64,000 bases of DNA from an uncultured virus (IMG/VR IMGVR_UViG_3300020048_000095) (taxonomy: Duplodnaviria > Heunggongvirae > Uroviricota > Caudoviricetes). Shown here in pieces: positions 1 to 64,000 of this stretch. A model generated the notes under the pieces. The model did not search any database. It worked only from the letters and a program-made list of their open reading frames with translations, and had not been told where the DNA came from. Position numbers and translations under genes: made by a program. Where the stretch lies: IMG/VR virus record IMGVR_UViG_3300020048_000095. One strand, given 5' to 3'. How positions within the stretch are numbered: the first letter of the stretch is position 1; every line of letters begins with the position of its first letter.

Positions 1-2356
1 TATAACCTTCAGATTTATCATCTATATCCTGAGTTGCTAATCCTTCAACACAACAAGTTGTTTCTGCATCTGCTTTTGCCAGCCATATCTTAGGACGATT
101 CCCTTGTCTTCCATCAAAATAAACTGGAGAACCATTGGCGATTGTTGAGCCAGAATTATTGTAAACCTTAATAAATAGTTCTTGACCAATTTGTTGTGTT
201 ACATTATATGGCATACCAAGGTCAAGTGTTCCATCGGTATCATTCCAAGCCAATTGACCTTCTGTAACATTTATATCTGCTTCGGTATTGAATTGAAGAC
301 TATCTGCTGTTAATTGGGCGGCGGATAAATCATGAATTCCTAAATCTACGTCATCGGTAGCTCCGGTATAGGGAACAAATTCATCAGTGCTTGGAGTTAT
401 ACCACTATAACCTGAAATTCCTGAGTAACCACTATAACCAGATATACCAGAAGCACCATTAATACCTGAGTAACCAGAGTGACCTGACAAACCATCTATG
501 CCAGAATAGCCAGATATACCACTAATTCCTGAATAACCCGAAATACCACTGTAACCCGATATTCCGTCTATACCATTATAACCAGATATACCAGAATAAC
601 CACTTGTTCCACTATAGCCAGAAATACCATCTATGCCAGAATATCCAGATGTACCAACTGCTCCTGAATATCCTGATGTACCACTATAACCACTTATCCC
701 GTCTACACCACTATAACCAGATGTACCAGAGTAACCGCTATATCCAGAAACACCGTCCATACCTGAATGACCACTTATTCCACTATATCCAGAAGATCCA
801 AATGCTCCTGAATAACCTGATAAACCACTATAACCTGATATACCAATTATACCCGAGTAGCCGCTCGTACCACTATATCCCGATATGCCGCTATAACCTG
901 AAGTTCCTAAGTAACCACTATAGCCAGAAATTCCTGAGTAGCCAGAAATTCCACTATATCCCGATATTCCTGAATAGCCACTGACTCCAGAGTAGCCACT
1001 ATAACCAGATGTACCAGAGTAACCAGAAATACCGGAGTGTCCTGAAATACCACTATATCCGCTATGTCCAGAATATCCAGAAACACCTGAATGCCCAGAA
1101 ATTCCGTCTATACCTGAATAACCACTATAACCTGACATTCCATCAATTCCAGAATATCCTGAAATTCCACTATGCCCACTTGCTCCATATGCTCCAGAAT
1201 AACCTGATATGCCGCTATATCCTGAAGCCCCATCTATTCCTGAATAACCACTGTATCCACTAATTCCACTATAACCAGATGTTCCTGAGTAACCACTTGC
1301 ACCAGAATAACCACTATAACCAGAGGTTCCACTTATCCCATTTACCCCCGAATACCCACTTATACCGTTAATGCCAGAGTATCCACTAATTCCCGAAAGT
1401 CCATCAACTCCAGAATATCCACTAATGCCGCTATACCCAGAAATCCCACTATGTCCCGATATTCCATTTGTCCCAGAATAGCCACTTATTCCAGATATTC
1501 CATTTGTCCCAGAATAGCCACTTATTCCATCAACGCCTGAGTATCCTGAAAGACCATCTATTCCTGAATACCCAGAGATGCCACTATAGCCGCTTATTCC
1601 CGAATAACCTGATATACCAATTATTCCATCTATACCAGAGTAACCACTAATTCCATTGATTCCTGAGTAACCACTAATGCCAGAATAACCTGAATAACCG
1701 CTGTAGCCAGAGATGCCTGATGCACCATTTATACCACTATGTCCACTTGTACCTGAATAACCTGATATTCCACTATATCCTGAATAGCCAATTATGCCAG
1801 AATATCCTGACATACCACTATAACCTGAGTAACCAGATGTTCCTGAGACTCCATTTATGCCCGAATAACCACTTATGCCCGAATAACCTGATATACCAAT
1901 TATTCCGTCTCTACCAGAATATCCTGAATAACCGCTATAACCTGAACGGCCTGAATAGCCACTATAACCGCTTATTCCGCCACCACCACCGCCACCCAAA
2001 TTTGCGTCTATTATATCAAGGTTAGCATTATACTTCCTAAATGCATCTTGAGGGTAATCAGAACGATTCAAAATCTCTACTTTTGTCAAATTATAATTAG
2101 CCGTATTTGATTCTTGCTCAGATATCTCTTCCTCAAAAACAACCTGCCCACTATAATCAGAAATTGTTATCCACCCGAACTTTAACGCCTTCTGGATATT
2201 TATCAATGTATAATATTTATCATCTACAACTATACTTTCACTAACACTAATCGACGCACGAAAAGGCTCACGCTCAATCGGATTATCTTCATGCAATCTT
2301 TCAAGCGCACTTAAATCTATCCTGCCCGGAATTGTGGATGTTGCCGTTATTCTCAT
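1..2356 (-). CDS. Gly-X-Ser (collagen-like) repeat fibre protein, runs off the window end (>=785 aa)
   Basis: Not in the ORF track because it is truncated. ATG at 2356 (MRITATSTIPGRIDL...); the start and window-end portions I translated share one frame. About 400-1985 encodes GYS/GIS/GHS/GTS/GID triplets, followed by FVPYTGATDDVDLG and GQLAWNDTDGTLDLG...QQIGQE...NNSGSTIANGSPVY, typical of phage fibre domains. Confidence 0.8.
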   Translation of the reverse strand, partial: MRITATSTIPGRIDLSALERLHEDNPIEREPFRASISVSESIVVDDKYYTLINIQKALKFGWITISDYSGQVVFEEEISEQESNTANYNLTKVEILNRSDYPQDAFRKYNANLDIIDANLGGGGGGGISGYSGYSGRSGYSGYSGYSGRDGIIGISGYSGISGYSGINGVSGTSGYSGYSGMSGYSGIIGYSGYSGISGYSGTSGHSGINGASGISGYSGYSGYSGISGYSGINGISGYSGIDGIIGISGYSGISGYSGISGYSGIDGLSGYSGVDGISGYSGTNGISGISGYSGTNGISGHSGISGYSGISGYSGVDGLSGISGYSGINGISGYSGVNGISGTSGYSGYSGASGYSGTSGYSGISGYSGYSGIDGASGYSGISGYSGAYGASGHSGISGYSGIDGMSGYSGYSGIDGISGHSGVSGYSGHSGYSGISGHSGISGYSGTSGYSGYSGVSGYSGISGYSGISGYSGISGYSGYLGTSGYSGISGYSGTSGYSGIIGISGYSGLSGYSGAFGSSGYSGISGHSGMDGVSGYSGYSGTSGYSGVDGISGYSGTSGYSGAVGTSGYSGIDGISGYSGTSGYSGISGYNGIDGISGYSGISGYSGISGISGYSGIDGLSGHSGYSGINGASGISGYSGYSGISGYSGITPSTDEFVPYTGATDDVDLGIHDLSAAQLTADSLQFNTEADINVTEGQLAWNDTDGTLDLGMPYNVTQQIGQELFIKVYNNSGSTIANGSPVYFDGRQGNRPKIWLAKADAETTCCVEGLATQDIDDKSEGY
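400..1985 (-). repeat. 9-bp-period coding repeat (Gly-X-Ser triplets, roughly 175 units)
   Basis: Recurring accactata/accagaata/tccagatat units on the + strand; Gly at every third codon on the - strand. Confidence 0.9.
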
Positions 2357-2359
2357 TTT

Positions 2360-3010
2360 TTATCTTGATACAGTAGTTCCAACAGAATCGTCTTTGAATT
2401 CTATTTCTGATATCACTCCGTCCAATATCGTTTTAGCCTGAGCAAAAATGCCAGAAACATCCATCACCTCTTCGTAATAACGATTCTTAAGGGCATTAAA
2501 TTTTTTAACAATCTCATCATATGCATCTTCTGCGGAAGCTTCTCTTTCCATCGTATAGAAATAATTACGCTTTATCAAATAACGCCCTAAATAAGCATCT
2601 CTCGCATAACAACTCACCATAAAGACTTGCTTCCCATTATGCTTTATAGCGTCCTTGGAAACATCTATTTGATAATGAGAATCCTTTATACGCTTAGACG
2701 CTATCTTTATCTCAGAAGATTTTGAATCTGAACTTATTTCACCATTTTTTACGTTAGATGCCGTTAACTTAGCAACCACTTCCTTTACATCATTTTCGCC
2801 AGATGATATTTTTAAATTCAACGTAGATAGCATATTCGCAAATAAAGTAACTAAAGTATTAATATCAACTGAATTAGAAGACGCACACCTTGTCATTTTA
2901 TCTGATTTTCCATTTTCAATTACATCAAGCACTTTATTGATTTTCTGTTCAGCTTGATATTTTAAAAGCGGAATTTCATTAATTGAACTGTTTTTTATTA
3001 AATAAGCCAT
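2360..3010 (-). CDS. hypothetical protein
   Basis: 216-aa ORF abutting the fibre gene, preceded by the AAGG-N19-GAAT motif (3045-3071). Confidence 0.7.
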   Translation of the reverse strand: MAYLIKNSSINEIPLLKYQAEQKINKVLDVIENGKSDKMTRCASSNSVDINTLVTLFANMLSTLNLKISSGENDVKEVVAKLTASNVKNGEISSDSKSSEIKIASKRIKDSHYQIDVSKDAIKHNGKQVFMVSCYARDAYLGRYLIKRNYFYTMEREASAEDAYDEIVKKFNALKNRYYEEVMDVSGIFAQAKTILDGVISEIEFKDDSVGTTVSR

Positions 3011-3136
3011 GATTTTACCTTTTTGTTGTTGCTTTCAATTATTAATTCAAAAATATTTAAAGATTTCCCTTTTCACAATATATATTATACTTGTTTTTCA
3101 TAACTTAAAATGTATAATAATCAGAAAGGAAATTAT

Positions 3137-3616
3137 ATGAGCGCATGGATAGAAGGAAAATTAGATCTAAAATGCAGTTTGGACATACTTGAAAAAGCCA
3201 TTCTAGAAATACAACCACAATGGGAAAATCATCTAATTGTAGATCCAGAAGGCAATATACCAATGTACCGATATAATAAAGAACGAGCATATCACGGACA
3301 AGGCGGGAATCAAACCGTACATCTATTGATTCCTGGTTCTGGTCATCCAAACACACCAACTCCACCGTTAAGACGTTCTCATAACGATTGGGGATTTAAA
3401 CGAACAGAAGACGGCAAATGGGAAGTAATATTCGCCGATTTTGGACTCGAAGAAGCAAAAAAACTAGAAACTCAAATAAAAAGCGAAGTTGCTCTTATGA
3501 AAGCTAAAGCAATCGCAAAACTAAGAGGATTCGAAATTTTATCCCAAGAGGAAAATAGCGAAGAAAAATATATAGACATAAGAGTTGACACATCAAATTA
3601 CCAATCAATTCTTTGA
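3137..3616 (+). CDS. DUF1257/Ycf35-like protein
   Basis: Likely start ATG 3137 after AAAGGA. NDWGFKRTEDGKWEVIFADF and AKLRGFEILSQEE match the DUF1257 pattern (D-x-GF...G-x-Y/W-E-x-I-x-D; GF...EE). Confidence 0.6.
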   Translation: MSAWIEGKLDLKCSLDILEKAILEIQPQWENHLIVDPEGNIPMYRYNKERAYHGQGGNQTVHLLIPGSGHPNTPTPPLRRSHNDWGFKRTEDGKWEVIFADFGLEEAKKLETQIKSEVALMKAKAIAKLRGFEILSQEENSEEKYIDIRVDTSNYQSIL

Positions 3617-3627
3617 AAGGACATAAA

Positions 3628-4371
3628 ATGAGATACTTCGGAGGAAAAACCAGAATTTGCAAAGACGTAGCAAAAATAATCGAATCCGTCCGCGAACCAA
3701 ATCAAACATTCCTATCTGTATTCACTGGCGGCGGATGGGTAGAAAGCCTAATCCAAAATAAAAAAATATGTTGCGATAAACACAAATACCTAATCGCAAT
3801 GTACCAAGCGCTTCAAAATGGATGGGAACCGCCAAGTCAATTATCAAACGAAGAGTATCAACATATAAAGAGATATAAAGACGAAAATCCCGCTCTAACT
3901 GGTTTTGTAGGTTTCGGATGTAGTTTCGCAGGTAAATGGTTCGGCGGATATGCAAAAGACAGCACTAACAGAAATTATTGTCTAAATGCTAAAAATTCAA
4001 TTCTAAAGAAAATGAATGGATTTAAAAATACAACATTCCAATGTATTGATTACAGAGACCTAAGCCCAATTAATTCCATTATTTATTGCGACCCTCCATA
4101 TAAAGGGACTACTCAATATGACACAGATGAAGTTGGAAAATTTAATCACGATGAATTCTGGACTATAATCCGAAAATGGGGCGAATATAATACCGTAATA
4201 ATTTCTGAATATGATGCTCCCAATGATATAGAATGCATATGGAAAAGAAACGTTAGATTAGATATAAGAGATAAAAACAACCAAAAGAAAAATAGAATAG
4301 AAAAATTATTCGGATTAAATGTCGATAAATCTAAAATTGCCAATAACAATTTGATTTCTATATTTGCTTGA
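3628..4371 (+). CDS. DNA adenine (N6) methyltransferase, Dam-like
   Basis: MRYFGGK start, F-T-G-G-G SAM-binding motif, catalytic YCDPPY. Confidence 0.9.
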   Translation: MRYFGGKTRICKDVAKIIESVREPNQTFLSVFTGGGWVESLIQNKKICCDKHKYLIAMYQALQNGWEPPSQLSNEEYQHIKRYKDENPALTGFVGFGCSFAGKWFGGYAKDSTNRNYCLNAKNSILKKMNGFKNTTFQCIDYRDLSPINSIIYCDPPYKGTTQYDTDEVGKFNHDEFWTIIRKWGEYNTVIISEYDAPNDIECIWKRNVRLDIRDKNNQKKNRIEKLFGLNVDKSKIANNNLISIFA

Positions 4372-4870
4372 TAGCCCGAATCGCCTTAAACTCTGATGGA
4401 GCTTTATCTTCTGTTAAATCGTCAAATTCACCAGACAATACTTTTTTTAACAAATCGGCATCATTCATTATATATCTATATTTTTCGTGCCATGGTTCAT
4501 GAACAGCTAAAATCTCTTCCGGACGAATATCACGATAAAATCCCACATGATGATTGCCTTTCATCCATTCTTCAGTACTTTGACCTTTATTAGGACGCTC
4601 TAAAGACATTGGCTCATCCACCGAAACATGAAACTCAACAATATTCTTTATGGACGGATCTGGCGGTTGAGACGAAGCCCAAATCATATTAGGCTCTCCA
4701 TAAGTTTCCCCTTTAGCGTGTGACATCATCAATCCTTCATGACGCACATCTTCTGGATTGCCTCTAGTGTAATGATATAAACGAATATGATTAGATGGAA
4801 TTGGTATAACCCCTATCCCATCAGGCACTCTTTCAACTGGTGTAACTTGAGATATTCTATAAATTTTCAC
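4358..4870 (-). CDS. MKIYR-leader protein, ADP-ribosyltransferase-like fold
   Basis: MKIYRISQ leader; RLYHYT...GL...IWAS...IVEF pattern resembling ART strands. Confidence 0.5.
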   Translation of the reverse strand: MKIYRISQVTPVERVPDGIGVIPIPSNHIRLYHYTRGNPEDVRHEGLMMSHAKGETYGEPNMIWASSQPPDPSIKNIVEFHVSVDEPMSLERPNKGQSTEEWMKGNHHVGFYRDIRPEEILAVHEPWHEKYRYIMNDADLLKKVLSGEFDDLTEDKAPSEFKAIRAIKQI

Positions 4871-4871
4871 A

Positions 4872-5099
4872 TTATTCCTTGTTCATCGCCAAATCATAAA
4901 CTTTCCGCCAACCTTCAGACAACGCATATTCCGCTTCTTCCTTGTCAACGCTTTGAAGCCACATTATCATGCTCTCCCTAGCAATATCAATCTCTTCGGA
5001 ACGAACCACACGATTTAACCAATCTACCATCGATTTCAACATAAAATCATCTACAATATATCTACTCTGACTCGTTTTATACATCTTATACCAATTCAT
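4872..5099 (-). CDS. NWYK-leader small protein
   Basis: Probable start ATG 5099 (MNWYKMYKTSQ) after GGGGATGA; 75 aa. Confidence 0.6.
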   Translation of the reverse strand: MNWYKMYKTSQSRYIVDDFMLKSMVDWLNRVVRSEEIDIARESMIMWLQSVDKEEAEYALSEGWRKVYDLAMNKE

Positions 5100-5110
5100 T
5101 TCATCCCCCA

Positions 5111-5566
5111 TTAATTTAAAGCTACTGATATTTGATCTGGAAATATTGTACCAATATATCTTACCGCCCCAACCGCATTCCAAGAAATTTCCCATTCCGT
5201 CAAAGGTATTCTTCTAACTCCATCCACATGCCATTCAGGATGTTCAATCTCCGCTTTATCCCAAGCCTCATCTCTGTCTGACTCATTTGCCATAACGGGA
5301 GATGTCATTGATGCCGGGTCATATCTTAAATTATTCAAATCTGTTACAATGACATTTAATACAATCGGACTGCCAAAATCATATTGAACTCGATTATCAT
5401 AAGAAATTTTTTGATAAGAAAGTTTTTCCGAATAATACCTTGCAAGCTCATATGTCTTTGCCAAAAAAGGGTTAACCAATCCTTTTTCTTTAATAATATC
5501 ATAATAGCGCGAACATGTTCCATGATATGCCGTAATAACTTGTTGAGATATTCTATATATTTTCAT
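5111..5566 (-). CDS. MKIYR-leader protein, ADP-ribosyltransferase-like fold
   Basis: MKIYRISQQ, then AYHGT...IKEKGL..PFLA....ARYY, an HGT-type ART signature. Confidence 0.55.
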   Translation of the reverse strand: MKIYRISQQVITAYHGTCSRYYDIIKEKGLVNPFLAKTYELARYYSEKLSYQKISYDNRVQYDFGSPIVLNVIVTDLNNLRYDPASMTSPVMANESDRDEAWDKAEIEHPEWHVDGVRRIPLTEWEISWNAVGAVRYIGTIFPDQISVALN

Positions 5567-5570
5567 TATA

Positions 5571-6137
5571 TTAATTCATCCTCGGATCAAACGCTTTAAC
5601 ATTCCCGTACTCATCCCACCCAATGTTGCCGGGGTTTAATACATCTGCAAAACAATAATTCATAACGTCACTATAATAATCTTCAAACTTCTGGAAAAAC
5701 GCCATATCGTCTGCATATTCTTCAGTAACTTTATCAACAGTCCCATCGAATTCATCTGTAAACAACATGAAAAGATTCTGCTCTTCTTCACTTAACTTTT
5801 TCAGACGCTCTTTAACAATAACATATAATCCAAGACCTTCTTCAATTTCATACGCCTCATAAACTCTTGCAAATGGCGCATGAACTTGCCAATTATCACC
5901 AATCAAACTTTTTGCCAATTCAAATTCCTGCACATCAGTTGTTATTTTTACAACTTTGTTATCAAATGTAGAATACGCAACGCCAAACATGCCACTTCCA
6001 AGATTTGATTTTAAACCATATTTTTCGTCCAACTCTTGAATGTGATAGTCCTGCAAACTATAATCCACTTTTCTTTCCCCTTCTTCTACAGGAATGTCGT
6101 CAAATGGCAATGGAGAAGCTAGTCTATATATTTTCAT
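5571..6137 (-). CDS. MKIYR-leader protein-kinase-like protein
   Basis: Gly loop LGSGMFGVAY, VVKIT lysine, DVLNPGNIG catalytic loop, AFDP. Confidence 0.75.
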   Translation of the reverse strand: MKIYRLASPLPFDDIPVEEGERKVDYSLQDYHIQELDEKYGLKSNLGSGMFGVAYSTFDNKVVKITTDVQEFELAKSLIGDNWQVHAPFARVYEAYEIEEGLGLYVIVKERLKKLSEEEQNLFMLFTDEFDGTVDKVTEEYADDMAFFQKFEDYYSDVMNYCFADVLNPGNIGWDEYGNVKAFDPRMN

Positions 6138-6199
6138 ACTATATTATTCAATGGAAATATAAAAATACCTATAATTATTTTTCAAAACGAATTATTGTT

Positions 6200-6775
6200 T
6201 TAATATCTAATATCACCAATACTAGCATCAAATCGTTTAGATAGAGGAATTGGTTGTCCTTGGTCGTCTCTGGTCACTGGATCGGCGGATTTTATCTGGG
6301 ATGAGCTGAAGACTACATGTTCAGAATCCCCAACCTGGATAGCATCGTGTCCCATTCCTTGAACGTATTCACTGATGGTCTTATTCGCTTTTTTCCGGTC
6401 TTCCTCAAGCTGCAACGTGTATTTAATTGGGTTTTGGATATTCAGGAAATTCCCGGTCATCTTTTTTCCATGCTGCTGTGCAAACATAGGCCGGGTTGCA
6501 AAGTAAAAACCTTCCCCATAATGTGGTGTGTAATTTTGTCCTATCCGATTTTTATCGAACACGGTGAAATCTGAATCAGTAGCATGATACACCGGACCAA
6601 CATTATACCCCGCCTCCTTCGCAGCCGCATCCACCATTCTTTGTGCCGTCTCCATATCTCCACTTTCAATTGATTTTAAATACTCATCAGAATCTCCACT
6701 TCCAATGAGTTTAAAATCCTCATCCACTGGAATATCATCAAGGGGCAATGGCAAAGCTAGTCTATATATTTTCAT
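6200..6775 (-). CDS. MKIYR-leader ADP-ribosyltransferase of the polyvalent-protein type
   Basis: GDMETAQRMVDAAAKEAGY, VYHAT...F..FD, YGEGFYF, EHVVF...QIKSADPVT...IPLSKRF; the body looks GC-richer than its flanks. Confidence 0.7.
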   Translation of the reverse strand: MKIYRLALPLPLDDIPVDEDFKLIGSGDSDEYLKSIESGDMETAQRMVDAAAKEAGYNVGPVYHATDSDFTVFDKNRIGQNYTPHYGEGFYFATRPMFAQQHGKKMTGNFLNIQNPIKYTLQLEEDRKKANKTISEYVQGMGHDAIQVGDSEHVVFSSSQIKSADPVTRDDQGQPIPLSKRFDASIGDIRY

Positions 6776-7386
6776 GCTAACATATTTCGCAATTTGTCAG
6801 CCTGATCCCTTGTGAATAACAACATTCTCCCGCCGGGACTCTTTATGCAATCAATTTTTCCAGTTTTATAATAATATTGCGCTCTCCATTTTTCTTTGTC
6901 ACTAGTTACTATCTCTGACAAACGAATTAATTTAAGCCATTCTGGAACAGCAAATTTATGATCATAACAAGCAATAGGCGACTTCCACCCAATGAAATTA
7001 AAGAAATCTTTTATCGATTCTGCATGAATATAAATATCATTTTTGCTATTATTTGCATCACATTCAATGTTATGCAATTTTAATTTAGGAATAATAATCT
7101 CGTTCAAATCTTTCTTGTCAAATGCACATGTAGCCAATCTTAATAAAGACATGTTCCCGTTTGGTTCATAATGAAAACTGCCATCACCAAGATACCATAA
7201 CATACACGAAATTGGGGTTATTCGAACATCTGATGGTATCTTTTTAGTTTGATTTAATCCACTATACCATCTAACCGCTTGAGAATTAATATCTGGATGC
7301 ATTAATGTTTGCGCCATCCATATAGGATTAGGACATCTTTCCGTAATTTTCCCATACTGTGCTGGCTCTCTTGGAGAATAATTTAC
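6772..7386 (-). pseudogene. 3' part of a LAGLIDADG homing-endonuclease gene interrupted by IS200/IS605
   Basis: The frame is open upstream of the tracked ATG (VNYSPREP...W-MAQTLMHP...RWY...KKIP...TPISCMLWYLGDGS...LRLATCAF); the 5' part is at 9320-9466. Confidence 0.75.
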
Positions 7387-7548
7387 GAAAAGTGAGCGGG
7401 AAGGCTCACGACTTCAGTCGTGGGATGAAAGCGAACGAATACCCATCAACTCTATAAAACATATTATACCTAAACCTATAAAAATAAAAAGAAAAATATT
7501 TTAAAATAAATAAAGGAATTATACACTTATTTTTTGTATAATACCAAT

Positions 7549-7947
7549 ATGCATAAAATATGGACACATTCTAATAAAGCAGTTTTCAATATCGGATACC
7601 ATCTAATCTGGTGTACCAAATATAGAAAACCAATGTTGAAACTAGATATAGAAAAAAGACTTAAATTTCTTTTGCTTGAAAAAGCAAAAGAAATGGATGT
7701 CGGCATAGAACAAATGGAAATCATGCCAGACCACGTTCACCTTTTCGTAAAGTGCTCTCCGGTAGATTCCCCTCACTTTATTGTTCAACAATTCAAAGGT
7801 TATACTTCTCGTTTAATGAGAAAAGAGTTTTCAGAACTTAGAACCAGAGTCCCAACTTTGTGGACTAGAAGTTATTATTGTGAATCAATTGGACATATTA
7901 GCGAACAAACAGTTAAACAATATATAGAAGACCAAAAGAATAAATAA
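7549..7947 (+). CDS. tnpA: Y1 (HUH) transposase
   Basis: YHLIWCTKYR, MPDHVHLF (HUH), LWTRSYY, catalytic Tyr in VKQYIEDQ. Confidence 0.95.
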   Translation: MHKIWTHSNKAVFNIGYHLIWCTKYRKPMLKLDIEKRLKFLLLEKAKEMDVGIEQMEIMPDHVHLFVKCSPVDSPHFIVQQFKGYTSRLMRKEFSELRTRVPTLWTRSYYCESIGHISEQTVKQYIEDQKNK

Positions 7948-9284
7948 TGGAAATTATTCATACATATAAGCAACCTTTTAAACCCGATTCTTTGACATTT
8001 GAAATGGCAAAAGAATCGGGTAGAATCTATTCTAAAGCATTAGAGTTGCAAAAAGACCCAAAGTTTAAAGACTTTAAAGATTTAACTAAAGAAATGGAAA
8101 AATATTGCAAAGAAAACACTAAGTATCTTCATAGTCAAAGCGCTCAAGGTTCTTATCAAGATTTCATAACTAACATGAAATCCTACTTTAAAGCTTTACA
8201 ATCTTTCAAAAAGAACCCAAAAGGGTTTTCAGGGAAACCCAAACCACCAAGAAGAATCAAGTTCTTATATAAAATAACTTTTAAAAAAAGTGCAATTAGA
8301 TACAAAGAAGGTTATCTATTGTTGTCAGTGAAAAAACCTCTATTCCCAATTAAAATTAAATGGAACGAAAACCTTCCATTGCCCACTTGGGCAATCATCA
8401 GTTACGATAGATATGAAGGATGGAATGTAAATTTTGTAATGGAAAAACAAACCGAAGATAAACACGAAAAAGTTTTAACCACAAATAATATTTTGTCTGT
8501 TGATTTAGGAGTTAAAAGAGTTGCTACAACGTTCAATAATGTGAATGAAGAAGTTATCACTTATTCTGGTAAAGAGTTAATGTCTTTGACAAGACTTAGA
8601 AACAAAGTAGTTGGAAAAATAAAATCAAAGAAAAGTAAATATAAAAAGAAAAGTAGAAGACATAAGGGAATTTCCAGAGCGCAAAGAAAAATAGTTAAAA
8701 GAATTAAAAACAAACAGAAAGACATTATTCATAAATATAGTAGAAAAATTGTTGATTATTCAGTTTCACTAAATATTGGTAAAGTTATCTTTGGAGATAA
8801 TTCTTCCACCCACGATGAAACAAATTGTGGTAAAAACAATCAAAGTATTCAACAAAATCCTGAACAAAAAGTTAAAAATTATACAAAATACAAATTTGAA
8901 AGTGTAGGGGGAACAGTCGAGACTGTCCCCGAACAATACACCAGCAGAACCTGTCCGCAATGTGGATGCGTAAAGTCTAATTCTCCCAAAGGGAGAATAT
9001 TCATATGTGAGAGTTGCAAATTCACATATGATAGAGATGGAGTGGGTTGTGTTAATATTATGACAAAGAACGAGAAGAATGTATCGTTTAGACAAGCGAA
9101 CGGGGAACCGAGAGCTTGGCTGGACGTAGTTGGTGGTCTGACTCCGCCGAAGGGAGTGAAATATAAAAGTTTTGCTTCTGGATTGTCTCCTAGAGATAGG
9201 ATAATCAATTTTGAGCAATTGAAATTGGTTGGAGGGAATTTGGTTGAAGCGAAGCAATTCGCTGATGCCAAGATTCGTTCCTGA
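7947..9284 (+). CDS. tnpB: RNA-guided endonuclease TnpB
   Basis: RuvC-I VDLGVK, CPQC/CESC zinc finger, RuvC-III DRDGVGCVNI; translationally coupled to tnpA (TAATG). Confidence 0.93.
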   Translation: MEIIHTYKQPFKPDSLTFEMAKESGRIYSKALELQKDPKFKDFKDLTKEMEKYCKENTKYLHSQSAQGSYQDFITNMKSYFKALQSFKKNPKGFSGKPKPPRRIKFLYKITFKKSAIRYKEGYLLLSVKKPLFPIKIKWNENLPLPTWAIISYDRYEGWNVNFVMEKQTEDKHEKVLTTNNILSVDLGVKRVATTFNNVNEEVITYSGKELMSLTRLRNKVVGKIKSKKSKYKKKSRRHKGISRAQRKIVKRIKNKQKDIIHKYSRKIVDYSVSLNIGKVIFGDNSSTHDETNCGKNNQSIQQNPEQKVKNYTKYKFESVGGTVETVPEQYTSRTCPQCGCVKSNSPKGRIFICESCKFTYDRDGVGCVNIMTKNEKNVSFRQANGEPRAWLDVVGGLTPPKGVKYKSFASGLSPRDRIINFEQLKLVGGNLVEAKQFADAKIRS

Positions 9285-9340
9285 AGAGCCTCACGACTTT
9301 AGTCGTGTGAGTATGTCAGTAAATCTTTGTAAATAGTAGC
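9120..9340 (+). ncRNA. putative TnpB omega/reRNA (scaffold over the tnpB 3' end plus flank-derived guide)
   Basis: Expected position for TnpB reRNAs. Local hairpins include AGCGAA-GCAA-TTCGCT, AATCAATTT...AAATTGGTT and the right-end hairpin. The 5' boundary is a guess. Confidence 0.55.
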
Positions 9341-9466
9341 CGGGCTGATAGAAAATCCAAATATTTCGATACTATTCTTTGCCATTTCTGTTGTTGATTT
9401 CTTTTCAATTAAATAACAATTTCTTAATTTTTCTATATATTCTGCCTCATATGTTTTCTTTTTCAT
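9320..9466 (-). pseudogene. 5' part of the interrupted homing-endonuclease gene
   Basis: AAGGAG RBS, ATG 9466, 49 codons MKKKTYE...SPATIYKDL (HTH-like) ending at the IS right end. Confidence 0.7.
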
Positions 9467-9530
9467 TTTTATCTCCTTTTTTGTTACGTCTATATTATAC
9501 AATACAGCCGTGATTTTTCAAGTAAAAAAT

Positions 9531-9567
9531 AAAAAAAAAGAAGCCATGTATTCCTACATGGCTTCTT
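9531..9567 (-). terminator. intrinsic terminator after the major capsid gene
   Basis: Perfect 13-bp stem AAGAAGCCATGTA/TACATGGCTTCTT followed by a U-run on the - strand. Confidence 0.85.
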
Positions 9568-9586
9568 ATATTATCTATTGCTAGAC

Positions 9587-10453
9587 TTACGAACCAGCCG
9601 TTACCGTAACTTTCGCACAGGCATAGCTGTTGATTACTACGATACCGATTTCCTCGTATATGACCCATCCTAGCCGTAACTTCTTCGGGTCGTCCGCTGG
9701 CAGCACGGTGATGTCCTGACGAATCGGGAACGCACCAACGTATTCAGCAGGAGCAAGTAAGAACACTGTATCGGTAGGGCACTTAGAAGACACATGGATG
9801 TCCGCTGTGAACAAGTGACCAAACAAACCAGTCGTCAATACTTCTTTCTGAGTCGCTTCATCGTAAACAGTCTTACCGAAGTTACGAATGTCAGCATAAC
9901 GAAGAGCATGGCAAACAATCTTACCAACAGTCAAATCGTGCTGTTCGATTGTAGCAAACGCCTGATTCAACGCATGAAGAGTCAGCGTACCACCAGTAGA
10001 AACTACTGTATGAGCTGCATCAACAGACGCAAGAATCGCGTTGAAAATATTCAAATCCTCTTCCTTCTGGATCGCTTCTTTAGCCTTGATCTGCGCACGG
10101 TCTACGATGTAGAAACGGCGAGCTTTCACTTCTGAAAGTCTGATCGTTGGGTTAGTTGCAATTTCGAAAGTAGGAACAAGAATCTCTTCACCTTCTGTGA
10201 TCATATCTGGAACGGCACCTCTACGTGAAATCACGTGGGCTGTCGCTCTGACATCCTTCTCGTAACGTGCATAAGCGCCCTGAGGAAGCTCATCCACCAT
10301 CAGCAATTTACGTCCTACCGCCTGATACTCTAAAGCTCTGCGAATAGGCTCAACCATTGCTTGCGCCAATGCAACACGACCCTGTGGGGTATCAAGTGCT
10401 TGGGCAATCAAACTCTCTCTCTCAGCATTTACCGCTCTCTTGTCAATAGCCAT
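9587..10453 (-). CDS. major capsid protein (HK97-like fold inferred)
   Basis: Last gene of the portal-protease/scaffold-decoration-capsid order, strong AAGGAG RBS, own terminator. LAQAMVEPIRRALEY...RKLLMVDELPQGA...VPTFEIATNP resembles large-phage capsid proteins. Confidence 0.8.
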   Translation of the reverse strand: MAIDKRAVNAERESLIAQALDTPQGRVALAQAMVEPIRRALEYQAVGRKLLMVDELPQGAYARYEKDVRATAHVISRRGAVPDMITEGEEILVPTFEIATNPTIRLSEVKARRFYIVDRAQIKAKEAIQKEEDLNIFNAILASVDAAHTVVSTGGTLTLHALNQAFATIEQHDLTVGKIVCHALRYADIRNFGKTVYDEATQKEVLTTGLFGHLFTADIHVSSKCPTDTVFLLAPAEYVGAFPIRQDITVLPADDPKKLRLGWVIYEEIGIVVINSYACAKVTVTAGS

Positions 10454-10526
10454 TTTATTTTCTCCTTTAGTTGTTTTGCAGGGGATTCCTACAAAAAGAA
10501 CCTTTAATTTTAAATTAATTTGTCAA

Positions 10527-11045
10527 TTAAATGACAAGCTTAATCTCCACATAGTAGTTGCTTGCAGCCGCACCCGTAAGAGCAGCGTCACCGCTAACAT
10601 CAACACCAGGAACACCACTCATAACCATACCAGCAGGCTGAGTTAAACGAGCAACGATTCCAGATGACTGATCGTCGGATGTCTTAAGCATACCGCTAAC
10701 GGCATACAATGCAGCACCAACAGTCGCCGTAGCAACGCTCACGTCAAACATATCGGTTGCGAATTCACCACCGGAATGGTAAACCGTCATTTTACCAGAT
10801 GCCTTAGTCTCGTCAAAATAATCTGACGCTCTGTTCTGCCAACCCGCAACAATGCCGGGCATGGATGATGCGCTAGTTGACTTCGTGTCACCTGCGATAC
10901 CGTAAGGAATTGCACTTGCACCCGCACCTTGAATAACCACTTCGCCAGCGGTGTTCAAAGAAACGATCTGCCCTTCCTTAATAGTCTGACCAGTAGCAAC
11001 GGGTCTTTCAGCCGCTACAACATGATATTTTTCTATAAGAGCCAT
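10527..11045 (-). CDS. probable head decoration/cement protein
   Basis: 172-aa Ala/Gly-rich, beta-rich protein between scaffold and MCP, with strong RBS. Confidence 0.55.
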   Translation of the reverse strand: MALIEKYHVVAAERPVATGQTIKEGQIVSLNTAGEVVIQGAGASAIPYGIAGDTKSTSASSMPGIVAGWQNRASDYFDETKASGKMTVYHSGGEFATDMFDVSVATATVGAALYAVSGMLKTSDDQSSGIVARLTQPAGMVMSGVPGVDVSGDAALTGAAASNYYVEIKLVI

Positions 11046-11207
11046 TTTTGAATCTCCTTTTTTGTTAATTTTAATACACTTTCAATTGGCGATATTTTCA
11101 ATCAATTTTATTAAACTCAAATTATTACCGTCGCTTGCTTTCTTATCTTCTTCTGTTTATTACATTTCATTTTTATTTCTATAACTTTTCCAACTTTCAT
11201 AAACTCT

Positions 11208-11234
11208 ATTCTATAAAAGTATGTGAAACTCCTT
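11208..11234 (-). promoter_or_regulatory. AAGG-N19-GAAT promoter upstream of decoration and MCP (representative of 19 copies)
   Basis: AAGGAGTTTCACATACTTTTATAGAAT on the - strand, just downstream of the scaffold terminator. Confidence 0.7.
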
Positions 11235-11255
11235 TTTTTATTTTTATAAATTTAC

Positions 11256-11292
11256 AAAAAAAATCCCGTTCTAAAAAATAGAACGGGATTTT
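11256..11292 (-). terminator. intrinsic terminator after the protease/scaffold gene
   Basis: Stem AAAATCCCGTTCTA/TAGAACGGGATTTT plus U-run on the - strand. Confidence 0.8.
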
Positions 11293-11314
11293 AAATTCAG
11301 ATTATCGTCTAATC

Positions 11315-14300
11315 TTATTTTTCGCCATAAATCGTCAAGTCTTTATCGAATTTACTATTGCCGATTGTGAAAGAACTTGCCAATCTTGTTTGCAAATCAT
11401 CTCCACCAACGACTGGAACTGACTGTTGAACTATTGCAGGAATTGAATAGCCCTCTGAATTCTCCGTTTTAACAGATGCTTTTCGAACTGTTTTTTCAGG
11501 GAACATGCTACTTGCTACAACTGAAATATTATCAGCTTCGAAAGACATTAACGCTGTTACTACATTATCAAACGTAACTTTGTCGCTATCGATTCTATTG
11601 TTGGCAACTAACCAAGCCGCAGCCTGAACAGCTTCGTTTTTACGAGCTTGAGAAATCTTGTCAAGCTGGTTCTGACGCTTCTGCTGAACAGTCTTTAACA
11701 TCTCGCTATTAATTCCTGGCATATCTTTCTGCATTTCTTTTTCATGACCCATATATGAACTGTCTACGGGTACATCAAGAGCCTTTGTTGCAGGATTGAT
11801 ATTGTCAGCCCCTTCATTCCCCATTTCGGCATTTCCTCTTGGCACACTTGGTTTAGCCATAGGAACGTCAATATTATCAGCACCTTCATTTCCTAAAGTT
11901 GCCTTAGAACGTGGAACTTCTACGTTTCCATCTACGCTATCAACTTCCTTCAATTGCTTTGCCTCTTTGCGTAGAACCGCTAATATTGTTTCTTTTGACA
12001 CACCAGACGCTTTTGCAATCTTGCCAGCAATATCATCTGCTATGTTTGCAATAACAGTTCCTTTTATCTGGTTGTTGATTGCAGGCATCCCGCTTTGCAT
12101 TTCCTGTTCGTGACCCATGTAAGAATTTCCTACAGGGATATCCAGAGCCTTTGCTGCTGGATTGATATTATCGGCACCTTCATGACCCATTTCGGCATTT
12201 CCTCTTGGAACGCTTGGTTTAGCCATAGGAACATCAATATTATCAGCACCTTCGTTACGAATAGTTGCCTTAGAGCGTGGAACTCCAGCTTCAACATTAC
12301 CCTCTATGCTTTCAACCTTTTTCGGTGTACTTGCCATTTTGAAAACCTCCTCGTTTGTATGTCTAACTCTTCGCCCGTTCATGGCTAAAGCTATCTGTTT
12401 TTCTTGCGCTTCGTCAATAGAAGCTTCTTTTTCTAAACACTCTTCATCATCTTTGTCGCAATCTTTTTTCTTTTTCTTTCCGCCATCATCGTCTCCATCG
12501 TCTCCATCGTCTTCGTCAACTTCTACCTCAATGCACTCTTCCTTGGCTTCAACAACAATGAGATCGTTTTTAACTTCGGCTACAACAACTTCATTTTCGA
12601 TTTCAACTTCAACATCCATAAACTTAGCAGGAGGAACTAGCGTTGCTGAACCAATGTCAGCCTCTTCTGCCGCTGCCTTTTTCATCTGCTTCATTTTTAC
12701 TTTAGCCAACTTTTCAGCCTTCAAAGCGTCATCCAAACTAATTAAATCGGTAACTGTCAAATCTTTCTCCAGTCCCTTATCAATATCTTCTTTGAACGCC
12801 TGAACATATACATTGTCGGCAAGTTCAGATGCAAAACGTTTCTTGATACAATTGCAAAGAGCTTCGGCTTCTTTGAGATCATGACCTTCTTTCTTTGTCT
12901 GATCTTCTATGCATTCATCCCAAGGATCTTTTTCCAATGAAATTGCAGCGATACGATTCATTTGACGAATTTTTCTAAAGCCAAGTTTCTTTAACTGTCC
13001 GCATACGCATTCGGCCATAACTTTACCTTTGCATTCCCCGAAAGTCGCAACTGTATCGCCGCCGTATGTTCTAGCTAATCTTTCCATACATGCGCTCATT
13101 GGGAATTCATCAGCTTTTGCAGCGGCTGTTTTAAGCATCTTCGCGATTTTAACATCTGATGCAAATTTAGCCACAGATTCTTTGCATCCTTCGCAATTTT
13201 CGACATCAGGGAAAATATCCCATTTAACTCTTAAAACACCAACTTCAGGATTGCTTGCGCTAACCATGAAATCTTTCTCTACAGGCGTTCCGCAATTATC
13301 GCAAACGAATTCTGCATGTCCGTTTTCCTCTACAGAAGCCTTACGATGTGAAGCTCCGCAAGCAGGGCAAACGTGTCCATGTGCTTTCTTGTTGTTAGCG
13401 ATACGAACAATTGCATCCTTACCTAGATTGGTTTGAGCTGCAACTGGTAACGCTGGAACTTCAGGAGCCTCAGGAGTTTCAGGTGATTCAACGCCCTCTT
13501 CGCCAACGCTCTTAGTAGGCTTAATGATTTTGAATTCAACCGTTTTCTTGATTAAAGCTTCATATTCGGCAGTACAATTGTTGCACTTGCCTTTTATATT
13601 CCCAGCTTCATTAGTGACATCAACGTCTGTACTTCCGCATTCTGGGCATACCGTCCAAGGCATTTGTCTTTCGCCATCTGTAGGAATTTCGTTCATTCCT
13701 TCATCCGTTGACTCTTCGGCGGTGTCAGTTGTCAACGCCTGAATTGGATCTCCGCCCATAGGTGCTCCGCCAGGTAATCCTTGTTCTGGTGCAGCGGCTC
13801 CCGCAGGGGCTCCACCAACTCCGCCACCCATTGGAGATTGAGCTGACCGTTTCATCTTGCTACCTTTTTTTGAGGAAGCCCATGATTGCTGTCCGCCACC
13901 CAATGTTTGCTCAAGTCCTTCGCCAGACATATCGCCTTCTGGAACGTCACCTTCTGGCATAGTAGGTTCGCCGCCGATAGGAATCTCAGTTGTTCCGCTT
14001 CCAGTATCGATATTAACTTCATTTTCTTCAGTACCAGTCTGAACAGCGATTTGGATTGTGTCGCCGCTTATAGTTACGTTTGTGATAGAAGCAAGACGAA
14101 GATTCTGAGAAGCTAGCGCACCTTTGGTAAATGCAACTATTTCTTTCTTGAATCCAACGTCCGTTTGCTTTGCGCCTAATTCATCAAAGGAAGTTTCAAT
14201 TACGGTATCGGCAGATCCAAGTGATTTAGGATTTAAAATTTCTTCTTTTTCATCCTTAATTGAAGCCATCAACTTTTTTCTTTCTACATCTCTGCTTTTC

Positions 14301-17300
14301 TTGGCAGCTTCAACGGTATTTTTTTTTGATTGCAATGCCGCTCTCAATTCGTCCTTACGGCTAGCTTTTGCAACAACCGTCTCTCTAGAACTAGCTAACT
14401 GGACTTCAATTTCAGAAGAAACGCTATCAATCCCGTCTTGACCTTCAGAAACAACATCGACTGCATCAATCAACACATCTGGATTGTAAGTTTCATCAGA
14501 TGCGAAAGAGCGTAAACCGTCAACTATAACTTCAGCTATCTCTTTAGTTCCAGCAGAAGCGACCTTAAGATTCTTATTCTGCCAGAAAGCAACTCTCTTG
14601 GCATAATTAATATCTTCTTTAGCCTTTGCGCCCTCGACAAGAGAAACGCCTAAGTTATAGCGATTTTCCAATGAATCAACCAAAGATGCAGCAACCGTGC
14701 AAGCCTCATCTGGTGTGCAACCTGTTTTAATAGCTGAAGAAGCTAAAACGCTCAATACTGATTTCATATGGTCAGATGCACTCTTAAACTGAGAAGCATC
14801 GCGTTTCGCAGCTCTAGCCCAAGGAGCAGAAGTGGAATTCAACTGATTCTCAATAGTTGTATTGGGTTCGTTATTTACGCGGAATTCGTCTAACTGTTTT
14901 TGAGTAGTAGAGTGAATGTCTGAATTTTCACGTAAACTATCTAATTGATTTTCCTGAACGCGATCAACTTCCGCATTGGTTCTAGGATGATGTTTGATTC
15001 CATCGTTCAATTGGTTTTCGGTAAGAACTTCTGGATCGTTGCCGGTACGCTTGCTCTCTAATTGCTTTTGAATTGTTGAATGCGTATCGGTGTTCGTTCT
15101 AGGATGATAAATATCAGAACGATCCAATTGTGCTTCCTGAACTCTGTCTGGAGTCCCTTGTACTGTTGCAGCTCCCGCTTTCTTACTAATATCACTCATC
15201 TTTTTTACTCCTTCTTTTTGTTTATGTAAATTGTTCGCAAAGTTTTCCAATAGTTTAATCGCAGCATCTTGTGGCGACTCCATTATTTCATTCCGTTCAT
15301 CATCCGTCAAATCCTCATAAGTCCAAACCTTAGTTGCGTCAGAGCTTTTATCTTCAGCAACAATAATAAAAGAATCATCTCTTTTATTAACTGATAAACG
15401 ATGTTCATTGTTTTGTATTGATGGTACTTGTTTTATATACTCGAAAAAGGATTGTTTTTCCTTCCACGAATTTGATAAAATTTTAATTGCCTGTTCTTTT
15501 TGTTGTTGTTTCTCTGCGACCGTACGTCTTGAGCCCATTTCTATGTCTCCTATTTTGTTTAACTTTTCACAAATATCAAAAGCATTTCTTATAATTTTTT
15601 GTCCATTTGCAATTCTTTTGTTTACTATGTATTTACTATCATCAACATTCTTCTCAACTATAACATCTGAAATACGCTGAATAGAACGACTATCTGAAAC
15701 ATTAGAGGTTCTAGGCTTTACTGGCGCGGTTATCGGTAATCTAGGTGCAGATGTTGACGGTTTAATAGGTGAACCAGATACGCTACCAACATTAGTTCCA
15801 GTTTCTGAAGCGACTGGAGTAGGTGCTGGCATTCCTTGAGGCATCCCTTGAGGCGCACCTTGAGGCATAGGTGGTTCTGCTGCTGGAACCTCTCCACCCT
15901 CTTCCATATTGCCAACAGTACCTGGAACTTGACTATTGCCTTCAATATTTCCATAACCAGCGCCAATAAGTTCTTCAAGCCACGTTTGTAAATCTGACAT
16001 AATCTGAACTAAGTCGCTTGAAAATTCCATTTCAACTTGTTTTCTGTTTTGAATAAGACTAACGGCGATTTGCTCTAAAGTAGTCAAACATTGTTCAATT
16101 TGGTCTACTTCTTCTTGACTTGCTTTTTTCTCAATAGCTGCCGTTCTAACCATACGGAATTCATTTTCCATTCTTGCAACTTTAGCCATATAATTTTCAT
16201 TAGGGATAATACCTTGGATATGGCAACTAGGACAAGCTGGATCTACAACGGCACTAAGTTCGATAAATTTAAGACCATGATTGTATTCAAATACGGTTTC
16301 ATCTCTAAAGTCTTTTTCTTCTCCAGTAACGACATTACGTGCTCTTCCTGTAAATTTTCTACCCTTTCTATTACGTATATGGGCGCAGTAATCCTCAGTT
16401 CGCTCCGCACGGTTGCCGCATATATTACAGCAACTATATTCAACTGAGCAATTATGGACATATATATCGTCAGCAATATAACACTCATCGTTTTCAACCG
16501 TCAAATCATATGTCAATTCATCACTTTTAGTTATTATGATTTTTTTAACAACCAAAGTTTCATATTCAATATTTTCTTTAGACGAACGCGAAACGATAAC
16601 GTCTCCTATTTCTATATCTTGCGACTCAATAAAACCGATTTCTCCAACTTTAACGTTAAATTCACTAACATTTTGTTTTTTAACGCACATAATTGGATGA
16701 TTAAAAGAAAACACAGGGCAATCATGCGGAGTATCAAATTCAAATTGATATAAATTAGTGTCTAATGGTTTTGCATACTTCTCTATAACTTTCTGCTTGT
16801 TACCATAAGGCGTCAACACATAATCGCCCTTAACAACATTTTTAATAGTTTTTTTAGAACCGTCTGCCATAGTAATGAGAGCGTCACCCAACATTGATCC
16901 CATGGAGACCCCTGTTACATACTCTTCCTCAATTGAACGGCAAATATGTGGATAAGCATCTCTATCTATAAAGCAGATTGTATAAACAGCTTCTTCTTCT
17001 GGAATCCACTCTGCGAAAATAACTTTACCTCTTGCGTTCTCAACATTTTGATTGTCATGATTTGTAAAAAATGGAACGCCTTCGAAACTTTTATAAGATG
17101 ATTTTAGTTCTTCAGTTGAAAAATAATCGCCATTTGAATTCGGACAATTTGCTTCAATAGCTTTAGCACGAAAGAATAAAGCATTAGGATGTTTTTTAAT
17201 TTCGGCTTCAACAATTCTTGCTTTATCACTACCTGGTTCAATCATAACGCGACCAGAAGCAGTGCGCATCATTCTATTCCCATCTTCTTTTTCTTTTATA

Positions 17301-17347
17301 AGTGGATTAATATCCGTAAATTTAAAAGATGCTTTTTTAGCTATCAT
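11315..17347 (-). CDS. prohead maturation protease fused to a very large scaffold/inner-head region; contains an intein
   Basis: N-terminal PNSNGDYF, FTNH, ARGKV, GVSMG|intein|C, FIELSAV..PA (herpes/HK97-like protease motifs), then coiled-coil, acidic, CxxC and repeat regions; lies upstream of the capsid genes. Confidence 0.8.
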   Translation of the reverse strand: MIAKKASFKFTDINPLIKEKEDGNRMMRTASGRVMIEPGSDKARIVEAEIKKHPNALFFRAKAIEANCPNSNGDYFSTEELKSSYKSFEGVPFFTNHDNQNVENARGKVIFAEWIPEEEAVYTICFIDRDAYPHICRSIEEEYVTGVSMGSMLGDALITMADGSKKTIKNVVKGDYVLTPYGNKQKVIEKYAKPLDTNLYQFEFDTPHDCPVFSFNHPIMCVKKQNVSEFNVKVGEIGFIESQDIEIGDVIVSRSSKENIEYETLVVKKIIITKSDELTYDLTVENDECYIADDIYVHNCSVEYSCCNICGNRAERTEDYCAHIRNRKGRKFTGRARNVVTGEEKDFRDETVFEYNHGLKFIELSAVVDPACPSCHIQGIIPNENYMAKVARMENEFRMVRTAAIEKKASQEEVDQIEQCLTTLEQIAVSLIQNRKQVEMEFSSDLVQIMSDLQTWLEELIGAGYGNIEGNSQVPGTVGNMEEGGEVPAAEPPMPQGAPQGMPQGMPAPTPVASETGTNVGSVSGSPIKPSTSAPRLPITAPVKPRTSNVSDSRSIQRISDVIVEKNVDDSKYIVNKRIANGQKIIRNAFDICEKLNKIGDIEMGSRRTVAEKQQQKEQAIKILSNSWKEKQSFFEYIKQVPSIQNNEHRLSVNKRDDSFIIVAEDKSSDATKVWTYEDLTDDERNEIMESPQDAAIKLLENFANNLHKQKEGVKKMSDISKKAGAATVQGTPDRVQEAQLDRSDIYHPRTNTDTHSTIQKQLESKRTGNDPEVLTENQLNDGIKHHPRTNAEVDRVQENQLDSLRENSDIHSTTQKQLDEFRVNNEPNTTIENQLNSTSAPWARAAKRDASQFKSASDHMKSVLSVLASSAIKTGCTPDEACTVAASLVDSLENRYNLGVSLVEGAKAKEDINYAKRVAFWQNKNLKVASAGTKEIAEVIVDGLRSFASDETYNPDVLIDAVDVVSEGQDGIDSVSSEIEVQLASSRETVVAKASRKDELRAALQSKKNTVEAAKKSRDVERKKLMASIKDEKEEILNPKSLGSADTVIETSFDELGAKQTDVGFKKEIVAFTKGALASQNLRLASITNVTISGDTIQIAVQTGTEENEVNIDTGSGTTEIPIGGEPTMPEGDVPEGDMSGEGLEQTLGGGQQSWASSKKGSKMKRSAQSPMGGGVGGAPAGAAAPEQGLPGGAPMGGDPIQALTTDTAEESTDEGMNEIPTDGERQMPWTVCPECGSTDVDVTNEAGNIKGKCNNCTAEYEALIKKTVEFKIIKPTKSVGEEGVESPETPEAPEVPALPVAAQTNLGKDAIVRIANNKKAHGHVCPACGASHRKASVEENGHAEFVCDNCGTPVEKDFMVSASNPEVGVLRVKWDIFPDVENCEGCKESVAKFASDVKIAKMLKTAAAKADEFPMSACMERLARTYGGDTVATFGECKGKVMAECVCGQLKKLGFRKIRQMNRIAAISLEKDPWDECIEDQTKKEGHDLKEAEALCNCIKKRFASELADNVYVQAFKEDIDKGLEKDLTVTDLISLDDALKAEKLAKVKMKQMKKAAAEEADIGSATLVPPAKFMDVEVEIENEVVVAEVKNDLIVVEAKEECIEVEVDEDDGDDGDDDGGKKKKKDCDKDDEECLEKEASIDEAQEKQIALAMNGRRVRHTNEEVFKMASTPKKVESIEGNVEAGVPRSKATIRNEGADNIDVPMAKPSVPRGNAEMGHEGADNINPAAKALDIPVGNSYMGHEQEMQSGMPAINNQIKGTVIANIADDIAGKIAKASGVSKETILAVLRKEAKQLKEVDSVDGNVEVPRSKATLGNEGADNIDVPMAKPSVPRGNAEMGNEGADNINPATKALDVPVDSSYMGHEKEMQKDMPGINSEMLKTVQQKRQNQLDKISQARKNEAVQAAAWLVANNRIDSDKVTFDNVVTALMSFEADNISVVASSMFPEKTVRKASVKTENSEGYSIPAIVQQSVPVVGGDDLQTRLASSFTIGNSKFDKDLTIYGEK
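11708..12283 (-). repeat. two 210-bp (70-aa) copies in the scaffold C-terminus
   Basis: VPRSKAT..NEGADNIDVPMAKPSVPRGNAEMG.EGADNINPA.KALD.PV..SYMGHE.EMQ..MP.IN at 12074-12283 and 11708-11917. Confidence 0.9.
16451..16897 (-). mobile_element. mini-intein (149 aa) in the prohead protease
   Basis: Begins SMLGDALITMADG after VSMG and ends TYDLTVENDECYIADDIYVHN|C; no endonuclease motifs. Confidence 0.9.
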
Positions 17348-17350
17348 AAT

Positions 17351-19183
17351 TTAAAACCTTTTGTATTTGTTAATTATTTGATTGATATTCGAGGAAACCT
17401 TATCAAAACCCTTTTTATTAAGATCTTGTGATAAGATTTGCAATTTATTAATTATTTTAGCCATAACTTCGGCTTCTTGATTTTCTGGGAGCAATGTTTC
17501 CTCTACATTATTAATAGGCATTGGTTTTGGTTTTGCATTCTTTCTTGGAACTCTGAGTCTAGGCATTGGTTTTGGAATAGAATCTATAACAGGTTCAGGG
17601 ATTGATTCGGGAATTGGTTCAGGGATTGATTTAACTGGCTCCTTTGTTATATTAATGTCTTCAATATCTGGTTCATCAATAAACTCAACATTTTCAGTCT
17701 CTACTAAATCATTGTCTGGCGAAATATCTTCATCGCTTACAGAATCTTTTTTATCCCATTCAATAGGTTCACCATTCCGCATCTTTGTTAAATCTTCACT
17801 AGTTATATTTTGTTGATAAGTTTTTTCAAGCACAGACGGAACTGTATTTATCTTTGCACCAGTAACGGGATCTATTTCATCACTTTTTGATTCTGCAACA
17901 CGTAAAGAAGCAAAATTCAACGCCGTTTCCATATCGTCGAAACCAGCAGCAGGATTATTCTTTGCATCAACGGCATTTATACTATCTATAAAAAACTGCG
18001 ACGTTTCAGAATAACTCATTACTCCATCAACATTGCCGTATTGGTCTTTTTTCTCTCTAAACGATTGTATGTTACTTATCCAATTTGCAACAATTTCAGG
18101 AGTAAAAGTTCCTTGCGCTCTTTTTGAAGAACCGACTCGATTGGAATTTAAAGATTGTGCAACAACAGATGGGTCTTCGCTACCAACTTTATCTATTGTC
18201 AAACAAATTTCAGACATAAGCTTTAATAATGATACTTGTTCAGGCGATTTACCTAACGCCTCTGGTTGCTGTGTTCCGGTAACTCTAGGCTCCACGATTG
18301 ATAATGGCGTAATCGGATTAACTGCCGCAAACGCTTCCGATACTCTTTTCATAAAACCCATATTATTATTTACTTCACTTTCTATATCTTCTTCTGCAAT
18401 TCCCATCTGAGATGCCATTGTGATAATAATATTCTTCAATTGTTCTGTTTGACCATCTTTCCTAGCTAAACTATACAATACTTTGAAAACTCCACTTGGC
18501 TTCATTTGCAATTTGCTAGCCAATCCCAAAACAGGTCTGATTACTGGGTCTCTTGATTCTTCAATTGATTTTTGATAATCATTCTTTTCCAAAAAATCTT
18601 TATTTATATCAATAAAGTCGTATACCTCACCCCAAGCGCCTTTCTTATCGTTTTTCTTATGTCTTACCGTCAAAGTGAAATCTTCTGGAGAAACAATGGA
18701 AGTTAAATTTTCAACCCCTAAATGATTAAGCACGGGCTCTAACTGTTTATTTCTTTTACTAGAATAATTTTTAACAAGATTTACTACGTTTTTACTATCT
18801 GTGCTTGGAAATCTTTGAGTGAAATAACCAAATTTATTCTCTTCGTCAGCTTGCTTTGCCCCAACATATGGACCAACGCCAACCATATAAGCCCCATAAG
18901 CAGGATGATAACCAACATAAACATTATAAAATTGCTTAACTTGTTGTTCACTTAAATTATATCTCTCTTGAAACTTTTCACTATAGCCTTCGTAAGCCGC
19001 TTTAACCGCATACATTGTCCTAGATAAAGATGGGTTAGAAGATTCCAACTCCTTCCATCTCGGATTAGAACCACTCAATATGCTATCCATAGTAAACCAT
19101 TCATATTGAGGACGGTATCTTTGCCAATCTGTTCCAACGGCATTGCGATATAAGTTAAAGATATGTTTATTCTGATTCTTCAT
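17351..19183 (-). CDS. hypothetical head-module protein
   Basis: Long ORF, probable start MKNQNK at 19183; acidic and Pro-rich C-terminal third. Confidence 0.7.
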   Translation of the reverse strand: MKNQNKHIFNLYRNAVGTDWQRYRPQYEWFTMDSILSGSNPRWKELESSNPSLSRTMYAVKAAYEGYSEKFQERYNLSEQQVKQFYNVYVGYHPAYGAYMVGVGPYVGAKQADEENKFGYFTQRFPSTDSKNVVNLVKNYSSKRNKQLEPVLNHLGVENLTSIVSPEDFTLTVRHKKNDKKGAWGEVYDFIDINKDFLEKNDYQKSIEESRDPVIRPVLGLASKLQMKPSGVFKVLYSLARKDGQTEQLKNIIITMASQMGIAEEDIESEVNNNMGFMKRVSEAFAAVNPITPLSIVEPRVTGTQQPEALGKSPEQVSLLKLMSEICLTIDKVGSEDPSVVAQSLNSNRVGSSKRAQGTFTPEIVANWISNIQSFREKKDQYGNVDGVMSYSETSQFFIDSINAVDAKNNPAAGFDDMETALNFASLRVAESKSDEIDPVTGAKINTVPSVLEKTYQQNITSEDLTKMRNGEPIEWDKKDSVSDEDISPDNDLVETENVEFIDEPDIEDINITKEPVKSIPEPIPESIPEPVIDSIPKPMPRLRVPRKNAKPKPMPINNVEETLLPENQEAEVMAKIINKLQILSQDLNKKGFDKVSSNINQIINKYKRF

Positions 19184-19574
19184 TTTTCTCTCTCCACTCT
19201 TCAACCCTCTTACTAATTCCAAATAATTGAGATGACGTATATGGCTTTAATTCCTTAGGCGTATCAACCCCCCACGTCTCACTAGCATAACGAGCCGCCG
19301 CATCCATACTGTCAAAATACTTACCGCCAGCAGAAAATGTAGCAGGCAATCTACGAACGCCAGCAAAGAACTTAGCTCTCGGTTGATGAACTTTTGCAGG
19401 ACCAATAATACAATAATAACTTATATTCTCGTCCGAAGTCCCCTCAAACCTAAAATAACTGCCAGGTCCAACCACCTCTTCAAACATTTCCTTAAGAAAA
19501 CCAGTCTTTTGAGTATAGACCTCTTGCCAGTCAATATGCTTCTCAACTAATTTTTCTCTTGCTGTTTTTTCCAT
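19167..19574 (-). CDS. hypothetical protein
   Basis: Probable start MEKTAR after GGAG; AAGG-N19-GAAA motif at 19594-19620. Confidence 0.7.
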   Translation of the reverse strand: MEKTAREKLVEKHIDWQEVYTQKTGFLKEMFEEVVGPGSYFRFEGTSDENISYYCIIGPAKVHQPRAKFFAGVRRLPATFSAGGKYFDSMDAAARYASETWGVDTPKELKPYTSSQLFGISKRVEEWREKNEESE

Positions 19575-19628
19575 AATTAAACTCCACAATTATTTTCACA
19601 ATAATCAATGAAGTTCCCTTTTTTATTG

Positions 19629-22600
19629 TTAAGTTTGTTGAACAGGTTTGCTAGCCTCCATCTCCTGCTTGTTATTCTCCATCCACATACGCTTACGCAT
19701 AATCTCCTGAAGAACCGTTCTTACAATTTGCTGACCCTTCCCTTCAATCTCCGTATCGGTAAATCTAATTATCGTCCACCCCTGCTGCTGAAGTTTTGCA
19801 TCCCTAGACTTATCTCTCTCAACTTGCTTCGGCGAACTATGGAAAACCTCACCATCAGCTTCAATGCCAATCTTCAACTCAGGTATGCCAAAGTCTAAAG
19901 AGTACTCCTGACCCGCAGCGTTGACCCTATATTGAGGATAAATAGCTTCCTTGATTAATCCATCATGTTGAGCCTGCATCAATTTAGGAATTAAATCACG
20001 CTCAGCCTTGGTAAACATGATTCGACCCTTTTCATCTCGCGTTTGACCATTCGCATCTTTCCCACCTAAAACCCCATGAGTCTCTTGACGCTTGAATATC
20101 TTCTGCTGTTCCGCATTAATCCTGTCACGATTCTTCTTCTTCAAAACCTTACCACCAAATTGACTAGGATCTGCAATTTCAGCAGTTATACTAGATGATT
20201 TAGGCATCGGTCCACCTACCCCACCACCTACTGGAGACGGAGGACCACCAGCCATCTCACCTGGTGCTCCAATCGGCGGTTCTCCACCCATATCTCCACC
20301 TCCACCACCCAAAGGAGGCATCATGGAACCACCACCATCACCGAATCCTCCACCGCCAGCTCCTCCAGCCCCACCTTGACCAAATCCTTGACCAACTGCC
20401 ATCAATTGCAAAGCATCATAACGCTTCCTTTCAATTTCCTGATCTGGATCTAAATCAAACGCCTCTAGAACAGTTTGAGCACTTAATAATCCCTTATCGT
20501 ATAATTGAATAATGAATGTACGATATTGCTGCTGATCACGAAGATGCATAGAATCCCATTTTATAGTAGGATAAATATATTCTTCTTCGCCAGTTTCAGG
20601 ATTTATTTCCACAAAACCTTGACGCTTTGCCTCTGGAAGATATAGGTTCTTCTCTATCCACTTAGATATTCCCCCTCTAAATGTCTCTAAACGCTGAATC
20701 ATGGCTTCAATACCAACCGCAGCGCTGGAAAATGTAGGACCTTCCCCGTTGAGTAGTGCATTGTTAATCATCATACCATCAAGAATCTCCTGATTGATAT
20801 ATTCAAGCTCATTAGACAAAGTTAAAACCTTGCCTGCCGCTCCCTCAAATTGTAATTCAAAAGCATGATGGGTAACAATTGTAAGATTAGGATCATTAGC
20901 AGTATTAGCTAATTGAGCCTGTACATCTGCGATATCTGCCGGACCCGCTGGACGTTCATCACTGCCAACCTTTACAATTTTGATTGGGACAATTAATCTT
21001 TCAGCAACAATCCACTGTGCAACCATTAGTTTTGTCTTATATGAAAGCACTGGGAATAATCTACGAATCATACCAATGCCAAACTTCTGATATCCACACT
21101 CGCCATATTTAAGATGAGAAACGTTTCTATTATCTAATCTAATTGGTTGACCCGTTGAAATAAGATTAACAACTTCAGGAGATAAACGTTCATATCCTGG
21201 AATCTTACGTTGAACCATATTTATTAATTCTTCATCTGGTCTAAGTGCAATCATCGGTTCTGGAGTCATTGATGTTGTATGAACTTCTACAAAGTCTGGA
21301 TTTAAAATAACAACTCTACGGATCGTTCCACCTTCATGTTCACAAACCTCTTCGCCAACTCTGCCTGAGCCGTGACAGGTAGGGCAATCTATTTCAACGA
21401 ATGGGAAACAATCGCCAAGAAGATGCACTTCATGACTTATTAAACGGCACCATTTTGGCAATTCCAATTTATCTTTAAGCTTATCAAAATGATGTTTTAC
21501 GTCTCTATTTCTGCACTCATGTTCGAAGCCGGACATCGGAAAGTCTGAGTAAAAATCTATAGCAGCGGCGACCTTTGGCTCGTTAGAGTTATGAACTACG
21601 CACCCGTTAACACAATAAGTATGGTTGTTTTCAATTTCAAGATCGTATACGACACCTTGATATCTTCTTTGTTCTATTTTTATAACCTTTCGATACGTTT
21701 TATTGCTAAGTGTTATATATTCTCGTATTTTGTGATGATGTGCCGCAGTTAACCTATTATATTTTACACAAGTTGTTTTTAATTTTTCGCACGACTCTCT
21801 ACTTATCCTTATGCAACAAGATGGGGATGCATCACAAACATATTCACCACCATTTTTATATTTAAAGCTATTTTTGTTTGGATTTTGCCAAGAGTGAGAA
21901 TGGGTCATATTTAATTTTGTACAAACAATTCCCAACTGTAGGGCAAAATATATCGAAGATGTTCTTATTTGATTTCCCATTGAATTAGAAAAACATCCAT
22001 CTCCATCTGAGAACCCACCAATAAAATTCAACAATTGGCTTTCTGACGCTCCGTGTAAAAATTCTTGACATATGCTTTTAGAAAGGCTACCTTCTCCTAA
22101 AATAGAATAAAACAACTTGGCTATCGCAACATTATGTAAAACAACATCAAAACATTTTCCTTCTCCATTCTTATATTCTTTGACTTTTACGCCTAATTCT
22201 TTATAGGCGATTGTTTTAACTTTTTCCCCTATGGTTTCCTTTTCGTCTAATGCTAATGTTATTCTTATTCCTTTGGCATATTTTCTTTCTCCCTTATACG
22301 TATACCAATAATATGATCCATCGGCGGCAAAAAGCCCAAGAATCCAGCACATACCTTCTGTTAAAATTTCTGGCATGAACCCTTCGCCGGATTGTAATTT
22401 GGGAGAAATCATCCAGTCTCCAACCTGAATGTTTTTTGACTCTTCCCATATTTCATCTAAGGTTGCATTTCCAAATTTTTTAAATCTTTCTTGTTTTTTT
22501 CTTTCCGACCATACAGTATCACTAGATTTTTCCCAAATTTCTTTTTTAACAATTTTAACTTCATGAGAATTTGTAATGGAAGTTTTAATATTATTATTTC

Positions 22601-23078
22601 CTCCCAATGTCATATCTAAAATATTTTCATCTATATTTCTCTTATGTACTTTCAAAACCTTTTGTGTGTTTCCGTTTTCATCAACAATTTTATCTCCTAC
22701 GTTAATTTCGCATATTTTTTTCTCGGTTCCGTTTGACATCAATATTTTATTTTCAGGAGTTAAGCAATAAAAGAAGCGGCTCCATTGATACTCCTCAAGG
22801 CGCTTTGAAGGAATTTGCCAATTTATAGGAGTATGAACTGGTGAAAAGAACTGTGGTTGCCCATACATTACGCCATTGCCAGTTGAAGCGTATCGACTCA
22901 TTCCTCCGCCCCAATCTCCTGTATTTACTGAGGCGACTGGAGCATAATTGTGCTTTGGTATTCTTTTATAATCTGGATGATTTGGTATTGTTTGCTTGCT
23001 TATTCTAGAAGGGTCTCTATTTCTTAACGCCCTGAACGTTTGCTCTAAATCTGAACTGATAATAAGGTTATCTGACAT
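19629..23078 (-). CDS. portal protein with an intein and a C-terminal DUF559/Vsr-like nuclease domain
   Basis: Start MSDNL after AGGAG. Extein AAIDFYSDFP, VILNPDFVEV, VSHLKY...GIGMIRR and position upstream of the protease gene suggest a portal. C-terminal QYRV...LDFGIPELKIGIEADGEVFH...RDKSRD..L...GWTIIRF. Confidence 0.72.
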   Translation of the reverse strand: MSDNLIISSDLEQTFRALRNRDPSRISKQTIPNHPDYKRIPKHNYAPVASVNTGDWGGGMSRYASTGNGVMYGQPQFFSPVHTPINWQIPSKRLEEYQWSRFFYCLTPENKILMSNGTEKKICEINVGDKIVDENGNTQKVLKVHKRNIDENILDMTLGGNNNIKTSITNSHEVKIVKKEIWEKSSDTVWSERKKQERFKKFGNATLDEIWEESKNIQVGDWMISPKLQSGEGFMPEILTEGMCWILGLFAADGSYYWYTYKGERKYAKGIRITLALDEKETIGEKVKTIAYKELGVKVKEYKNGEGKCFDVVLHNVAIAKLFYSILGEGSLSKSICQEFLHGASESQLLNFIGGFSDGDGCFSNSMGNQIRTSSIYFALQLGIVCTKLNMTHSHSWQNPNKNSFKYKNGGEYVCDASPSCCIRISRESCEKLKTTCVKYNRLTAAHHHKIREYITLSNKTYRKVIKIEQRRYQGVVYDLEIENNHTYCVNGCVVHNSNEPKVAAAIDFYSDFPMSGFEHECRNRDVKHHFDKLKDKLELPKWCRLISHEVHLLGDCFPFVEIDCPTCHGSGRVGEEVCEHEGGTIRRVVILNPDFVEVHTTSMTPEPMIALRPDEELINMVQRKIPGYERLSPEVVNLISTGQPIRLDNRNVSHLKYGECGYQKFGIGMIRRLFPVLSYKTKLMVAQWIVAERLIVPIKIVKVGSDERPAGPADIADVQAQLANTANDPNLTIVTHHAFELQFEGAAGKVLTLSNELEYINQEILDGMMINNALLNGEGPTFSSAAVGIEAMIQRLETFRGGISKWIEKNLYLPEAKRQGFVEINPETGEEEYIYPTIKWDSMHLRDQQQYRTFIIQLYDKGLLSAQTVLEAFDLDPDQEIERKRYDALQLMAVGQGFGQGGAGGAGGGGFGDGGGSMMPPLGGGGGDMGGEPPIGAPGEMAGGPPSPVGGGVGGPMPKSSSITAEIADPSQFGGKVLKKKNRDRINAEQQKIFKRQETHGVLGGKDANGQTRDEKGRIMFTKAERDLIPKLMQAQHDGLIKEAIYPQYRVNAAGQEYSLDFGIPELKIGIEADGEVFHSSPKQVERDKSRDAKLQQQGWTIIRFTDTEIEGKGQQIVRTVLQEIMRKRMWMENNKQEMEASKPVQQT
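21588..22766 (-). mobile_element. intein (393 aa) with LAGLIDADG endonuclease in the portal
   Basis: CLTPENKILMSNG ... VYDLEIENNHTYCVNGCVVHN|S; LGLFAADGS and FIGGFSDGDGC motifs. Confidence 0.93.
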
Positions 23079-23159
23079 AATTTCTCCTGCTTTATACAAC
23101 ACAACAAAACATAACTATTATACAAAATAGTTGTGTTTTATATTGTGAAATTAACGACA

Positions 23160-24491
23160 TTACATCTGCGTTACAGGAAAGTCAGTTGATTGGTCTGCTC
23201 CTTCTTGCATTGGTGCTTCAATAGATTGTTGTGGTTCTTCAACTTCTTGAACAATTTCTTCATTTAATCCAAGTTCGTCTGCTGCATCTTGAACATATGG
23301 GTCTGCGCTAACTTCAAAATTCATATCTTGAAAACTAACTCTAGTACCAACGGCATTTGGATCTGAAGGATGATCTGTAATTTCATAGACATTTGGCATA
23401 TTTGGGACATTGACGAATGAGCTACCTGGTTCAAGATGGATTTGGTTATTGCCACCTACTGAATTTGCCATAGCTCCTCTTGGGTCTGTCAATCTCAAAG
23501 TATTCTTTCCACCATACTGTAAGGCTTGAGCTAAAGTAGTCGCTGTTTTAATTTCTGGCTGATAACCAATGCCCTTATGTTTTGCAACTAATTTTTGAGC
23601 GATCTTGTCTATTTGAGAAACGCCAAGTACAGATGCGTTGTAATGGTCGGATATAGAATCAATCATCGTTCCATAATCAATACCCGCCTCTCTCATTTCG
23701 ATTGTATCTTTAATCATGTTGTAGATACGATCACTTTTAATTTCTTCATTGCAATTTGATGCGCATTTTACAATCTTTTCAAATTTACTTGAAGCAATAA
23801 CGATGCTATCCTGTTTATTGCCTCTTGCTTCTTCAAGTCTGCGTTCGGTTGAATATTCGTGTGGTCTTGGCTTTCTAGTTCTTTCACCATCTGCTAACGC
23901 CATTTGATTTCCACCGTCTCTAGGAGCGTCTGGATTAGCTGGAGTACCGGCGGTTGGGAATACATGGAATCTATCATTTATATAGCCACCAACGACCTTC
24001 CCATCTTTATCTTGGTAATCTCTGTAGAATTTATCCATAACATATGTACGCCAAATCGCTTCGCCGCTATAGATATGATTTGGATCTTCGTCGAATTTTA
24101 TTTCATCAGTATAGTAATGAGTGAAATCATAGTATTTATCTCTGCCAACTCTCCATGGTGTACCTTCATTGAAACCATCTACAACACGATTCCATTTATT
24201 TCTCTGTCTTGAGTTAGATTGTGCTTCTTTTTTCATTGATTGTGCCTTTTTATTAAGACGGGTTATATTATGTTTAGCTAATACTCCAAATAAAACCTGA
24301 GAAGCGTCATCTCCATCGTTCTCATAAATAGACTGACAGGTTTCAACGATATCCTGTTCGTCATTATGAATTCCCGACATATCTTCGTTTGTAGTTATCA
24401 TGTCCATAAGTCCTTTAGCTGCATCATTATACGAGCCTCTAGAACGAACCCACTCTCTTAAATCATCTGGATTGTTGAAATATTCTGCCAT
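23160..24491 (-). CDS. hypothetical head-module protein
   Basis: 443-aa ORF with RBS; internal NKKAQ/KKEAQ/IKTAT motifs. Confidence 0.7.
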   Translation of the reverse strand: MAEYFNNPDDLREWVRSRGSYNDAAKGLMDMITTNEDMSGIHNDEQDIVETCQSIYENDGDDASQVLFGVLAKHNITRLNKKAQSMKKEAQSNSRQRNKWNRVVDGFNEGTPWRVGRDKYYDFTHYYTDEIKFDEDPNHIYSGEAIWRTYVMDKFYRDYQDKDGKVVGGYINDRFHVFPTAGTPANPDAPRDGGNQMALADGERTRKPRPHEYSTERRLEEARGNKQDSIVIASSKFEKIVKCASNCNEEIKSDRIYNMIKDTIEMREAGIDYGTMIDSISDHYNASVLGVSQIDKIAQKLVAKHKGIGYQPEIKTATTLAQALQYGGKNTLRLTDPRGAMANSVGGNNQIHLEPGSSFVNVPNMPNVYEITDHPSDPNAVGTRVSFQDMNFEVSADPYVQDAADELGLNEEIVQEVEEPQQSIEAPMQEGADQSTDFPVTQM

Positions 24492-24501
24492 ATCAAACTC
24501 C

Positions 24502-25506
24502 TTATTTTTTCAATTGTTCTAGTTTTGAAGCCAAAGCATTAACGAAATCGTCAGATATGCTTCTTGCGCTTTGTCTGGATGGTTTTTCCCAATCATTTTC
24601 AACTTTAGGTCTCTGAATCGACTCTTTATGTTTAGCATTAATTGAGGCAAGACTTTCTCCCTTTGTTTTCTCGGGGATGCTTGATGGGTCGAATTTTGCA
24701 TAGACTCCCATTTGCGAAGATGGTTTATTAAGTCCAGTTGAAGCATTTAAACTTTCCGTTGGGAATACCGTACCCTTAGAAACGATATCTAATTTATCCA
24801 TTGCAGCAATCTTTTCTTTTTGCCAGTCGGAATGATTTTTAAGTTTCTGAGCTTCTTTAGCGGCTATTTCCTTCTTAAGTCTAACTCCGGTATCGTCTTC
24901 TGTGCTCTTTGCAAGTTGTTCGATTGCATAAGGATTCGTGATGCTATTTTGATTAATTGCTGGATTTACATCAGAGTTCAAGAAGTAATTATCATCTCCT
25001 CTTAAAGGGACTACATTTCCGCCAGTTGTTGCAATTTTATCGATAACATTTTGTTTTGTAACTGTTTCCCAATTAGCTGCATCCATATAAGAAGTGTTTG
25101 AGCGTTCTTCTATATTGAATGGGTCTTTCCATATATCTTTTAGTGAAATCTCTTCTTCACATGCGACTTGGGCGGTTCTAACAAATGGCTCTTTAGTTGA
25201 ATCTATAGCAGTTATGTTCTCAGGATTAAACCCGCGAATGTTTTCCGATTTCATCCCACAAGCCTTTGCGTACTCCTTTAAATGACTTACAGTTGCATCG
25301 TCCCACTTTGAATTGTAATGATATTTAGATCCATTACTAGAACAAGCTTCAATTCTATCGCACTCTTGAGCAAGGACAATATCATTTACTTCTTTGGCAA
25401 CATTTATTCTTTCTACTTCTTCTACGTTACAGCTTTCCGTTTCTGGTGCTACTGCTGCGAACCATGATGGTGCTGATTTTTCATCTGCTACTCTAGCTAT
25501 ATTCAT
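24502..25506 (-). CDS. hypothetical head-module protein
   Basis: 334-aa ORF with RBS; ARVAD and VRTAQ motifs. Confidence 0.7.
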   Translation of the reverse strand: MNIARVADEKSAPSWFAAVAPETESCNVEEVERINVAKEVNDIVLAQECDRIEACSSNGSKYHYNSKWDDATVSHLKEYAKACGMKSENIRGFNPENITAIDSTKEPFVRTAQVACEEEISLKDIWKDPFNIEERSNTSYMDAANWETVTKQNVIDKIATTGGNVVPLRGDDNYFLNSDVNPAINQNSITNPYAIEQLAKSTEDDTGVRLKKEIAAKEAQKLKNHSDWQKEKIAAMDKLDIVSKGTVFPTESLNASTGLNKPSSQMGVYAKFDPSSIPEKTKGESLASINAKHKESIQRPKVENDWEKPSRQSARSISDDFVNALASKLEQLKK

Positions 25507-25551
25507 AAATAATTCCTTTTGTTAATTCAAAATCTCAGTCATTCACAATAA

Positions 25552-27498
25552 CTATTTCGCAAATATATTAGATATTCCTTTTTTTTCTGCTATAATTCTA
25601 AGAAGAACTTCTCTATCTCCAAGCACTAATTCTCCTGTAGTTCCGTCATTTCTCATGGAACCTTGACTATTTTCAAGTACTTTAACAAAATTTTCAGTTG
25701 TCCATTCTAAGCTTTCTGGGTCGTCACGATGGAAATAATAATTGTAAGCCGCCATTTCCATAACTAATGTTTCAATATCTCTTACAGTAAAACCTTTCTT
25801 AGCGCACAACGTCGATATTTTATCAAGGTCTAAACTATCAATTGCTTGTTGTAATCTTTCAGGAGTCATAAAGCCTAAAGATTTAATGCCTCGATTATTC
25901 ATCCTTCTTCCAGTTGTCTTAAGTGTCTCTTTCATACTATCTGAATCAAAATTGTCAATATTTATGACCAAATCTACGCGACCAGAACGAAGCATTGGAC
26001 CCGTTATATTCTCTTTGTGATTGGTCGTCATAACAATGAAAATATTCCTTTTCATGAATTCATTTTCTTCCTGTCCATTTTGCAACCAAGCCATGAATTC
26101 AGACTCTACTTGCTTATGGGCTTCGTGCATTCCTTCGGCAGAGTTATTTGTTGCCCCCATAGCTCTATCGTATTCGTCAATCCTAACAACGACATGGGAT
26201 GTATTCATAATGCTTTTTATAGAGTTCCTAGCTTGTTCTGATCCTTGTCCGACAAATTTTGAATGAACTGAATTTACATTGAAATCCCATATGTCAAAAC
26301 CCAATAAACCGGCTAGATGAACTGGAAAACTAGATTTACCCACTCCGCCAGGTCCATACAAAACGATAACATGAGGCATTCTAGTTTGTATCCGTTCTAT
26401 CAAGTCTTCGTATTTTGATTCATCTTTTCCACATTCAATAGCCTGAAACGATTTTTCTCTGAGAATTTTGACTTCATTAAAATCTCGTAGCATTTTTTTA
26501 ACATCCCAAGTAAAACTACTGGATTCAGGGCATATATAATCTTCCCAAGGACGAGCGGTTAATTGTGTCAGTCCGAATCCTTTATCCATGAACTTCTGGT
26601 TGATTGCTTGTCTTATCTTTTTTATTGCGGCAATTGAATTTATATTTTTAGATTTAGGCGGGTCTTCGGCGGCGAATAAAGATGCGGACAAAACATCTCC
26701 AGCCTCATTATACGTTAATCCGCATAATTTTCTGGCAATCTGTTCTTTTTGCGTTTTACTGAAATCTACAACGTATTTGTTATTTGCATATAAATCCATA
26801 AAGCTATCAATTAGATGATTGGCTTCATGCTCATCTACTGGACTTATCTCAATTGTTCTTATCTGGAACGGAAATTTAATTTTAACATTTGATATCAAAA
26901 GAATTCTACATCCGTTTTTAACTATTGGATCTCTGAAATTATCAAATATATTTAACGCTTTTGGCTCTATAGTTCCGGGGCTTTCCTTCGAACAAAAGTC
27001 TAAGGAAAAATCAACATTTTTTATTATCAACAACCTATCTTTACACGTTCCTCGTATCAATTCCCTTCTATTTACAAATCCATCATACACCCTTTTTCTT
27101 TTCCCCGTTTGAAGATCTATTTTAGGGATAGAAACACCCAAATCGCTTTCTTCAACATCTATTGCCCCATATATCAATTCGTCTAGATAATTATAACTCA
27201 GCCCTTTACCAGCTTGACCGTGTTGTAGTTCAACTGCGTCTATATTATAGGTGTTATTGTATAACTCTTCCAGTTTAAATGAAGATTTAATAAGCTCATC
27301 TACTAAACATTGACCTTCATGATTAACCACAAAGTTTGTAATTCCAGTTAATGACAATTTAACTGCAATTTGCAACTCTCTTTTTAATTTCTGGAAGGCT
27401 TCACTCGATTCAATCAGCGAAGCGAAAGAGATATCGGATGATTTCCTTGTTGCTGTATCTTCTGTTGGTTTAAGTTGTTCGTCAGTAATTATTGCCAT
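25552..27498 (-). CDS. AAA+ ATPase, Ycf46-like architecture
   Basis: Walker A GPGGVGKS, Walker B VVRIDEYD, sensor-1 MTTN, SRH MLRSGRVD; degenerate N-terminal AAA-like half. Confidence 0.85.
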   Translation of the reverse strand: MAIITDEQLKPTEDTATRKSSDISFASLIESSEAFQKLKRELQIAVKLSLTGITNFVVNHEGQCLVDELIKSSFKLEELYNNTYNIDAVELQHGQAGKGLSYNYLDELIYGAIDVEESDLGVSIPKIDLQTGKRKRVYDGFVNRRELIRGTCKDRLLIIKNVDFSLDFCSKESPGTIEPKALNIFDNFRDPIVKNGCRILLISNVKIKFPFQIRTIEISPVDEHEANHLIDSFMDLYANNKYVVDFSKTQKEQIARKLCGLTYNEAGDVLSASLFAAEDPPKSKNINSIAAIKKIRQAINQKFMDKGFGLTQLTARPWEDYICPESSSFTWDVKKMLRDFNEVKILREKSFQAIECGKDESKYEDLIERIQTRMPHVIVLYGPGGVGKSSFPVHLAGLLGFDIWDFNVNSVHSKFVGQGSEQARNSIKSIMNTSHVVVRIDEYDRAMGATNNSAEGMHEAHKQVESEFMAWLQNGQEENEFMKRNIFIVMTTNHKENITGPMLRSGRVDLVINIDNFDSDSMKETLKTTGRRMNNRGIKSLGFMTPERLQQAIDSLDLDKISTLCAKKGFTVRDIETLVMEMAAYNYYFHRDDPESLEWTTENFVKVLENSQGSMRNDGTTGELVLGDREVLLRIIAEKKGISNIFAK

Positions 27499-27536
27499 AA
27501 AGCCCTTTTTAGTGTATTATACAATGTTCAAAAACG

Positions 27537-27574
27537 AAAAAGCAGATGAAGCTTTTAACTTTCATCTGCTTTTT
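27537..27574 (-). terminator. intrinsic terminator (possibly bidirectional)
   Basis: Stem AAAAAGCAGATGAA/TTCATCTGCTTTTT. Confidence 0.75.
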
Positions 27575-27605
27575 CTCTTGAATTGTTATTTACTTGGTTT
27601 TAGGT

Positions 27606-28478
27606 TTACTTTTCGTAATCAGTAACCATTAACTTTGCATAATCGGCGGCATAACCCAAATCGTCTTTCCAGAACTTAAGAACTTTCTTACGAGTGGTTG
27701 GGCTAATTTTGCTAGTCTTTACGAAATCGTCAGCGCCAGCTTCTTTCTTTAAAGCTTTCTTAACCGAAGCACATGCGACTCCAGTAGATTCCTGAATAAT
27801 ATCTTCTCCGCCTTCTTCCTCTTTGCAACAAGAATCAGGATCGGAACCGAAAGGCTTTTCATCTCCGCAAACGCCACATTCAGTTTCGTCAGAGATCTCA
27901 ATTTCAAAAACCTCATCATCGCCACCAACATCGCCACCGATTCCGTCTGTTACAACATCATCAGATACGACTTCTTCAGAACCAGCAGCGGCTCCAACGG
28001 CTGAACGAACTTCCTCAACGGCCTGATTAACCTTGTCAAGAGCGACCGTAACAGCGTCAACAACAGCGTCAGCGGCTTCAGACTTGTCAACCAATTCGGC
28101 AACAGCTTCTTGTACGTCGATAATGGCTGATTCTTCGCCAGCGTCAGCAGCATCAGGAATCTCGACTTCAACTTCTGCATCCTCGTCTTCAACTTCGACT
28201 TCAACTTCTGCATCGGTATCGTCAATATCTACCTCAACAACATCCTCAACAGCGGATTCAGCAGATTCGTCGGCAGATTCGTCCTTGTCGGCGTCTTTTT
28301 CTTCAGCTTCGCTCTCATCGAACTGAGCCTGAATTACTTTTTTAGCAGCTAAATAAAGAAGATCCTTATCTGTTACTGTTTTAGTTTTGCCATTTGCTGA
28401 AGCGGTTTTCACTACTTTCGTACTTTCTTCCGGACTCCAATCAAAATTCATTTTACCAACTGGTGTAATTATCGCCAT
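27606..28478 (-). CDS. highly acidic protein (scaffold or inner-core-like)
   Basis: Start MAIITP after AAGGAG; D/E-rich centre flanked by VVKTAS and LKKEAG motifs. Confidence 0.7.
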   Translation of the reverse strand: MAIITPVGKMNFDWSPEESTKVVKTASANGKTKTVTDKDLLYLAAKKVIQAQFDESEAEEKDADKDESADESAESAVEDVVEVDIDDTDAEVEVEVEDEDAEVEVEIPDAADAGEESAIIDVQEAVAELVDKSEAADAVVDAVTVALDKVNQAVEEVRSAVGAAAGSEEVVSDDVVTDGIGGDVGGDDEVFEIEISDETECGVCGDEKPFGSDPDSCCKEEEGGEDIIQESTGVACASVKKALKKEAGADDFVKTSKISPTTRKKVLKFWKDDLGYAADYAKLMVTDYEK

Positions 28479-28551
28479 TTTTTCATCTCCTTTTTTTTGA
28501 TTAAACATACGTTTATCTTTTTCTTTTCTGTATTACTACTGAAATTCCCTT

Positions 28552-28779
28552 TTATTTTTTTAATGTTTTTGAAGCATATTTTTGCGACCAATTGCTTTTT
28601 GTTTGGTCTTGATATTCTTCCATGCATGAATTTATCGCTTCTTGCGGAGAAATTCCAGCAGCAACCTTAGTCTTGTAACAATTCATCCAGCCTCTACTTT
28701 GACCTTGCATCAACCCTTTTGCATCTTCGTAATACGCTTTCTTACGAAAAGAGTTAAGATTAAATGTTGTTGTTTTCAT
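28552..28779 (-). CDS. small FNL-leader protein
   Basis: MKTTTFNLNSFRKKAY; 75 aa with two Cys. Confidence 0.65.
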   Translation of the reverse strand: MKTTTFNLNSFRKKAYYEDAKGLMQGQSRGWMNCYKTKVAAGISPQEAINSCMEEYQDQTKSNWSQKYASKTLKK

Positions 28780-29593
28780 ATTTGTCCTTTTCTTCGAATT
28801 TATTTAAATATCCTTTTTTATTTTTTAATTCGTCCGCAAACTCTTCCAACACTTCTAAAGCAATTATATTTGAAAATAAAAATCGTTTAATTTGATTGCC
28901 TAAAATTTCCCAAGTGCTTCCAGATATAGTCGGCGAAGAATCAAAAGCCACAAAATAATCTCCGCCACTACTGACTCTAATCGGATATCCTTCGCCGGGA
29001 GATGGAAGTAATTTCCTAGGAGGTAAAACCTGTCCACTTTCTTTTGATTGATAAATAATTTGCATTGCTAGATTTTTCTGTTCTGCATATCTAACTTTAG
29101 CTCTATCGTCTAAAACCATCATCGCTCTAGGATCTGGTTGCGTTTCATTCTGATTGTCAACCTGCTCATCTCCAATAGGTGGCGCTGGAACATTTCCGTC
29201 TAATGAAGGTTCGGGTTGTGGAGTCATTTGGGCGCTCTTATTTAAACGGTATTTTTTATCAGCTATTTCCAAACCGCCAATCTTATCTCCAATCCCAATA
29301 TCGTTCTTTTTAAACCATCCGCGATTAACTTCCAAAGCATTTTTACAAGGAGAATTAGAACAAATCATTCTTGTGCTTAACGGAGACATTTCTGATATCT
29401 GCAAAATTACGCCATCATCATTTAAAAAAGCTATATCTAATGGAATATAAGTTGACTTCATCCAGAATCTTAAATAATCATCGTGCGTGAATTTAAATAG
29501 CATCCCATTGTTCTCGCCAAGAGACTTTCTATCCATAAGTCCAGTAGCTCTTTTAGATGGTGTGTCGGCTATTTCTATTGATAATTTCTTCAT
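28760..29593 (-). CDS. DUF192-family protein with a C-terminal WYL-like domain
   Basis: IEIADTP..R..GLM.RKSL....GMLF......FWMK.T.IPLDIAF...ALEV..G is the DUF192 pattern. The C-terminal IIY..K.SG....R...P...YFVAFD...IKRFLFSNI resembles WYL. Confidence 0.8.
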   Translation of the reverse strand: MKKLSIEIADTPSKRATGLMDRKSLGENNGMLFKFTHDDYLRFWMKSTYIPLDIAFLNDDGVILQISEMSPLSTRMICSNSPCKNALEVNRGWFKKNDIGIGDKIGGLEIADKKYRLNKSAQMTPQPEPSLDGNVPAPPIGDEQVDNQNETQPDPRAMMVLDDRAKVRYAEQKNLAMQIIYQSKESGQVLPPRKLLPSPGEGYPIRVSSGGDYFVAFDSSPTISGSTWEILGNQIKRFLFSNIIALEVLEEFADELKNKKGYLNKFEEKDKYENNNI

Positions 29594-29595
29594 TT

Positions 29596-29835
29596 TTATT
29601 GCCAAGAAATCCCACTCTCGTTTAATCCTTCTCTCAATTCTTCAGCGGCATCGTCATCATCGCAATAAAAATGTAACGCTCGCGAACCAGCCTTGTTTTT
29701 CATAGAGACTCCATATGGAACTTCTATGGTTGCATCTCCGTTATGGATTAAATTAAATTGTTTTTTACTTAATTCAGCGTAAATTTCAATTCCACTAGAT
29801 TGCTTTTTGCTTAATTCGGCGTTTAGTTCTTGCAT
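29596..29835 (-). CDS. hypothetical protein
   Basis: 79-aa ORF in operon context, with a duplicated AELSKKQ. Confidence 0.6.
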   Translation of the reverse strand: MQELNAELSKKQSSGIEIYAELSKKQFNLIHNGDATIEVPYGVSMKNKAGSRALHFYCDDDDAAEELREGLNESGISWQ

Positions 29836-29843
29836 GTTTATCC

Positions 29844-30626
29844 TTATGCGTTTTTCATTTGTTCCATAGCAGATATTACATTGTTTTTCATGCTATCGTA
29901 ATTTTCTGGATTAAAAGGAATTCTAGCATTTGTGGCTTTTTGCTCATTTAGATACTCGTTCTCATAATATTTATCGATATATAACTCCTGATTCCATTTG
30001 TCATAAGATATAGCAATCCAACATGTTCCCATAGATTCATCTCTCATCTCAAACGAATGATAATTGCTGCTAGTTTCAATTTTGCCAGTTTGGAAATGTT
30101 CTTTTAAATCTTTCATAAGTCTAGATAGAATGGTCATTTTATCAAAATCAGAGACATATGCTGCGGTAGTTAAAAGATGAGAATATTCGGAATAAATGCC
30201 ATCTCCAGCGATTCTATATCCTTTTTTACCTCTTTTATCCATGCTTGCTAATATTTCTGTATAACTTTTTTCTTTTTTCTTACTAAGGAAATTATTACTT
30301 TCTCCCAATGACATAGTTTTAACTACGCCTTTGCCTCTCGAAGTGAATTTAACATTATCTGTCCCCCCGCTTATAAGACCTCTTGATTTAAGTCTTATAA
30401 TGGTTTGATTGTCTATGTCCATTGATTTTATCTCAAATGTTTCATTATCAATCTTTTTAGCATTGAGCCATATATTCATTACATTATCTGCGTCTGAATC
30501 AGTAACTCCGTATGACAATCCAGAAGCTTCTTTTGGCATGTGGTGAGCTAAAAAAGAAATATCAAGCAATCCATCGCTTTTTATTTTCTCTGTTGGTCCG
30601 TTAACTAATTGGATTGGTACTGGCAT
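29844..30626 (-). CDS. hypothetical protein (possible winged-helix segment)
   Basis: LKSRGLI....VKFTSRGK; AAGGAG RBS. Confidence 0.6.
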   Translation of the reverse strand: MPVPIQLVNGPTEKIKSDGLLDISFLAHHMPKEASGLSYGVTDSDADNVMNIWLNAKKIDNETFEIKSMDIDNQTIIRLKSRGLISGGTDNVKFTSRGKGVVKTMSLGESNNFLSKKKEKSYTEILASMDKRGKKGYRIAGDGIYSEYSHLLTTAAYVSDFDKMTILSRLMKDLKEHFQTGKIETSSNYHSFEMRDESMGTCWIAISYDKWNQELYIDKYYENEYLNEQKATNARIPFNPENYDSMKNNVISAMEQMKNA

Positions 30627-30637
30627 TTTATATCTCC

Positions 30638-31438
30638 TTAACTATTATAACTCTTTTCACAACTTTTACTGCAACATCTCTGTCCTTTTTCTTTGGGCTT
30701 AAATTCAGAACCGCACCATTTACATTCTTCTTTATAATCCTTCCATGCATCGGGACATCCTCTTTCATGAGTTCTAACGCCATTAACCATTACGACTTCA
30801 CAAGAATCGCATTTTTTACCAGCGGAAGTAACGATTTTGGATTTTTTGCCTGAAGCCACTGTTTGTCTATATTCCTGTTCCGCTATTGAAAACCCTATTG
30901 CATTTTTAAGTTCTTTGGGCAATATTGAAAAATCACCAAAATGTTCAACTAAACGCTGTTCATATTGTTGCGGGGTCACATCATAGACTCGTCCACCGGG
31001 GGCTACAATATTATCCATAGCCTTATCAAAACCACTTTGCCCCTCGTATTTCAATATTTCCATATATTTTGAACTATCATTGCCAGCGGAAGTAACGATT
31101 TTTGATTCTTTGCTGGCGGTTGAAATTGGCTGGTCGAATTCCCCCAATTTTCGTTCATCTTCTGATATTGGTCTAAACTCACCATTTTCATACATATTGT
31201 AAACCTTAAGATTATATCGTTTAGCCACGTCAAAAGCGTCTTTAAGACTACGATTGCTGGCAGTTAGAGGAGAACCTTGATGTATTAGCGCAAACCCATC
31301 ATCTGTTTTAGTTATATATGTTTTTGGTCCCAATACGTCAGCAATTTTCATCCATCCAGATCTCTTTCCAATATTTTGCCACTCTTTCTTGGAAATCTTT
31401 ATTGTTTGTTTTCCACTCGCTGTTTTTACTAATTTCAT
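30638..31438 (-). CDS. SKKEW-leader modular protein with a C-terminal Cys-rich zinc-binding module
   Basis: Leader ISKKEWQNIGKRSGWMKIA; two SKIVTSAG linkers; CDSC...HERGC...CKWC...CCSKSC. Confidence 0.75.
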   Translation of the reverse strand: MKLVKTASGKQTIKISKKEWQNIGKRSGWMKIADVLGPKTYITKTDDGFALIHQGSPLTASNRSLKDAFDVAKRYNLKVYNMYENGEFRPISEDERKLGEFDQPISTASKESKIVTSAGNDSSKYMEILKYEGQSGFDKAMDNIVAPGGRVYDVTPQQYEQRLVEHFGDFSILPKELKNAIGFSIAEQEYRQTVASGKKSKIVTSAGKKCDSCEVVMVNGVRTHERGCPDAWKDYKEECKWCGSEFKPKEKGQRCCSKSCEKSYNS

Positions 31439-31459
31439 TTTTCTTCTCCTTATTTTATA

Positions 31460-31792
31460 TTATACTTGTATTGCATTGGATTCATGAACCAGTATGCCAC
31501 TATCTATTAAAAGATAGTATTCCCTGTCATGCCAAACTGCATTAAATATTTTGCCCACATTATCTTTTAAAAATTTTTTGTCATTTTCAAAATCAAGAGG
31601 CGCTCCAGAGGGAAATTCGTTAGCACCATTGTCTACCAATTTAATTTTTACCGTTTGTTCCCATGGAAATTGTTTTTTTTCTGGACTTACAACTTGAGCT
31701 TTTTTCATCCAACCAGCTTTTTTACCTATACTTGTCCACTCTTTTTTAGACAAAACCAATTTCTGTTTCTTGTTTGCCGTCACAATTTTCAT
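31460..31792 (-). CDS. SKKEW-leader small protein
   Basis: LSKKEWTSIGKKAGWMKKAQ; AAGGAG RBS. Confidence 0.75.
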   Translation of the reverse strand: MKIVTANKKQKLVLSKKEWTSIGKKAGWMKKAQVVSPEKKQFPWEQTVKIKLVDNGANEFPSGAPLDFENDKKFLKDNVGKIFNAVWHDREYYLLIDSGILVHESNAIQV

Positions 31793-31800
31793 AATTCTCC

Positions 31801-34242
31801 TTATTCTATTTTCTTAATTTTCCACAACCCAAAAGCATCAAATAATTTATCAGCCTCATATTTACCTTCAGCCTTTATACTCTCTCTAGCAAATAATAAT
31901 TCAAAGTCAGTATATTGACCTTTAAATAATCTTCCACCATATGATATCATTGTCCTTTCTAAATCTGCATCTATTTTCATTTTATACTTCAAAACCAACT
32001 TCAAAGCCCGAAGAATTAAAATTGGATTATTCTTGATAATAGCTTCTGATTTCAAAAGAGTCTCAACCGTCTTATTTCTCATAGCGCTCTTAGCAACCTT
32101 AAACGGATCTAATATCTCTTTGCTGAAAACGTTATAAACAAACATATTTATAGTAAAATCTCTGTTTAATAAATCAATCATTATCTGATTATTATTTTTA
32201 ACCTTCAACAATGAAAGACGAGCTATCTCTTCCTTTTTATTGACCAAACTAAACTCAACCTTAACGCCTTTATAAGCAAAAGTTAATTTTGTATCAATCT
32301 CTGGCGTTATACCAAGAGTGTCAGCTAACAATTGACCAACCTTTGCATTTTTAAAAGGCGACTCAGTAGAAAAATCAAGTTCCTCTACATCAGGCTTATC
32401 ATTCCCGTACGCTCTTTCTCTAGCATACGTTCCTATTACACACAAATCATCAATTCCATACTTTTTACTAATTAAAGCGGCTGCATTTACTATCTCTTCT
32501 ACCGCACCGACCCTATAACTAGAAAAACCAAGCAAATCTTCCACCAAATCATCTAAAGCGTCTGGAGCGGCTGACATTTGAAATTTTCCTTCTGCTTTTT
32601 TCAAAGTTTCAGAATCAACAGATGGATCGACTATCCAAACTGCGTAGATAGGCTCATTTTGCTCTGTCTTGCCAAATTTAAAAGCCTTTATATTAACACC
32701 TTCGCACTCTACCGTCTTTCGTACAAATTGGAATATATCGCTAGTTATGATAAGTCTAGACGCTTTCATTTTGCCAGACAGTATCCTATCCTTTATGGTT
32801 TCCAAAATATTAAGCATTTTTGGCATATCGGATTCAGAATCAATTTGAGCAAATCTTTTGGCAGGATGAGTATTCGATAAATCTTGCGTCATATCATCCC
32901 ACAATTGAGGCTTAAATCGCGGTTCAATCCATCTGTAATAAAACCCCTTCAAGTCATAAGATGGATTATAACGGGGCTGTTCCCTTATATCTGATTCTTC
33001 CGCGCTAAATGATTCATCCCTATCATCCCACTTCATTACCCTGTCGCCCATTCCTTGAAGCGTAGAGCCATCGGAAATATCAAGATTATTGTACCATCCG
33101 AACAAAGTTGCTTCTTTTTTGATTTTAGAAGCTGTTTTTTCTAAAGGAACCATAATGGGTTGCGGTCTACGTTCTTCCATTAACTGTTCCAATGTTTTAT
33201 AGCCTTGCGTACTATCTCTATCTTTAGCCAATAATTCTTCATAAATCAATGAAGCGTCTGGAACACAATCGCCCTCTGTTTGTCTTCTAAGTTGCTCTTC
33301 TATAGTTTGATGTTCTTGAACCAATCCTTTAGCTAACGGCCATACAAAACCTCTTCCCAATCTATTTTCAATTGGTTCTTTTTGATTTTGCTGCATCATC
33401 ATACCCCAATCAGCTAAATTGCCAGCTCCTGTTGGGATTTGTCCACCTCTACCTGATAAATCCGATCCTGTTGGTTTATTCATGACGTGACTTGGGATAT
33501 AATTCATATATTGAGCGAATCTATACCAACTTCTGTTTTTTGCTAAAGTGGAATTACCTACAGGCATTTCCTCTCCAGACTCATCCTTATACTTCTGTTT
33601 AATTATTGGCATGGTGGAATTAACAAAATCTCTTTCTCTGCCTTCCGAAGCTCCTTCATCTCCGCCCCTTGAATGTTCCCACTCATGAATTATTGTGGCT
33701 CCTAGTTCTAGCATTGTCAACATATCCCATAACAATTGAGGATTTGAGATAGGAACTCCTGCGTTTTCGGCAGCAGTTATTAATTGTTTCATGTTTGCTT
33801 CAGTTGAGCTTTTGACCTTATTCATATTAACGCCAAGCACTTCGCTTTTTCCTGCGTTTATTCGGTCCCATAATTGTTTAATCTCTGCTTTTATTTTTTC
33901 GTTATCTTCTTTAGAACCATCTTTTGGATAGGCCACCATCATACCGTTTTCTTCTTTAACTTCATAATTTCTTTGTTCCAACTGTTTTTTAAGTTCATTG
34001 GTTTTAACTTCTTCTACTAATGCTGGTATATAAACGCCATACGCTCCTTGATTAGAAAAGTCAAAAATATAAGAAACTTCTCTAGATATATCTGGTGCGT
34101 ACTGATAGACCAGATTCATTGTGTCGGATGTTCTTGAAAAAGAGGAGGATAGCTGAGAGAAGTCAACGCCTCCGCCGGGACTATATGTAGGCATTGTTCC
34201 TTGATAATACTCTGAATAATTACTTTGAGATTTCTTTTGCAT
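31801..34242 (-). CDS. multidomain protein: HEXXH region plus C-terminal CCA-adding/poly(A)-polymerase-like domain
   Basis: IIHEWEH; C-terminal VIGTYARE...EELDF, DLLNRDFTIN, ILDPF, NPILILRA. Confidence 0.7.
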   Translation of the reverse strand: MQKKSQSNYSEYYQGTMPTYSPGGGVDFSQLSSSFSRTSDTMNLVYQYAPDISREVSYIFDFSNQGAYGVYIPALVEEVKTNELKKQLEQRNYEVKEENGMMVAYPKDGSKEDNEKIKAEIKQLWDRINAGKSEVLGVNMNKVKSSTEANMKQLITAAENAGVPISNPQLLWDMLTMLELGATIIHEWEHSRGGDEGASEGRERDFVNSTMPIIKQKYKDESGEEMPVGNSTLAKNRSWYRFAQYMNYIPSHVMNKPTGSDLSGRGGQIPTGAGNLADWGMMMQQNQKEPIENRLGRGFVWPLAKGLVQEHQTIEEQLRRQTEGDCVPDASLIYEELLAKDRDSTQGYKTLEQLMEERRPQPIMVPLEKTASKIKKEATLFGWYNNLDISDGSTLQGMGDRVMKWDDRDESFSAEESDIREQPRYNPSYDLKGFYYRWIEPRFKPQLWDDMTQDLSNTHPAKRFAQIDSESDMPKMLNILETIKDRILSGKMKASRLIITSDIFQFVRKTVECEGVNIKAFKFGKTEQNEPIYAVWIVDPSVDSETLKKAEGKFQMSAAPDALDDLVEDLLGFSSYRVGAVEEIVNAAALISKKYGIDDLCVIGTYARERAYGNDKPDVEELDFSTESPFKNAKVGQLLADTLGITPEIDTKLTFAYKGVKVEFSLVNKKEEIARLSLLKVKNNNQIMIDLLNRDFTINMFVYNVFSKEILDPFKVAKSAMRNKTVETLLKSEAIIKNNPILILRALKLVLKYKMKIDADLERTMISYGGRLFKGQYTDFELLFARESIKAEGKYEADKLFDAFGLWKIKKIE

Positions 34243-34284
34243 AATATTTATTTTCTATTTTTCCTTTGAATTATCCTTTGAAAC

Positions 34285-34319
34285 AAAAAAGCGACAAATT
34301 GCATTAATTTGTCGCTTTT
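34285..34319 (-). terminator. intrinsic terminator
   Basis: Stem AAAAGCGACAAATT/AATTTGTCGCTTTT with U-run on the - strand. Confidence 0.75.
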
Positions 34320-34342
34320 GCTGATTAGATAAGTTTTACTTT

Positions 34343-34648
34343 TCAAACCCCATAACCAAAATGCAACTCTTTTTGTTTTTCAGCCCTTTCTTCCTCTTCA
34401 AAATTATCAATGGGACGATAACGCTTGCTTTTTTTAGCCTGCTTCTCTTCAAAATATTCGCAAGTCTTACCAGAATCACAATCCACAGCTAATTCGCCAA
34501 ATCCGTTAATTTCAGCATTCAAAAGATCTTTTACAATTTCATCATCAATCCCATCACCACAAGAACTTCCTCCTTGATGACTTAATATCTTAGCTGAATA
34601 ACCACCATTTTGCTTGTTTACCGTCAAACGAACTATAACATCGCCCAT
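34343..34648 (-). CDS. DUF2997-like small protein
   Basis: N-terminal beta-hairpin ...GGSSC and KTCEYFEE resemble the DUF2997 G..C / T.EY[YF] pattern. Confidence 0.45.
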   Translation of the reverse strand: MGDVIVRLTVNKQNGGYSAKILSHQGGSSCGDGIDDEIVKDLLNAEINGFGELAVDCDSGKTCEYFEEKQAKKSKRYRPIDNFEEEERAEKQKELHFGYGV

Positions 34649-34678
34649 AATGCCCCTTTAACAATTATTTCACCAACA

Positions 34679-35752
34679 TTATTCTGTAACTATGTTATTT
34701 ATTATACAGAAATTTCGTATATAATTGGAAGGCAGACCTACGTTCAACCCATATTCGCCGTTTTGAGCAACAATGGAAGTCAACATGCCTACGACCTTGC
34801 CGCTATTAACATTTACTATTGGTCCGCCACTATTGCCATGAAAAACAGGAGCGTCAATAAAGAAGTACTTTGGAGCACCACGATGTCCATATATCTGCTT
34901 TCCAATTGAACCTATATTGCCAAACGAAACATTGTTCTCAAAACCATGCGGACTTCCTATTGTCAATATATCGTCACCTACCTGCATTGAATCAACATCT
35001 AACTGGAATGGGTCTAAATCTATGTTTGCCTGTAAAATTGCAATATCTAACGAACCATTTATTGCAATTACACTAGCTGGAATCTTTATTCCGTTTTGAA
35101 TTATACTTATTTGCAATCTATCTGCGTAATCAATAGAATCAAAATTGTTTTCAGCATTTTTGTCATACTTCAAAATCACATGAGCGCAGGTTACAAATAT
35201 ATTGGGAGCTACACAAAATGCGGCTCCAGTTTCCTTAAGGGAGTTTTGAGTGTCTATTGATTCAACTTTAAACGTTTTCTTCAAAGATAAAGAAACGATT
35301 TGAGTTCTGTCTTGAGATTGAGCTACTTTTGCAACCCATTTTATAGGAATGCCTTTCTGCTTCATTTTCTCACGGAATTCCTGAACTAAAGCGAAAGATG
35401 GGAATGTTTTAGAACCACCTGGAGTTTTAACTTTCCACGATTCTGTTTCATCAATTAACGGTCTGGTCATCTTTGTAAGTATCTCAAAGTCTCTTTCACG
35501 ACGCTTATACATGTCCCCGTCTTCTACGAACGAACCAGGTATGTCTTCTCCTTTTCCCCACGGTCCATTCGCGTCTGGTAAAGTATATTTATCGCCATTT
35601 AAAACATCTTGAATGGTAGGAACGTTATTGGTAGGTATTATTGACTTATTGGTAGCTGGAGAAAGTCCAGTTCCTGGCGCTATTATCTCTGGCATAAAGG
35701 TTCTGGCAATTTTTTCAATTTTTTCAGTTTTTTGAATTTTTATCGTCCTCAT
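34679..35752 (-). CDS. trypsin-like (S1) serine protease with N-terminal extension
   Basis: Catalytic triad motifs TCAHV, DIAIL, GNSGGP. Confidence 0.9.
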   Translation of the reverse strand: MRTIKIQKTEKIEKIARTFMPEIIAPGTGLSPATNKSIIPTNNVPTIQDVLNGDKYTLPDANGPWGKGEDIPGSFVEDGDMYKRRERDFEILTKMTRPLIDETESWKVKTPGGSKTFPSFALVQEFREKMKQKGIPIKWVAKVAQSQDRTQIVSLSLKKTFKVESIDTQNSLKETGAAFCVAPNIFVTCAHVILKYDKNAENNFDSIDYADRLQISIIQNGIKIPASVIAINGSLDIAILQANIDLDPFQLDVDSMQVGDDILTIGSPHGFENNVSFGNIGSIGKQIYGHRGAPKYFFIDAPVFHGNSGGPIVNVNSGKVVGMLTSIVAQNGEYGLNVGLPSNYIRNFCIINNIVTE

Positions 35753-35789
35753 GATGAATATATTTCAATTTATCCATCGAAAAACCTTT

Positions 35790-36920
35790 TTAGTACTCCA
35801 AAAACTCCAATCCATCGTCGTTGTCATGGTCGGCGTCATTTTCGTCAATCAAAATAGATCCTTCTCGTTCATCCTCTTCTTCATCTATAAATTTTACGCC
35901 TCTATCTTTAATTTGCTCTGCTTCTGGAATTACAGAATTTTTCATAGAGACAGATTGAGCACTCCCCTCTCCGCAAGAAACAACCGCCTTAAGACCCATT
36001 CTCTCTGATAAATCCAATTTGCTTTCATCAATCGGTTCAGAATCCCTACTTTCTTTTTCTTCCAGATTCAACTTTTCCATTGCATCAATAGAAGCCTTGG
36101 TTGATTCACTCTCGTTTATATCACCAATTGCATTTCTCTTCATTTGCCCCGTTCTAGGTCCGTCAGCAGTCATTACAACCACATCGGAACCATCCTTCAA
36201 CCCGACATTAGAACTTTTAGTTATTTTCTTAGGAGTAATTGGATTTTTGACTTCTTCTTTTTGTTTAACGCCCTTAACATTTTTAGAACCCTTTGGTCTT
36301 CCACGCTTTCCAACAACCTTTGATTCTTCAACGTCATCAACGCTTGAATCATCATTGGACTTCAAATCTTCGGTGCAGTCATTAGTTGAAGTCATACCTT
36401 CCCCATTATCTGTGTCTACAATCTGTACTTCAAAAGCATGATGAGTAACAATTGTAAGATTAGGATCACTAGATTCTCCAGCTTCAATATATTCATTTTC
36501 ATAAGCCTTGCGTTCAAACTCAACATCTGTCTCAAAACATTCGTCAATATCCGCAACAGCCTGACAATCTTCAATGCCATCATCCGAATCAAACAAGACA
36601 ATGCCGGGCAAATCATCATAATATTCTTGAACCTTTTGCTTTTTCTGTTCATTCGATAAAACTACAGGAACAATATCAAAAGGGTTATCTCCACACACCT
36701 CAATGATTGGCTTTTTCTGTTCAATCGGCTCTTCGCTCTCAACAGTAATAAATTTAGCGTTGACCAAACAATTTATTTCATTCTGCTTGTCTACAGTATC
36801 AATGTCAATATGATAAGCGCAACTGCCAGAATCATTTTTATTTGAATTCCCACGAACAATAATGCCAAGAGTATTGAATGCAATCGTTGAATCAGTAATT
36901 CCCTTAATCGTAACTTTCAT
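35790..36920 (-). CDS. hypothetical acidic protein
   Basis: 376-aa ORF, AGGAG RBS, AT-hook-like KRGRPKGSK, and a portal-derived 13-aa segment. Confidence 0.7.
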   Translation of the reverse strand: MKVTIKGITDSTIAFNTLGIIVRGNSNKNDSGSCAYHIDIDTVDKQNEINCLVNAKFITVESEEPIEQKKPIIEVCGDNPFDIVPVVLSNEQKKQKVQEYYDDLPGIVLFDSDDGIEDCQAVADIDECFETDVEFERKAYENEYIEAGESSDPNLTIVTHHAFEVQIVDTDNGEGMTSTNDCTEDLKSNDDSSVDDVEESKVVGKRGRPKGSKNVKGVKQKEEVKNPITPKKITKSSNVGLKDGSDVVVMTADGPRTGQMKRNAIGDINESESTKASIDAMEKLNLEEKESRDSEPIDESKLDLSERMGLKAVVSCGEGSAQSVSMKNSVIPEAEQIKDRGVKFIDEEEDEREGSILIDENDADHDNDDGLEFLEY

Positions 36921-37176
36921 ATAAATCTCCTATAATATAATTGATTTCACCTTCCTCAATTTATATTATACAGAAAAAATTATAGTTCTAAGAAATCTAA
37001 AGAAATATTCTTACGACCAAGTTCTTTTTTAATCTTAGCCAGTAGATGAACTCTATCTTGACCTTTTATCTCACAAACATCAATAGTTTCTTGAAGTTCC
37101 TTATTTGACTTCTCGAAATTGAATTCATCAAAGTTTTTCAAGAAAGAATCAGCAATCTTATCAATTCTTTCCCTAT

Positions 37177-38376
37177 CTAATTTTTTTTTGTGTTAGACAA
37201 TACGACAATGTCAAAATCCGTAGACGCTATTGGCTTACCAACAACATTCTCCCAACTTTCAGGAGCTTTACGTTTAGGACGCTTACGAGAAACTTCACCA
37301 ACGAAGCTAATTTCGCCACTTAAAAGTTTTTCTAAATCAAGTCCGTCACTTTCAACCGAGATATTATTGTGTTTGGCAAGAATTGCATCCATAACCTGAC
37401 TGCGAACATCGTCGTCATCCATAGATTGAACAAGTTCCATTGATTGAGGATCTACATTTACCGTTCCAAGAACAATCCCATCAACATCGGTCTGTTGTAA
37501 ATCTGAAACAATAAACGGATTATCACCCATTAAATCTGGATCAGACTCTTCCGCCATATTACCTTTTGGATAAAACTCGTCACCAAACAAGCGAGCCACT
37601 ACCTGATCAGCCTTAACCTTGAAAGATTCGGGCGTAAATCCAGAAACGTTCGCAAGATATCCATAACCTTCATCTATAACCATATTATAGGCAGCTTCTT
37701 GCAATTCTTCGGGACTAAGTTGAGCGCCAGACTGCGTAATGTCAAGAACCGCATACAAACCTTTACCTATCGGACTGTCAACGGGTCTAATTTCTGCAAT
37801 CGACAAAGGCTTACCACCATTATCGTTAACAACATCCTCATCGGGAGAATCCATGATATCCAAATCAAAATCCTGATCTTCCAGAACGCCATCTTCATCT
37901 GCACCAGCCCAAGCAGAATCATTAGTCCGATCCCATCTATCTCCACCTTCAAAATCCAACTCGTCTGAAGCCGTTACAACTTTCTTATTCGCACTTGCCT
38001 TAAGTTTATCCCACCAACGCTTATTAGACGGAGTTGACGATGCCGCTTCATATTTTTCCTTTTCCTGAGGCTTCTTGCTCAAACGTTGCTGTTCAACCTT
38101 ATTTAAATCGCCAGAATGAGCTTCGGCGTTTCTATGCTTATGCAATCCGCCCTTAGAATCATTAAGCCCTTTCTCAATTATCTTGTCAGAACTCCCCAAA
38201 CGCTTAGACTCCAATAAGGCTTCCATTGTAGAATTCTTTTCTGGCACTCTATTTTTCTCTAGTTGCTTTTGAGTTATAGAAGTTGGAGCCTCCGAATGTT
38301 CACCCTTCAATCTCTGCTCAGTATGTTTGTTACCTTCATTGCTTTTTTCTGCAAATTTTTTCAAATTAAACTTCAT
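37177..38376 (-). CDS. FNLKK-leader head-module protein (possible -1 frameshift extension to 36980)
   Basis: MKFNLKKFAEK start with RBS; T-x-[EQ]-x-x-L repeats; ends ACA AAA AAA AAT TAG. Confidence 0.75.
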   Translation of the reverse strand: MKFNLKKFAEKSNEGNKHTEQRLKGEHSEAPTSITQKQLEKNRVPEKNSTMEALLESKRLGSSDKIIEKGLNDSKGGLHKHRNAEAHSGDLNKVEQQRLSKKPQEKEKYEAASSTPSNKRWWDKLKASANKKVVTASDELDFEGGDRWDRTNDSAWAGADEDGVLEDQDFDLDIMDSPDEDVVNDNGGKPLSIAEIRPVDSPIGKGLYAVLDITQSGAQLSPEELQEAAYNMVIDEGYGYLANVSGFTPESFKVKADQVVARLFGDEFYPKGNMAEESDPDLMGDNPFIVSDLQQTDVDGIVLGTVNVDPQSMELVQSMDDDDVRSQVMDAILAKHNNISVESDGLDLEKLLSGEISFVGEVSRKRPKRKAPESWENVVGKPIASTDFDIVVLSNTKKN

Positions 38377-38451
38377 AATTCATCTCCTTATTATTGATAT
38401 GGACATCCCCTCAAACTTTTTTCTATAAACAAAATAAAAAATCCTTTATTT

Positions 38452-41028
38452 TCACCAGTGACTTCCTAATCTAACCGTAACTGGACCAGGTAAAGCCATC
38501 CTTAATCCTTCATTCGCGGCAGAACAAGCTCCTGCTAGACAATCACTTAAATCGTCACTGGCAATATCTCCATGTTTATCTGGCATGATAGAATAACCTC
38601 TTTTCGTTCTTTTTATCTTCAATTCTTTCAATTCTGCTATAAGTAAAGTCGTTTCAGGACAATTATCATATAAAAGTATTTCTGGTTCAGGCTGATATAA
38701 CATCATATTGTTTAGATTTTGATAAACCTTGCATTTAACTCTGTCATTAAATGAAATCTGAATGCAATTAATTCCATGCCCTCTCAACCTTTGAACGCTA
38801 TGTACGGAATGATAATCGTCATAAGTAACCGACATTGGATGAAATCTAGAACAAATTTGTATTATATAATTATCAATCTCATCAAACAGAAGTCCAAGAC
38901 CTGGAGTCGGCTTCCACACCCAAATGCCAGCCAATGAACATTTATTCCTTTTTTTGCCAAGCGGAGTTGTATATCTTTCTTTTGCAACCATAATAGCGGC
39001 ATAATTATTGCTTTTCTTAGCAGGGTCTACATGGATATAATAATTGCATCTTGGGTTAGGTCTTTGATGCGGTCCCAACTCATATTTAATACATCTGTCA
39101 ACAGCTCCAGCATCAAAATAATTAGTATAAGAACCACCTTCAGCCCATTGACCGCCGAACTCTATCTTGAACATCTCAGGATTTGCATTTCTTGTTTTAG
39201 CTAATTCTGGTTCTTCATACGGAACGTCAAGATTAATGTCCCATGTCGGCAATTGAAATGACAGACATGAATCACTAATGTTCTTATCACTATCGGTCGC
39301 CTCCATAAACGCATCATAAAACGCCCCATTCTTTACATTTGGAGATGAAATCATAACAACCTTGCCTTCGTTGTATTTATAGAATTTAGACAATGAAGGT
39401 TTTAAACGGTTTACGAAATATTTGCCAGTAACTTTGCCCGTTTCATCATAGAACGCAATTTCATCAAATAAAAGCAATATCGCACTATAACCGGCCAAAG
39501 AGTCAGGATTACTATGTCCGCACAACAGCAAAATAGAACCTTGAATACTTAGAATTGCCCCTTCGCTTTTCTTTTGCAAGTCTCTATCTGTATAAAGACG
39601 AATTGTATCGGAAGTTTCTTTGGCGATACGTCCTTTGAAAAACGGAGAGTTACGCAATCTCGACTGAACTTGACCGAATAATCTACCCGCCTGTTTCTGG
39701 GACAACGCCACATTAATAATAGCAATTTCATCGTCATTGGGAAGATTGTAATATCTATGAGGGTCGCCGTTATTAATCAGAATCAACTTATATGCCTCAT
39801 AAGCAGTTATAATTGATGCTAAAAAAGTATTATGAGAGATTATATCGCCGCCAATAATATTAGTTCCTTTAACTTCTATTGCAATCGTTGATCTTTCTCC
39901 AACATTAGAAATACTTTTAACTACGTCCCATTTTAAATCTGACTTATAAACATTTAAAAATTCGCTTTCCAATTCATCTATTGCCCCTCCTTCTATGAGA
40001 AATTTTTCAATATAATAAGGGTCTGAAATTGCCGATTCCCAATATGCACAATTTATTTTATTAATTTCAGCATGAATCCCAAACTTCTGCAACAAATGTC
40101 TTACGCCATAAATAAAATCTTCAGATGTTGAGCAACAAACAAATTCGCCTCTATCAATATCCCAACTGTAATTTTTAGATAAAAAATCAAACACTTCTTT
40201 TCTAGAACCACGATATATGCATTCCGGAATATGATCTAAATCGCAATTTAAATCAATGTCTCCGCAATTACCGCCTTTACCAAAAAGCTCCGTACATTGG
40301 GCAACAGCTATTTTATCTCCTTCAATCAATTCGGATATTTTTACAAATTTAGGCTTATCCCAATTGTCACGCCATACAAAATAAGGATGATTCCACGAAG
40401 CCGTTTCTCTAATCCCCGTTTTTGTTTCCAATCTAAAACACTCTACAACTCCGTTCTCTTCTAATTTAATGTCGTAAGTAACGCTTCTTTTAAATGCCAA
40501 TGGATCGTATGTGCAAATTCCTATTTTTTCTCCATCCAATTTGCGCTCCATTAATTCTCTAAAAGTTATTGAACCTTCTGTTGTTGATATAATCTGACTT
40601 TCTTCATGACATTTCGTTGCTCTACGTCCAAGTACCAAAACCAACTGAGTAAACGGCTTATAGGTCTCATCTTTTTCCTTCTCATGAATCTTCTGAATCA
40701 CATCTCTCAAATTGCGCTCATATGTCACCCCGTCAATTTCAACATCCTCTTGACGAGCATACAGCCATTCCCATTCTTCCTGATCCAATTTGATATCTTC
40801 ATTTCCAATCGTTCCTTTATAAAACGTCTTTAAAATAACCGATTGTCCCGGAAACAATTTTATTTTATTACCAGGAATATCCAAATATTCTTTGCCGTTA
40901 CAAAATTCCATTATATCAACTATCTTATAACGGTCATCTTGATCCACGATTTCTGGATTTTCTAGTTCAATTCTTCTAATAGCATCAAACAACGGATTGT
41001 GTTTATCTTCTACTTTTACTTTAGGCAT
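38452..41028 (-). CDS. terminase large subunit with intein
   Basis: Walker A LGRRATK|intein|T, Walker B LLLFDE, coupling motif ISSP, nuclease HVDPA and DDLSD; probable start MPKVK at 41028. Confidence 0.9.
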   Translation of the reverse strand: MPKVKVEDKHNPLFDAIRRIELENPEIVDQDDRYKIVDIMEFCNGKEYLDIPGNKIKLFPGQSVILKTFYKGTIGNEDIKLDQEEWEWLYARQEDVEIDGVTYERNLRDVIQKIHEKEKDETYKPFTQLVLVLGRRATKCHEESQIISTTEGSITFRELMERKLDGEKIGICTYDPLAFKRSVTYDIKLEENGVVECFRLETKTGIRETASWNHPYFVWRDNWDKPKFVKISELIEGDKIAVAQCTELFGKGGNCGDIDLNCDLDHIPECIYRGSRKEVFDFLSKNYSWDIDRGEFVCCSTSEDFIYGVRHLLQKFGIHAEINKINCAYWESAISDPYYIEKFLIEGGAIDELESEFLNVYKSDLKWDVVKSISNVGERSTIAIEVKGTNIIGGDIISHNTFLASIITAYEAYKLILINNGDPHRYYNLPNDDEIAIINVALSQKQAGRLFGQVQSRLRNSPFFKGRIAKETSDTIRLYTDRDLQKKSEGAILSIQGSILLLCGHSNPDSLAGYSAILLLFDEIAFYDETGKVTGKYFVNRLKPSLSKFYKYNEGKVVMISSPNVKNGAFYDAFMEATDSDKNISDSCLSFQLPTWDINLDVPYEEPELAKTRNANPEMFKIEFGGQWAEGGSYTNYFDAGAVDRCIKYELGPHQRPNPRCNYYIHVDPAKKSNNYAAIMVAKERYTTPLGKKRNKCSLAGIWVWKPTPGLGLLFDEIDNYIIQICSRFHPMSVTYDDYHSVHSVQRLRGHGINCIQISFNDRVKCKVYQNLNNMMLYQPEPEILLYDNCPETTLLIAELKELKIKRTKRGYSIMPDKHGDIASDDLSDCLAGACSAANEGLRMALPGPVTVRLGSHW
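39829..40611 (-). mobile_element. intein (261 aa, decayed endonuclease) in the terminase Walker A
   Basis: CHEESQIISTTEG...SWNHP...AIEVKGTNIIGGDIISHN|T; remnant IPECIY...STSEDFIYGVRHLLQKFGI. Confidence 0.9.
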
Positions 41029-41893
41029 TAGTCCCCTCCAATATATATAACCCATTGCTATTGTCGTTGGTTATATTTAATATTTTATCAGATTCATATA
41101 CGGAACCATTTCCAACAATTCCAGTCGCAAAAGAAAACATTCGAATGGAATTTTTGCACAATATATATAACGAATTCTTCTGAATCAATAATTTAGACGG
41201 TCTTTCTAAAATAGACTCTTTAGGATTACCACACAAAACATTAACATCCTTGCCTTTCAATTTCCTTACAACTCCCCAAGACGAATCTGTAATATAAATT
41301 TCATTTTCATTAGATACAATTCCCGATGGACTACCAATGGAAGTACAAAATGTATCTGTCCCATTAGCAAAACGACATTTACCGTCTCCAAGAACATGCT
41401 TTAGTTCGCAATTAGAAAAACAAAAACATTTTCGTATAGATGGATATGCCAAAAACACATTATCCCTTTTATCAACTGCGACATAGACATCTGTATTCTT
41501 GTCAATCTTCCTCAAAACATTGTCGATCATTACCCTATTGTTGCCTTTGAACAAAGAAGAAGTATAGTCATCTCTTATGTCAATAACACGGACATCTCTT
41601 CCGCCATCCTCCCCCACATATATAGTTTTCTTTCTCGAACTATAACTTAATCCAGATAAATAACCAAAAGATGGGTTACTGCCGTCTTTTGCGATTTCTG
41701 AATCAGCATCTCCTTTCCACTGATCAAAATGTTCTCCATCAACAGAAATCAATCCCAATAAATTATTTGACGTATATACAATACCTAAATCTTCAATCCA
41801 TAAAATGTCATTTATTGGATTTTCCGTATTTAATTCGCAGAACTTAACGATTTGTTTAGTTCCAAATGTTTTTCTAAAAATTGTGTACTGCAT
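41021..41893 (-). CDS. NHL-repeat/beta-propeller-like protein
   Basis: SPSGIV....IYITDS...VVRKL, LSGLSY....IYVGEDG...VRVID. Confidence 0.55.
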   Translation of the reverse strand: MQYTIFRKTFGTKQIVKFCELNTENPINDILWIEDLGIVYTSNNLLGLISVDGEHFDQWKGDADSEIAKDGSNPSFGYLSGLSYSSRKKTIYVGEDGGRDVRVIDIRDDYTSSLFKGNNRVMIDNVLRKIDKNTDVYVAVDKRDNVFLAYPSIRKCFCFSNCELKHVLGDGKCRFANGTDTFCTSIGSPSGIVSNENEIYITDSSWGVVRKLKGKDVNVLCGNPKESILERPSKLLIQKNSLYILCKNSIRMFSFATGIVGNGSVYESDKILNITNDNSNGLYILEGTNA

Positions 41894-43188
41894 TAAATTC
41901 CATCTATTATTTCTATCTGATCTGGAGACAATCTAACTATCTTACGTCCAAAATTAACATCAAGATAAAAACCTTCACTCATCGGAGCTATTTCAACCAC
42001 CTCTCCAATCTTTTTAAACAATTCCATGCCACGATCAATGCACATAACTCTGGTCGGCTGATTAACCATGAAATCTTCTTCTGTATATTTACTTGATTTT
42101 ACGAATTTCTTTTTAGATGACGATATTTTCCACATTGAAGATTTATTCTCAAATGATAAACTGATCGATTTTTCTCTATATTCATATGGATTCCAACCAA
42201 TTATATCAAAAGAACCATTATCGTTCGGCATATCTGGCAACGCTCCAAGCTCAGGTACAATAAGCGATTCAAATTCGTCTAAATAAAAATGACCAACAGC
42301 CTCAACAACTGGTTTCCAATATCTCTGGTAAAACTTTGGCGAATACGAAGGGTAGATCTCTGCAACCGTTCCTAATGGGATGATATTACTAACATTAAAC
42401 TTGTCATTTACATGAACGGCAAGCAATTTTTCTCCATTATCTATTCCAACTATATCTATCTTCCCATCTTTTAAAGAAACTTTTGCAATTGCGTCTGGGT
42501 GATGTTTGGCGATAGCTTTACACGCTTGACACCCATAATGTTCAAACAATTCAATTAAATCTTCTTCCGTTAAACTTATTTTTTTAGACGCCATAGTCAT
42601 ATTAGGTTCGGTTGGAGCTCCCATTGGTGCTTGAGTTTGGGCTTCTGGCATATTGGGAGCAACTGGTGCGGCGGGTGCATTTTCGGCAGCTTCTTTCTCT
42701 TTTTTGTCTTCAGCTAAATATTTGCTAAAGTGCTTTTGAGCAATTTTACGATATCCGTCGATTATTTTATCAATTTCTGTGTCTTGAGCCTTTTCTTTCA
42801 ACGCTTCTTTGACTCTTAATAAATCATCCACCTGAGAAACTAAAACCAAATAAGTCAATTTACGCTCATCATCTTCGTTATCATCAATCCCCATTACTTT
42901 TTGTGTCATATGCTTCAACATGGTTTTATAATGACCAATCAACAAGTCTTCAGCTTCAGGATCGTCAATAATAGGTTTAGATAAATCTTCCACTGCAAAT
43001 CTCTGCATTTTTATAGAGTCAATGTGATAGGACTTTTTATAAGCCAACTTTTTAGCATCAGACATCGCTTGATAGGCAAATTTATAATCCTTTTGTATAT
43101 TTGGCACTAATTTATTATGAATAGCCGAAGAAAATCCATCTACGGAAAATTCATATCTATCATTATTTTTATAAATTCTAAGCTTCAT
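41893..43188 (-). CDS. hypothetical multidomain protein
   Basis: Probable start MKLRIY at 43188; Pro/Ala linker; QRFA/TMAS/VKSS motifs. Confidence 0.65.
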   Translation of the reverse strand: MKLRIYKNNDRYEFSVDGFSSAIHNKLVPNIQKDYKFAYQAMSDAKKLAYKKSYHIDSIKMQRFAVEDLSKPIIDDPEAEDLLIGHYKTMLKHMTQKVMGIDDNEDDERKLTYLVLVSQVDDLLRVKEALKEKAQDTEIDKIIDGYRKIAQKHFSKYLAEDKKEKEAAENAPAAPVAPNMPEAQTQAPMGAPTEPNMTMASKKISLTEEDLIELFEHYGCQACKAIAKHHPDAIAKVSLKDGKIDIVGIDNGEKLLAVHVNDKFNVSNIIPLGTVAEIYPSYSPKFYQRYWKPVVEAVGHFYLDEFESLIVPELGALPDMPNDNGSFDIIGWNPYEYREKSISLSFENKSSMWKISSSKKKFVKSSKYTEEDFMVNQPTRVMCIDRGMELFKKIGEVVEIAPMSEGFYLDVNFGRKIVRLSPDQIEIIDGI

Positions 43189-43215
43189 AATTAATATTAT
43201 ACAATTTTTAAACAC

Positions 43216-43255
43216 AAAAAAGGCACGTTAATTAATTCGCAATTAACGTGCCTTT
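43216..43255 (-). terminator. intrinsic terminator after the RNR gene
   Basis: Stem AAAGGCACGTTAATT/AATTAACGTGCCTTT with U-run. Confidence 0.8.
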
Positions 43256-43279
43256 AACCTTTTCTAATAACAATTCTTA

Positions 43280-46200
43280 TTATTTTTCTTGAGATTGTTG
43301 CCGCTGTTCAATCATTATCCCTAAATCACCCAACTCGCATTTTCCACCGGCACATGCACTTCCGGCTTCAGTATCCATTGCCCCCTGTTCTGTTTCAAAA
43401 CATTGCGACCAATCAACTTCAACATACTCCCTTGACAAATCACACCAAACCTTCCAATTATAAATATCCTTCAAACAATATGTCATTTCTCTCAAATCAT
43501 CATTGAAATAACGAGTCGCAAACTGTTTGGCTCTTCTAACCCAATCTATTTTCTTGTTGTAATTCTTGACATTATGCTTCAACCATGCATTTAAAAGTCT
43601 TTCAGGGCTTTCTGGACTAAGACCCTCATCTTTCCAATACTGTCCGTTTGTCTTAAATGCAATTTCAATTTTAGCTCTCAAAGATTTTACGTCCAATACC
43701 TCTCCAACCCCCAAAGCGCAGTCACAAGCCGCCCATAAGTCATTATCAAAGGCGTGATGACCATCAACTATCAATCCACTGCCAAACAAGCTGCCATCGC
43801 CGTATTTTCTAACGGTTTCAGTTGGCGTATAGACTGCCGTAAATGGAGCCTGAGGATAATCTTTATCTCCAGATGCAGGAAGCAAAGATATTCCAGCAAA
43901 CCAAGCTTTATTGTCATATATGAAATTCTCAACCGCTTCCCATTCATCAGGCTTAACGGTACATGTATTACTAACATTGTGTCTAAGCCAAGGTCTAATG
44001 CATTCTTCAACCCTTGTTCCATACTCAACCCAATTTTGTTGCGTCAATTTTACATTTTCAAGTAATGTTATGGCATTTACTTGATTCTTAGTCTTAACGC
44101 CATCTGGAACTTCACACAAAAATGTAACAACTACATCTGTATTATTCGCGGACCAAACAGAATTCTCTATAGCCAATGGATTATATTTTTGAAAATGCTG
44201 TAATGGAACTTCTAATTTGTTTGCCTGAACCCTTCTTAAATATCTCTTTGCATGGTGCGGATGAATGCCTGAAGCACTGCCCAATACACAGCTTGTGGAA
44301 CCAGCCGGCTTTACACAAGTGCCTCTAGCGCAAACATTTGTACCAATTATTTTAGATATTCTTTCGTTTGTATCCAAAACAACTTTCGCTCCTTTTCTTT
44401 GTATTTCAGGATTAAAGGCAATGTCGGGAGAATCCGCCATTCCAGTCATTGAAACACCAAGTAACGCTTCTCTTTTGACTATCATATCGGTAACGCCACC
44501 TAGATATGGGAAATGACTATATGATGCTTGAACGCTTCCGATAATCGATGCCGCCCTGCAAGACTCCATGAATTCTTCTTCCGTCTTACACTTCTTCATG
44601 TTGATTTCGCAAAGATTACAAAACGCCCATCCAGAAAGTATGCTGTCATTGTTTTGTCTTTTCCTCTCAAGTTCAATAGAGTCCTGATATTCTTTACTGG
44701 AGTTAATTATTTTTTCGTTTTTCTTATCGTTCAAATCTAGATAAGCACAAAATCCAATTTCAACACAATTGTGAGCATAGAATCCGTTCAAATCAAACGC
44801 ATGTATCTCTGGTATTGTGCAGTCATAAACGTCTTCAACTCCATCCTGCTCAATTGATTTTACAGTTCCAATAAATTGAATTTGCGAATCCATGTCACTC
44901 GTTTTAACAGAAATATAGAAACTCTTTAAATCACTTGAGTTTAGTTGCGTTAAATTTGTGAGTTTAACAAAATTAATTAAATCAAAATTCAATTCGCCCC
45001 TTGCATCAATTGTTGAATATATGTTTAATCTTAACAACATCCTTTGAATCATTTTATTATGTTTCACACTTGCAGCTATAATCTGTTTACCGCCTTTATT
45101 AATGCCACAACTATATTCGCATTCTCTAAAATACCCACGCATGAAGCCTCGATAGTTATAGCATGTCATTTCTTCAATCTCATCCACACTAAGTTCGTCA
45201 AATGTCCCTTTAAAAAAACTACGCCCAACATACTCTCCCCAAAAAGTTTCTTCTGAATGAATCCCTTCGTCATTCCACTTGAAACCGTTATGCTTATGAA
45301 GCAATAAAGTGTCACCTGTTTTTATTTCAGATAGTTCTTTCCATTTCAACTCGCCATCTTCTTCTACCATAAACCTATGATTGTTTGTAGATCTAAACTC
45401 AAATCCCTCTTCGGTTTTCAACTTATAAATATCTTTATTATCGCCCGTCTTGAAAAAACCTTTGTCTGTAGAAGGATAAATTACACCATCTACAACCGCA
45501 TTGAATTTCTTTCCAACTAAACTAGAAACTTTTCTTGGACCGTCAGAAGTATGAACCCATCCGTCTGAAGTAACACAAGGATTATATAATGTCTCTTTAT
45601 TTTCCGTCCAAATAAAGCCTGGTTCACCAAATTCCTTTACAGAATGCATCAACTGCGAAAATTGCTCTTTTGTCGTTTCATCTCTTACCAATAAAACAGA
45701 ATTATTAGATCGCCCTCTCTGTGGATTCTCAATAAACCAAGAACCAGTTTTAGCTTTTATCATTTCTTCATCATCTGGAGAAAAAATGGAAATAGACGCG
45801 CTTCTCCGGATCCCACCACTCAAAACCGCATCAGAGGCATGCATACAAACATCGTAAGCATCAATCGGACGCAATTTCCCATTATGAATTGTCGTCTTAT
45901 TGAGTAAATAACGAATCTTCTCTAGTGCTCTCATCAAACCATCAGGACCAGGTGCCTTACCTCCAGAAGACAATGCCGCACCTTCTGGACGGATTAATGA
46001 ATAATCAAATTCAACTTGAACGCCTCTGTAATCTTGGAATTCAGTTAAATCGCTATCAAAATATGAACAAATCAAAATACCTAATGCATCAGACCACCCT
46101 TCAATTGAATCTGGAATTTGATAAACTTTCTTCTCGGATGATGGGAGAGCAAGCTTAGGTAATTTATCTACGTGATGCTTTTGGACAGAAAAACCACAAC

Positions 46201-46540
46201 CACATCCACAAAGCAAAAGATATATACACTCTTGGAAGAATCTAGGTCTGTCACAATACGAAACTGTACAATTGAAAATTCTTGGGTGTTTCTTTAAAAT
46301 GGGAGATCCGCCGAATTGCAAAGCTCTTTGAGAACCAAGAACTCTTTTCTTTTCAACCATTCTTTGGGCAAACTCCATATCGTCTTTTATTTGTTCGTAT
46401 AGAGATTCGCCCAACTTATCCCTATGCATTTTAAAAACTCTTTCTACCTGTTCATCCCAAAACTCTCTTCTACCCGCTTCTGGATTGTATTTTGCGTATT
46501 TTGAAAAACGAGTATATTCTTGCAGTGCCTTAATTGACAT
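43280..46540 (-). CDS. nrdJ: class II (B12-dependent) ribonucleotide reductase with intein
   Basis: FNC, GGIRRSA, RGRSNNS, NP|intein|CVEI, FCNLCEI, TCVKPAGSTS, C-terminal CAGGKC. Confidence 0.9.
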   Translation of the reverse strand: MSIKALQEYTRFSKYAKYNPEAGRREFWDEQVERVFKMHRDKLGESLYEQIKDDMEFAQRMVEKKRVLGSQRALQFGGSPILKKHPRIFNCTVSYCDRPRFFQECIYLLLCGCGCGFSVQKHHVDKLPKLALPSSEKKVYQIPDSIEGWSDALGILICSYFDSDLTEFQDYRGVQVEFDYSLIRPEGAALSSGGKAPGPDGLMRALEKIRYLLNKTTIHNGKLRPIDAYDVCMHASDAVLSGGIRRSASISIFSPDDEEMIKAKTGSWFIENPQRGRSNNSVLLVRDETTKEQFSQLMHSVKEFGEPGFIWTENKETLYNPCVTSDGWVHTSDGPRKVSSLVGKKFNAVVDGVIYPSTDKGFFKTGDNKDIYKLKTEEGFEFRSTNNHRFMVEEDGELKWKELSEIKTGDTLLLHKHNGFKWNDEGIHSEETFWGEYVGRSFFKGTFDELSVDEIEEMTCYNYRGFMRGYFRECEYSCGINKGGKQIIAASVKHNKMIQRMLLRLNIYSTIDARGELNFDLINFVKLTNLTQLNSSDLKSFYISVKTSDMDSQIQFIGTVKSIEQDGVEDVYDCTIPEIHAFDLNGFYAHNCVEIGFCAYLDLNDKKNEKIINSSKEYQDSIELERKRQNNDSILSGWAFCNLCEINMKKCKTEEEFMESCRAASIIGSVQASYSHFPYLGGVTDMIVKREALLGVSMTGMADSPDIAFNPEIQRKGAKVVLDTNERISKIIGTNVCARGTCVKPAGSTSCVLGSASGIHPHHAKRYLRRVQANKLEVPLQHFQKYNPLAIENSVWSANNTDVVVTFLCEVPDGVKTKNQVNAITLLENVKLTQQNWVEYGTRVEECIRPWLRHNVSNTCTVKPDEWEAVENFIYDNKAWFAGISLLPASGDKDYPQAPFTAVYTPTETVRKYGDGSLFGSGLIVDGHHAFDNDLWAACDCALGVGEVLDVKSLRAKIEIAFKTNGQYWKDEGLSPESPERLLNAWLKHNVKNYNKKIDWVRRAKQFATRYFNDDLREMTYCLKDIYNWKVWCDLSREYVEVDWSQCFETEQGAMDTEAGSACAGGKCELGDLGIMIEQRQQSQEK
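44768..45577 (-). mobile_element. intein (270 aa, decayed endonuclease) at the RNR active-site Cys
   Basis: CVTSDGWVHTSDG...STNNHRF...VYDCTIPEIHAFDLNGFYAHN|C. Confidence 0.93.
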
Positions 46541-46583
46541 AAATTTCTCCCCACATTACCATTTTTTATTTTTAATTCTATTA

Positions 46584-47720
46584 TCAAGCCTCAATTGACT
46601 GACCGTCGCGAGGTATAACACCTATTAGATATAAATCTGAAACTTCCTTTAAGAATTTCATAACGTCTTTTTGAAAATCTTGTAAGTCCCGTATAGGCAA
46701 CGTACAACAAACTCTTATTTTTTTTCCAATCTCATACAAAATTTTGCCATTTTCTGTGTATAAACCATCTAGTTTATACAAAGCGTCATCAATTTCATCC
46801 ATAAGTCTAAGTCTCCATGGCTCTGAAACTATAATTTCATTGGCATGCATCAATCTTAAATCATATATTTCGTCAATTCTTCGTAAACTCTTGGTAATAC
46901 GGTAGCTATGTGTTGTTGAAAATATCTGGCTATCTGGATAACAGCTTTGCATAGCCTCAATTAACGCAATATGACGGCTAAGTGCGACATGCATAGCGAT
47001 ATCATCAATTAGTATTACTCTTGGCGATATCTCAAGATTTAGCAGGGTAGAGAACGATTTAATTACCTTTTTCTCTCCGTTGCTGCATTCTTTATGGGAA
47101 ATCGTCTCAAATGGCTTTTTAACAAGAAAACCAAGTATATATTTATCCATAAGTCTTGCTTGCACTGGATCTTCGCTATATGAAAAGACATCTGTCATTT
47201 CTTCTATTTCATATCCCGTTACAGATTCAAACAATGCTTTAAATATATCCCACTTATCTCTTGTTAATTGGAATTGATGCAAATCTCTATCAAACTTCGT
47301 ATAGTAACAAAGTCTATATAAAAGTTGCTTTATCTCACTTGGATGGTCTTCTATGAAGCCGTTTTTATTTAAACTCACCTTATAGTCGCCATTTTCGTAT
47401 TTTAAATTTGCTTCAATTAAAAAATCATCACCACACGAATTCGTCTTTGAACTAGAAACGTGTCTTACGCACGTTTGCATTTGATTGATGAGACGTTCGC
47501 TATCGTATCCATCATATCTCTGGAAAAGCATTTGTATGGCGTTTAAAACGGTTGATTTTCCGACTCCATTTTCCCCTATGAAGCATATGAAAGGCTTTAC
47601 ATTGTCGTTTTTTGTAAAATCCATTGCGAAATCATCATACGCTTTGAAATTTTGGATTCTAATGTTTTTAATTTGTATATTTGGAACAGCGTCCAGTGAA
47701 AAGTAATTAGTTTCCGTCAT
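46584..47720 (-). CDS. ABC/SMC-like ATPase (AAA_21/OLD-type N-terminus)
   Basis: IRIQNFKAY, IGENGVGKST, signature CSNGEKK, LIDDIAMH, STTHS. Confidence 0.85.
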   Translation of the reverse strand: MTETNYFSLDAVPNIQIKNIRIQNFKAYDDFAMDFTKNDNVKPFICFIGENGVGKSTVLNAIQMLFQRYDGYDSERLINQMQTCVRHVSSSKTNSCGDDFLIEANLKYENGDYKVSLNKNGFIEDHPSEIKQLLYRLCYYTKFDRDLHQFQLTRDKWDIFKALFESVTGYEIEEMTDVFSYSEDPVQARLMDKYILGFLVKKPFETISHKECSNGEKKVIKSFSTLLNLEISPRVILIDDIAMHVALSRHIALIEAMQSCYPDSQIFSTTHSYRITKSLRRIDEIYDLRLMHANEIIVSEPWRLRLMDEIDDALYKLDGLYTENGKILYEIGKKIRVCCTLPIRDLQDFQKDVMKFLKEVSDLYLIGVIPRDGQSIEA

Positions 47721-47883
47721 TTTGATTGTTCCCGTATTTCCCGCCAGATATTTGCTTGATTTCTTTGGTTACTATTTTAGAACGTCTTTTTTCGTAGTCA
47801 ACTTTTGGATCGTCCATTTGTGTATTCTCTAAATTTATTTTAGCGCCATCTGGAACATAAATGATTGTTTTGCCGATTTCCAT
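47707..47883 (-). CDS. small hypothetical protein (58 aa)
   Basis: Below the track cutoff; ATG overlaps the upstream stop (TAATG) and the stop lies inside the downstream gene start. Confidence 0.55.
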   Translation of the reverse strand: MEIGKTIIYVPDGAKINLENTQMDDPKVDYEKRRSKIVTKEIKQISGGKYGNNQNDGN

Positions 47884-48326
47884 TACAAAATTTCCTTTAG
47901 GTCTTCCGTCAATATGTGTTTAATGAATGAAACATGGAATTTAAAAATCAATCGACCTTTTTGTGCTTTTATACCAAATTGCTTATGACTTCCGTAAGCT
48001 TCTACAACAGAGGTGTATTCTTCAACTCCATAACCGTTCATGTTGTTTACAAATTCGTTTAAATTTTCTCTTACGATTAACTCTCCGATGAAATCGATAA
48101 TGAATCTAGAGAAAAATTCGTTTTCATAATTGCGATAATCTTTATAAGCAAGCCCAAGTTCTTTCATGCAAATTGAAAATGTCATATCGCCCTTTTCATC
48201 CAAACTCCCGATTGAAATTGCTTTAGGCGGATTAGATATTAACTTTTCAATTATTTCACGATAGCGAGAACCATTTGACGCCTTATAATTGGTTTGACTC
48301 TTTTCTATTTGACTTTCTAGTTCCAT
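47883..48326 (-). CDS. hypothetical protein
   Basis: 147-aa ORF preceded by TGTATAAT. Confidence 0.65.
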   Translation of the reverse strand: MELESQIEKSQTNYKASNGSRYREIIEKLISNPPKAISIGSLDEKGDMTFSICMKELGLAYKDYRNYENEFFSRFIIDFIGELIVRENLNEFVNNMNGYGVEEYTSVVEAYGSHKQFGIKAQKGRLIFKFHVSFIKHILTEDLKEIL

Positions 48327-48363
48327 AATTTAATCCCTATTAATCGTTGCAAGCATTATACAT

Positions 48364-48549
48364 TTAAAATTTCCATTTAATCTTAACACCGACTATGGCA
48401 TTTTTCTTAATATTATCGTCCCAATCGGCTTTATCATTCTCTATTTCGGTTTCATGATTATTATACAATTTATCGCTATCATCCCTAAATGAAATAGTAG
48501 GACGAACATGCGTTTTAATCCAATCTAAAAATTTTTGCTTCTTTTTCAA
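48364..48549 (-). CDS. small hypothetical protein
   Basis: AAGGAGG upstream of a TTG start; 61 aa. Confidence 0.55.
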   Translation of the reverse strand: MKKKQKFLDWIKTHVRPTISFRDDSDKLYNNHETEIENDKADWDDNIKKNAIVGVKIKWKF

Positions 48550-48601
48550 GGTCTATCCACCTCCTTTTTAGAATTATTCTCCAAACCCAAAGGAGATTCC
48601 T

Positions 48602-49357
48602 ATGTATGTTAACTGGTATAAATTAGCGCAAATTGAAAAAGAAGCTGGAATAAAAGAATATATTCCTATGGCATTGTTATCTGCATTGATATCAATAATG
48701 GGAACAAGTGCTTTGCGTGGTCATATGGATAGACAAGATATTGAAAAGGCTGCGCAAGAATTTGGAGTCAATCAATCTGACATCGAAAGCGCTTTAAGAA
48801 ATAGACAAATAGTAGATGCGGTCAACAAATACCAAAATTCAAATTTAACTCCCCCACAAATGAAGAATAATATGAACGAGACAAAACTCCAAAGAGAAAC
48901 ACCTGAACAAATTGCAAATGATAAACCAATCGAAAAGGATCAAAAACAAAGTCAGGAAGAAAAATTGCAAATAAACATCATCGCTAGAACTCTATATGCG
49001 GAAGGTAAAAGCGAATCAGAAGAAGGGTTAAAAGCAATCGCATCTGTAATTTACAATCGAAGTAATAAAACTCCATCCAGTATGATTGATGTAATTAAAC
49101 AACCGAAACAGTTTAGTTGTTGGAATAAAGCTTCTGAAAAAGATTGGACAAACATGAAACAGAATAGCGGACCAATGTGGGATAAATCAATGGATATAGC
49201 AAAGTCTATGGTTAATGGAAGTTTTCAACCAACTGGAACTTGGAAACATTATTTTAATCCTAAGAAAGTAAAACCAGATTGGGCTTATAAAAACAAAGAT
49301 AGAACACAACCTCATAAATATGTGGATATTGGCAACCATAGATTTCTTTTGGGGTAA
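48602..49357 (+). CDS. cell-wall hydrolase (SleB/Hydrolase_2 family) with NWYK leader
   Basis: IARTLYAEG...AIASVIYNR...QPKQFSCWN...HYFNP...IGNHRF; starts MYVNWYKLAQIEKEAG followed by a hydrophobic helix. Confidence 0.88.
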   Translation: MYVNWYKLAQIEKEAGIKEYIPMALLSALISIMGTSALRGHMDRQDIEKAAQEFGVNQSDIESALRNRQIVDAVNKYQNSNLTPPQMKNNMNETKLQRETPEQIANDKPIEKDQKQSQEEKLQINIIARTLYAEGKSESEEGLKAIASVIYNRSNKTPSSMIDVIKQPKQFSCWNKASEKDWTNMKQNSGPMWDKSMDIAKSMVNGSFQPTGTWKHYFNPKKVKPDWAYKNKDRTQPHKYVDIGNHRFLLG

Positions 49358-49664
49358 AAATATTTTTCTAATTTTCGCCCGGTCCACCTAATAATATATT
49401 CCTTTTATAATAGTATTATGAACTTATATATAATAGGGCCGGGAAATCTATAACGTCTTCTGTCTTTCTATCAAGCACTTACAACTTATTTACACAGCTT
49501 TAATCAAGTAAAAATTACTAGAAGAATTGATGTTTTTTGATTAAAGTGGCGTTTACAAGTTAATCCTTCGAGTAATTTTTACTTTTTGAAACCGAATATA
49601 AACTGTGTCATTTTCTATAGGGACTTTCGAAAAAGAACCGCGATGCTTTAGCCGATGGAGCACG

Positions 49665-50681
49665 TCATAATAATCCAGAACCAATAATGTCAGATCCCTC
49701 TACGACTAACAATCCTGACAACGGTGTAGAACCATTGCCGCTAACTATAACATTATTATATTTTATCCATCCCTTAGATATAAAAATACCTGTAGCAACT
49801 AATGCAGGGACATTTGGATTGCCTGTTATGATATTTGAAGGGACGATATCTAAAAATGCATCATCACCAATACTTGTAACTGAATTACCGATTGTTAATG
49901 TACCTGTAAAACCAGTACAAGAAGAAAACGCATAATCACCAATACTTGTAACTGAATTTGGAATAACTAAATTACCAAAAAACTCAGAACAACCAAAAAA
50001 CGCACCAACCTCAATACTTGTAACTGAATTTGGAATAACTAAATAACCTATAAAACTAGAACAGCCATAAAATGCACTCATACCAATACTTGTAACAGAA
50101 TTTCCAATAGTTAAGCTACCGTTAAAACCCTCGCACTTGTAAAATGCCAGATCGCCAATACTTATGACTGAATCAGGAATAACTAAACTTCCCGTGAATG
50201 GTACTCCAATTGATTCTGGATTATATTCATCTCCTCCAAATGCCAGATTACCAATACTTGTAACTGAATTACCAATTGTTAAAGTACCTGTAAAACCAGA
50301 ACAATCATAAAATGCATAATCACCAATACTTGTAACTGAATTAGGAATAACTAAATTACCAAAAAACCCAGAACAACCACGAAATGCACCAAAACCAATA
50401 GTCAAAAGATTCGTAGCTCCTGATAAATCCAAAGAAGTAAAACCAGAACAATTAAAAAATGCACTCGTACCGATAGTTAAAAGATTAGTAGCTCCTGATA
50501 AATCCAAAGAAGTTAAAAGTATCTGATTGTGAAAAGCACTCTCAGCAATAGCCACTACATTCTGCCCTCCAATTGTTGCTGGTATTACTAAATCTTCAGC
50601 ACCAGAAGAACTTCTTCCTGTAATAGTTGCCACTCCCGCACTTGGTGTATCTAATGAATATGTTAATGTTGCATTTGCCAT
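49665..50681 (-). CDS. BspA-type leucine-rich repeat protein
   Basis: Roughly ten repeats like IPNSVTSIGDYAFYDCSGFTGTLT. Confidence 0.9.
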   Translation of the reverse strand: MANATLTYSLDTPSAGVATITGRSSSGAEDLVIPATIGGQNVVAIAESAFHNQILLTSLDLSGATNLLTIGTSAFFNCSGFTSLDLSGATNLLTIGFGAFRGCSGFFGNLVIPNSVTSIGDYAFYDCSGFTGTLTIGNSVTSIGNLAFGGDEYNPESIGVPFTGSLVIPDSVISIGDLAFYKCEGFNGSLTIGNSVTSIGMSAFYGCSSFIGYLVIPNSVTSIEVGAFFGCSEFFGNLVIPNSVTSIGDYAFSSCTGFTGTLTIGNSVTSIGDDAFLDIVPSNIITGNPNVPALVATGIFISKGWIKYNNVIVSGNGSTPLSGLLVVEGSDIIGSGLL

Positions 50682-50693
50682 GATTATCTCCTA

Positions 50694-51110
50694 TTAATAT
50701 CCACCCACTAATGAAGTTAAGCACCAAGAAGAACCTATGTACCTTAACTGTAGTACATATGTCTTGCCAGAATTAAGCGTCTTAGGGGAAGTGAATGAAC
50801 TGTCACTTGGAATAATTATATTGGCATGTAATGATAAATTTCGTGCAGCTCCAGAAGCCGTAACATACCATGTCCACGAAACCCCGCCAAGATCTGCCCC
50901 TGTAGGTTCGTTAAGCGTTACGTCACCTGTTAAAGACGTTGTACGCAATAAACCGTCAACTATAGATGGGGTAACGGTTGCTTCATAAGTAAGAACTATT
51001 GGAATTTGCTTATCGACATAACTATCAATCAAATCTCCAAAGTCATCTTGATTGGGTATGTCACCATTTTTAAATTTGTTTTTAATTGTCGCTTTATCTG
51101 CTATTGCCAT
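50694..51110 (-). CDS. tail-fibre-related small protein
   Basis: N-terminal IKNKFKNGDIPNQDDFGDLIDS motif typical of fibre anchors; beta-rich C-terminus. Confidence 0.5.
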   Translation of the reverse strand: MAIADKATIKNKFKNGDIPNQDDFGDLIDSYVDKQIPIVLTYEATVTPSIVDGLLRTTSLTGDVTLNEPTGADLGGVSWTWYVTASGAARNLSLHANIIIPSDSSFTSPKTLNSGKTYVLQLRYIGSSWCLTSLVGGY

Positions 51111-51111
51111 T

Positions 51112-51285
51112 TTATCCTCCTATAATCAATTGACTTATCCCACAACCGATTGTCTTAATCTTGTCGTTTAAACACTTTCTAAGAAAAGAAGATATATTAA
51201 AATCATGTTCAACTGTTTTTATACGCCTTATCTTGTCTTTATCTTCCTCGCAAATTCTAATCTGTATCACTTTATTCTTTTTCAT
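51112..51285 (-). CDS. ribbon-helix-helix-like small protein
   Basis: KNKVIQIRICEEDKDKI...NISSFLRKCL. Confidence 0.55.
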   Translation of the reverse strand: MKKNKVIQIRICEEDKDKIRRIKTVEHDFNISSFLRKCLNDKIKTIGCGISQLIIGG

Positions 51286-51335
51286 AACTTTATTTCCCTG
51301 CAATTACATTGTCATTACAAAAACAACAAAAAAAA

Positions 51336-51749
51336 TTATGCCACTAGTTTTTCTTCTATTTCGTCAACGTGTTTGCTTTTGTAATCTATTGGTCTTATCT
51401 TGCCAACTTCATAACCATCATGTTCATATCCCTTTGCATTAGGATCTTTTAGTTCTTGATACAATCCCCATGTATGCCATGCCGATAGAAATTCGTTCTT
51501 ATTAGGCAATCTACCCAATCTATCCGTCAGCTCTCTTAATATATCGCTTAATTCAACAAATGTGTCTAGATATTCGGGATTTGCAGGATCTAATCCGATT
51601 ACATCTGCAAGCATTTTATGTATTCTAAACCACCTTCTAAGATCTTTTTTCTTAAAATCAGAAGAAACAGACGCAAATTTATATTGTTCGTCCGTCATTA
51701 GTTTATAGAATTTATCACCTATTTTATATTTTAAAAACCAATTTTGCAT
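51336..51749 (-). CDS. hypothetical protein
   Basis: MQNWF start directly behind AAGG-N19-GAAT. Confidence 0.65.
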   Translation of the reverse strand: MQNWFLKYKIGDKFYKLMTDEQYKFASVSSDFKKKDLRRWFRIHKMLADVIGLDPANPEYLDTFVELSDILRELTDRLGRLPNKNEFLSAWHTWGLYQELKDPNAKGYEHDGYEVGKIRPIDYKSKHVDEIEEKLVA

Positions 51750-51802
51750 ATATCTATATTCTTACGGAAGGACATTTATCCCTTTGTTGAGAAAAAAATG
51801 AT

Positions 51803-52114
51803 ATGAAAACACCATTAGAACAAGCGTACGAATTATTAGGTCGTTCACAATCTATATCCGATTATGTTAGCGTTCCAACTAGAATTACAAGAGACGCGAT
51901 TGAACAAAAAACAGAAGCACATGCTAATTTCAAAAATTATGACCATTCTTTGGAAATAAATAGATTACCTAAACTAAGAGAAAAATACAATTATGTCGAA
52001 CCTGAATCCATAATTGTCGAGAAGGAAGATATAATAATTGAAAACACACAAGAAATAGAACCATCTGAGGTGCCAAATTTAAGTGCTCTTTTTGATGATA
52101 ATTTCAATCTCTAG
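51803..52114 (+). CDS. hypothetical protein
   Basis: 103-aa ORF behind AAGG-N19-GAAA (51768-51794). Confidence 0.6.
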   Translation: MKTPLEQAYELLGRSQSISDYVSVPTRITRDAIEQKTEAHANFKNYDHSLEINRLPKLREKYNYVEPESIIVEKEDIIIENTQEIEPSEVPNLSALFDDNFNL

Positions 52115-52132
52115 CTCTTTGTATAATAAAAG

Positions 52133-52732
52133 ATGAAATCAAAACTTTATTTTTATTATGGAGCTATGGGGGCTGCAAAAACTTCCCAATTGTTAATAAC
52201 CAATTTCAATTATTTAGAAAAAGGGATGAAAACCATTCTAATCACTCCAGAAATAGACAACAGATATGAAAAAGGCATTATAAAATCAAGAATCGGAATG
52301 CAAGCAAAAGCAGACATAGTAGCCAACAATCAAAAAAACCTATACAAAACAGTATTAATACACAAAGCAGTATTAAATGATTTAAAATCTAAAACAATCG
52401 ATGTAATTATTGTCGATGAAGTTCAATTCTTAACAATAAAACAAATAAACCAATTAAGCGATATAGTTGATAAGTTAAATATTCCAGTTATATGTTTCGG
52501 ATTAAAGGCAGATTTCAAAAACAAATTATTTGCAGGTTCAAAAAGATTAATTGAATTAGCAGACACAATCATTGAATTAAAAACGATGTGCCATTGCGGG
52601 AAAAAAGCAACATGCAATATGCGAATTAATAACGGCAAAGCAATCAAAAACGGCTCACAAATCCAAATAGGGGGAAATGAATCGTATGTTGCTGTATGCA
52701 GAAAATGTTGGAAAGATGGACGAATTACCTGA
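52133..52732 (+). CDS. tdk: thymidine kinase
   Basis: YGAMGAAKT, IVDEVQFL, FGLKADF, CHCGKKA, IGGNESYVAVCRKCW. Confidence 0.95.
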   Translation: MKSKLYFYYGAMGAAKTSQLLITNFNYLEKGMKTILITPEIDNRYEKGIIKSRIGMQAKADIVANNQKNLYKTVLIHKAVLNDLKSKTIDVIIVDEVQFLTIKQINQLSDIVDKLNIPVICFGLKADFKNKLFAGSKRLIELADTIIELKTMCHCGKKATCNMRINNGKAIKNGSQIQIGGNESYVAVCRKCWKDGRIT

Positions 52733-53417
52733 TTTCAACGATATGTTCAAATAAAGCATGAAATTTACCCATGTCCTTATTAATGTGCATATGTCCAAAA
52801 TACCATTTCTTAAATGTCGCACAGTTCGCAATATGATCTAGATATCTAATTGTAGGGTCTTCTCCTCCGTCTGGATTCTTTGAAAAGCCTAATATTTCGA
52901 CTAAAAATTTAGGTAAAGTATGCGTTATTATATAATCAACGGCATATTGATATGTTTCTAGATTTTTAAGCCCATGATCTGTCTCGGCATAATTAGGAAC
53001 TTCTTCTTCCCAATAAGAAACCCCAAGCCTTCTACGATTTCTATCTGTACTGTGGGCTCCTCCAAAACAAAAGATAGATTTGCCCCCAATATTATAAATT
53101 TCACCTCTTCTAAGATGATATACGCTTTCGCTAGCCTTGCCGACAACACTGCCAAATTTTTCTATTTGCTCAAGATTGTTCAGTCTAAAATGATTTTCAT
53201 GGTTTCCGTCAATGAATAATGTTGTCCACTTTCTTTCGTCAAACCATTTTAAATTATAATTTTCATGACTGTCTGGTTCATTCTTCCACAAAATGCCAAA
53301 ATCACCAGCAACAATAACGTAATCGTCTTTGGTTAATCCTTTGCCTTCCGGAAACCTTTTAGTAGAAAATCTAAAAGGGTCTCCATGAATGTCTCCAGTT
53401 ATAAAAATTCTGCTCAT
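52725..53417 (-). CDS. calcineurin-like metallophosphoesterase
   Basis: GDIHG, GDFG, GNHE, ITH, GHMH. Confidence 0.92.
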   Translation of the reverse strand: MSRIFITGDIHGDPFRFSTKRFPEGKGLTKDDYVIVAGDFGILWKNEPDSHENYNLKWFDERKWTTLFIDGNHENHFRLNNLEQIEKFGSVVGKASESVYHLRRGEIYNIGGKSIFCFGGAHSTDRNRRRLGVSYWEEEVPNYAETDHGLKNLETYQYAVDYIITHTLPKFLVEILGFSKNPDGGEDPTIRYLDHIANCATFKKWYFGHMHINKDMGKFHALFEHIVEIR

Positions 53418-53424
53418 TTTGACA

Positions 53425-54159
53425 TTATACCTTAATTAATTGAAAAATCAAGGAGTCAACTACCATGGCTTGCATAATTTGCTTGACATATTGTTTCCAA
53501 CTTAAAACAGCAAATCCATAATGTCCATATTCAGTTCCCCAGCTATTCTGAATATAGACTCCATCCATATCGTAGCCGCACAGAAGAACAGCGTGACCAC
53601 CTTTATCTTTTGCTTTGCTTCCTAAATCTCTTATAAGTCCTGTTTTTTTATCAACCCAATCCCATTCATCGGTAATTCTAAACCCCGCTAGAACAACTCC
53701 ATACTGATGTAAAGCGAATTTTATAGATATCATGCGTTTCAAACCGATATCCATGCCAGATTGATTGATTGACGGATAATCTACATACTTTGCTGTTCCG
53801 TTAATTAACTTTAAATTTATCGCGCCTTGAATTGCAGAACTTAGATATGTACCAGGACTATTGTTGCCATCAATCTTCTTGGCTTCTGCATAAATAGCAT
53901 CGCCATCTACTTGTGCTGGATAATGAATGGTTTTCCAATTATGATACTCTATATAGCCAGCCATTGAATAACCGGCGCAATTAGGAGTCTGAAGTTGATT
54001 ACTTGAACTTAAACACATATCTCTGGAATCAATTCTGTACGGAGAAATAAATTGTTCTGGAACTTTCATTAAGGCAACTCCTCCACGTGGAATTATCTCA
54101 TCAAAAAGGTCTCCGCTGGCAAAACTACTTTTTTTGTATTTCAAATAATCTAGAATCAT
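53425..54159 (-). CDS. papain-like (C1) cysteine peptidase
   Basis: NQLQTPNCAGYS, GGHAVLLCGY, IQNSWG. Confidence 0.88.
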   Translation of the reverse strand: MILDYLKYKKSSFASGDLFDEIIPRGGVALMKVPEQFISPYRIDSRDMCLSSSNQLQTPNCAGYSMAGYIEYHNWKTIHYPAQVDGDAIYAEAKKIDGNNSPGTYLSSAIQGAINLKLINGTAKYVDYPSINQSGMDIGLKRMISIKFALHQYGVVLAGFRITDEWDWVDKKTGLIRDLGSKAKDKGGHAVLLCGYDMDGVYIQNSWGTEYGHYGFAVLSWKQYVKQIMQAMVVDSLIFQLIKV

Positions 54160-54322
54160 ATTCCTCCTTGTTGAATCCGTTTGTTATTAAAATCGGTATG
54201 AAATTTGTAAAATCGACTCTATTTATTAACGGAGACCTTATGTCTTCTTCCGTCTTTGTGCAAGAAAATCCTGACAAACATATATATATTAGAGCAATTA
54301 ACAATAATTTATTTACATGCAT
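54125..54322 (-). CDS. signal-peptide-like small ORF overlapping the C1 peptidase start
   Basis: MHVNKLLLIALIYICLSGFSC; preceded by AAGG-N18-GAAT (54331-54356). Confidence 0.5.
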   Translation of the reverse strand: MHVNKLLLIALIYICLSGFSCTKTEEDIRSPLINRVDFTNFIPILITNGFNKEEYDSRLFEIQKK

Positions 54323-54405
54323 TATAACCAATTCTACACTAACAAATAAATACCTTTGAATTTACAAAAAAGGAATTTTAAAAAACGATTAAGAATAAAC
54401 ACATT

Positions 54406-54858
54406 ATGTTAACAATAGAACCATCACTTATATTAAAGGCAATTAATTGTGCCGAAAACAATATCGTAATAACAGATGTTGACGGGAATATATTGTGGTG
54501 CAATAAACACGCTATAGATTTTATAGGATATTCCCCAGATGAAATATTAGGTAAAAACGCAAATATCATCAAACATGAATCTACACCTCAAAAATTGTAT
54601 AAAGTTATGTGGGATACTATAAAAAACAAAAAAATAAAATGGCGTGGGAAACTTAAAAATAAAAAGAAAGATGGGACCACATATGTGGAAGAACTTACTA
54701 TAACTCCTGTCTTGGACGATGACGGCGAAATACAATATTTTATCGGCGTTCAAAACGATATAACAGAAATAGAAGAATTGAAAGAAGGCATTAAGGAAAA
54801 AATAAAACAAGTTAGAGAAGTTGTCAAAAAGCAATTAAAAAATCATGAGAATTTATAA
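54406..54858 (+). CDS. stand-alone PAS/PAC domain protein
   Basis: IVITDVDGNILWCN...GYSPDEILGKN...MWDTI...WRG.L.NKKKDG...ITPV....G.IQYFIGVQNDITE plus a short coiled coil. Confidence 0.9.
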   Translation: MLTIEPSLILKAINCAENNIVITDVDGNILWCNKHAIDFIGYSPDEILGKNANIIKHESTPQKLYKVMWDTIKNKKIKWRGKLKNKKKDGTTYVEELTITPVLDDDGEIQYFIGVQNDITEIEELKEGIKEKIKQVREVVKKQLKNHENL

Positions 54859-55267
54859 AATAGCACAAGAAACGCAAGAACAAAAAGAGCAAATTCAACA
54901 AGAAATAACTAAAGCAAGTTATACTATTCAAACTGCTATCGCCAATATAAACAAATCTCTTCAAACATTGGAAAGCTCAAATATACTCCCACTTTTAACA
55001 AGACCGCAAATCGTATCTGAAATACAATCCGACAATATAACAAATCTAGACCCAAATACTGCTAACGAAGCACTTAAAGCAATACAAAACATAATAGCTT
55101 CAATACCTGCAATAAATACCGCTAAAAGGACTCTGGAGGGCTATCAAGTTGATTACGCGGTTATGAGGCAAGGAATGGTAGAAGCGATTCAATCAAATAG
55201 TTGGGATTCTTTTTCGGCGGCAATAGCTAGTTTCCAACAAAACGCGCCTGCAATGGGAAATCTTTAA
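54845..55267 (+). CDS. MRIYK-leader helical protein
   Basis: MRIYKIAQ; Gln/Ala/Ile-rich helices. Confidence 0.7.
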   Translation: MRIYKIAQETQEQKEQIQQEITKASYTIQTAIANINKSLQTLESSNILPLLTRPQIVSEIQSDNITNLDPNTANEALKAIQNIIASIPAINTAKRTLEGYQVDYAVMRQGMVEAIQSNSWDSFSAAIASFQQNAPAMGNL

Positions 55268-55271
55268 AATT

Positions 55272-55835
55272 CTAATTATATCCCATTCTTGCGTCGAACG
55301 AAACAATTTCTCCGTTAGAATTTAACCCAACATTGTCGTGACGGTAAAGATCTTCATAATGGAATGGTGCCATTTTATCATAATAAGTTTCAACTATTTC
55401 AAACGCGACCGGGAATTGCGCTTTCAGATCTTTCTGCTCTTCATGAGATTGATTATCTTCGTATTTATTAAAAACCATCCTTAACGTATCATTTAGCGGA
55501 TAAACTTTTTCCTTCAAAATATAATAATATCTGTAACCGTTTTCGTTATATAATTCGCCCAAATCATAAATTTTTGCAAAAGCTCCAGCTTGTGCGTCTT
55601 TTATCTGTAATGCCGCTTTATATTCATCGTCATCTAAAGTAAGTTTCAATACCTTATCGTCTTCTGTTAAAAAAGCCATCCCCCACATGCCTTCGCCTAC
55701 ACTGTCTTTTAATTTAAAACGTTTTTCAATCATATCGGCTTCTTTTTCGGAAAGTAAAAAGTCAATACTTCTCCCGCCATATTCAATCGGTTTTTTGTTT
55801 AACGGTAACGCAAACGCTTTTCTATATATCTTCAT
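55272..55835 (-). CDS. MKIYR-leader protein-kinase-like protein
   Basis: Probable start MKIYRKAFALPL at 55835; VGEGMWGMAF, VLKLT, DLYRHDNVG, SFDA; paralogue of 5571-6137. Confidence 0.75.
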   Translation of the reverse strand: MKIYRKAFALPLNKKPIEYGGRSIDFLLSEKEADMIEKRFKLKDSVGEGMWGMAFLTEDDKVLKLTLDDDEYKAALQIKDAQAGAFAKIYDLGELYNENGYRYYYILKEKVYPLNDTLRMVFNKYEDNQSHEEQKDLKAQFPVAFEIVETYYDKMAPFHYEDLYRHDNVGLNSNGEIVSFDARMGYN

Positions 55836-55910
55836 GAAAAAATTATTCGCTAAATTTTCCCCAAACGCCTTTAAAGGGTTTTTAAATAGGAAAATATGCA
55901 ATTATGTTGA

Positions 55911-56384
55911 TCAACCAATGACTAATGTCAAGTCGTATCTAGAAAGAGGATCGGAAACAGTGCCCGCTCCAGCCGCTGTGATAGTGCCAAGTAAACTGTC
56001 TTCTCTGCCCTTATTGTTTATAAATGGTAGCGAAATAGACCATATCTTACCAGAAGGATTGTTTCTTTCATCTTTGTAGTACCTAGTTGATTCAATCAAA
56101 TTTTCAATTCCCAACTCATCCATCTTCTTAAATATTGCATGAACATTTTCCCAAGAATTGTCTGTAAATAGCCCTTTTGTTAAATGATTGCAATTATTGT
56201 AAACGAATGTTTTCGCCGACTGTTTAGACCTGCCATTCAATGGGTTGCCAGATTCCGTTTTAGCTACTGGTTCTTGAGAAGAATCCAATCCATTTGACCA
56301 TCCAGAACTTTGCCCTAATCTTTCCCACTCTTTCTTTGAAATTTGCATCTTACTTTTGCCATTTGCCATTTTAGTTATTTTCAT
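55911..56384 (-). CDS. SKKEW-leader protein
   Basis: ISKKEWERLGQSSGW; AAGGAGG RBS. Confidence 0.72.
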   Translation of the reverse strand: MKITKMANGKSKMQISKKEWERLGQSSGWSNGLDSSQEPVAKTESGNPLNGRSKQSAKTFVYNNCNHLTKGLFTDNSWENVHAIFKKMDELGIENLIESTRYYKDERNNPSGKIWSISLPFINNKGREDSLLGTITAAGAGTVSDPLSRYDLTLVIG

Positions 56385-56537
56385 TTAAAAAACCTCCTTT
56401 TATTATTGCTATTAAACAGTATTCAAAAATAAAGTTTAAAAAGCCTTTGAANNNNNNNNNNTTTTTTTTTTTTTTTTTGAAATTGTTATTGTGGCTATAA
56501 TTGTAGCGTATAGAAAAACCAAAAAGGAGAACAAAAA

Positions 56538-56807
56538 ATGAAGATTACATTAAGCAAAAGTCAGTGGGAAAGCGTCGGTAAAAATGCTGGTTGGATGAAA
56601 AAAGCACAACAGGCTCCAGCACAACAGGCTCCAGCTCAACAGGCTCAAGGGCAGGCTCCAGCGTCGAGCAAATCGTTTCAAATCATTGATCAAAATCTTA
56701 AGTCATTAGAAATGGAATCAAAGCAGCTACCACTAAATGGTCAACAGATTAGAGTTTTAATCAATCAAATTAGACAACTGGCACAGACCGATCCTTCGAT
56801 TGCTTAA
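56538..56807 (+). CDS. SKKEW-type leader small protein with QQAPA repeats
   Basis: LSKSQWESVGKNAGWMKKAQQAPAQQAPAQQA; AAGGAG RBS. Confidence 0.72.
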   Translation: MKITLSKSQWESVGKNAGWMKKAQQAPAQQAPAQQAQGQAPASSKSFQIIDQNLKSLEMESKQLPLNGQQIRVLINQIRQLAQTDPSIA

Positions 56808-56899
56808 TAACGGTTGATTTAAATGATATTTCAATATTTTCGTATTAATAATTTGCCTTTAAAAGGTCTTTTCAATTATTAATACGAAAATATACCATT

Positions 56900-57523
56900 A
56901 TGTATATTAACTGGTATAAAAAAGCTCAAGAAGAATATCAAGGCGAACACTCCGCTCCTATAAAGCACGACGATTATGCTCCATTGCACGATTTAACCAA
57001 ACTGCATCCAGATGATATATACTCTTCGGACGCTGCAAGACTATATGGAGATGGAGTTTCGTATGATAATGAGTCTATAGTTATTATTCAATCCTGCCGT
57101 AATAGACCGAATAAACAGGTGAAAATATATAGAGCAGTACCAAATCTAAATGCAGAGAATGAAGCAAAATTAAAAAATTTATATGAATTAACGTACTATG
57201 TAAATCAATTCGGTTTTTTACCAATGTCGGACAACCCAAAAACAAAACATTTAACAATCCCACAAGAAATAACCCCCGAAATAAGATTGGATAAAAATAA
57301 AATATTAGAAAAACTAAATGAACTTGAAGAAAAAGAAGAATCTAACAAAAAATCTCCTATAAAAATAAACCCCGGAGATTGGGTGTCAATATCTTTAAGT
57401 TATGCAAAAGAACATGGACGAGCAAATCTTCTGAATAATTACAAAATAATTTCTAAAACAGTAACGGCAAAAGAATTATATACAGAAGCAAATTCAATAC
57501 ACGAATGGGGTTATAATCCATAA
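56900..57523 (+). CDS. NWYK-leader protein, ART-like fold
   Basis: MYINWYKKAQ; VKIYRAV...INPGDWVS....YAKEHG...HEWGY (R-S-E-like arrangement). Confidence 0.55.
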   Translation: MYINWYKKAQEEYQGEHSAPIKHDDYAPLHDLTKLHPDDIYSSDAARLYGDGVSYDNESIVIIQSCRNRPNKQVKIYRAVPNLNAENEAKLKNLYELTYYVNQFGFLPMSDNPKTKHLTIPQEITPEIRLDKNKILEKLNELEEKEESNKKSPIKINPGDWVSISLSYAKEHGRANLLNNYKIISKTVTAKELYTEANSIHEWGYNP

Positions 57524-58411
57524 CTAATTGTTTTTCTCATACCAATTACTCAAATCAATATTCTCAGGAACGTCATTCTTGCATATTTTGAATGCATCGT
57601 CAAAACTTACATAATCAAAAGCCGTACATTTTGATTCAGGATTGCAGTTGAATATCTTTATGTCTTTTTCTTCCAAATAAGGCTTTATCTTCTTTAACAT
57701 ATCATCTTCATGTAAATATCTATTGTTGGATGGAACCGCTTTTTGACCGAATGCATATTGCTGTTCCTTATCCCTCCAAAAATCAACACCAAGCATATAA
57801 ATTCGTTGACAACCAAGATAGCACATTAGCCTTATCCCTAAAAGCATAGTACTTAAACAGGTATATGGACGCTCAGATTCTGGTTGTTTCCCGCCATATC
57901 CCCAATGAGCGTATTCAGTCGTCAAGAATTGTTCTGGATATAAAAATGTTTTTCTATTGAAACCAAAAGTATTAGGACAATCTTTTACTTTCTTTTTAAG
58001 TTCTCTAAAAGTCCCATCGGCTTGTTTAATGCGTATTCTTTTGTTTAATTTAGGTGTTGGGGCAAAAGTCATTATTGCAGGATCGAAAAACAAAGCATGG
58101 TGGAATTTTGTATGAGGGTCGCTAAAACACCACGCAGAAACAGGAACGTGAGCGGCAATATTGTTAACTCCCAAGGAAACAACTCCTCTTTCTTTTAGTT
58201 TATGATAAGGAAGTTTATTTACACTTGGTCCACCACAAACAAGAAATCCAGCAGTAGGATTGTCTCTATGCCATAATCCAGAAAGATTTATTTGTTCAAA
58301 ACCACTATGATTGCAATGGTTACATACTTTTATTTGGGGTTTTTCGCCATTGCATTTAGGACATGGCTGTTTTGAATTGACAATTTCTAATGAATCGTTG
58401 TAATGCCTCAT
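57524..58411 (-). CDS. DUF115/Maf-like (glycosyltransferase-like) protein with N-terminal zinc ribbon
   Basis: CPKC..CNHC; FLVCGGPSV, LGVNN, YLGCQRIYMLGVDF, IFNCNPES. Confidence 0.6.
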   Translation of the reverse strand: MRHYNDSLEIVNSKQPCPKCNGEKPQIKVCNHCNHSGFEQINLSGLWHRDNPTAGFLVCGGPSVNKLPYHKLKERGVVSLGVNNIAAHVPVSAWCFSDPHTKFHHALFFDPAIMTFAPTPKLNKRIRIKQADGTFRELKKKVKDCPNTFGFNRKTFLYPEQFLTTEYAHWGYGGKQPESERPYTCLSTMLLGIRLMCYLGCQRIYMLGVDFWRDKEQQYAFGQKAVPSNNRYLHEDDMLKKIKPYLEEKDIKIFNCNPESKCTAFDYVSFDDAFKICKNDVPENIDLSNWYEKNN

Positions 58412-58455
58412 GTTATTTCCCTTTTGTATTTTTATCTATTATACAAAAATGAGGA

Positions 58456-59163
58456 CTAATTTTCCAGAGGGCGAACGTATTCTAACGGGATTCTGCTATT
58501 TATAACTAAAGTGTATCCAGATATATCAGATGGATAATCTAATGGACATTCCACTCCTAATTTATTGCAAACTGATTCTCTCAATATATATTCTAGAATT
58601 TCAGGCTCCATAGAAACTTCAATTTTGCTCTCACCAACGTTCATCTCGCTCATAAAACGCCCTAAATCAATCTCTAGATATAAATCGCCGTATGTTCCGG
58701 TTACATATTCTTCTGGATCTACTGTAGTGAAAACGCCAAATGCATCTCTATTGTTTATTCCAGTACCGCTAGAGGGAGACAAATAACCAGAAGGCTTTAT
58801 CTCATCTTCCCATAATTCAGAGCGAGTAAAATGATATACTGTATCTGGTGGATTTTCCATAGATGTTTCCGCGTAAGGATTATAAACTTGGTCAATTGAT
58901 ACTCCAAGCAAATCCAAACACTCGTCCGAATCCATGTCGATTATATAAAAACAAATATCATTAATTGGATCATAATATCCATCATCTAATTTAAACCAAT
59001 ATTTGTTATCTATAACAACTAAATTGCCATGTTTAACATAAGAGAGATTATCTTTGCGAACTATTTTTTCAATAGTTTCAGAGTCAATTGTATAGCCGCC
59101 CCATTCAATTGCCTCTTCTATATTCTCGTAATCTTCTGTCTGACATAATCTATATATTTTCAT
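58456..59163 (-). CDS. MKIYR-leader protein, ART-like fold
   Basis: MKIYRLCQ; VYHFT....I...G.L.PS....GVFTT....YG...LEID. Confidence 0.5.
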   Translation of the reverse strand: MKIYRLCQTEDYENIEEAIEWGGYTIDSETIEKIVRKDNLSYVKHGNLVVIDNKYWFKLDDGYYDPINDICFYIIDMDSDECLDLLGVSIDQVYNPYAETSMENPPDTVYHFTRSELWEDEIKPSGYLSPSSGTGINNRDAFGVFTTVDPEEYVTGTYGDLYLEIDLGRFMSEMNVGESKIEVSMEPEILEYILRESVCNKLGVECPLDYPSDISGYTLVINSRIPLEYVRPLEN

Positions 59164-62100
59164 TATTTTTCGCCAATCTATATTTTTTCAAATTAAATGT
59201 TGCCAACTTGACAGGTTTGTATTTATTTAAAATATCAATTATTTGGTTGCACAATTGTTGAACTTGTAATTGATTGTTTGGTTCAATTTGAGTATGATGA
59301 TTTTGCAAATAGGATATAACTCTATCTAATGTAATCCCTTTTTGTTCATTGAAATAATCTTCCATCCTTGTAAAATGCGATGGCGATAGAGAATCTATAG
59401 AAACAAATAAACCAACCATTGTATTTTTGTCGTTTGGATTCATCGTGGAATTCAGAATCATATTGAAATCGTCAGAGGCAACATTGTTGTTATTTTTAAC
59501 AATTGAATTAACTTTTGGTCTAGTTAACTTTCCACTAACGCCATATACTCCCTCTAACTTACCCGTAACACTTAATGAATCGCCAATTTCAAAATCATTC
59601 GACTTAGACGGCATATTAAACTCAAATAAGAAACCATTCGCATCTTGAACTTTTGCCTTTTGAATGTAACTATCATTAAAGCTTACATATGCATCAAAGA
59701 TGTCAACAACCTTACAGTCAATCGTAATTCTGTCGCCAATTTTATAAACTTGATCTATGGATTTTACTGACTCTCCACCAAACGAAATAGCTGGAGACAT
59801 TATATTTTTGAATCCATTATTCAATTTAATCGTACCTGAAATATGAATTGTATCGCCAACTTGGAATCTTGGAACTGTGTTTAAAAATAGACTTAATTTT
59901 TGACCCGTTTCATCACTAACTTGAACGAAATAGGAATCATTTCTGGTTTGTTTATAACTGTCAACCTTATAGTCTGAATCAATAACCATACCATCTTGAT
60001 AAACAATGGGCGTCTTTATAGAGTTTTTCAATTCGTTTGCTTTCTTCTCTTGCTCTTCTATAACGGTTTGGTCAATCTGGTCTAATATCGATTTAACATT
60101 GACTACAGTACAAGAATCACCATCATATGATAAAAATCCTTCAATAACACTATTTATTTTTATAATTGAACCTTTATCCCATGTCGCAAAATCAGGAAAA
60201 TCTGTTGAGCTTCCAGAGAACAATATTTTTCTATCTGATGAATCTTTAGCTACAAAGAAATAATCGTTTGTAGAATATCCGTTTTTGCTTACTCTGACAA
60301 AAACAGGCATCTTTTCTATAATCTCTCCCTCGAAAGACAAATTAGATCCCTTATCTCCAAGTCTTTTGTCATTGTTTACTGCAATCTCTGATTTTTGCAA
60401 ACTGCGATAATATGAAGGTATCGCCGAAGCTAAAAGACCCATATTGTTACGAGTTGCAAAACCAGATACAGATGCATCATATAAGTTCTTCAAATATTCA
60501 TTAGATGAAGTCGATAACGTTTGAATCCAATCAATAACGGCATTTACAAAAGGCAAATCGCTTATCGTCAATGATAAAGTGTCGTTAGACAAATCTTCAA
60601 AACATTTATTATAAGCTTTATCGGCTGTTGATTCTAGTCCTTGTTCTCTAGCGTTTTTTCTAGAAATATAGTCGCCCGTTTTTGCCATATCATAAACTCT
60701 AGATAAAAAGAAAGGTATCGGTATCCCACTTTTCTTATAAGATGTCGCAATGTCGGATGCACTTCTCTTTTGACTCTTTATCTGCTCTTTGAAGGATTGA
60801 ATGTATTTTTCCATCTCGGCAGCATATTGAGCTATTTTTACCGCATCTGTGCCTAGTCCAGGTAACAAGTCTGACAAACAGGAACTTCCAACGTTTTTAT
60901 ATTCATCTTTGTCTTTGCTATATAGTAAATAATATTCTGTTCTAAACCTTTCTTGGTTGCATTTTTCACAAGTTAATTTATCGGGACTTGCCATGTATTT
61001 ATCAGGTATGACTCTGCGACCTAGATTGAATGTGTCTGACTCTAATTTGCCCATGTCGTTTTTAAATACATTTATCTTGGCTACCAACTCCCAATTGCCG
61101 GGTATAACTGGTACAGACTTTATTATTCTAATCTTTTTAGTTCCCAACGCTATGTTTTCGGATATAACTTCAATCTTACTTGGCGGCAATCCCAATTTGA
61201 AACCTTTATTATTCAATTTATCTATTCCGTTTTTAAGCCAACCGACAGCGACCAAAGGAATCTCAATTTCTTCAGATATAAATTCGCTAGTTATATATTC
61301 GGACTTTGAATGCTCATAATAACTTACATCATTTTTACTTATCTTGTTTTCGGTTTTTAAAATTTCAACAAATTCAGAAGGGATGTTTTTTATGTTACGT
61401 TTATTAGATGTAATAATAGCAGAAAAATAATCCGCTAATGGTTTTTTGTTAATCCTGCTCTTTATTTCATCAGATAAATTATCCCAGTCGAATGGATTTT
61501 GCTCTGCATATGATTGGAACGCCCTAGAAATAGATTCGTTAGACACTCCCTTGAAGAATGGATGGGCTTTTAAGGTTTCCCAATATTTAACAGGAGAAGC
61601 AAAAAATTGACGCTTAACCATTTCAAAATTAATATAAGAAGCGTTGGACATCTTGTCTCTTAAAGAGCCTTCCAATCTGTCCAATGTGCTCTTGTCGTTA
61701 TTGTTTTTAATAAGCGTCATAGCAACAACATTGTCAACAAATTTAGTCGGCAGTAAATCTAACGTTTCGTAACTCAATCTTTCTTTTAAATTATCGTCAC
61801 TCAAAGTGCGAAACAGCTTATCTCTTTGAGCATCAACCGCCTTTGAATCATTGGCATTATAGGCGTCATACAATAGCTTGGACGACTCTATACTCCCCGC
61901 CGAACATTGAGTCCACTTCGGATTGTTAACGGTTCGCTGATCTAGAATGGTAAAGCCGATAGGATAAACAACGGAACTATCATATGCCAGCGCAACACTC
62001 TTATCAACATGTCCAGAAAATAAAACCCCTTTTAAAACTTTCGGGAAATTACTATTATATATTTTTCTTAACAAATCAGAGGTATTATCCATCCCTGTTT

Positions 62101-62503
62101 TGCCTTCTAACTCTTTAGATATACTTTCTATCAATCCCATTCTATCATTGTACATTGAACGATCTAAACCTAACCTTTTTATTTGGTCAATAAGACGATA
62201 ACCACCACCATAAATTTGTTTTGATATTGAATAATCAAAAATCAAAAAATCACTTATGTTCATCTTGCCTTTTACGGCGATTGCACCATATGTTCCCATT
62301 GCTTGGTTTCTGGCAACTCCGCTCCACATGTAATTAGAGTATATTCCAACTCCCCATGCAGCACCACCGCCAGCCAAAAAACCAGTTTCACAAATTAAAT
62401 TAGCGACAATATTTGCGTCAGTCCTATGATAGACGCTTAACAAAGTCCCATCTAATTCAACTTGAGCTACTTGAGAATATTTTTTGAGATTGAATTTCAT
62501 CAT
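59150..62503 (-). CDS. FNLKK-leader large multidomain protein (ART-like N-terminus, CxxC module, OB-fold-like repeats)
   Basis: MMKFNLKKYSQ; VYHRT...GF..GGG..WGVGIYS; CEKC...VGSSC; repeated F.[VI]GD.[IL].[IV][ST]G segments. Confidence 0.65.
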   Translation of the reverse strand: MMKFNLKKYSQVAQVELDGTLLSVYHRTDANIVANLICETGFLAGGGAAWGVGIYSNYMWSGVARNQAMGTYGAIAVKGKMNISDFLIFDYSISKQIYGGGYRLIDQIKRLGLDRSMYNDRMGLIESISKELEGKTGMDNTSDLLRKIYNSNFPKVLKGVLFSGHVDKSVALAYDSSVVYPIGFTILDQRTVNNPKWTQCSAGSIESSKLLYDAYNANDSKAVDAQRDKLFRTLSDDNLKERLSYETLDLLPTKFVDNVVAMTLIKNNNDKSTLDRLEGSLRDKMSNASYINFEMVKRQFFASPVKYWETLKAHPFFKGVSNESISRAFQSYAEQNPFDWDNLSDEIKSRINKKPLADYFSAIITSNKRNIKNIPSEFVEILKTENKISKNDVSYYEHSKSEYITSEFISEEIEIPLVAVGWLKNGIDKLNNKGFKLGLPPSKIEVISENIALGTKKIRIIKSVPVIPGNWELVAKINVFKNDMGKLESDTFNLGRRVIPDKYMASPDKLTCEKCNQERFRTEYYLLYSKDKDEYKNVGSSCLSDLLPGLGTDAVKIAQYAAEMEKYIQSFKEQIKSQKRSASDIATSYKKSGIPIPFFLSRVYDMAKTGDYISRKNAREQGLESTADKAYNKCFEDLSNDTLSLTISDLPFVNAVIDWIQTLSTSSNEYLKNLYDASVSGFATRNNMGLLASAIPSYYRSLQKSEIAVNNDKRLGDKGSNLSFEGEIIEKMPVFVRVSKNGYSTNDYFFVAKDSSDRKILFSGSSTDFPDFATWDKGSIIKINSVIEGFLSYDGDSCTVVNVKSILDQIDQTVIEEQEKKANELKNSIKTPIVYQDGMVIDSDYKVDSYKQTRNDSYFVQVSDETGQKLSLFLNTVPRFQVGDTIHISGTIKLNNGFKNIMSPAISFGGESVKSIDQVYKIGDRITIDCKVVDIFDAYVSFNDSYIQKAKVQDANGFLFEFNMPSKSNDFEIGDSLSVTGKLEGVYGVSGKLTRPKVNSIVKNNNNVASDDFNMILNSTMNPNDKNTMVGLFVSIDSLSPSHFTRMEDYFNEQKGITLDRVISYLQNHHTQIEPNNQLQVQQLCNQIIDILNKYKPVKLATFNLKKYRLAKNNENI

Positions 62504-62510
62504 TTGGCGT

Positions 62511-62891
62511 TTAGCCGATTATATCATTACTGTCTTCTGCCTTTATATCTTCCGTCTTTCCATTTGATAATTCAAGAGCCTTTCTAATAATATCTCCAGC
62601 TCCCATAGCTTCAGATACCCCACTAATTAAATAATCTTTGCCACTCAATGCATTGTCAAAATCAGACATCAAAGCAGATATTGCAGCTTGAAGATGTCCG
62701 AATGCATAAGCGTATGGATTGCCGTCAAGACTGGAAGCTTTGCCTTTTTCAGTTACAGAATTCATATATGAATCCAGTTTGGCGTAATCCACACTAGATT
62801 GTCTCATCCATCCCGCTTCCTTCCCAATAGATGTCCACTCTTTCTTTGACATTTTTATCGTTTTCTTTCCTGATGATGTTGTAATATTCAT
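62511..62891 (-). CDS. SKKEW-leader protein
   Basis: MSKKEWTSIGKEAGWMRQSS; AGGAGG RBS. Confidence 0.72.
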   Translation of the reverse strand: MNITTSSGKKTIKMSKKEWTSIGKEAGWMRQSSVDYAKLDSYMNSVTEKGKASSLDGNPYAYAFGHLQAAISALMSDFDNALSGKDYLISGVSEAMGAGDIIRKALELSNGKTEDIKAEDSNDIIG

Positions 62892-63090
62892 AATCGCCTC
62901 CTAAAATAATAAATAAAATATACTATTCAAAAAATATGTTGCGAATCCTTTTATTAATTAATTGACGATTATTACAAATTACTAATAATGTCTTTTTTAG
63001 TAATAAACATTCAACAGCTCTAAAAAAGGGAATTGCAAAACAAAAGTTGAAATATTAATTGAACTATACTTTAATTGGAGGCGATTTTCA

Positions 63091-64000
63091 ATGAATTTTA
63101 TTAAAACAGCAGCACTTAAACTAAATAAAGAAGAAATACAAGGCAAATACGGCAAATTCATGGCGTATCTTGTTGAAGGCGATACTATGCCCATTAAAGA
63201 TAGACTCAAATCTATCGGTTTTCAATGGTATGGCCCTAAACAAGTATGGTGGATTTCCGACAAAAAAATGACCCCCTATATAAAATCACAACTAGAATCA
63301 CTAGGCGTAAACTCAAACAACCAACCGAATCAACCAACTCAAGAAAACACTGAAAACATAAATCAGCCAACTAAACCAACTTACACCCCGCAGCCTCCTC
63401 CTCCAAAACCAGAAGACACAGACGAGCCTGAAATGTCAGCATGGTATGGCTTCCCAATAAAGAAAAATATATATTCTTTTACAACTCCAGTAACAATTGA
63501 AGATAAAGAGTATAACGTACAAGTATATGTAAGTAGATCGTTTCAGAAAGGAGTAACTTCTGATTCCTATAAAATAACAAAAAGTCGGGAACATAGATTT
63601 TTGCCAAAATATATAATCGGCATGGAAATACCAGAAATTGAATATAAAAACTCATTCAAGCAGCAATCTAAAGAAAAATGGGGACAATATAACGAACAAA
63701 CCGTACTAGAAGGAATTAAAAAGCTAGTTGAAGACGCCTTATCTGTTCCAAAAACAAAAGTTAGAACAGGCATAGAATTCTTACATGACGTTTCATTAAG
63801 AGATGATAATTACAAACAATTCCTAGAAGATTTGGGCGACAAGAAAATACCAGCTCCAGAATATGATTTCACAATAAATGATCCTGAATATGGCGGAAAT
63901 TATAAAGTCAAAATTTATGAATTGGGCATGGATAGAAAAGCACCATCTACAACCGTTGGCGCATTAATAGATTCTCCACTTGCTCCAAAATATCTTAAAT
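63091..64000 (+). CDS. hypothetical protein, runs off the window end
   Basis: Not in the track because it is truncated. GGAGG RBS, MNFIKTAALKL...GDTMPIKDRLKSIGFQWYGPKQVWW, then a Pro/Gln linker; promoter motif at 63026-63052. Confidence 0.7.
   Translation, partial: MNFIKTAALKLNKEEIQGKYGKFMAYLVEGDTMPIKDRLKSIGFQWYGPKQVWWISDKKMTPYIKSQLESLGVNSNNQPNQPTQENTENINQPTKPTYTPQPPPPKPEDTDEPEMSAWYGFPIKKNIYSFTTPVTIEDKEYNVQVYVSRSFQKGVTSDSYKITKSREHRFLPKYIIGMEIPEIEYKNSFKQQSKEKWGQYNEQTVLEGIKKLVEDALSVPKTKVRTGIEFLHDVSLRDDNYKQFLEDLGDKKIPAPEYDFTINDPEYGGNYKVKIYELGMDRKAPSTTVGALIDSPLAPKYLK

What the first reader, a model, noticed from the sequence alone, without database searches (positions are those of the whole stretch)
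6080..6775. The same leader DNA is grafted on a kinase and on a foreign-looking ADP-ribosyltransferase
Seen: adjacent genes start with an identical 22 nt (ATGAAAATATATAGACTAGCTT) and a ~19-aa leader (MKIYRLASPLPFDDIPVEE vs MKIYRLALPLPLDDIPVDE). They then diverge into a kinase and a polyvalent-protein-type ART whose body looks GC-richer than the rest of the region. Genes starting at 4870 and 5566 also share 22 of their first 24 nt. Inference: a snapshot of new cargo being created by fusing a captured domain behind a duplicated leader.
Basis: partly seen in the sequence, partly recalled or inferred. Interest (0 to 1): 0.7.

Follow-up and report, generated by a model that had tools for sequence, protein, structure and literature searches.

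The report
Kinase leader reused on phage ADP-ribosyltransferase
In an uncultured giant phage related to phage G, an ADP-ribosyltransferase gene starts with a copy of the neighbouring kinase gene's first 17-19 codons, including a short tag shared by many unrelated genes that likely loads proteins into the virus head, and relatives carry a different catalytic core between the same gene ends.

Summary
Observation confirmed (both genes are on the minus strand); interpretation partly right. The 19-aa leader has two parts. One is a 7-residue tag (M-K-I-Y-R-x-A/S) found on 11 genes of this 75.6-kb contig, which accounts for most of the 22 identical bases. The other is the kinase family's own N-terminal arm (x-P-L-P-F-D-D-I-P), present in all 7 kinase homologues found (49-95% identical). 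So the ART gene is a chimera that took the kinase's 5' end. It is not a fresh event: 6 of 9 conserved codons differ silently, the fusion occurs in 4 ART alleles, and a close relative lacks the ART. ART relatives sit in long polyvalent-type frames (79 of 80 loci). High GC3 lies inside the ART (codons ~31/41-160), not at the leader junction, and relatives have a different core (codons 64-159) between near-identical ends. The tag ends in K/R-x-A, enriched in the protease-scaffold of 62 of 62 relatives. It is likely a T4-like head-loading and cleavage signal; neither is shown. The scan found this tag/KxA system before on other DNA. Added here: the chimera, the core swap, and an analogous tag in culturable phage G.

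The parts
6200..6775 (-). Chimeric stand-alone ART-PolyVal ADP-ribosyltransferase, 191 aa
   Evidence: PF18760, residues 62-165; AlphaFold pLDDT 86, residues 1-23 below 50; weak tankyrase/PARP fold matches, best E about 1e-3
6755..6775 (-). Genome-wide 7-codon N-terminal tag ending in R-x-A (predicted head-loading and cleavage signal)
   Evidence: 11 genes of the contig carry it; 4 exact pattern matches in the window, 0 in 100 shuffles
6725..6754 (-). Kinase-derived arm, codons 8-17 of the ART gene (codons 18-19 fit either parent)
6653..6724 (-). Junction: 36-nt tandem duplication of the start of the ART's first helix (27 of the first 33 nt alike)
   Evidence: (family D20); kept in all 4 alleles
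6299..6585 (-). Exchangeable catalytic core, codons 64-159; 31/96 identical to the 216-aa alleles, whose flanks are 84-95% identical
   Evidence: contigs in runs X3 and X4 join 6299 to 6585 with 360 other letters in place of 285
6784..6811 (-). Promoter-like motif 8 nt before the ART start, inside the end of the LAGLIDADG gene; the same motif precedes the protease gene
   Evidence: 10 of 65 upstream regions, 27 matches in the whole contig; motif drawn up by eye, function inferred
5571..6137 (-). C-terminally truncated kinase-fold protein, 188 aa; inferred donor of the leader
   Evidence: Gly-loop, K64, E71, D165, N171 and D184 invariant in 9 sequences; residues 1-18 pLDDT below 50; kinase folds
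6138..6199 (-). Spacer before the kinase; kept up to 6187 in relative L165, which has no ART
5111..5566 (-). Tagged 151-aa gene; YHGT motif suggests an ART-like fold (by eye, untested)
   Evidence: no Pfam or PHROG hit
4872..5099 (-). Small gene with the M-N-W-Y-K form of the tag; its orthologue in L171 has the M-K-I-Y-R form
4358..4870 (-). Tagged 170-aa gene, possibly ART/PARP-like
   Evidence: atlas row 9: DarT-like cluster, PARP in 38% of members, score 0.93; a lead only
6772..7317 (-). LAGLIDADG endonuclease gene overlapping the ART start by 4 nt
9587..10453 (-). Major capsid protein, 56% identical to phage G gp27
11315..17347 (-). Intein-containing head protease fused to a long scaffold-like region rich in K/R-x-A
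   Evidence: phrog_18299 E 2e-6; K/R-x-A 39 observed vs 21.9 expected
55272..55835 (-). Kinase paralogue (32% identical) with tag plus L-P-L arm; a third paralogue lies at 69801-70511 of the contig, outside the window

Best explanation
The ART gene is a chimera whose first 17-19 codons match the 5' end of the adjacent kinase gene, and it likely arose by an old recombination that gave a polyvalent-type ART domain this phage group's N-terminal tag, which would load the protein into the prohead and be cut off at K/R-x-A by the head protease. Shown: shared leader; the arm is native to the kinase family; a 36-nt duplication at the junction; a relative without the ART; silent divergence of the leader; a different catalytic core in relatives; K/R-x-A enrichment in protease-scaffold proteins. 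Inferred: direction kinase to ART; tag DNA as the recombination seed; selection keeping the peptide; head packaging; cleavage after Ala7; delivery into the host and ADP-ribosylation of a host target, as for T4 Alt; core exchange by recombination in the conserved ART flanks. The chimeric origin I put at about 0.9 and the head-loading role at about 0.6.
For: Direction: all 7 kinase homologues (49-95% identical) begin with tag + x-x/P-L-P-F/L, and so do 9 of 9 close alleles. All 8 distinct metagenome matches to the extended-leader pattern are kinases (10 listed, one contig returned twice). Kinases in L163 have the same arm behind the other tag form. L165 (capsid 99%, kinase 87% identical) has no ART before the kinase, while L171 has both. 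Age: 6 silent vs 3 replacement differences; 4 ART alleles. Donor class: 79 of 80 loci in long frames. Portability: P0003 has the bare tag fused directly to the same ART; 6 of the 16 homologues I read are stand-alone with a leader ending L/I-x-E, the T4 gp21 motif (motif from PMC9026906 passages), one of them (L063) beside T4-type head genes (read by eye). Tag role: K/R-x-A exceeds expectation in 62 of 62 related protease-scaffolds (pooled 2.17-fold; reversed motif 1.09, T4 motif 1.18); 27 of 65 genes have K/R-x-A/S in their first 12 residues against 15% of internal 12-mers; both leaders lie outside the predicted folds. Phage G has an analogous tag on 10 ORF starts, with 0 matches for the control pattern.
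Against: No virion, cleavage or activity data exist for this phage. The K/R-x-A patterns were chosen after seeing the sequence, and the 62 scaffolds are relatives, not independent samples. Why residues 8-17 stay conserved in the ART is unexplained if only 7 residues are the tag; ongoing conversion with the kinase could mimic selection. The strand-5 acidic residue varies (E here, D in the 216-aa alleles, A in P0030), so some alleles may be inactive. The promoter-like motif is not enriched before tagged genes (4 of 22 vs 6 of 43). No close donor was found: the best long-protein match to the core is 36% identical. The one tagged phage G protein reported in particles (gp346) comes from a data set that also lists thymidine kinase and SSB. 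Low pLDDT of the ART leader may only reflect that 4 of 21 aligned sequences cover it.
Confidence: 0.6

Rival explanations
1. One reading: a free-standing leader module was recently grafted on both a kinase and a newly captured ART.
For: 22 identical nt; ART GC3 high and codon use 3rd most atypical of 65 genes; empty site in L165; ART absent from 0-of-44 search of related contigs (no positive control in that set).
Against: The arm is conserved across kinases down to 49% identity; 6 of 9 conserved codons differ silently; the GC3 break is not at the junction; 4 alleles exist.
Confidence: 0.08
2. The ART already had its own bare tag (as P0003 does), and gene conversion with the neighbouring kinase, seeded by the shared tag DNA, patched in ten more codons and still homogenises the two 5' ends. 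The extension is then a by-product, and the tag may still act as in the best explanation.
For: P0003 has tag + ART without the arm. The ART has its own upstream sequence and promoter-like motif, unlike the kinase's. Residue 6 agrees between ART and kinase in 3 of 3 pairs (L/L here; L/L for P0030/P0037; I/I for P0031/P0023), although only 2 of 9 kinase alleles have L; the two outside pairings are inferred from equal contig lengths.
Against: Only 3 pairs; codons 8-19 are diverged; the window's ART leader is no closer to its own kinase (43/51) than to other phages' kinases (44-45/51).
Confidence: 0.3
3. The tag is an expression device (an A/T-rich translation start on nearly leaderless mRNA), not a packaging signal; the ART borrowed an efficient start.
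For: The tag codons are A/T-rich, and the promoter-like motif ends 8 nt before the ART start.
Against: The G/C-rich Ala/Ser codon 7 is kept; an alternative tag with different DNA (M-N-W-Y-K) ends in the same K/R-x-A/S; tag-like peptides also occur inside or at the C-terminus of proteins; scaffold enrichment.
Confidence: 0.12
4. K/R-x-A marks a site for protease turnover or a binding motif for a phage partner outside the head; the tagged proteins act in the infected cell and are not injected.
For: No packaging data; the tagged set includes an endolysin-like protein (48602-49357).
Against: The motif is concentrated in the protease-scaffold and head-module genes; the same ART carries T4-type leaders in other phages.
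Confidence: 0.15

Closest known systems
Phage T4 capsid targeting sequence (CTS) of IPI-III and the Alt propeptide, removed by protease gp21
   Same: Short N-terminal peptide on unrelated small proteins, ending in a three-residue motif that is also frequent in the scaffold; an ADP-ribosyltransferase among the cargo (PMC9026906 passages).
   Different: Motif is K/R-x-A rather than L/I-x-E; phage G-like rather than T4-like head; H-Y-D/E type ART rather than the R-S-E type of Alt; packaging and cleavage not shown.
ART domains of polyvalent proteins (Pfam PF18760 ART-PolyVal; Iyer et al. 2017, PMC5512222)
   Same: Pfam hit above cut-off; H64 and Y91 present; relatives inside very long frames.
   Different: Stand-alone 191-aa gene behind a kinase-derived leader; the strand-5 acidic position is E here, D or A in alleles.
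Truncated kinases of polyvalent proteins (Iyer et al. 2017)
   Same: Kinase core that ends just after the DFG-like aspartate.
   Different: No hit to any Pfam kinase model at E up to 0.05; stand-alone, with a conserved proline-rich arm after the tag.
Lysinibacillus (Bacillus) phage G, NC_023719
   Same: Closest cultured phage by capsid protein (56%); protease gp19 has 10 K/R-x-A vs 3.3 expected; an N-terminal M-K-R-L-I-K-K-A/S-type tag on 10 ORFs.
   Different: Different tag sequence; no tblastn match to this ART or kinase in phage G.
Cassette exchange in polymorphic toxin and polyvalent loci
   Same: Catalytic part replaced between constant flanks.
   Different: An internal core is swapped for another member of the same ART family; no silent cassettes or immunity gene seen; only two core types observed.

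Membership tests
T4-type capsid targeting sequence | Short shared N-terminal peptide on otherwise unrelated proteins | tested here: met
   11 genes in the contig
T4-type capsid targeting sequence | Ends in the gp21 site L/I-x-E | tested here: not met
   Tag ends in K/R-x-A/S; L/I-x-E only 1.18-fold in related scaffolds
T4-type capsid targeting sequence | End motif shared with the protease/scaffold of the same phage | tested here: met
T4-type capsid targeting sequence | Sufficient for packaging into the head and removed by the head protease | not testable with these tools
   No virion data; the gp346 report for phage G is unspecific
ART-PolyVal (PF18760) | HMM score above the curated cut-off | tested here: met
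   50 bits vs 31.2; alleles 50-66 bits
ART-PolyVal (PF18760) | H-Y-D active-site triad (Iyer 2017, section read) | tested here: inconclusive
   H64 and Y91 present; the last-strand acid is E152 here, D in P0002/P0031, A in P0030, and D144 is also conserved; assignment by eye
ART-PolyVal (PF18760) | ADP-ribosyltransferase activity | not testable with these tools
   Needs an assay
Polyvalent protein | Several effector domains in one polypeptide | tested here: not met
   Single-domain 191-aa gene
Polyvalent-protein kinase family | Loss of the C-terminal subdomain with catalytic residues kept | tested here: met
   Protein ends 4 residues after D184; motifs invariant; model
Polyvalent-protein kinase family | Match to the family profile | tested here: not met
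   No Pfam kinase hit at E up to 0.05
Polymorphic toxin cassette system | Silent cassettes and immunity gene beside the main gene | tested here: inconclusive
   None evident among ORFs at 4358-7317; the contig holds only part of the genome

The most novel reading that the evidence does not exclude
Phage G-like megaphages run a two-level effector shuffling system. The DNA of a shared head-loading tag seeds recombination that puts new domains, here a polyvalent-protein ART, into the virion payload, and conserved ART flanks then let whole catalytic cores be exchanged to change host targets. The K/R-x-A tag is a non-T4 capsid address that can be tested in cultured phage G through its M-K-R-L-I-K-K-A/S genes.
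Probability: 0.3. Interest if true: 0.65.

Novelty: new variant of a known kind. Interest (0 to 1): 0.4.

Why it matters
How phages outside the T4 family choose which proteins to package and inject is largely open. This locus shows the candidate tag being moved onto a new enzyme, and the same ART domain carrying a T4-type leader in other phages, which is comparative support that these leaders are interchangeable addresses. The analogous tag in phage G makes the idea testable in the only cultured relative. The fusion itself is ordinary domain shuffling, and the scan has noted the tag system several times on other DNA, which limits the interest of this one locus. I found no description of these tags in print: a search for four tag strings gave 8 papers, none on phages.

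Tried and rejected
Recent duplication: rejected. Break in composition at the leader junction: not found. The 4870/5566 pair as a second graft: only the tag is shared. A close polyvalent donor for the core: best 36% identity among 21 candidates, 2 hits. ART in related phage contigs: 0 of 44, kinase 1 of 44; no positive control, so weak. Extended leader or junction in prokaryote genomes and IMG/VR: 0 matches; near records may be left out. Kinase search in IMG/VR: none with the single protein; 5 loci with the alignment, all distant kinase domains in long frames. Cultured phages: ART matches only Pseudomonas phage F116 (31%); kinase none. PDB sequence search for the kinase: one weak hit, E 0.05. 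No RNA holder listed. A loose end suggesting that a relative's ART shares the kinase's upstream DNA was set aside, because the contig may be a kinase paralogue. Promoter-like motif as a marker of tagged genes: no enrichment. A tag-by-tag comparison with phage G particle proteomics was not possible: the detection list is in a figure, no supplement searched held it, and the earlier proteome paper (Gonzalez 2020, recalled) and the supplement of PMC8570332 were not read. The deep profile search and one atlas query did not complete, so distant stand-alone kinases and ARTs are under-sampled, and gene 5566 is unassigned.

Full report
Setting. The window is bases 1-64000 of a 75,627-nt virus contig. 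It holds a head module: terminase, portal, an intein-containing protease fused to a long scaffold-like region, decoration and capsid genes. The capsid protein is 56% identical to phage G gp27, and its IMG/VR relatives lie on contigs of up to 548 kb. The finding lies just downstream of the capsid gene, in a run of five minus-strand genes at 4358-6775.

Observation. The ART (6200-6775) and kinase (5571-6137) genes share their first 22 nt, 47 of 57 nt and 16 of 19 residues, and nothing after that. The similarity beyond the first 21 nt is real: 26/36 against at most 23/36 elsewhere in the contig. The ART is Pfam ART-PolyVal. The kinase keeps the catalytic motifs in 9 aligned sequences and folds like protein and aminoglycoside kinases. 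The ART is GC-richer than most genes (5th of 65; 2 further genes were dropped for a strand entry error), but the capsid and decoration genes are richer still.

The leader has two parts. The first seven codons are a tag found on 11 genes of the contig. Other tagged pairs share prefixes of up to 20 nt, so the 22-nt identity and the 4870/5566 pair mostly reflect this tag. A second form (M-N-W-Y-K) also occurs, and orthologues can switch form (4872-5099 vs L171). Residues 8-19 are the kinase's own N-terminus. All 7 database homologues (49-95% identical) and both paralogues in the contig have a proline-rich arm after the tag. All 8 distinct metagenome matches to a pattern for tag plus arm are kinases, and two kinases in L163 have the arm behind the other tag form. 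The ART is the only non-kinase body I found with the arm. The copy therefore most likely went from kinase to ART. A close relative (L165; capsid 99%, kinase 87% identical) runs from the homing endonuclease genes straight into the kinase with no ART, while L171 has both genes.

Age and junction. Codons 8-19 show 3 identical, 6 silent and 3 replacement differences. The ART leader is as far from its neighbour (43/51 nt) as kinase orthologues from other phages are from each other (41-44/51). The fusion exists in four alleles. It is therefore established within a narrow clade and not a fresh event. It was not seen in 44 related contigs (weak without a positive control), in prokaryote genomes or in IMG/VR. 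At the junction, a 36-nt stretch at the start of the ART's first helix is tandemly duplicated (27/33 nt alike), consistent with a short-homology join. Residue 6 agrees between ART and kinase in 3 of 3 inferred pairs, a hint of continuing conversion that the DNA distances do not confirm.

Origin of the ART body, and the core swap. In the best 80 of 135 IMG/VR stretches, 79 lie in frames of 917 aa or more, most matches start near residue 31, and none reaches residues 1-5. No close donor was found (36% at best). GC3 is 0.29 in codons 1-17, 0.15 in 18-30, 0.44 in 31-62 and 63-160, and 0.19 in 161-191, so the break is inside the ART. Two alleles (216 aa) have ends 84-95% identical to ours but only 31/96 identity over residues 64-159. 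Contigs in two lake-water runs of different studies join positions 6299 and 6585 across 360 other letters. The exchanged piece is almost exactly the Pfam catalytic domain (62-165). The GC-rich stretch ends at the swap boundary but starts 20-30 codons before it, so more than one exchange may have occurred.

What the tag likely does. It ends in K/R-x-A/S. That motif is enriched in the window's protease-scaffold (39 vs 21.9) and in 62 of 62 distinct related protease-scaffolds recovered from 80 loci (2.17-fold pooled), while the reversed motif (1.09) and the T4 motif (1.18) are not. The pattern was chosen after seeing the sequence, and the proteins are kin. Both leaders lie outside the predicted folds. 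In T4, a 10-residue propeptide suffices for packaging and is cut at L/I-x-E, and the ART Alt is packaged and injected (PMC9026906, passages). Among the 16 of 21 ART homologues I read, P0003 has the bare tag fused directly to the ART, and six stand-alone forms have leaders ending in L/I-x-E; one of these sits among T4-type head genes (read by eye). The same domain thus appears to carry the leader type of whichever phage family holds it. Phage G's protease gp19 is also enriched (10 vs 3.3), and a pattern for M-K-R-L-I-K-K-A gave 10 matches at up to 2 mismatches, all at ORF starts, against 0 for the control. One of them, gp346, is reported in phage G particles, but that data set also lists metabolic enzymes (PMC12484599 passages), so this is weak. 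Polyvalent ARTs are predicted, not shown, to be packaged and to modify host proteins (PMC5512222 section 9 and passages; PMC9503650 passages).

Against the reading. Nothing here measures packaging, cleavage or catalysis. One allele lacks the last-strand acidic residue. The conservation of the kinase arm in the ART has no assigned role. The promoter-like motif does not single out tagged genes. The deep profile search did not complete, so sampling of distant stand-alone forms is thin.

Literature and prior notes. I read passages of PMC5512222, PMC9026906, PMC12484599, PMC8570332, PMC7824862 and PMC9503650, section 9 of PMC5512222, and part 1 of 5 of supplement 2 of PMC12484599 plus a term search of its 8 supplements; other papers only as search listings. 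None of the passages describes this tag; a search for four tag strings found no phage paper. Unread supplements and the phage G proteome paper may bear on cleavage sites. Earlier scan notes report the M-N-W-Y-K tag and the K-x-A motif in other genomes; none was found for this ART by sequence or for the chimera by words.

Verdict. Real feature. An old kinase-to-ART 5' graft with later core exchange, within a tag system that works like the T4 capsid targeting sequence but fails its motif test. New variant of a known kind; interest 0.4.

Noticed in passing
NC_023719.1 (L173-L183), e.g. 28218, 254652, 255160, 256453, 258975, 446709: Cultured phage G has an M-K-R-L-I-K-K-A/S-type N-terminal tag on at least 10 ORFs, including ferritin-like gp346 and two with H-G-T motifs that look ART-like by eye; the word was met in no earlier scan finding.
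   Followed up: partly
window 30638-31438, 31460-31792, 55911-56384, 62511-62891; contig 65587-65937: A second, longer shared N-terminal family (K-T-A-S-G-K-x-T-I-K-x-S-K-K-E-W ... G-W) on unrelated bodies, also common in relatives.
   Followed up: no
window 59150-59197; 31801-34242 internal; contig 63091-64872 end: Tag-like peptides at C-termini or inside proteins, as possible polyprotein joints or C-terminal propeptides.
   Followed up: no
upstream of 17347, 6775, 56900, 35752, 19574 and others: Conserved promoter-like motif A-A-G-G ... (C/T)-G-A-A-(A/T) with about 17 nt spacing before 10 of 65 genes, in three cases 8-9 nt from the start codon.
   Followed up: partly
window 382-2000: Long 9-nt-periodic repeat region read on the minus strand as G-x-S-G-Y-S-type triplets, probably a fibre protein.
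   Followed up: no
window 7534-9284; contig 71319-72575: IS200/IS605-like element (TnpA and TnpB by eye) between the capsid gene and the tagged array; absent from L165. A second TnpB-like gene lies outside the window.
   Followed up: no
window 11315-17347, 19629-23102, 38452-41055, 43280-46540: Intein-like insertions in protease (weak Pfam hit), portal, terminase and ribonucleotide reductase (the last three by eye).
   Followed up: no
window 4374-5113 in runs X3 and X4: An abundant relative lacks genes 4870 and 5099 (joint skipping 738 nt), so the tagged array gains and loses whole genes.
   Followed up: no
contig 67265-67774 and 68189-68722: Two more tagged genes that look like ART-PolyVal-type domains by eye; a relative of the second (L166) hits PF18760.
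   Followed up: partly
L081 6437-6727 and 6887-7177: A different phage has two neighbouring small genes sharing a 13-14-residue leader starting M-K-I-Y-R-I-A-L-N-E-L with unrelated bodies.
   Followed up: no
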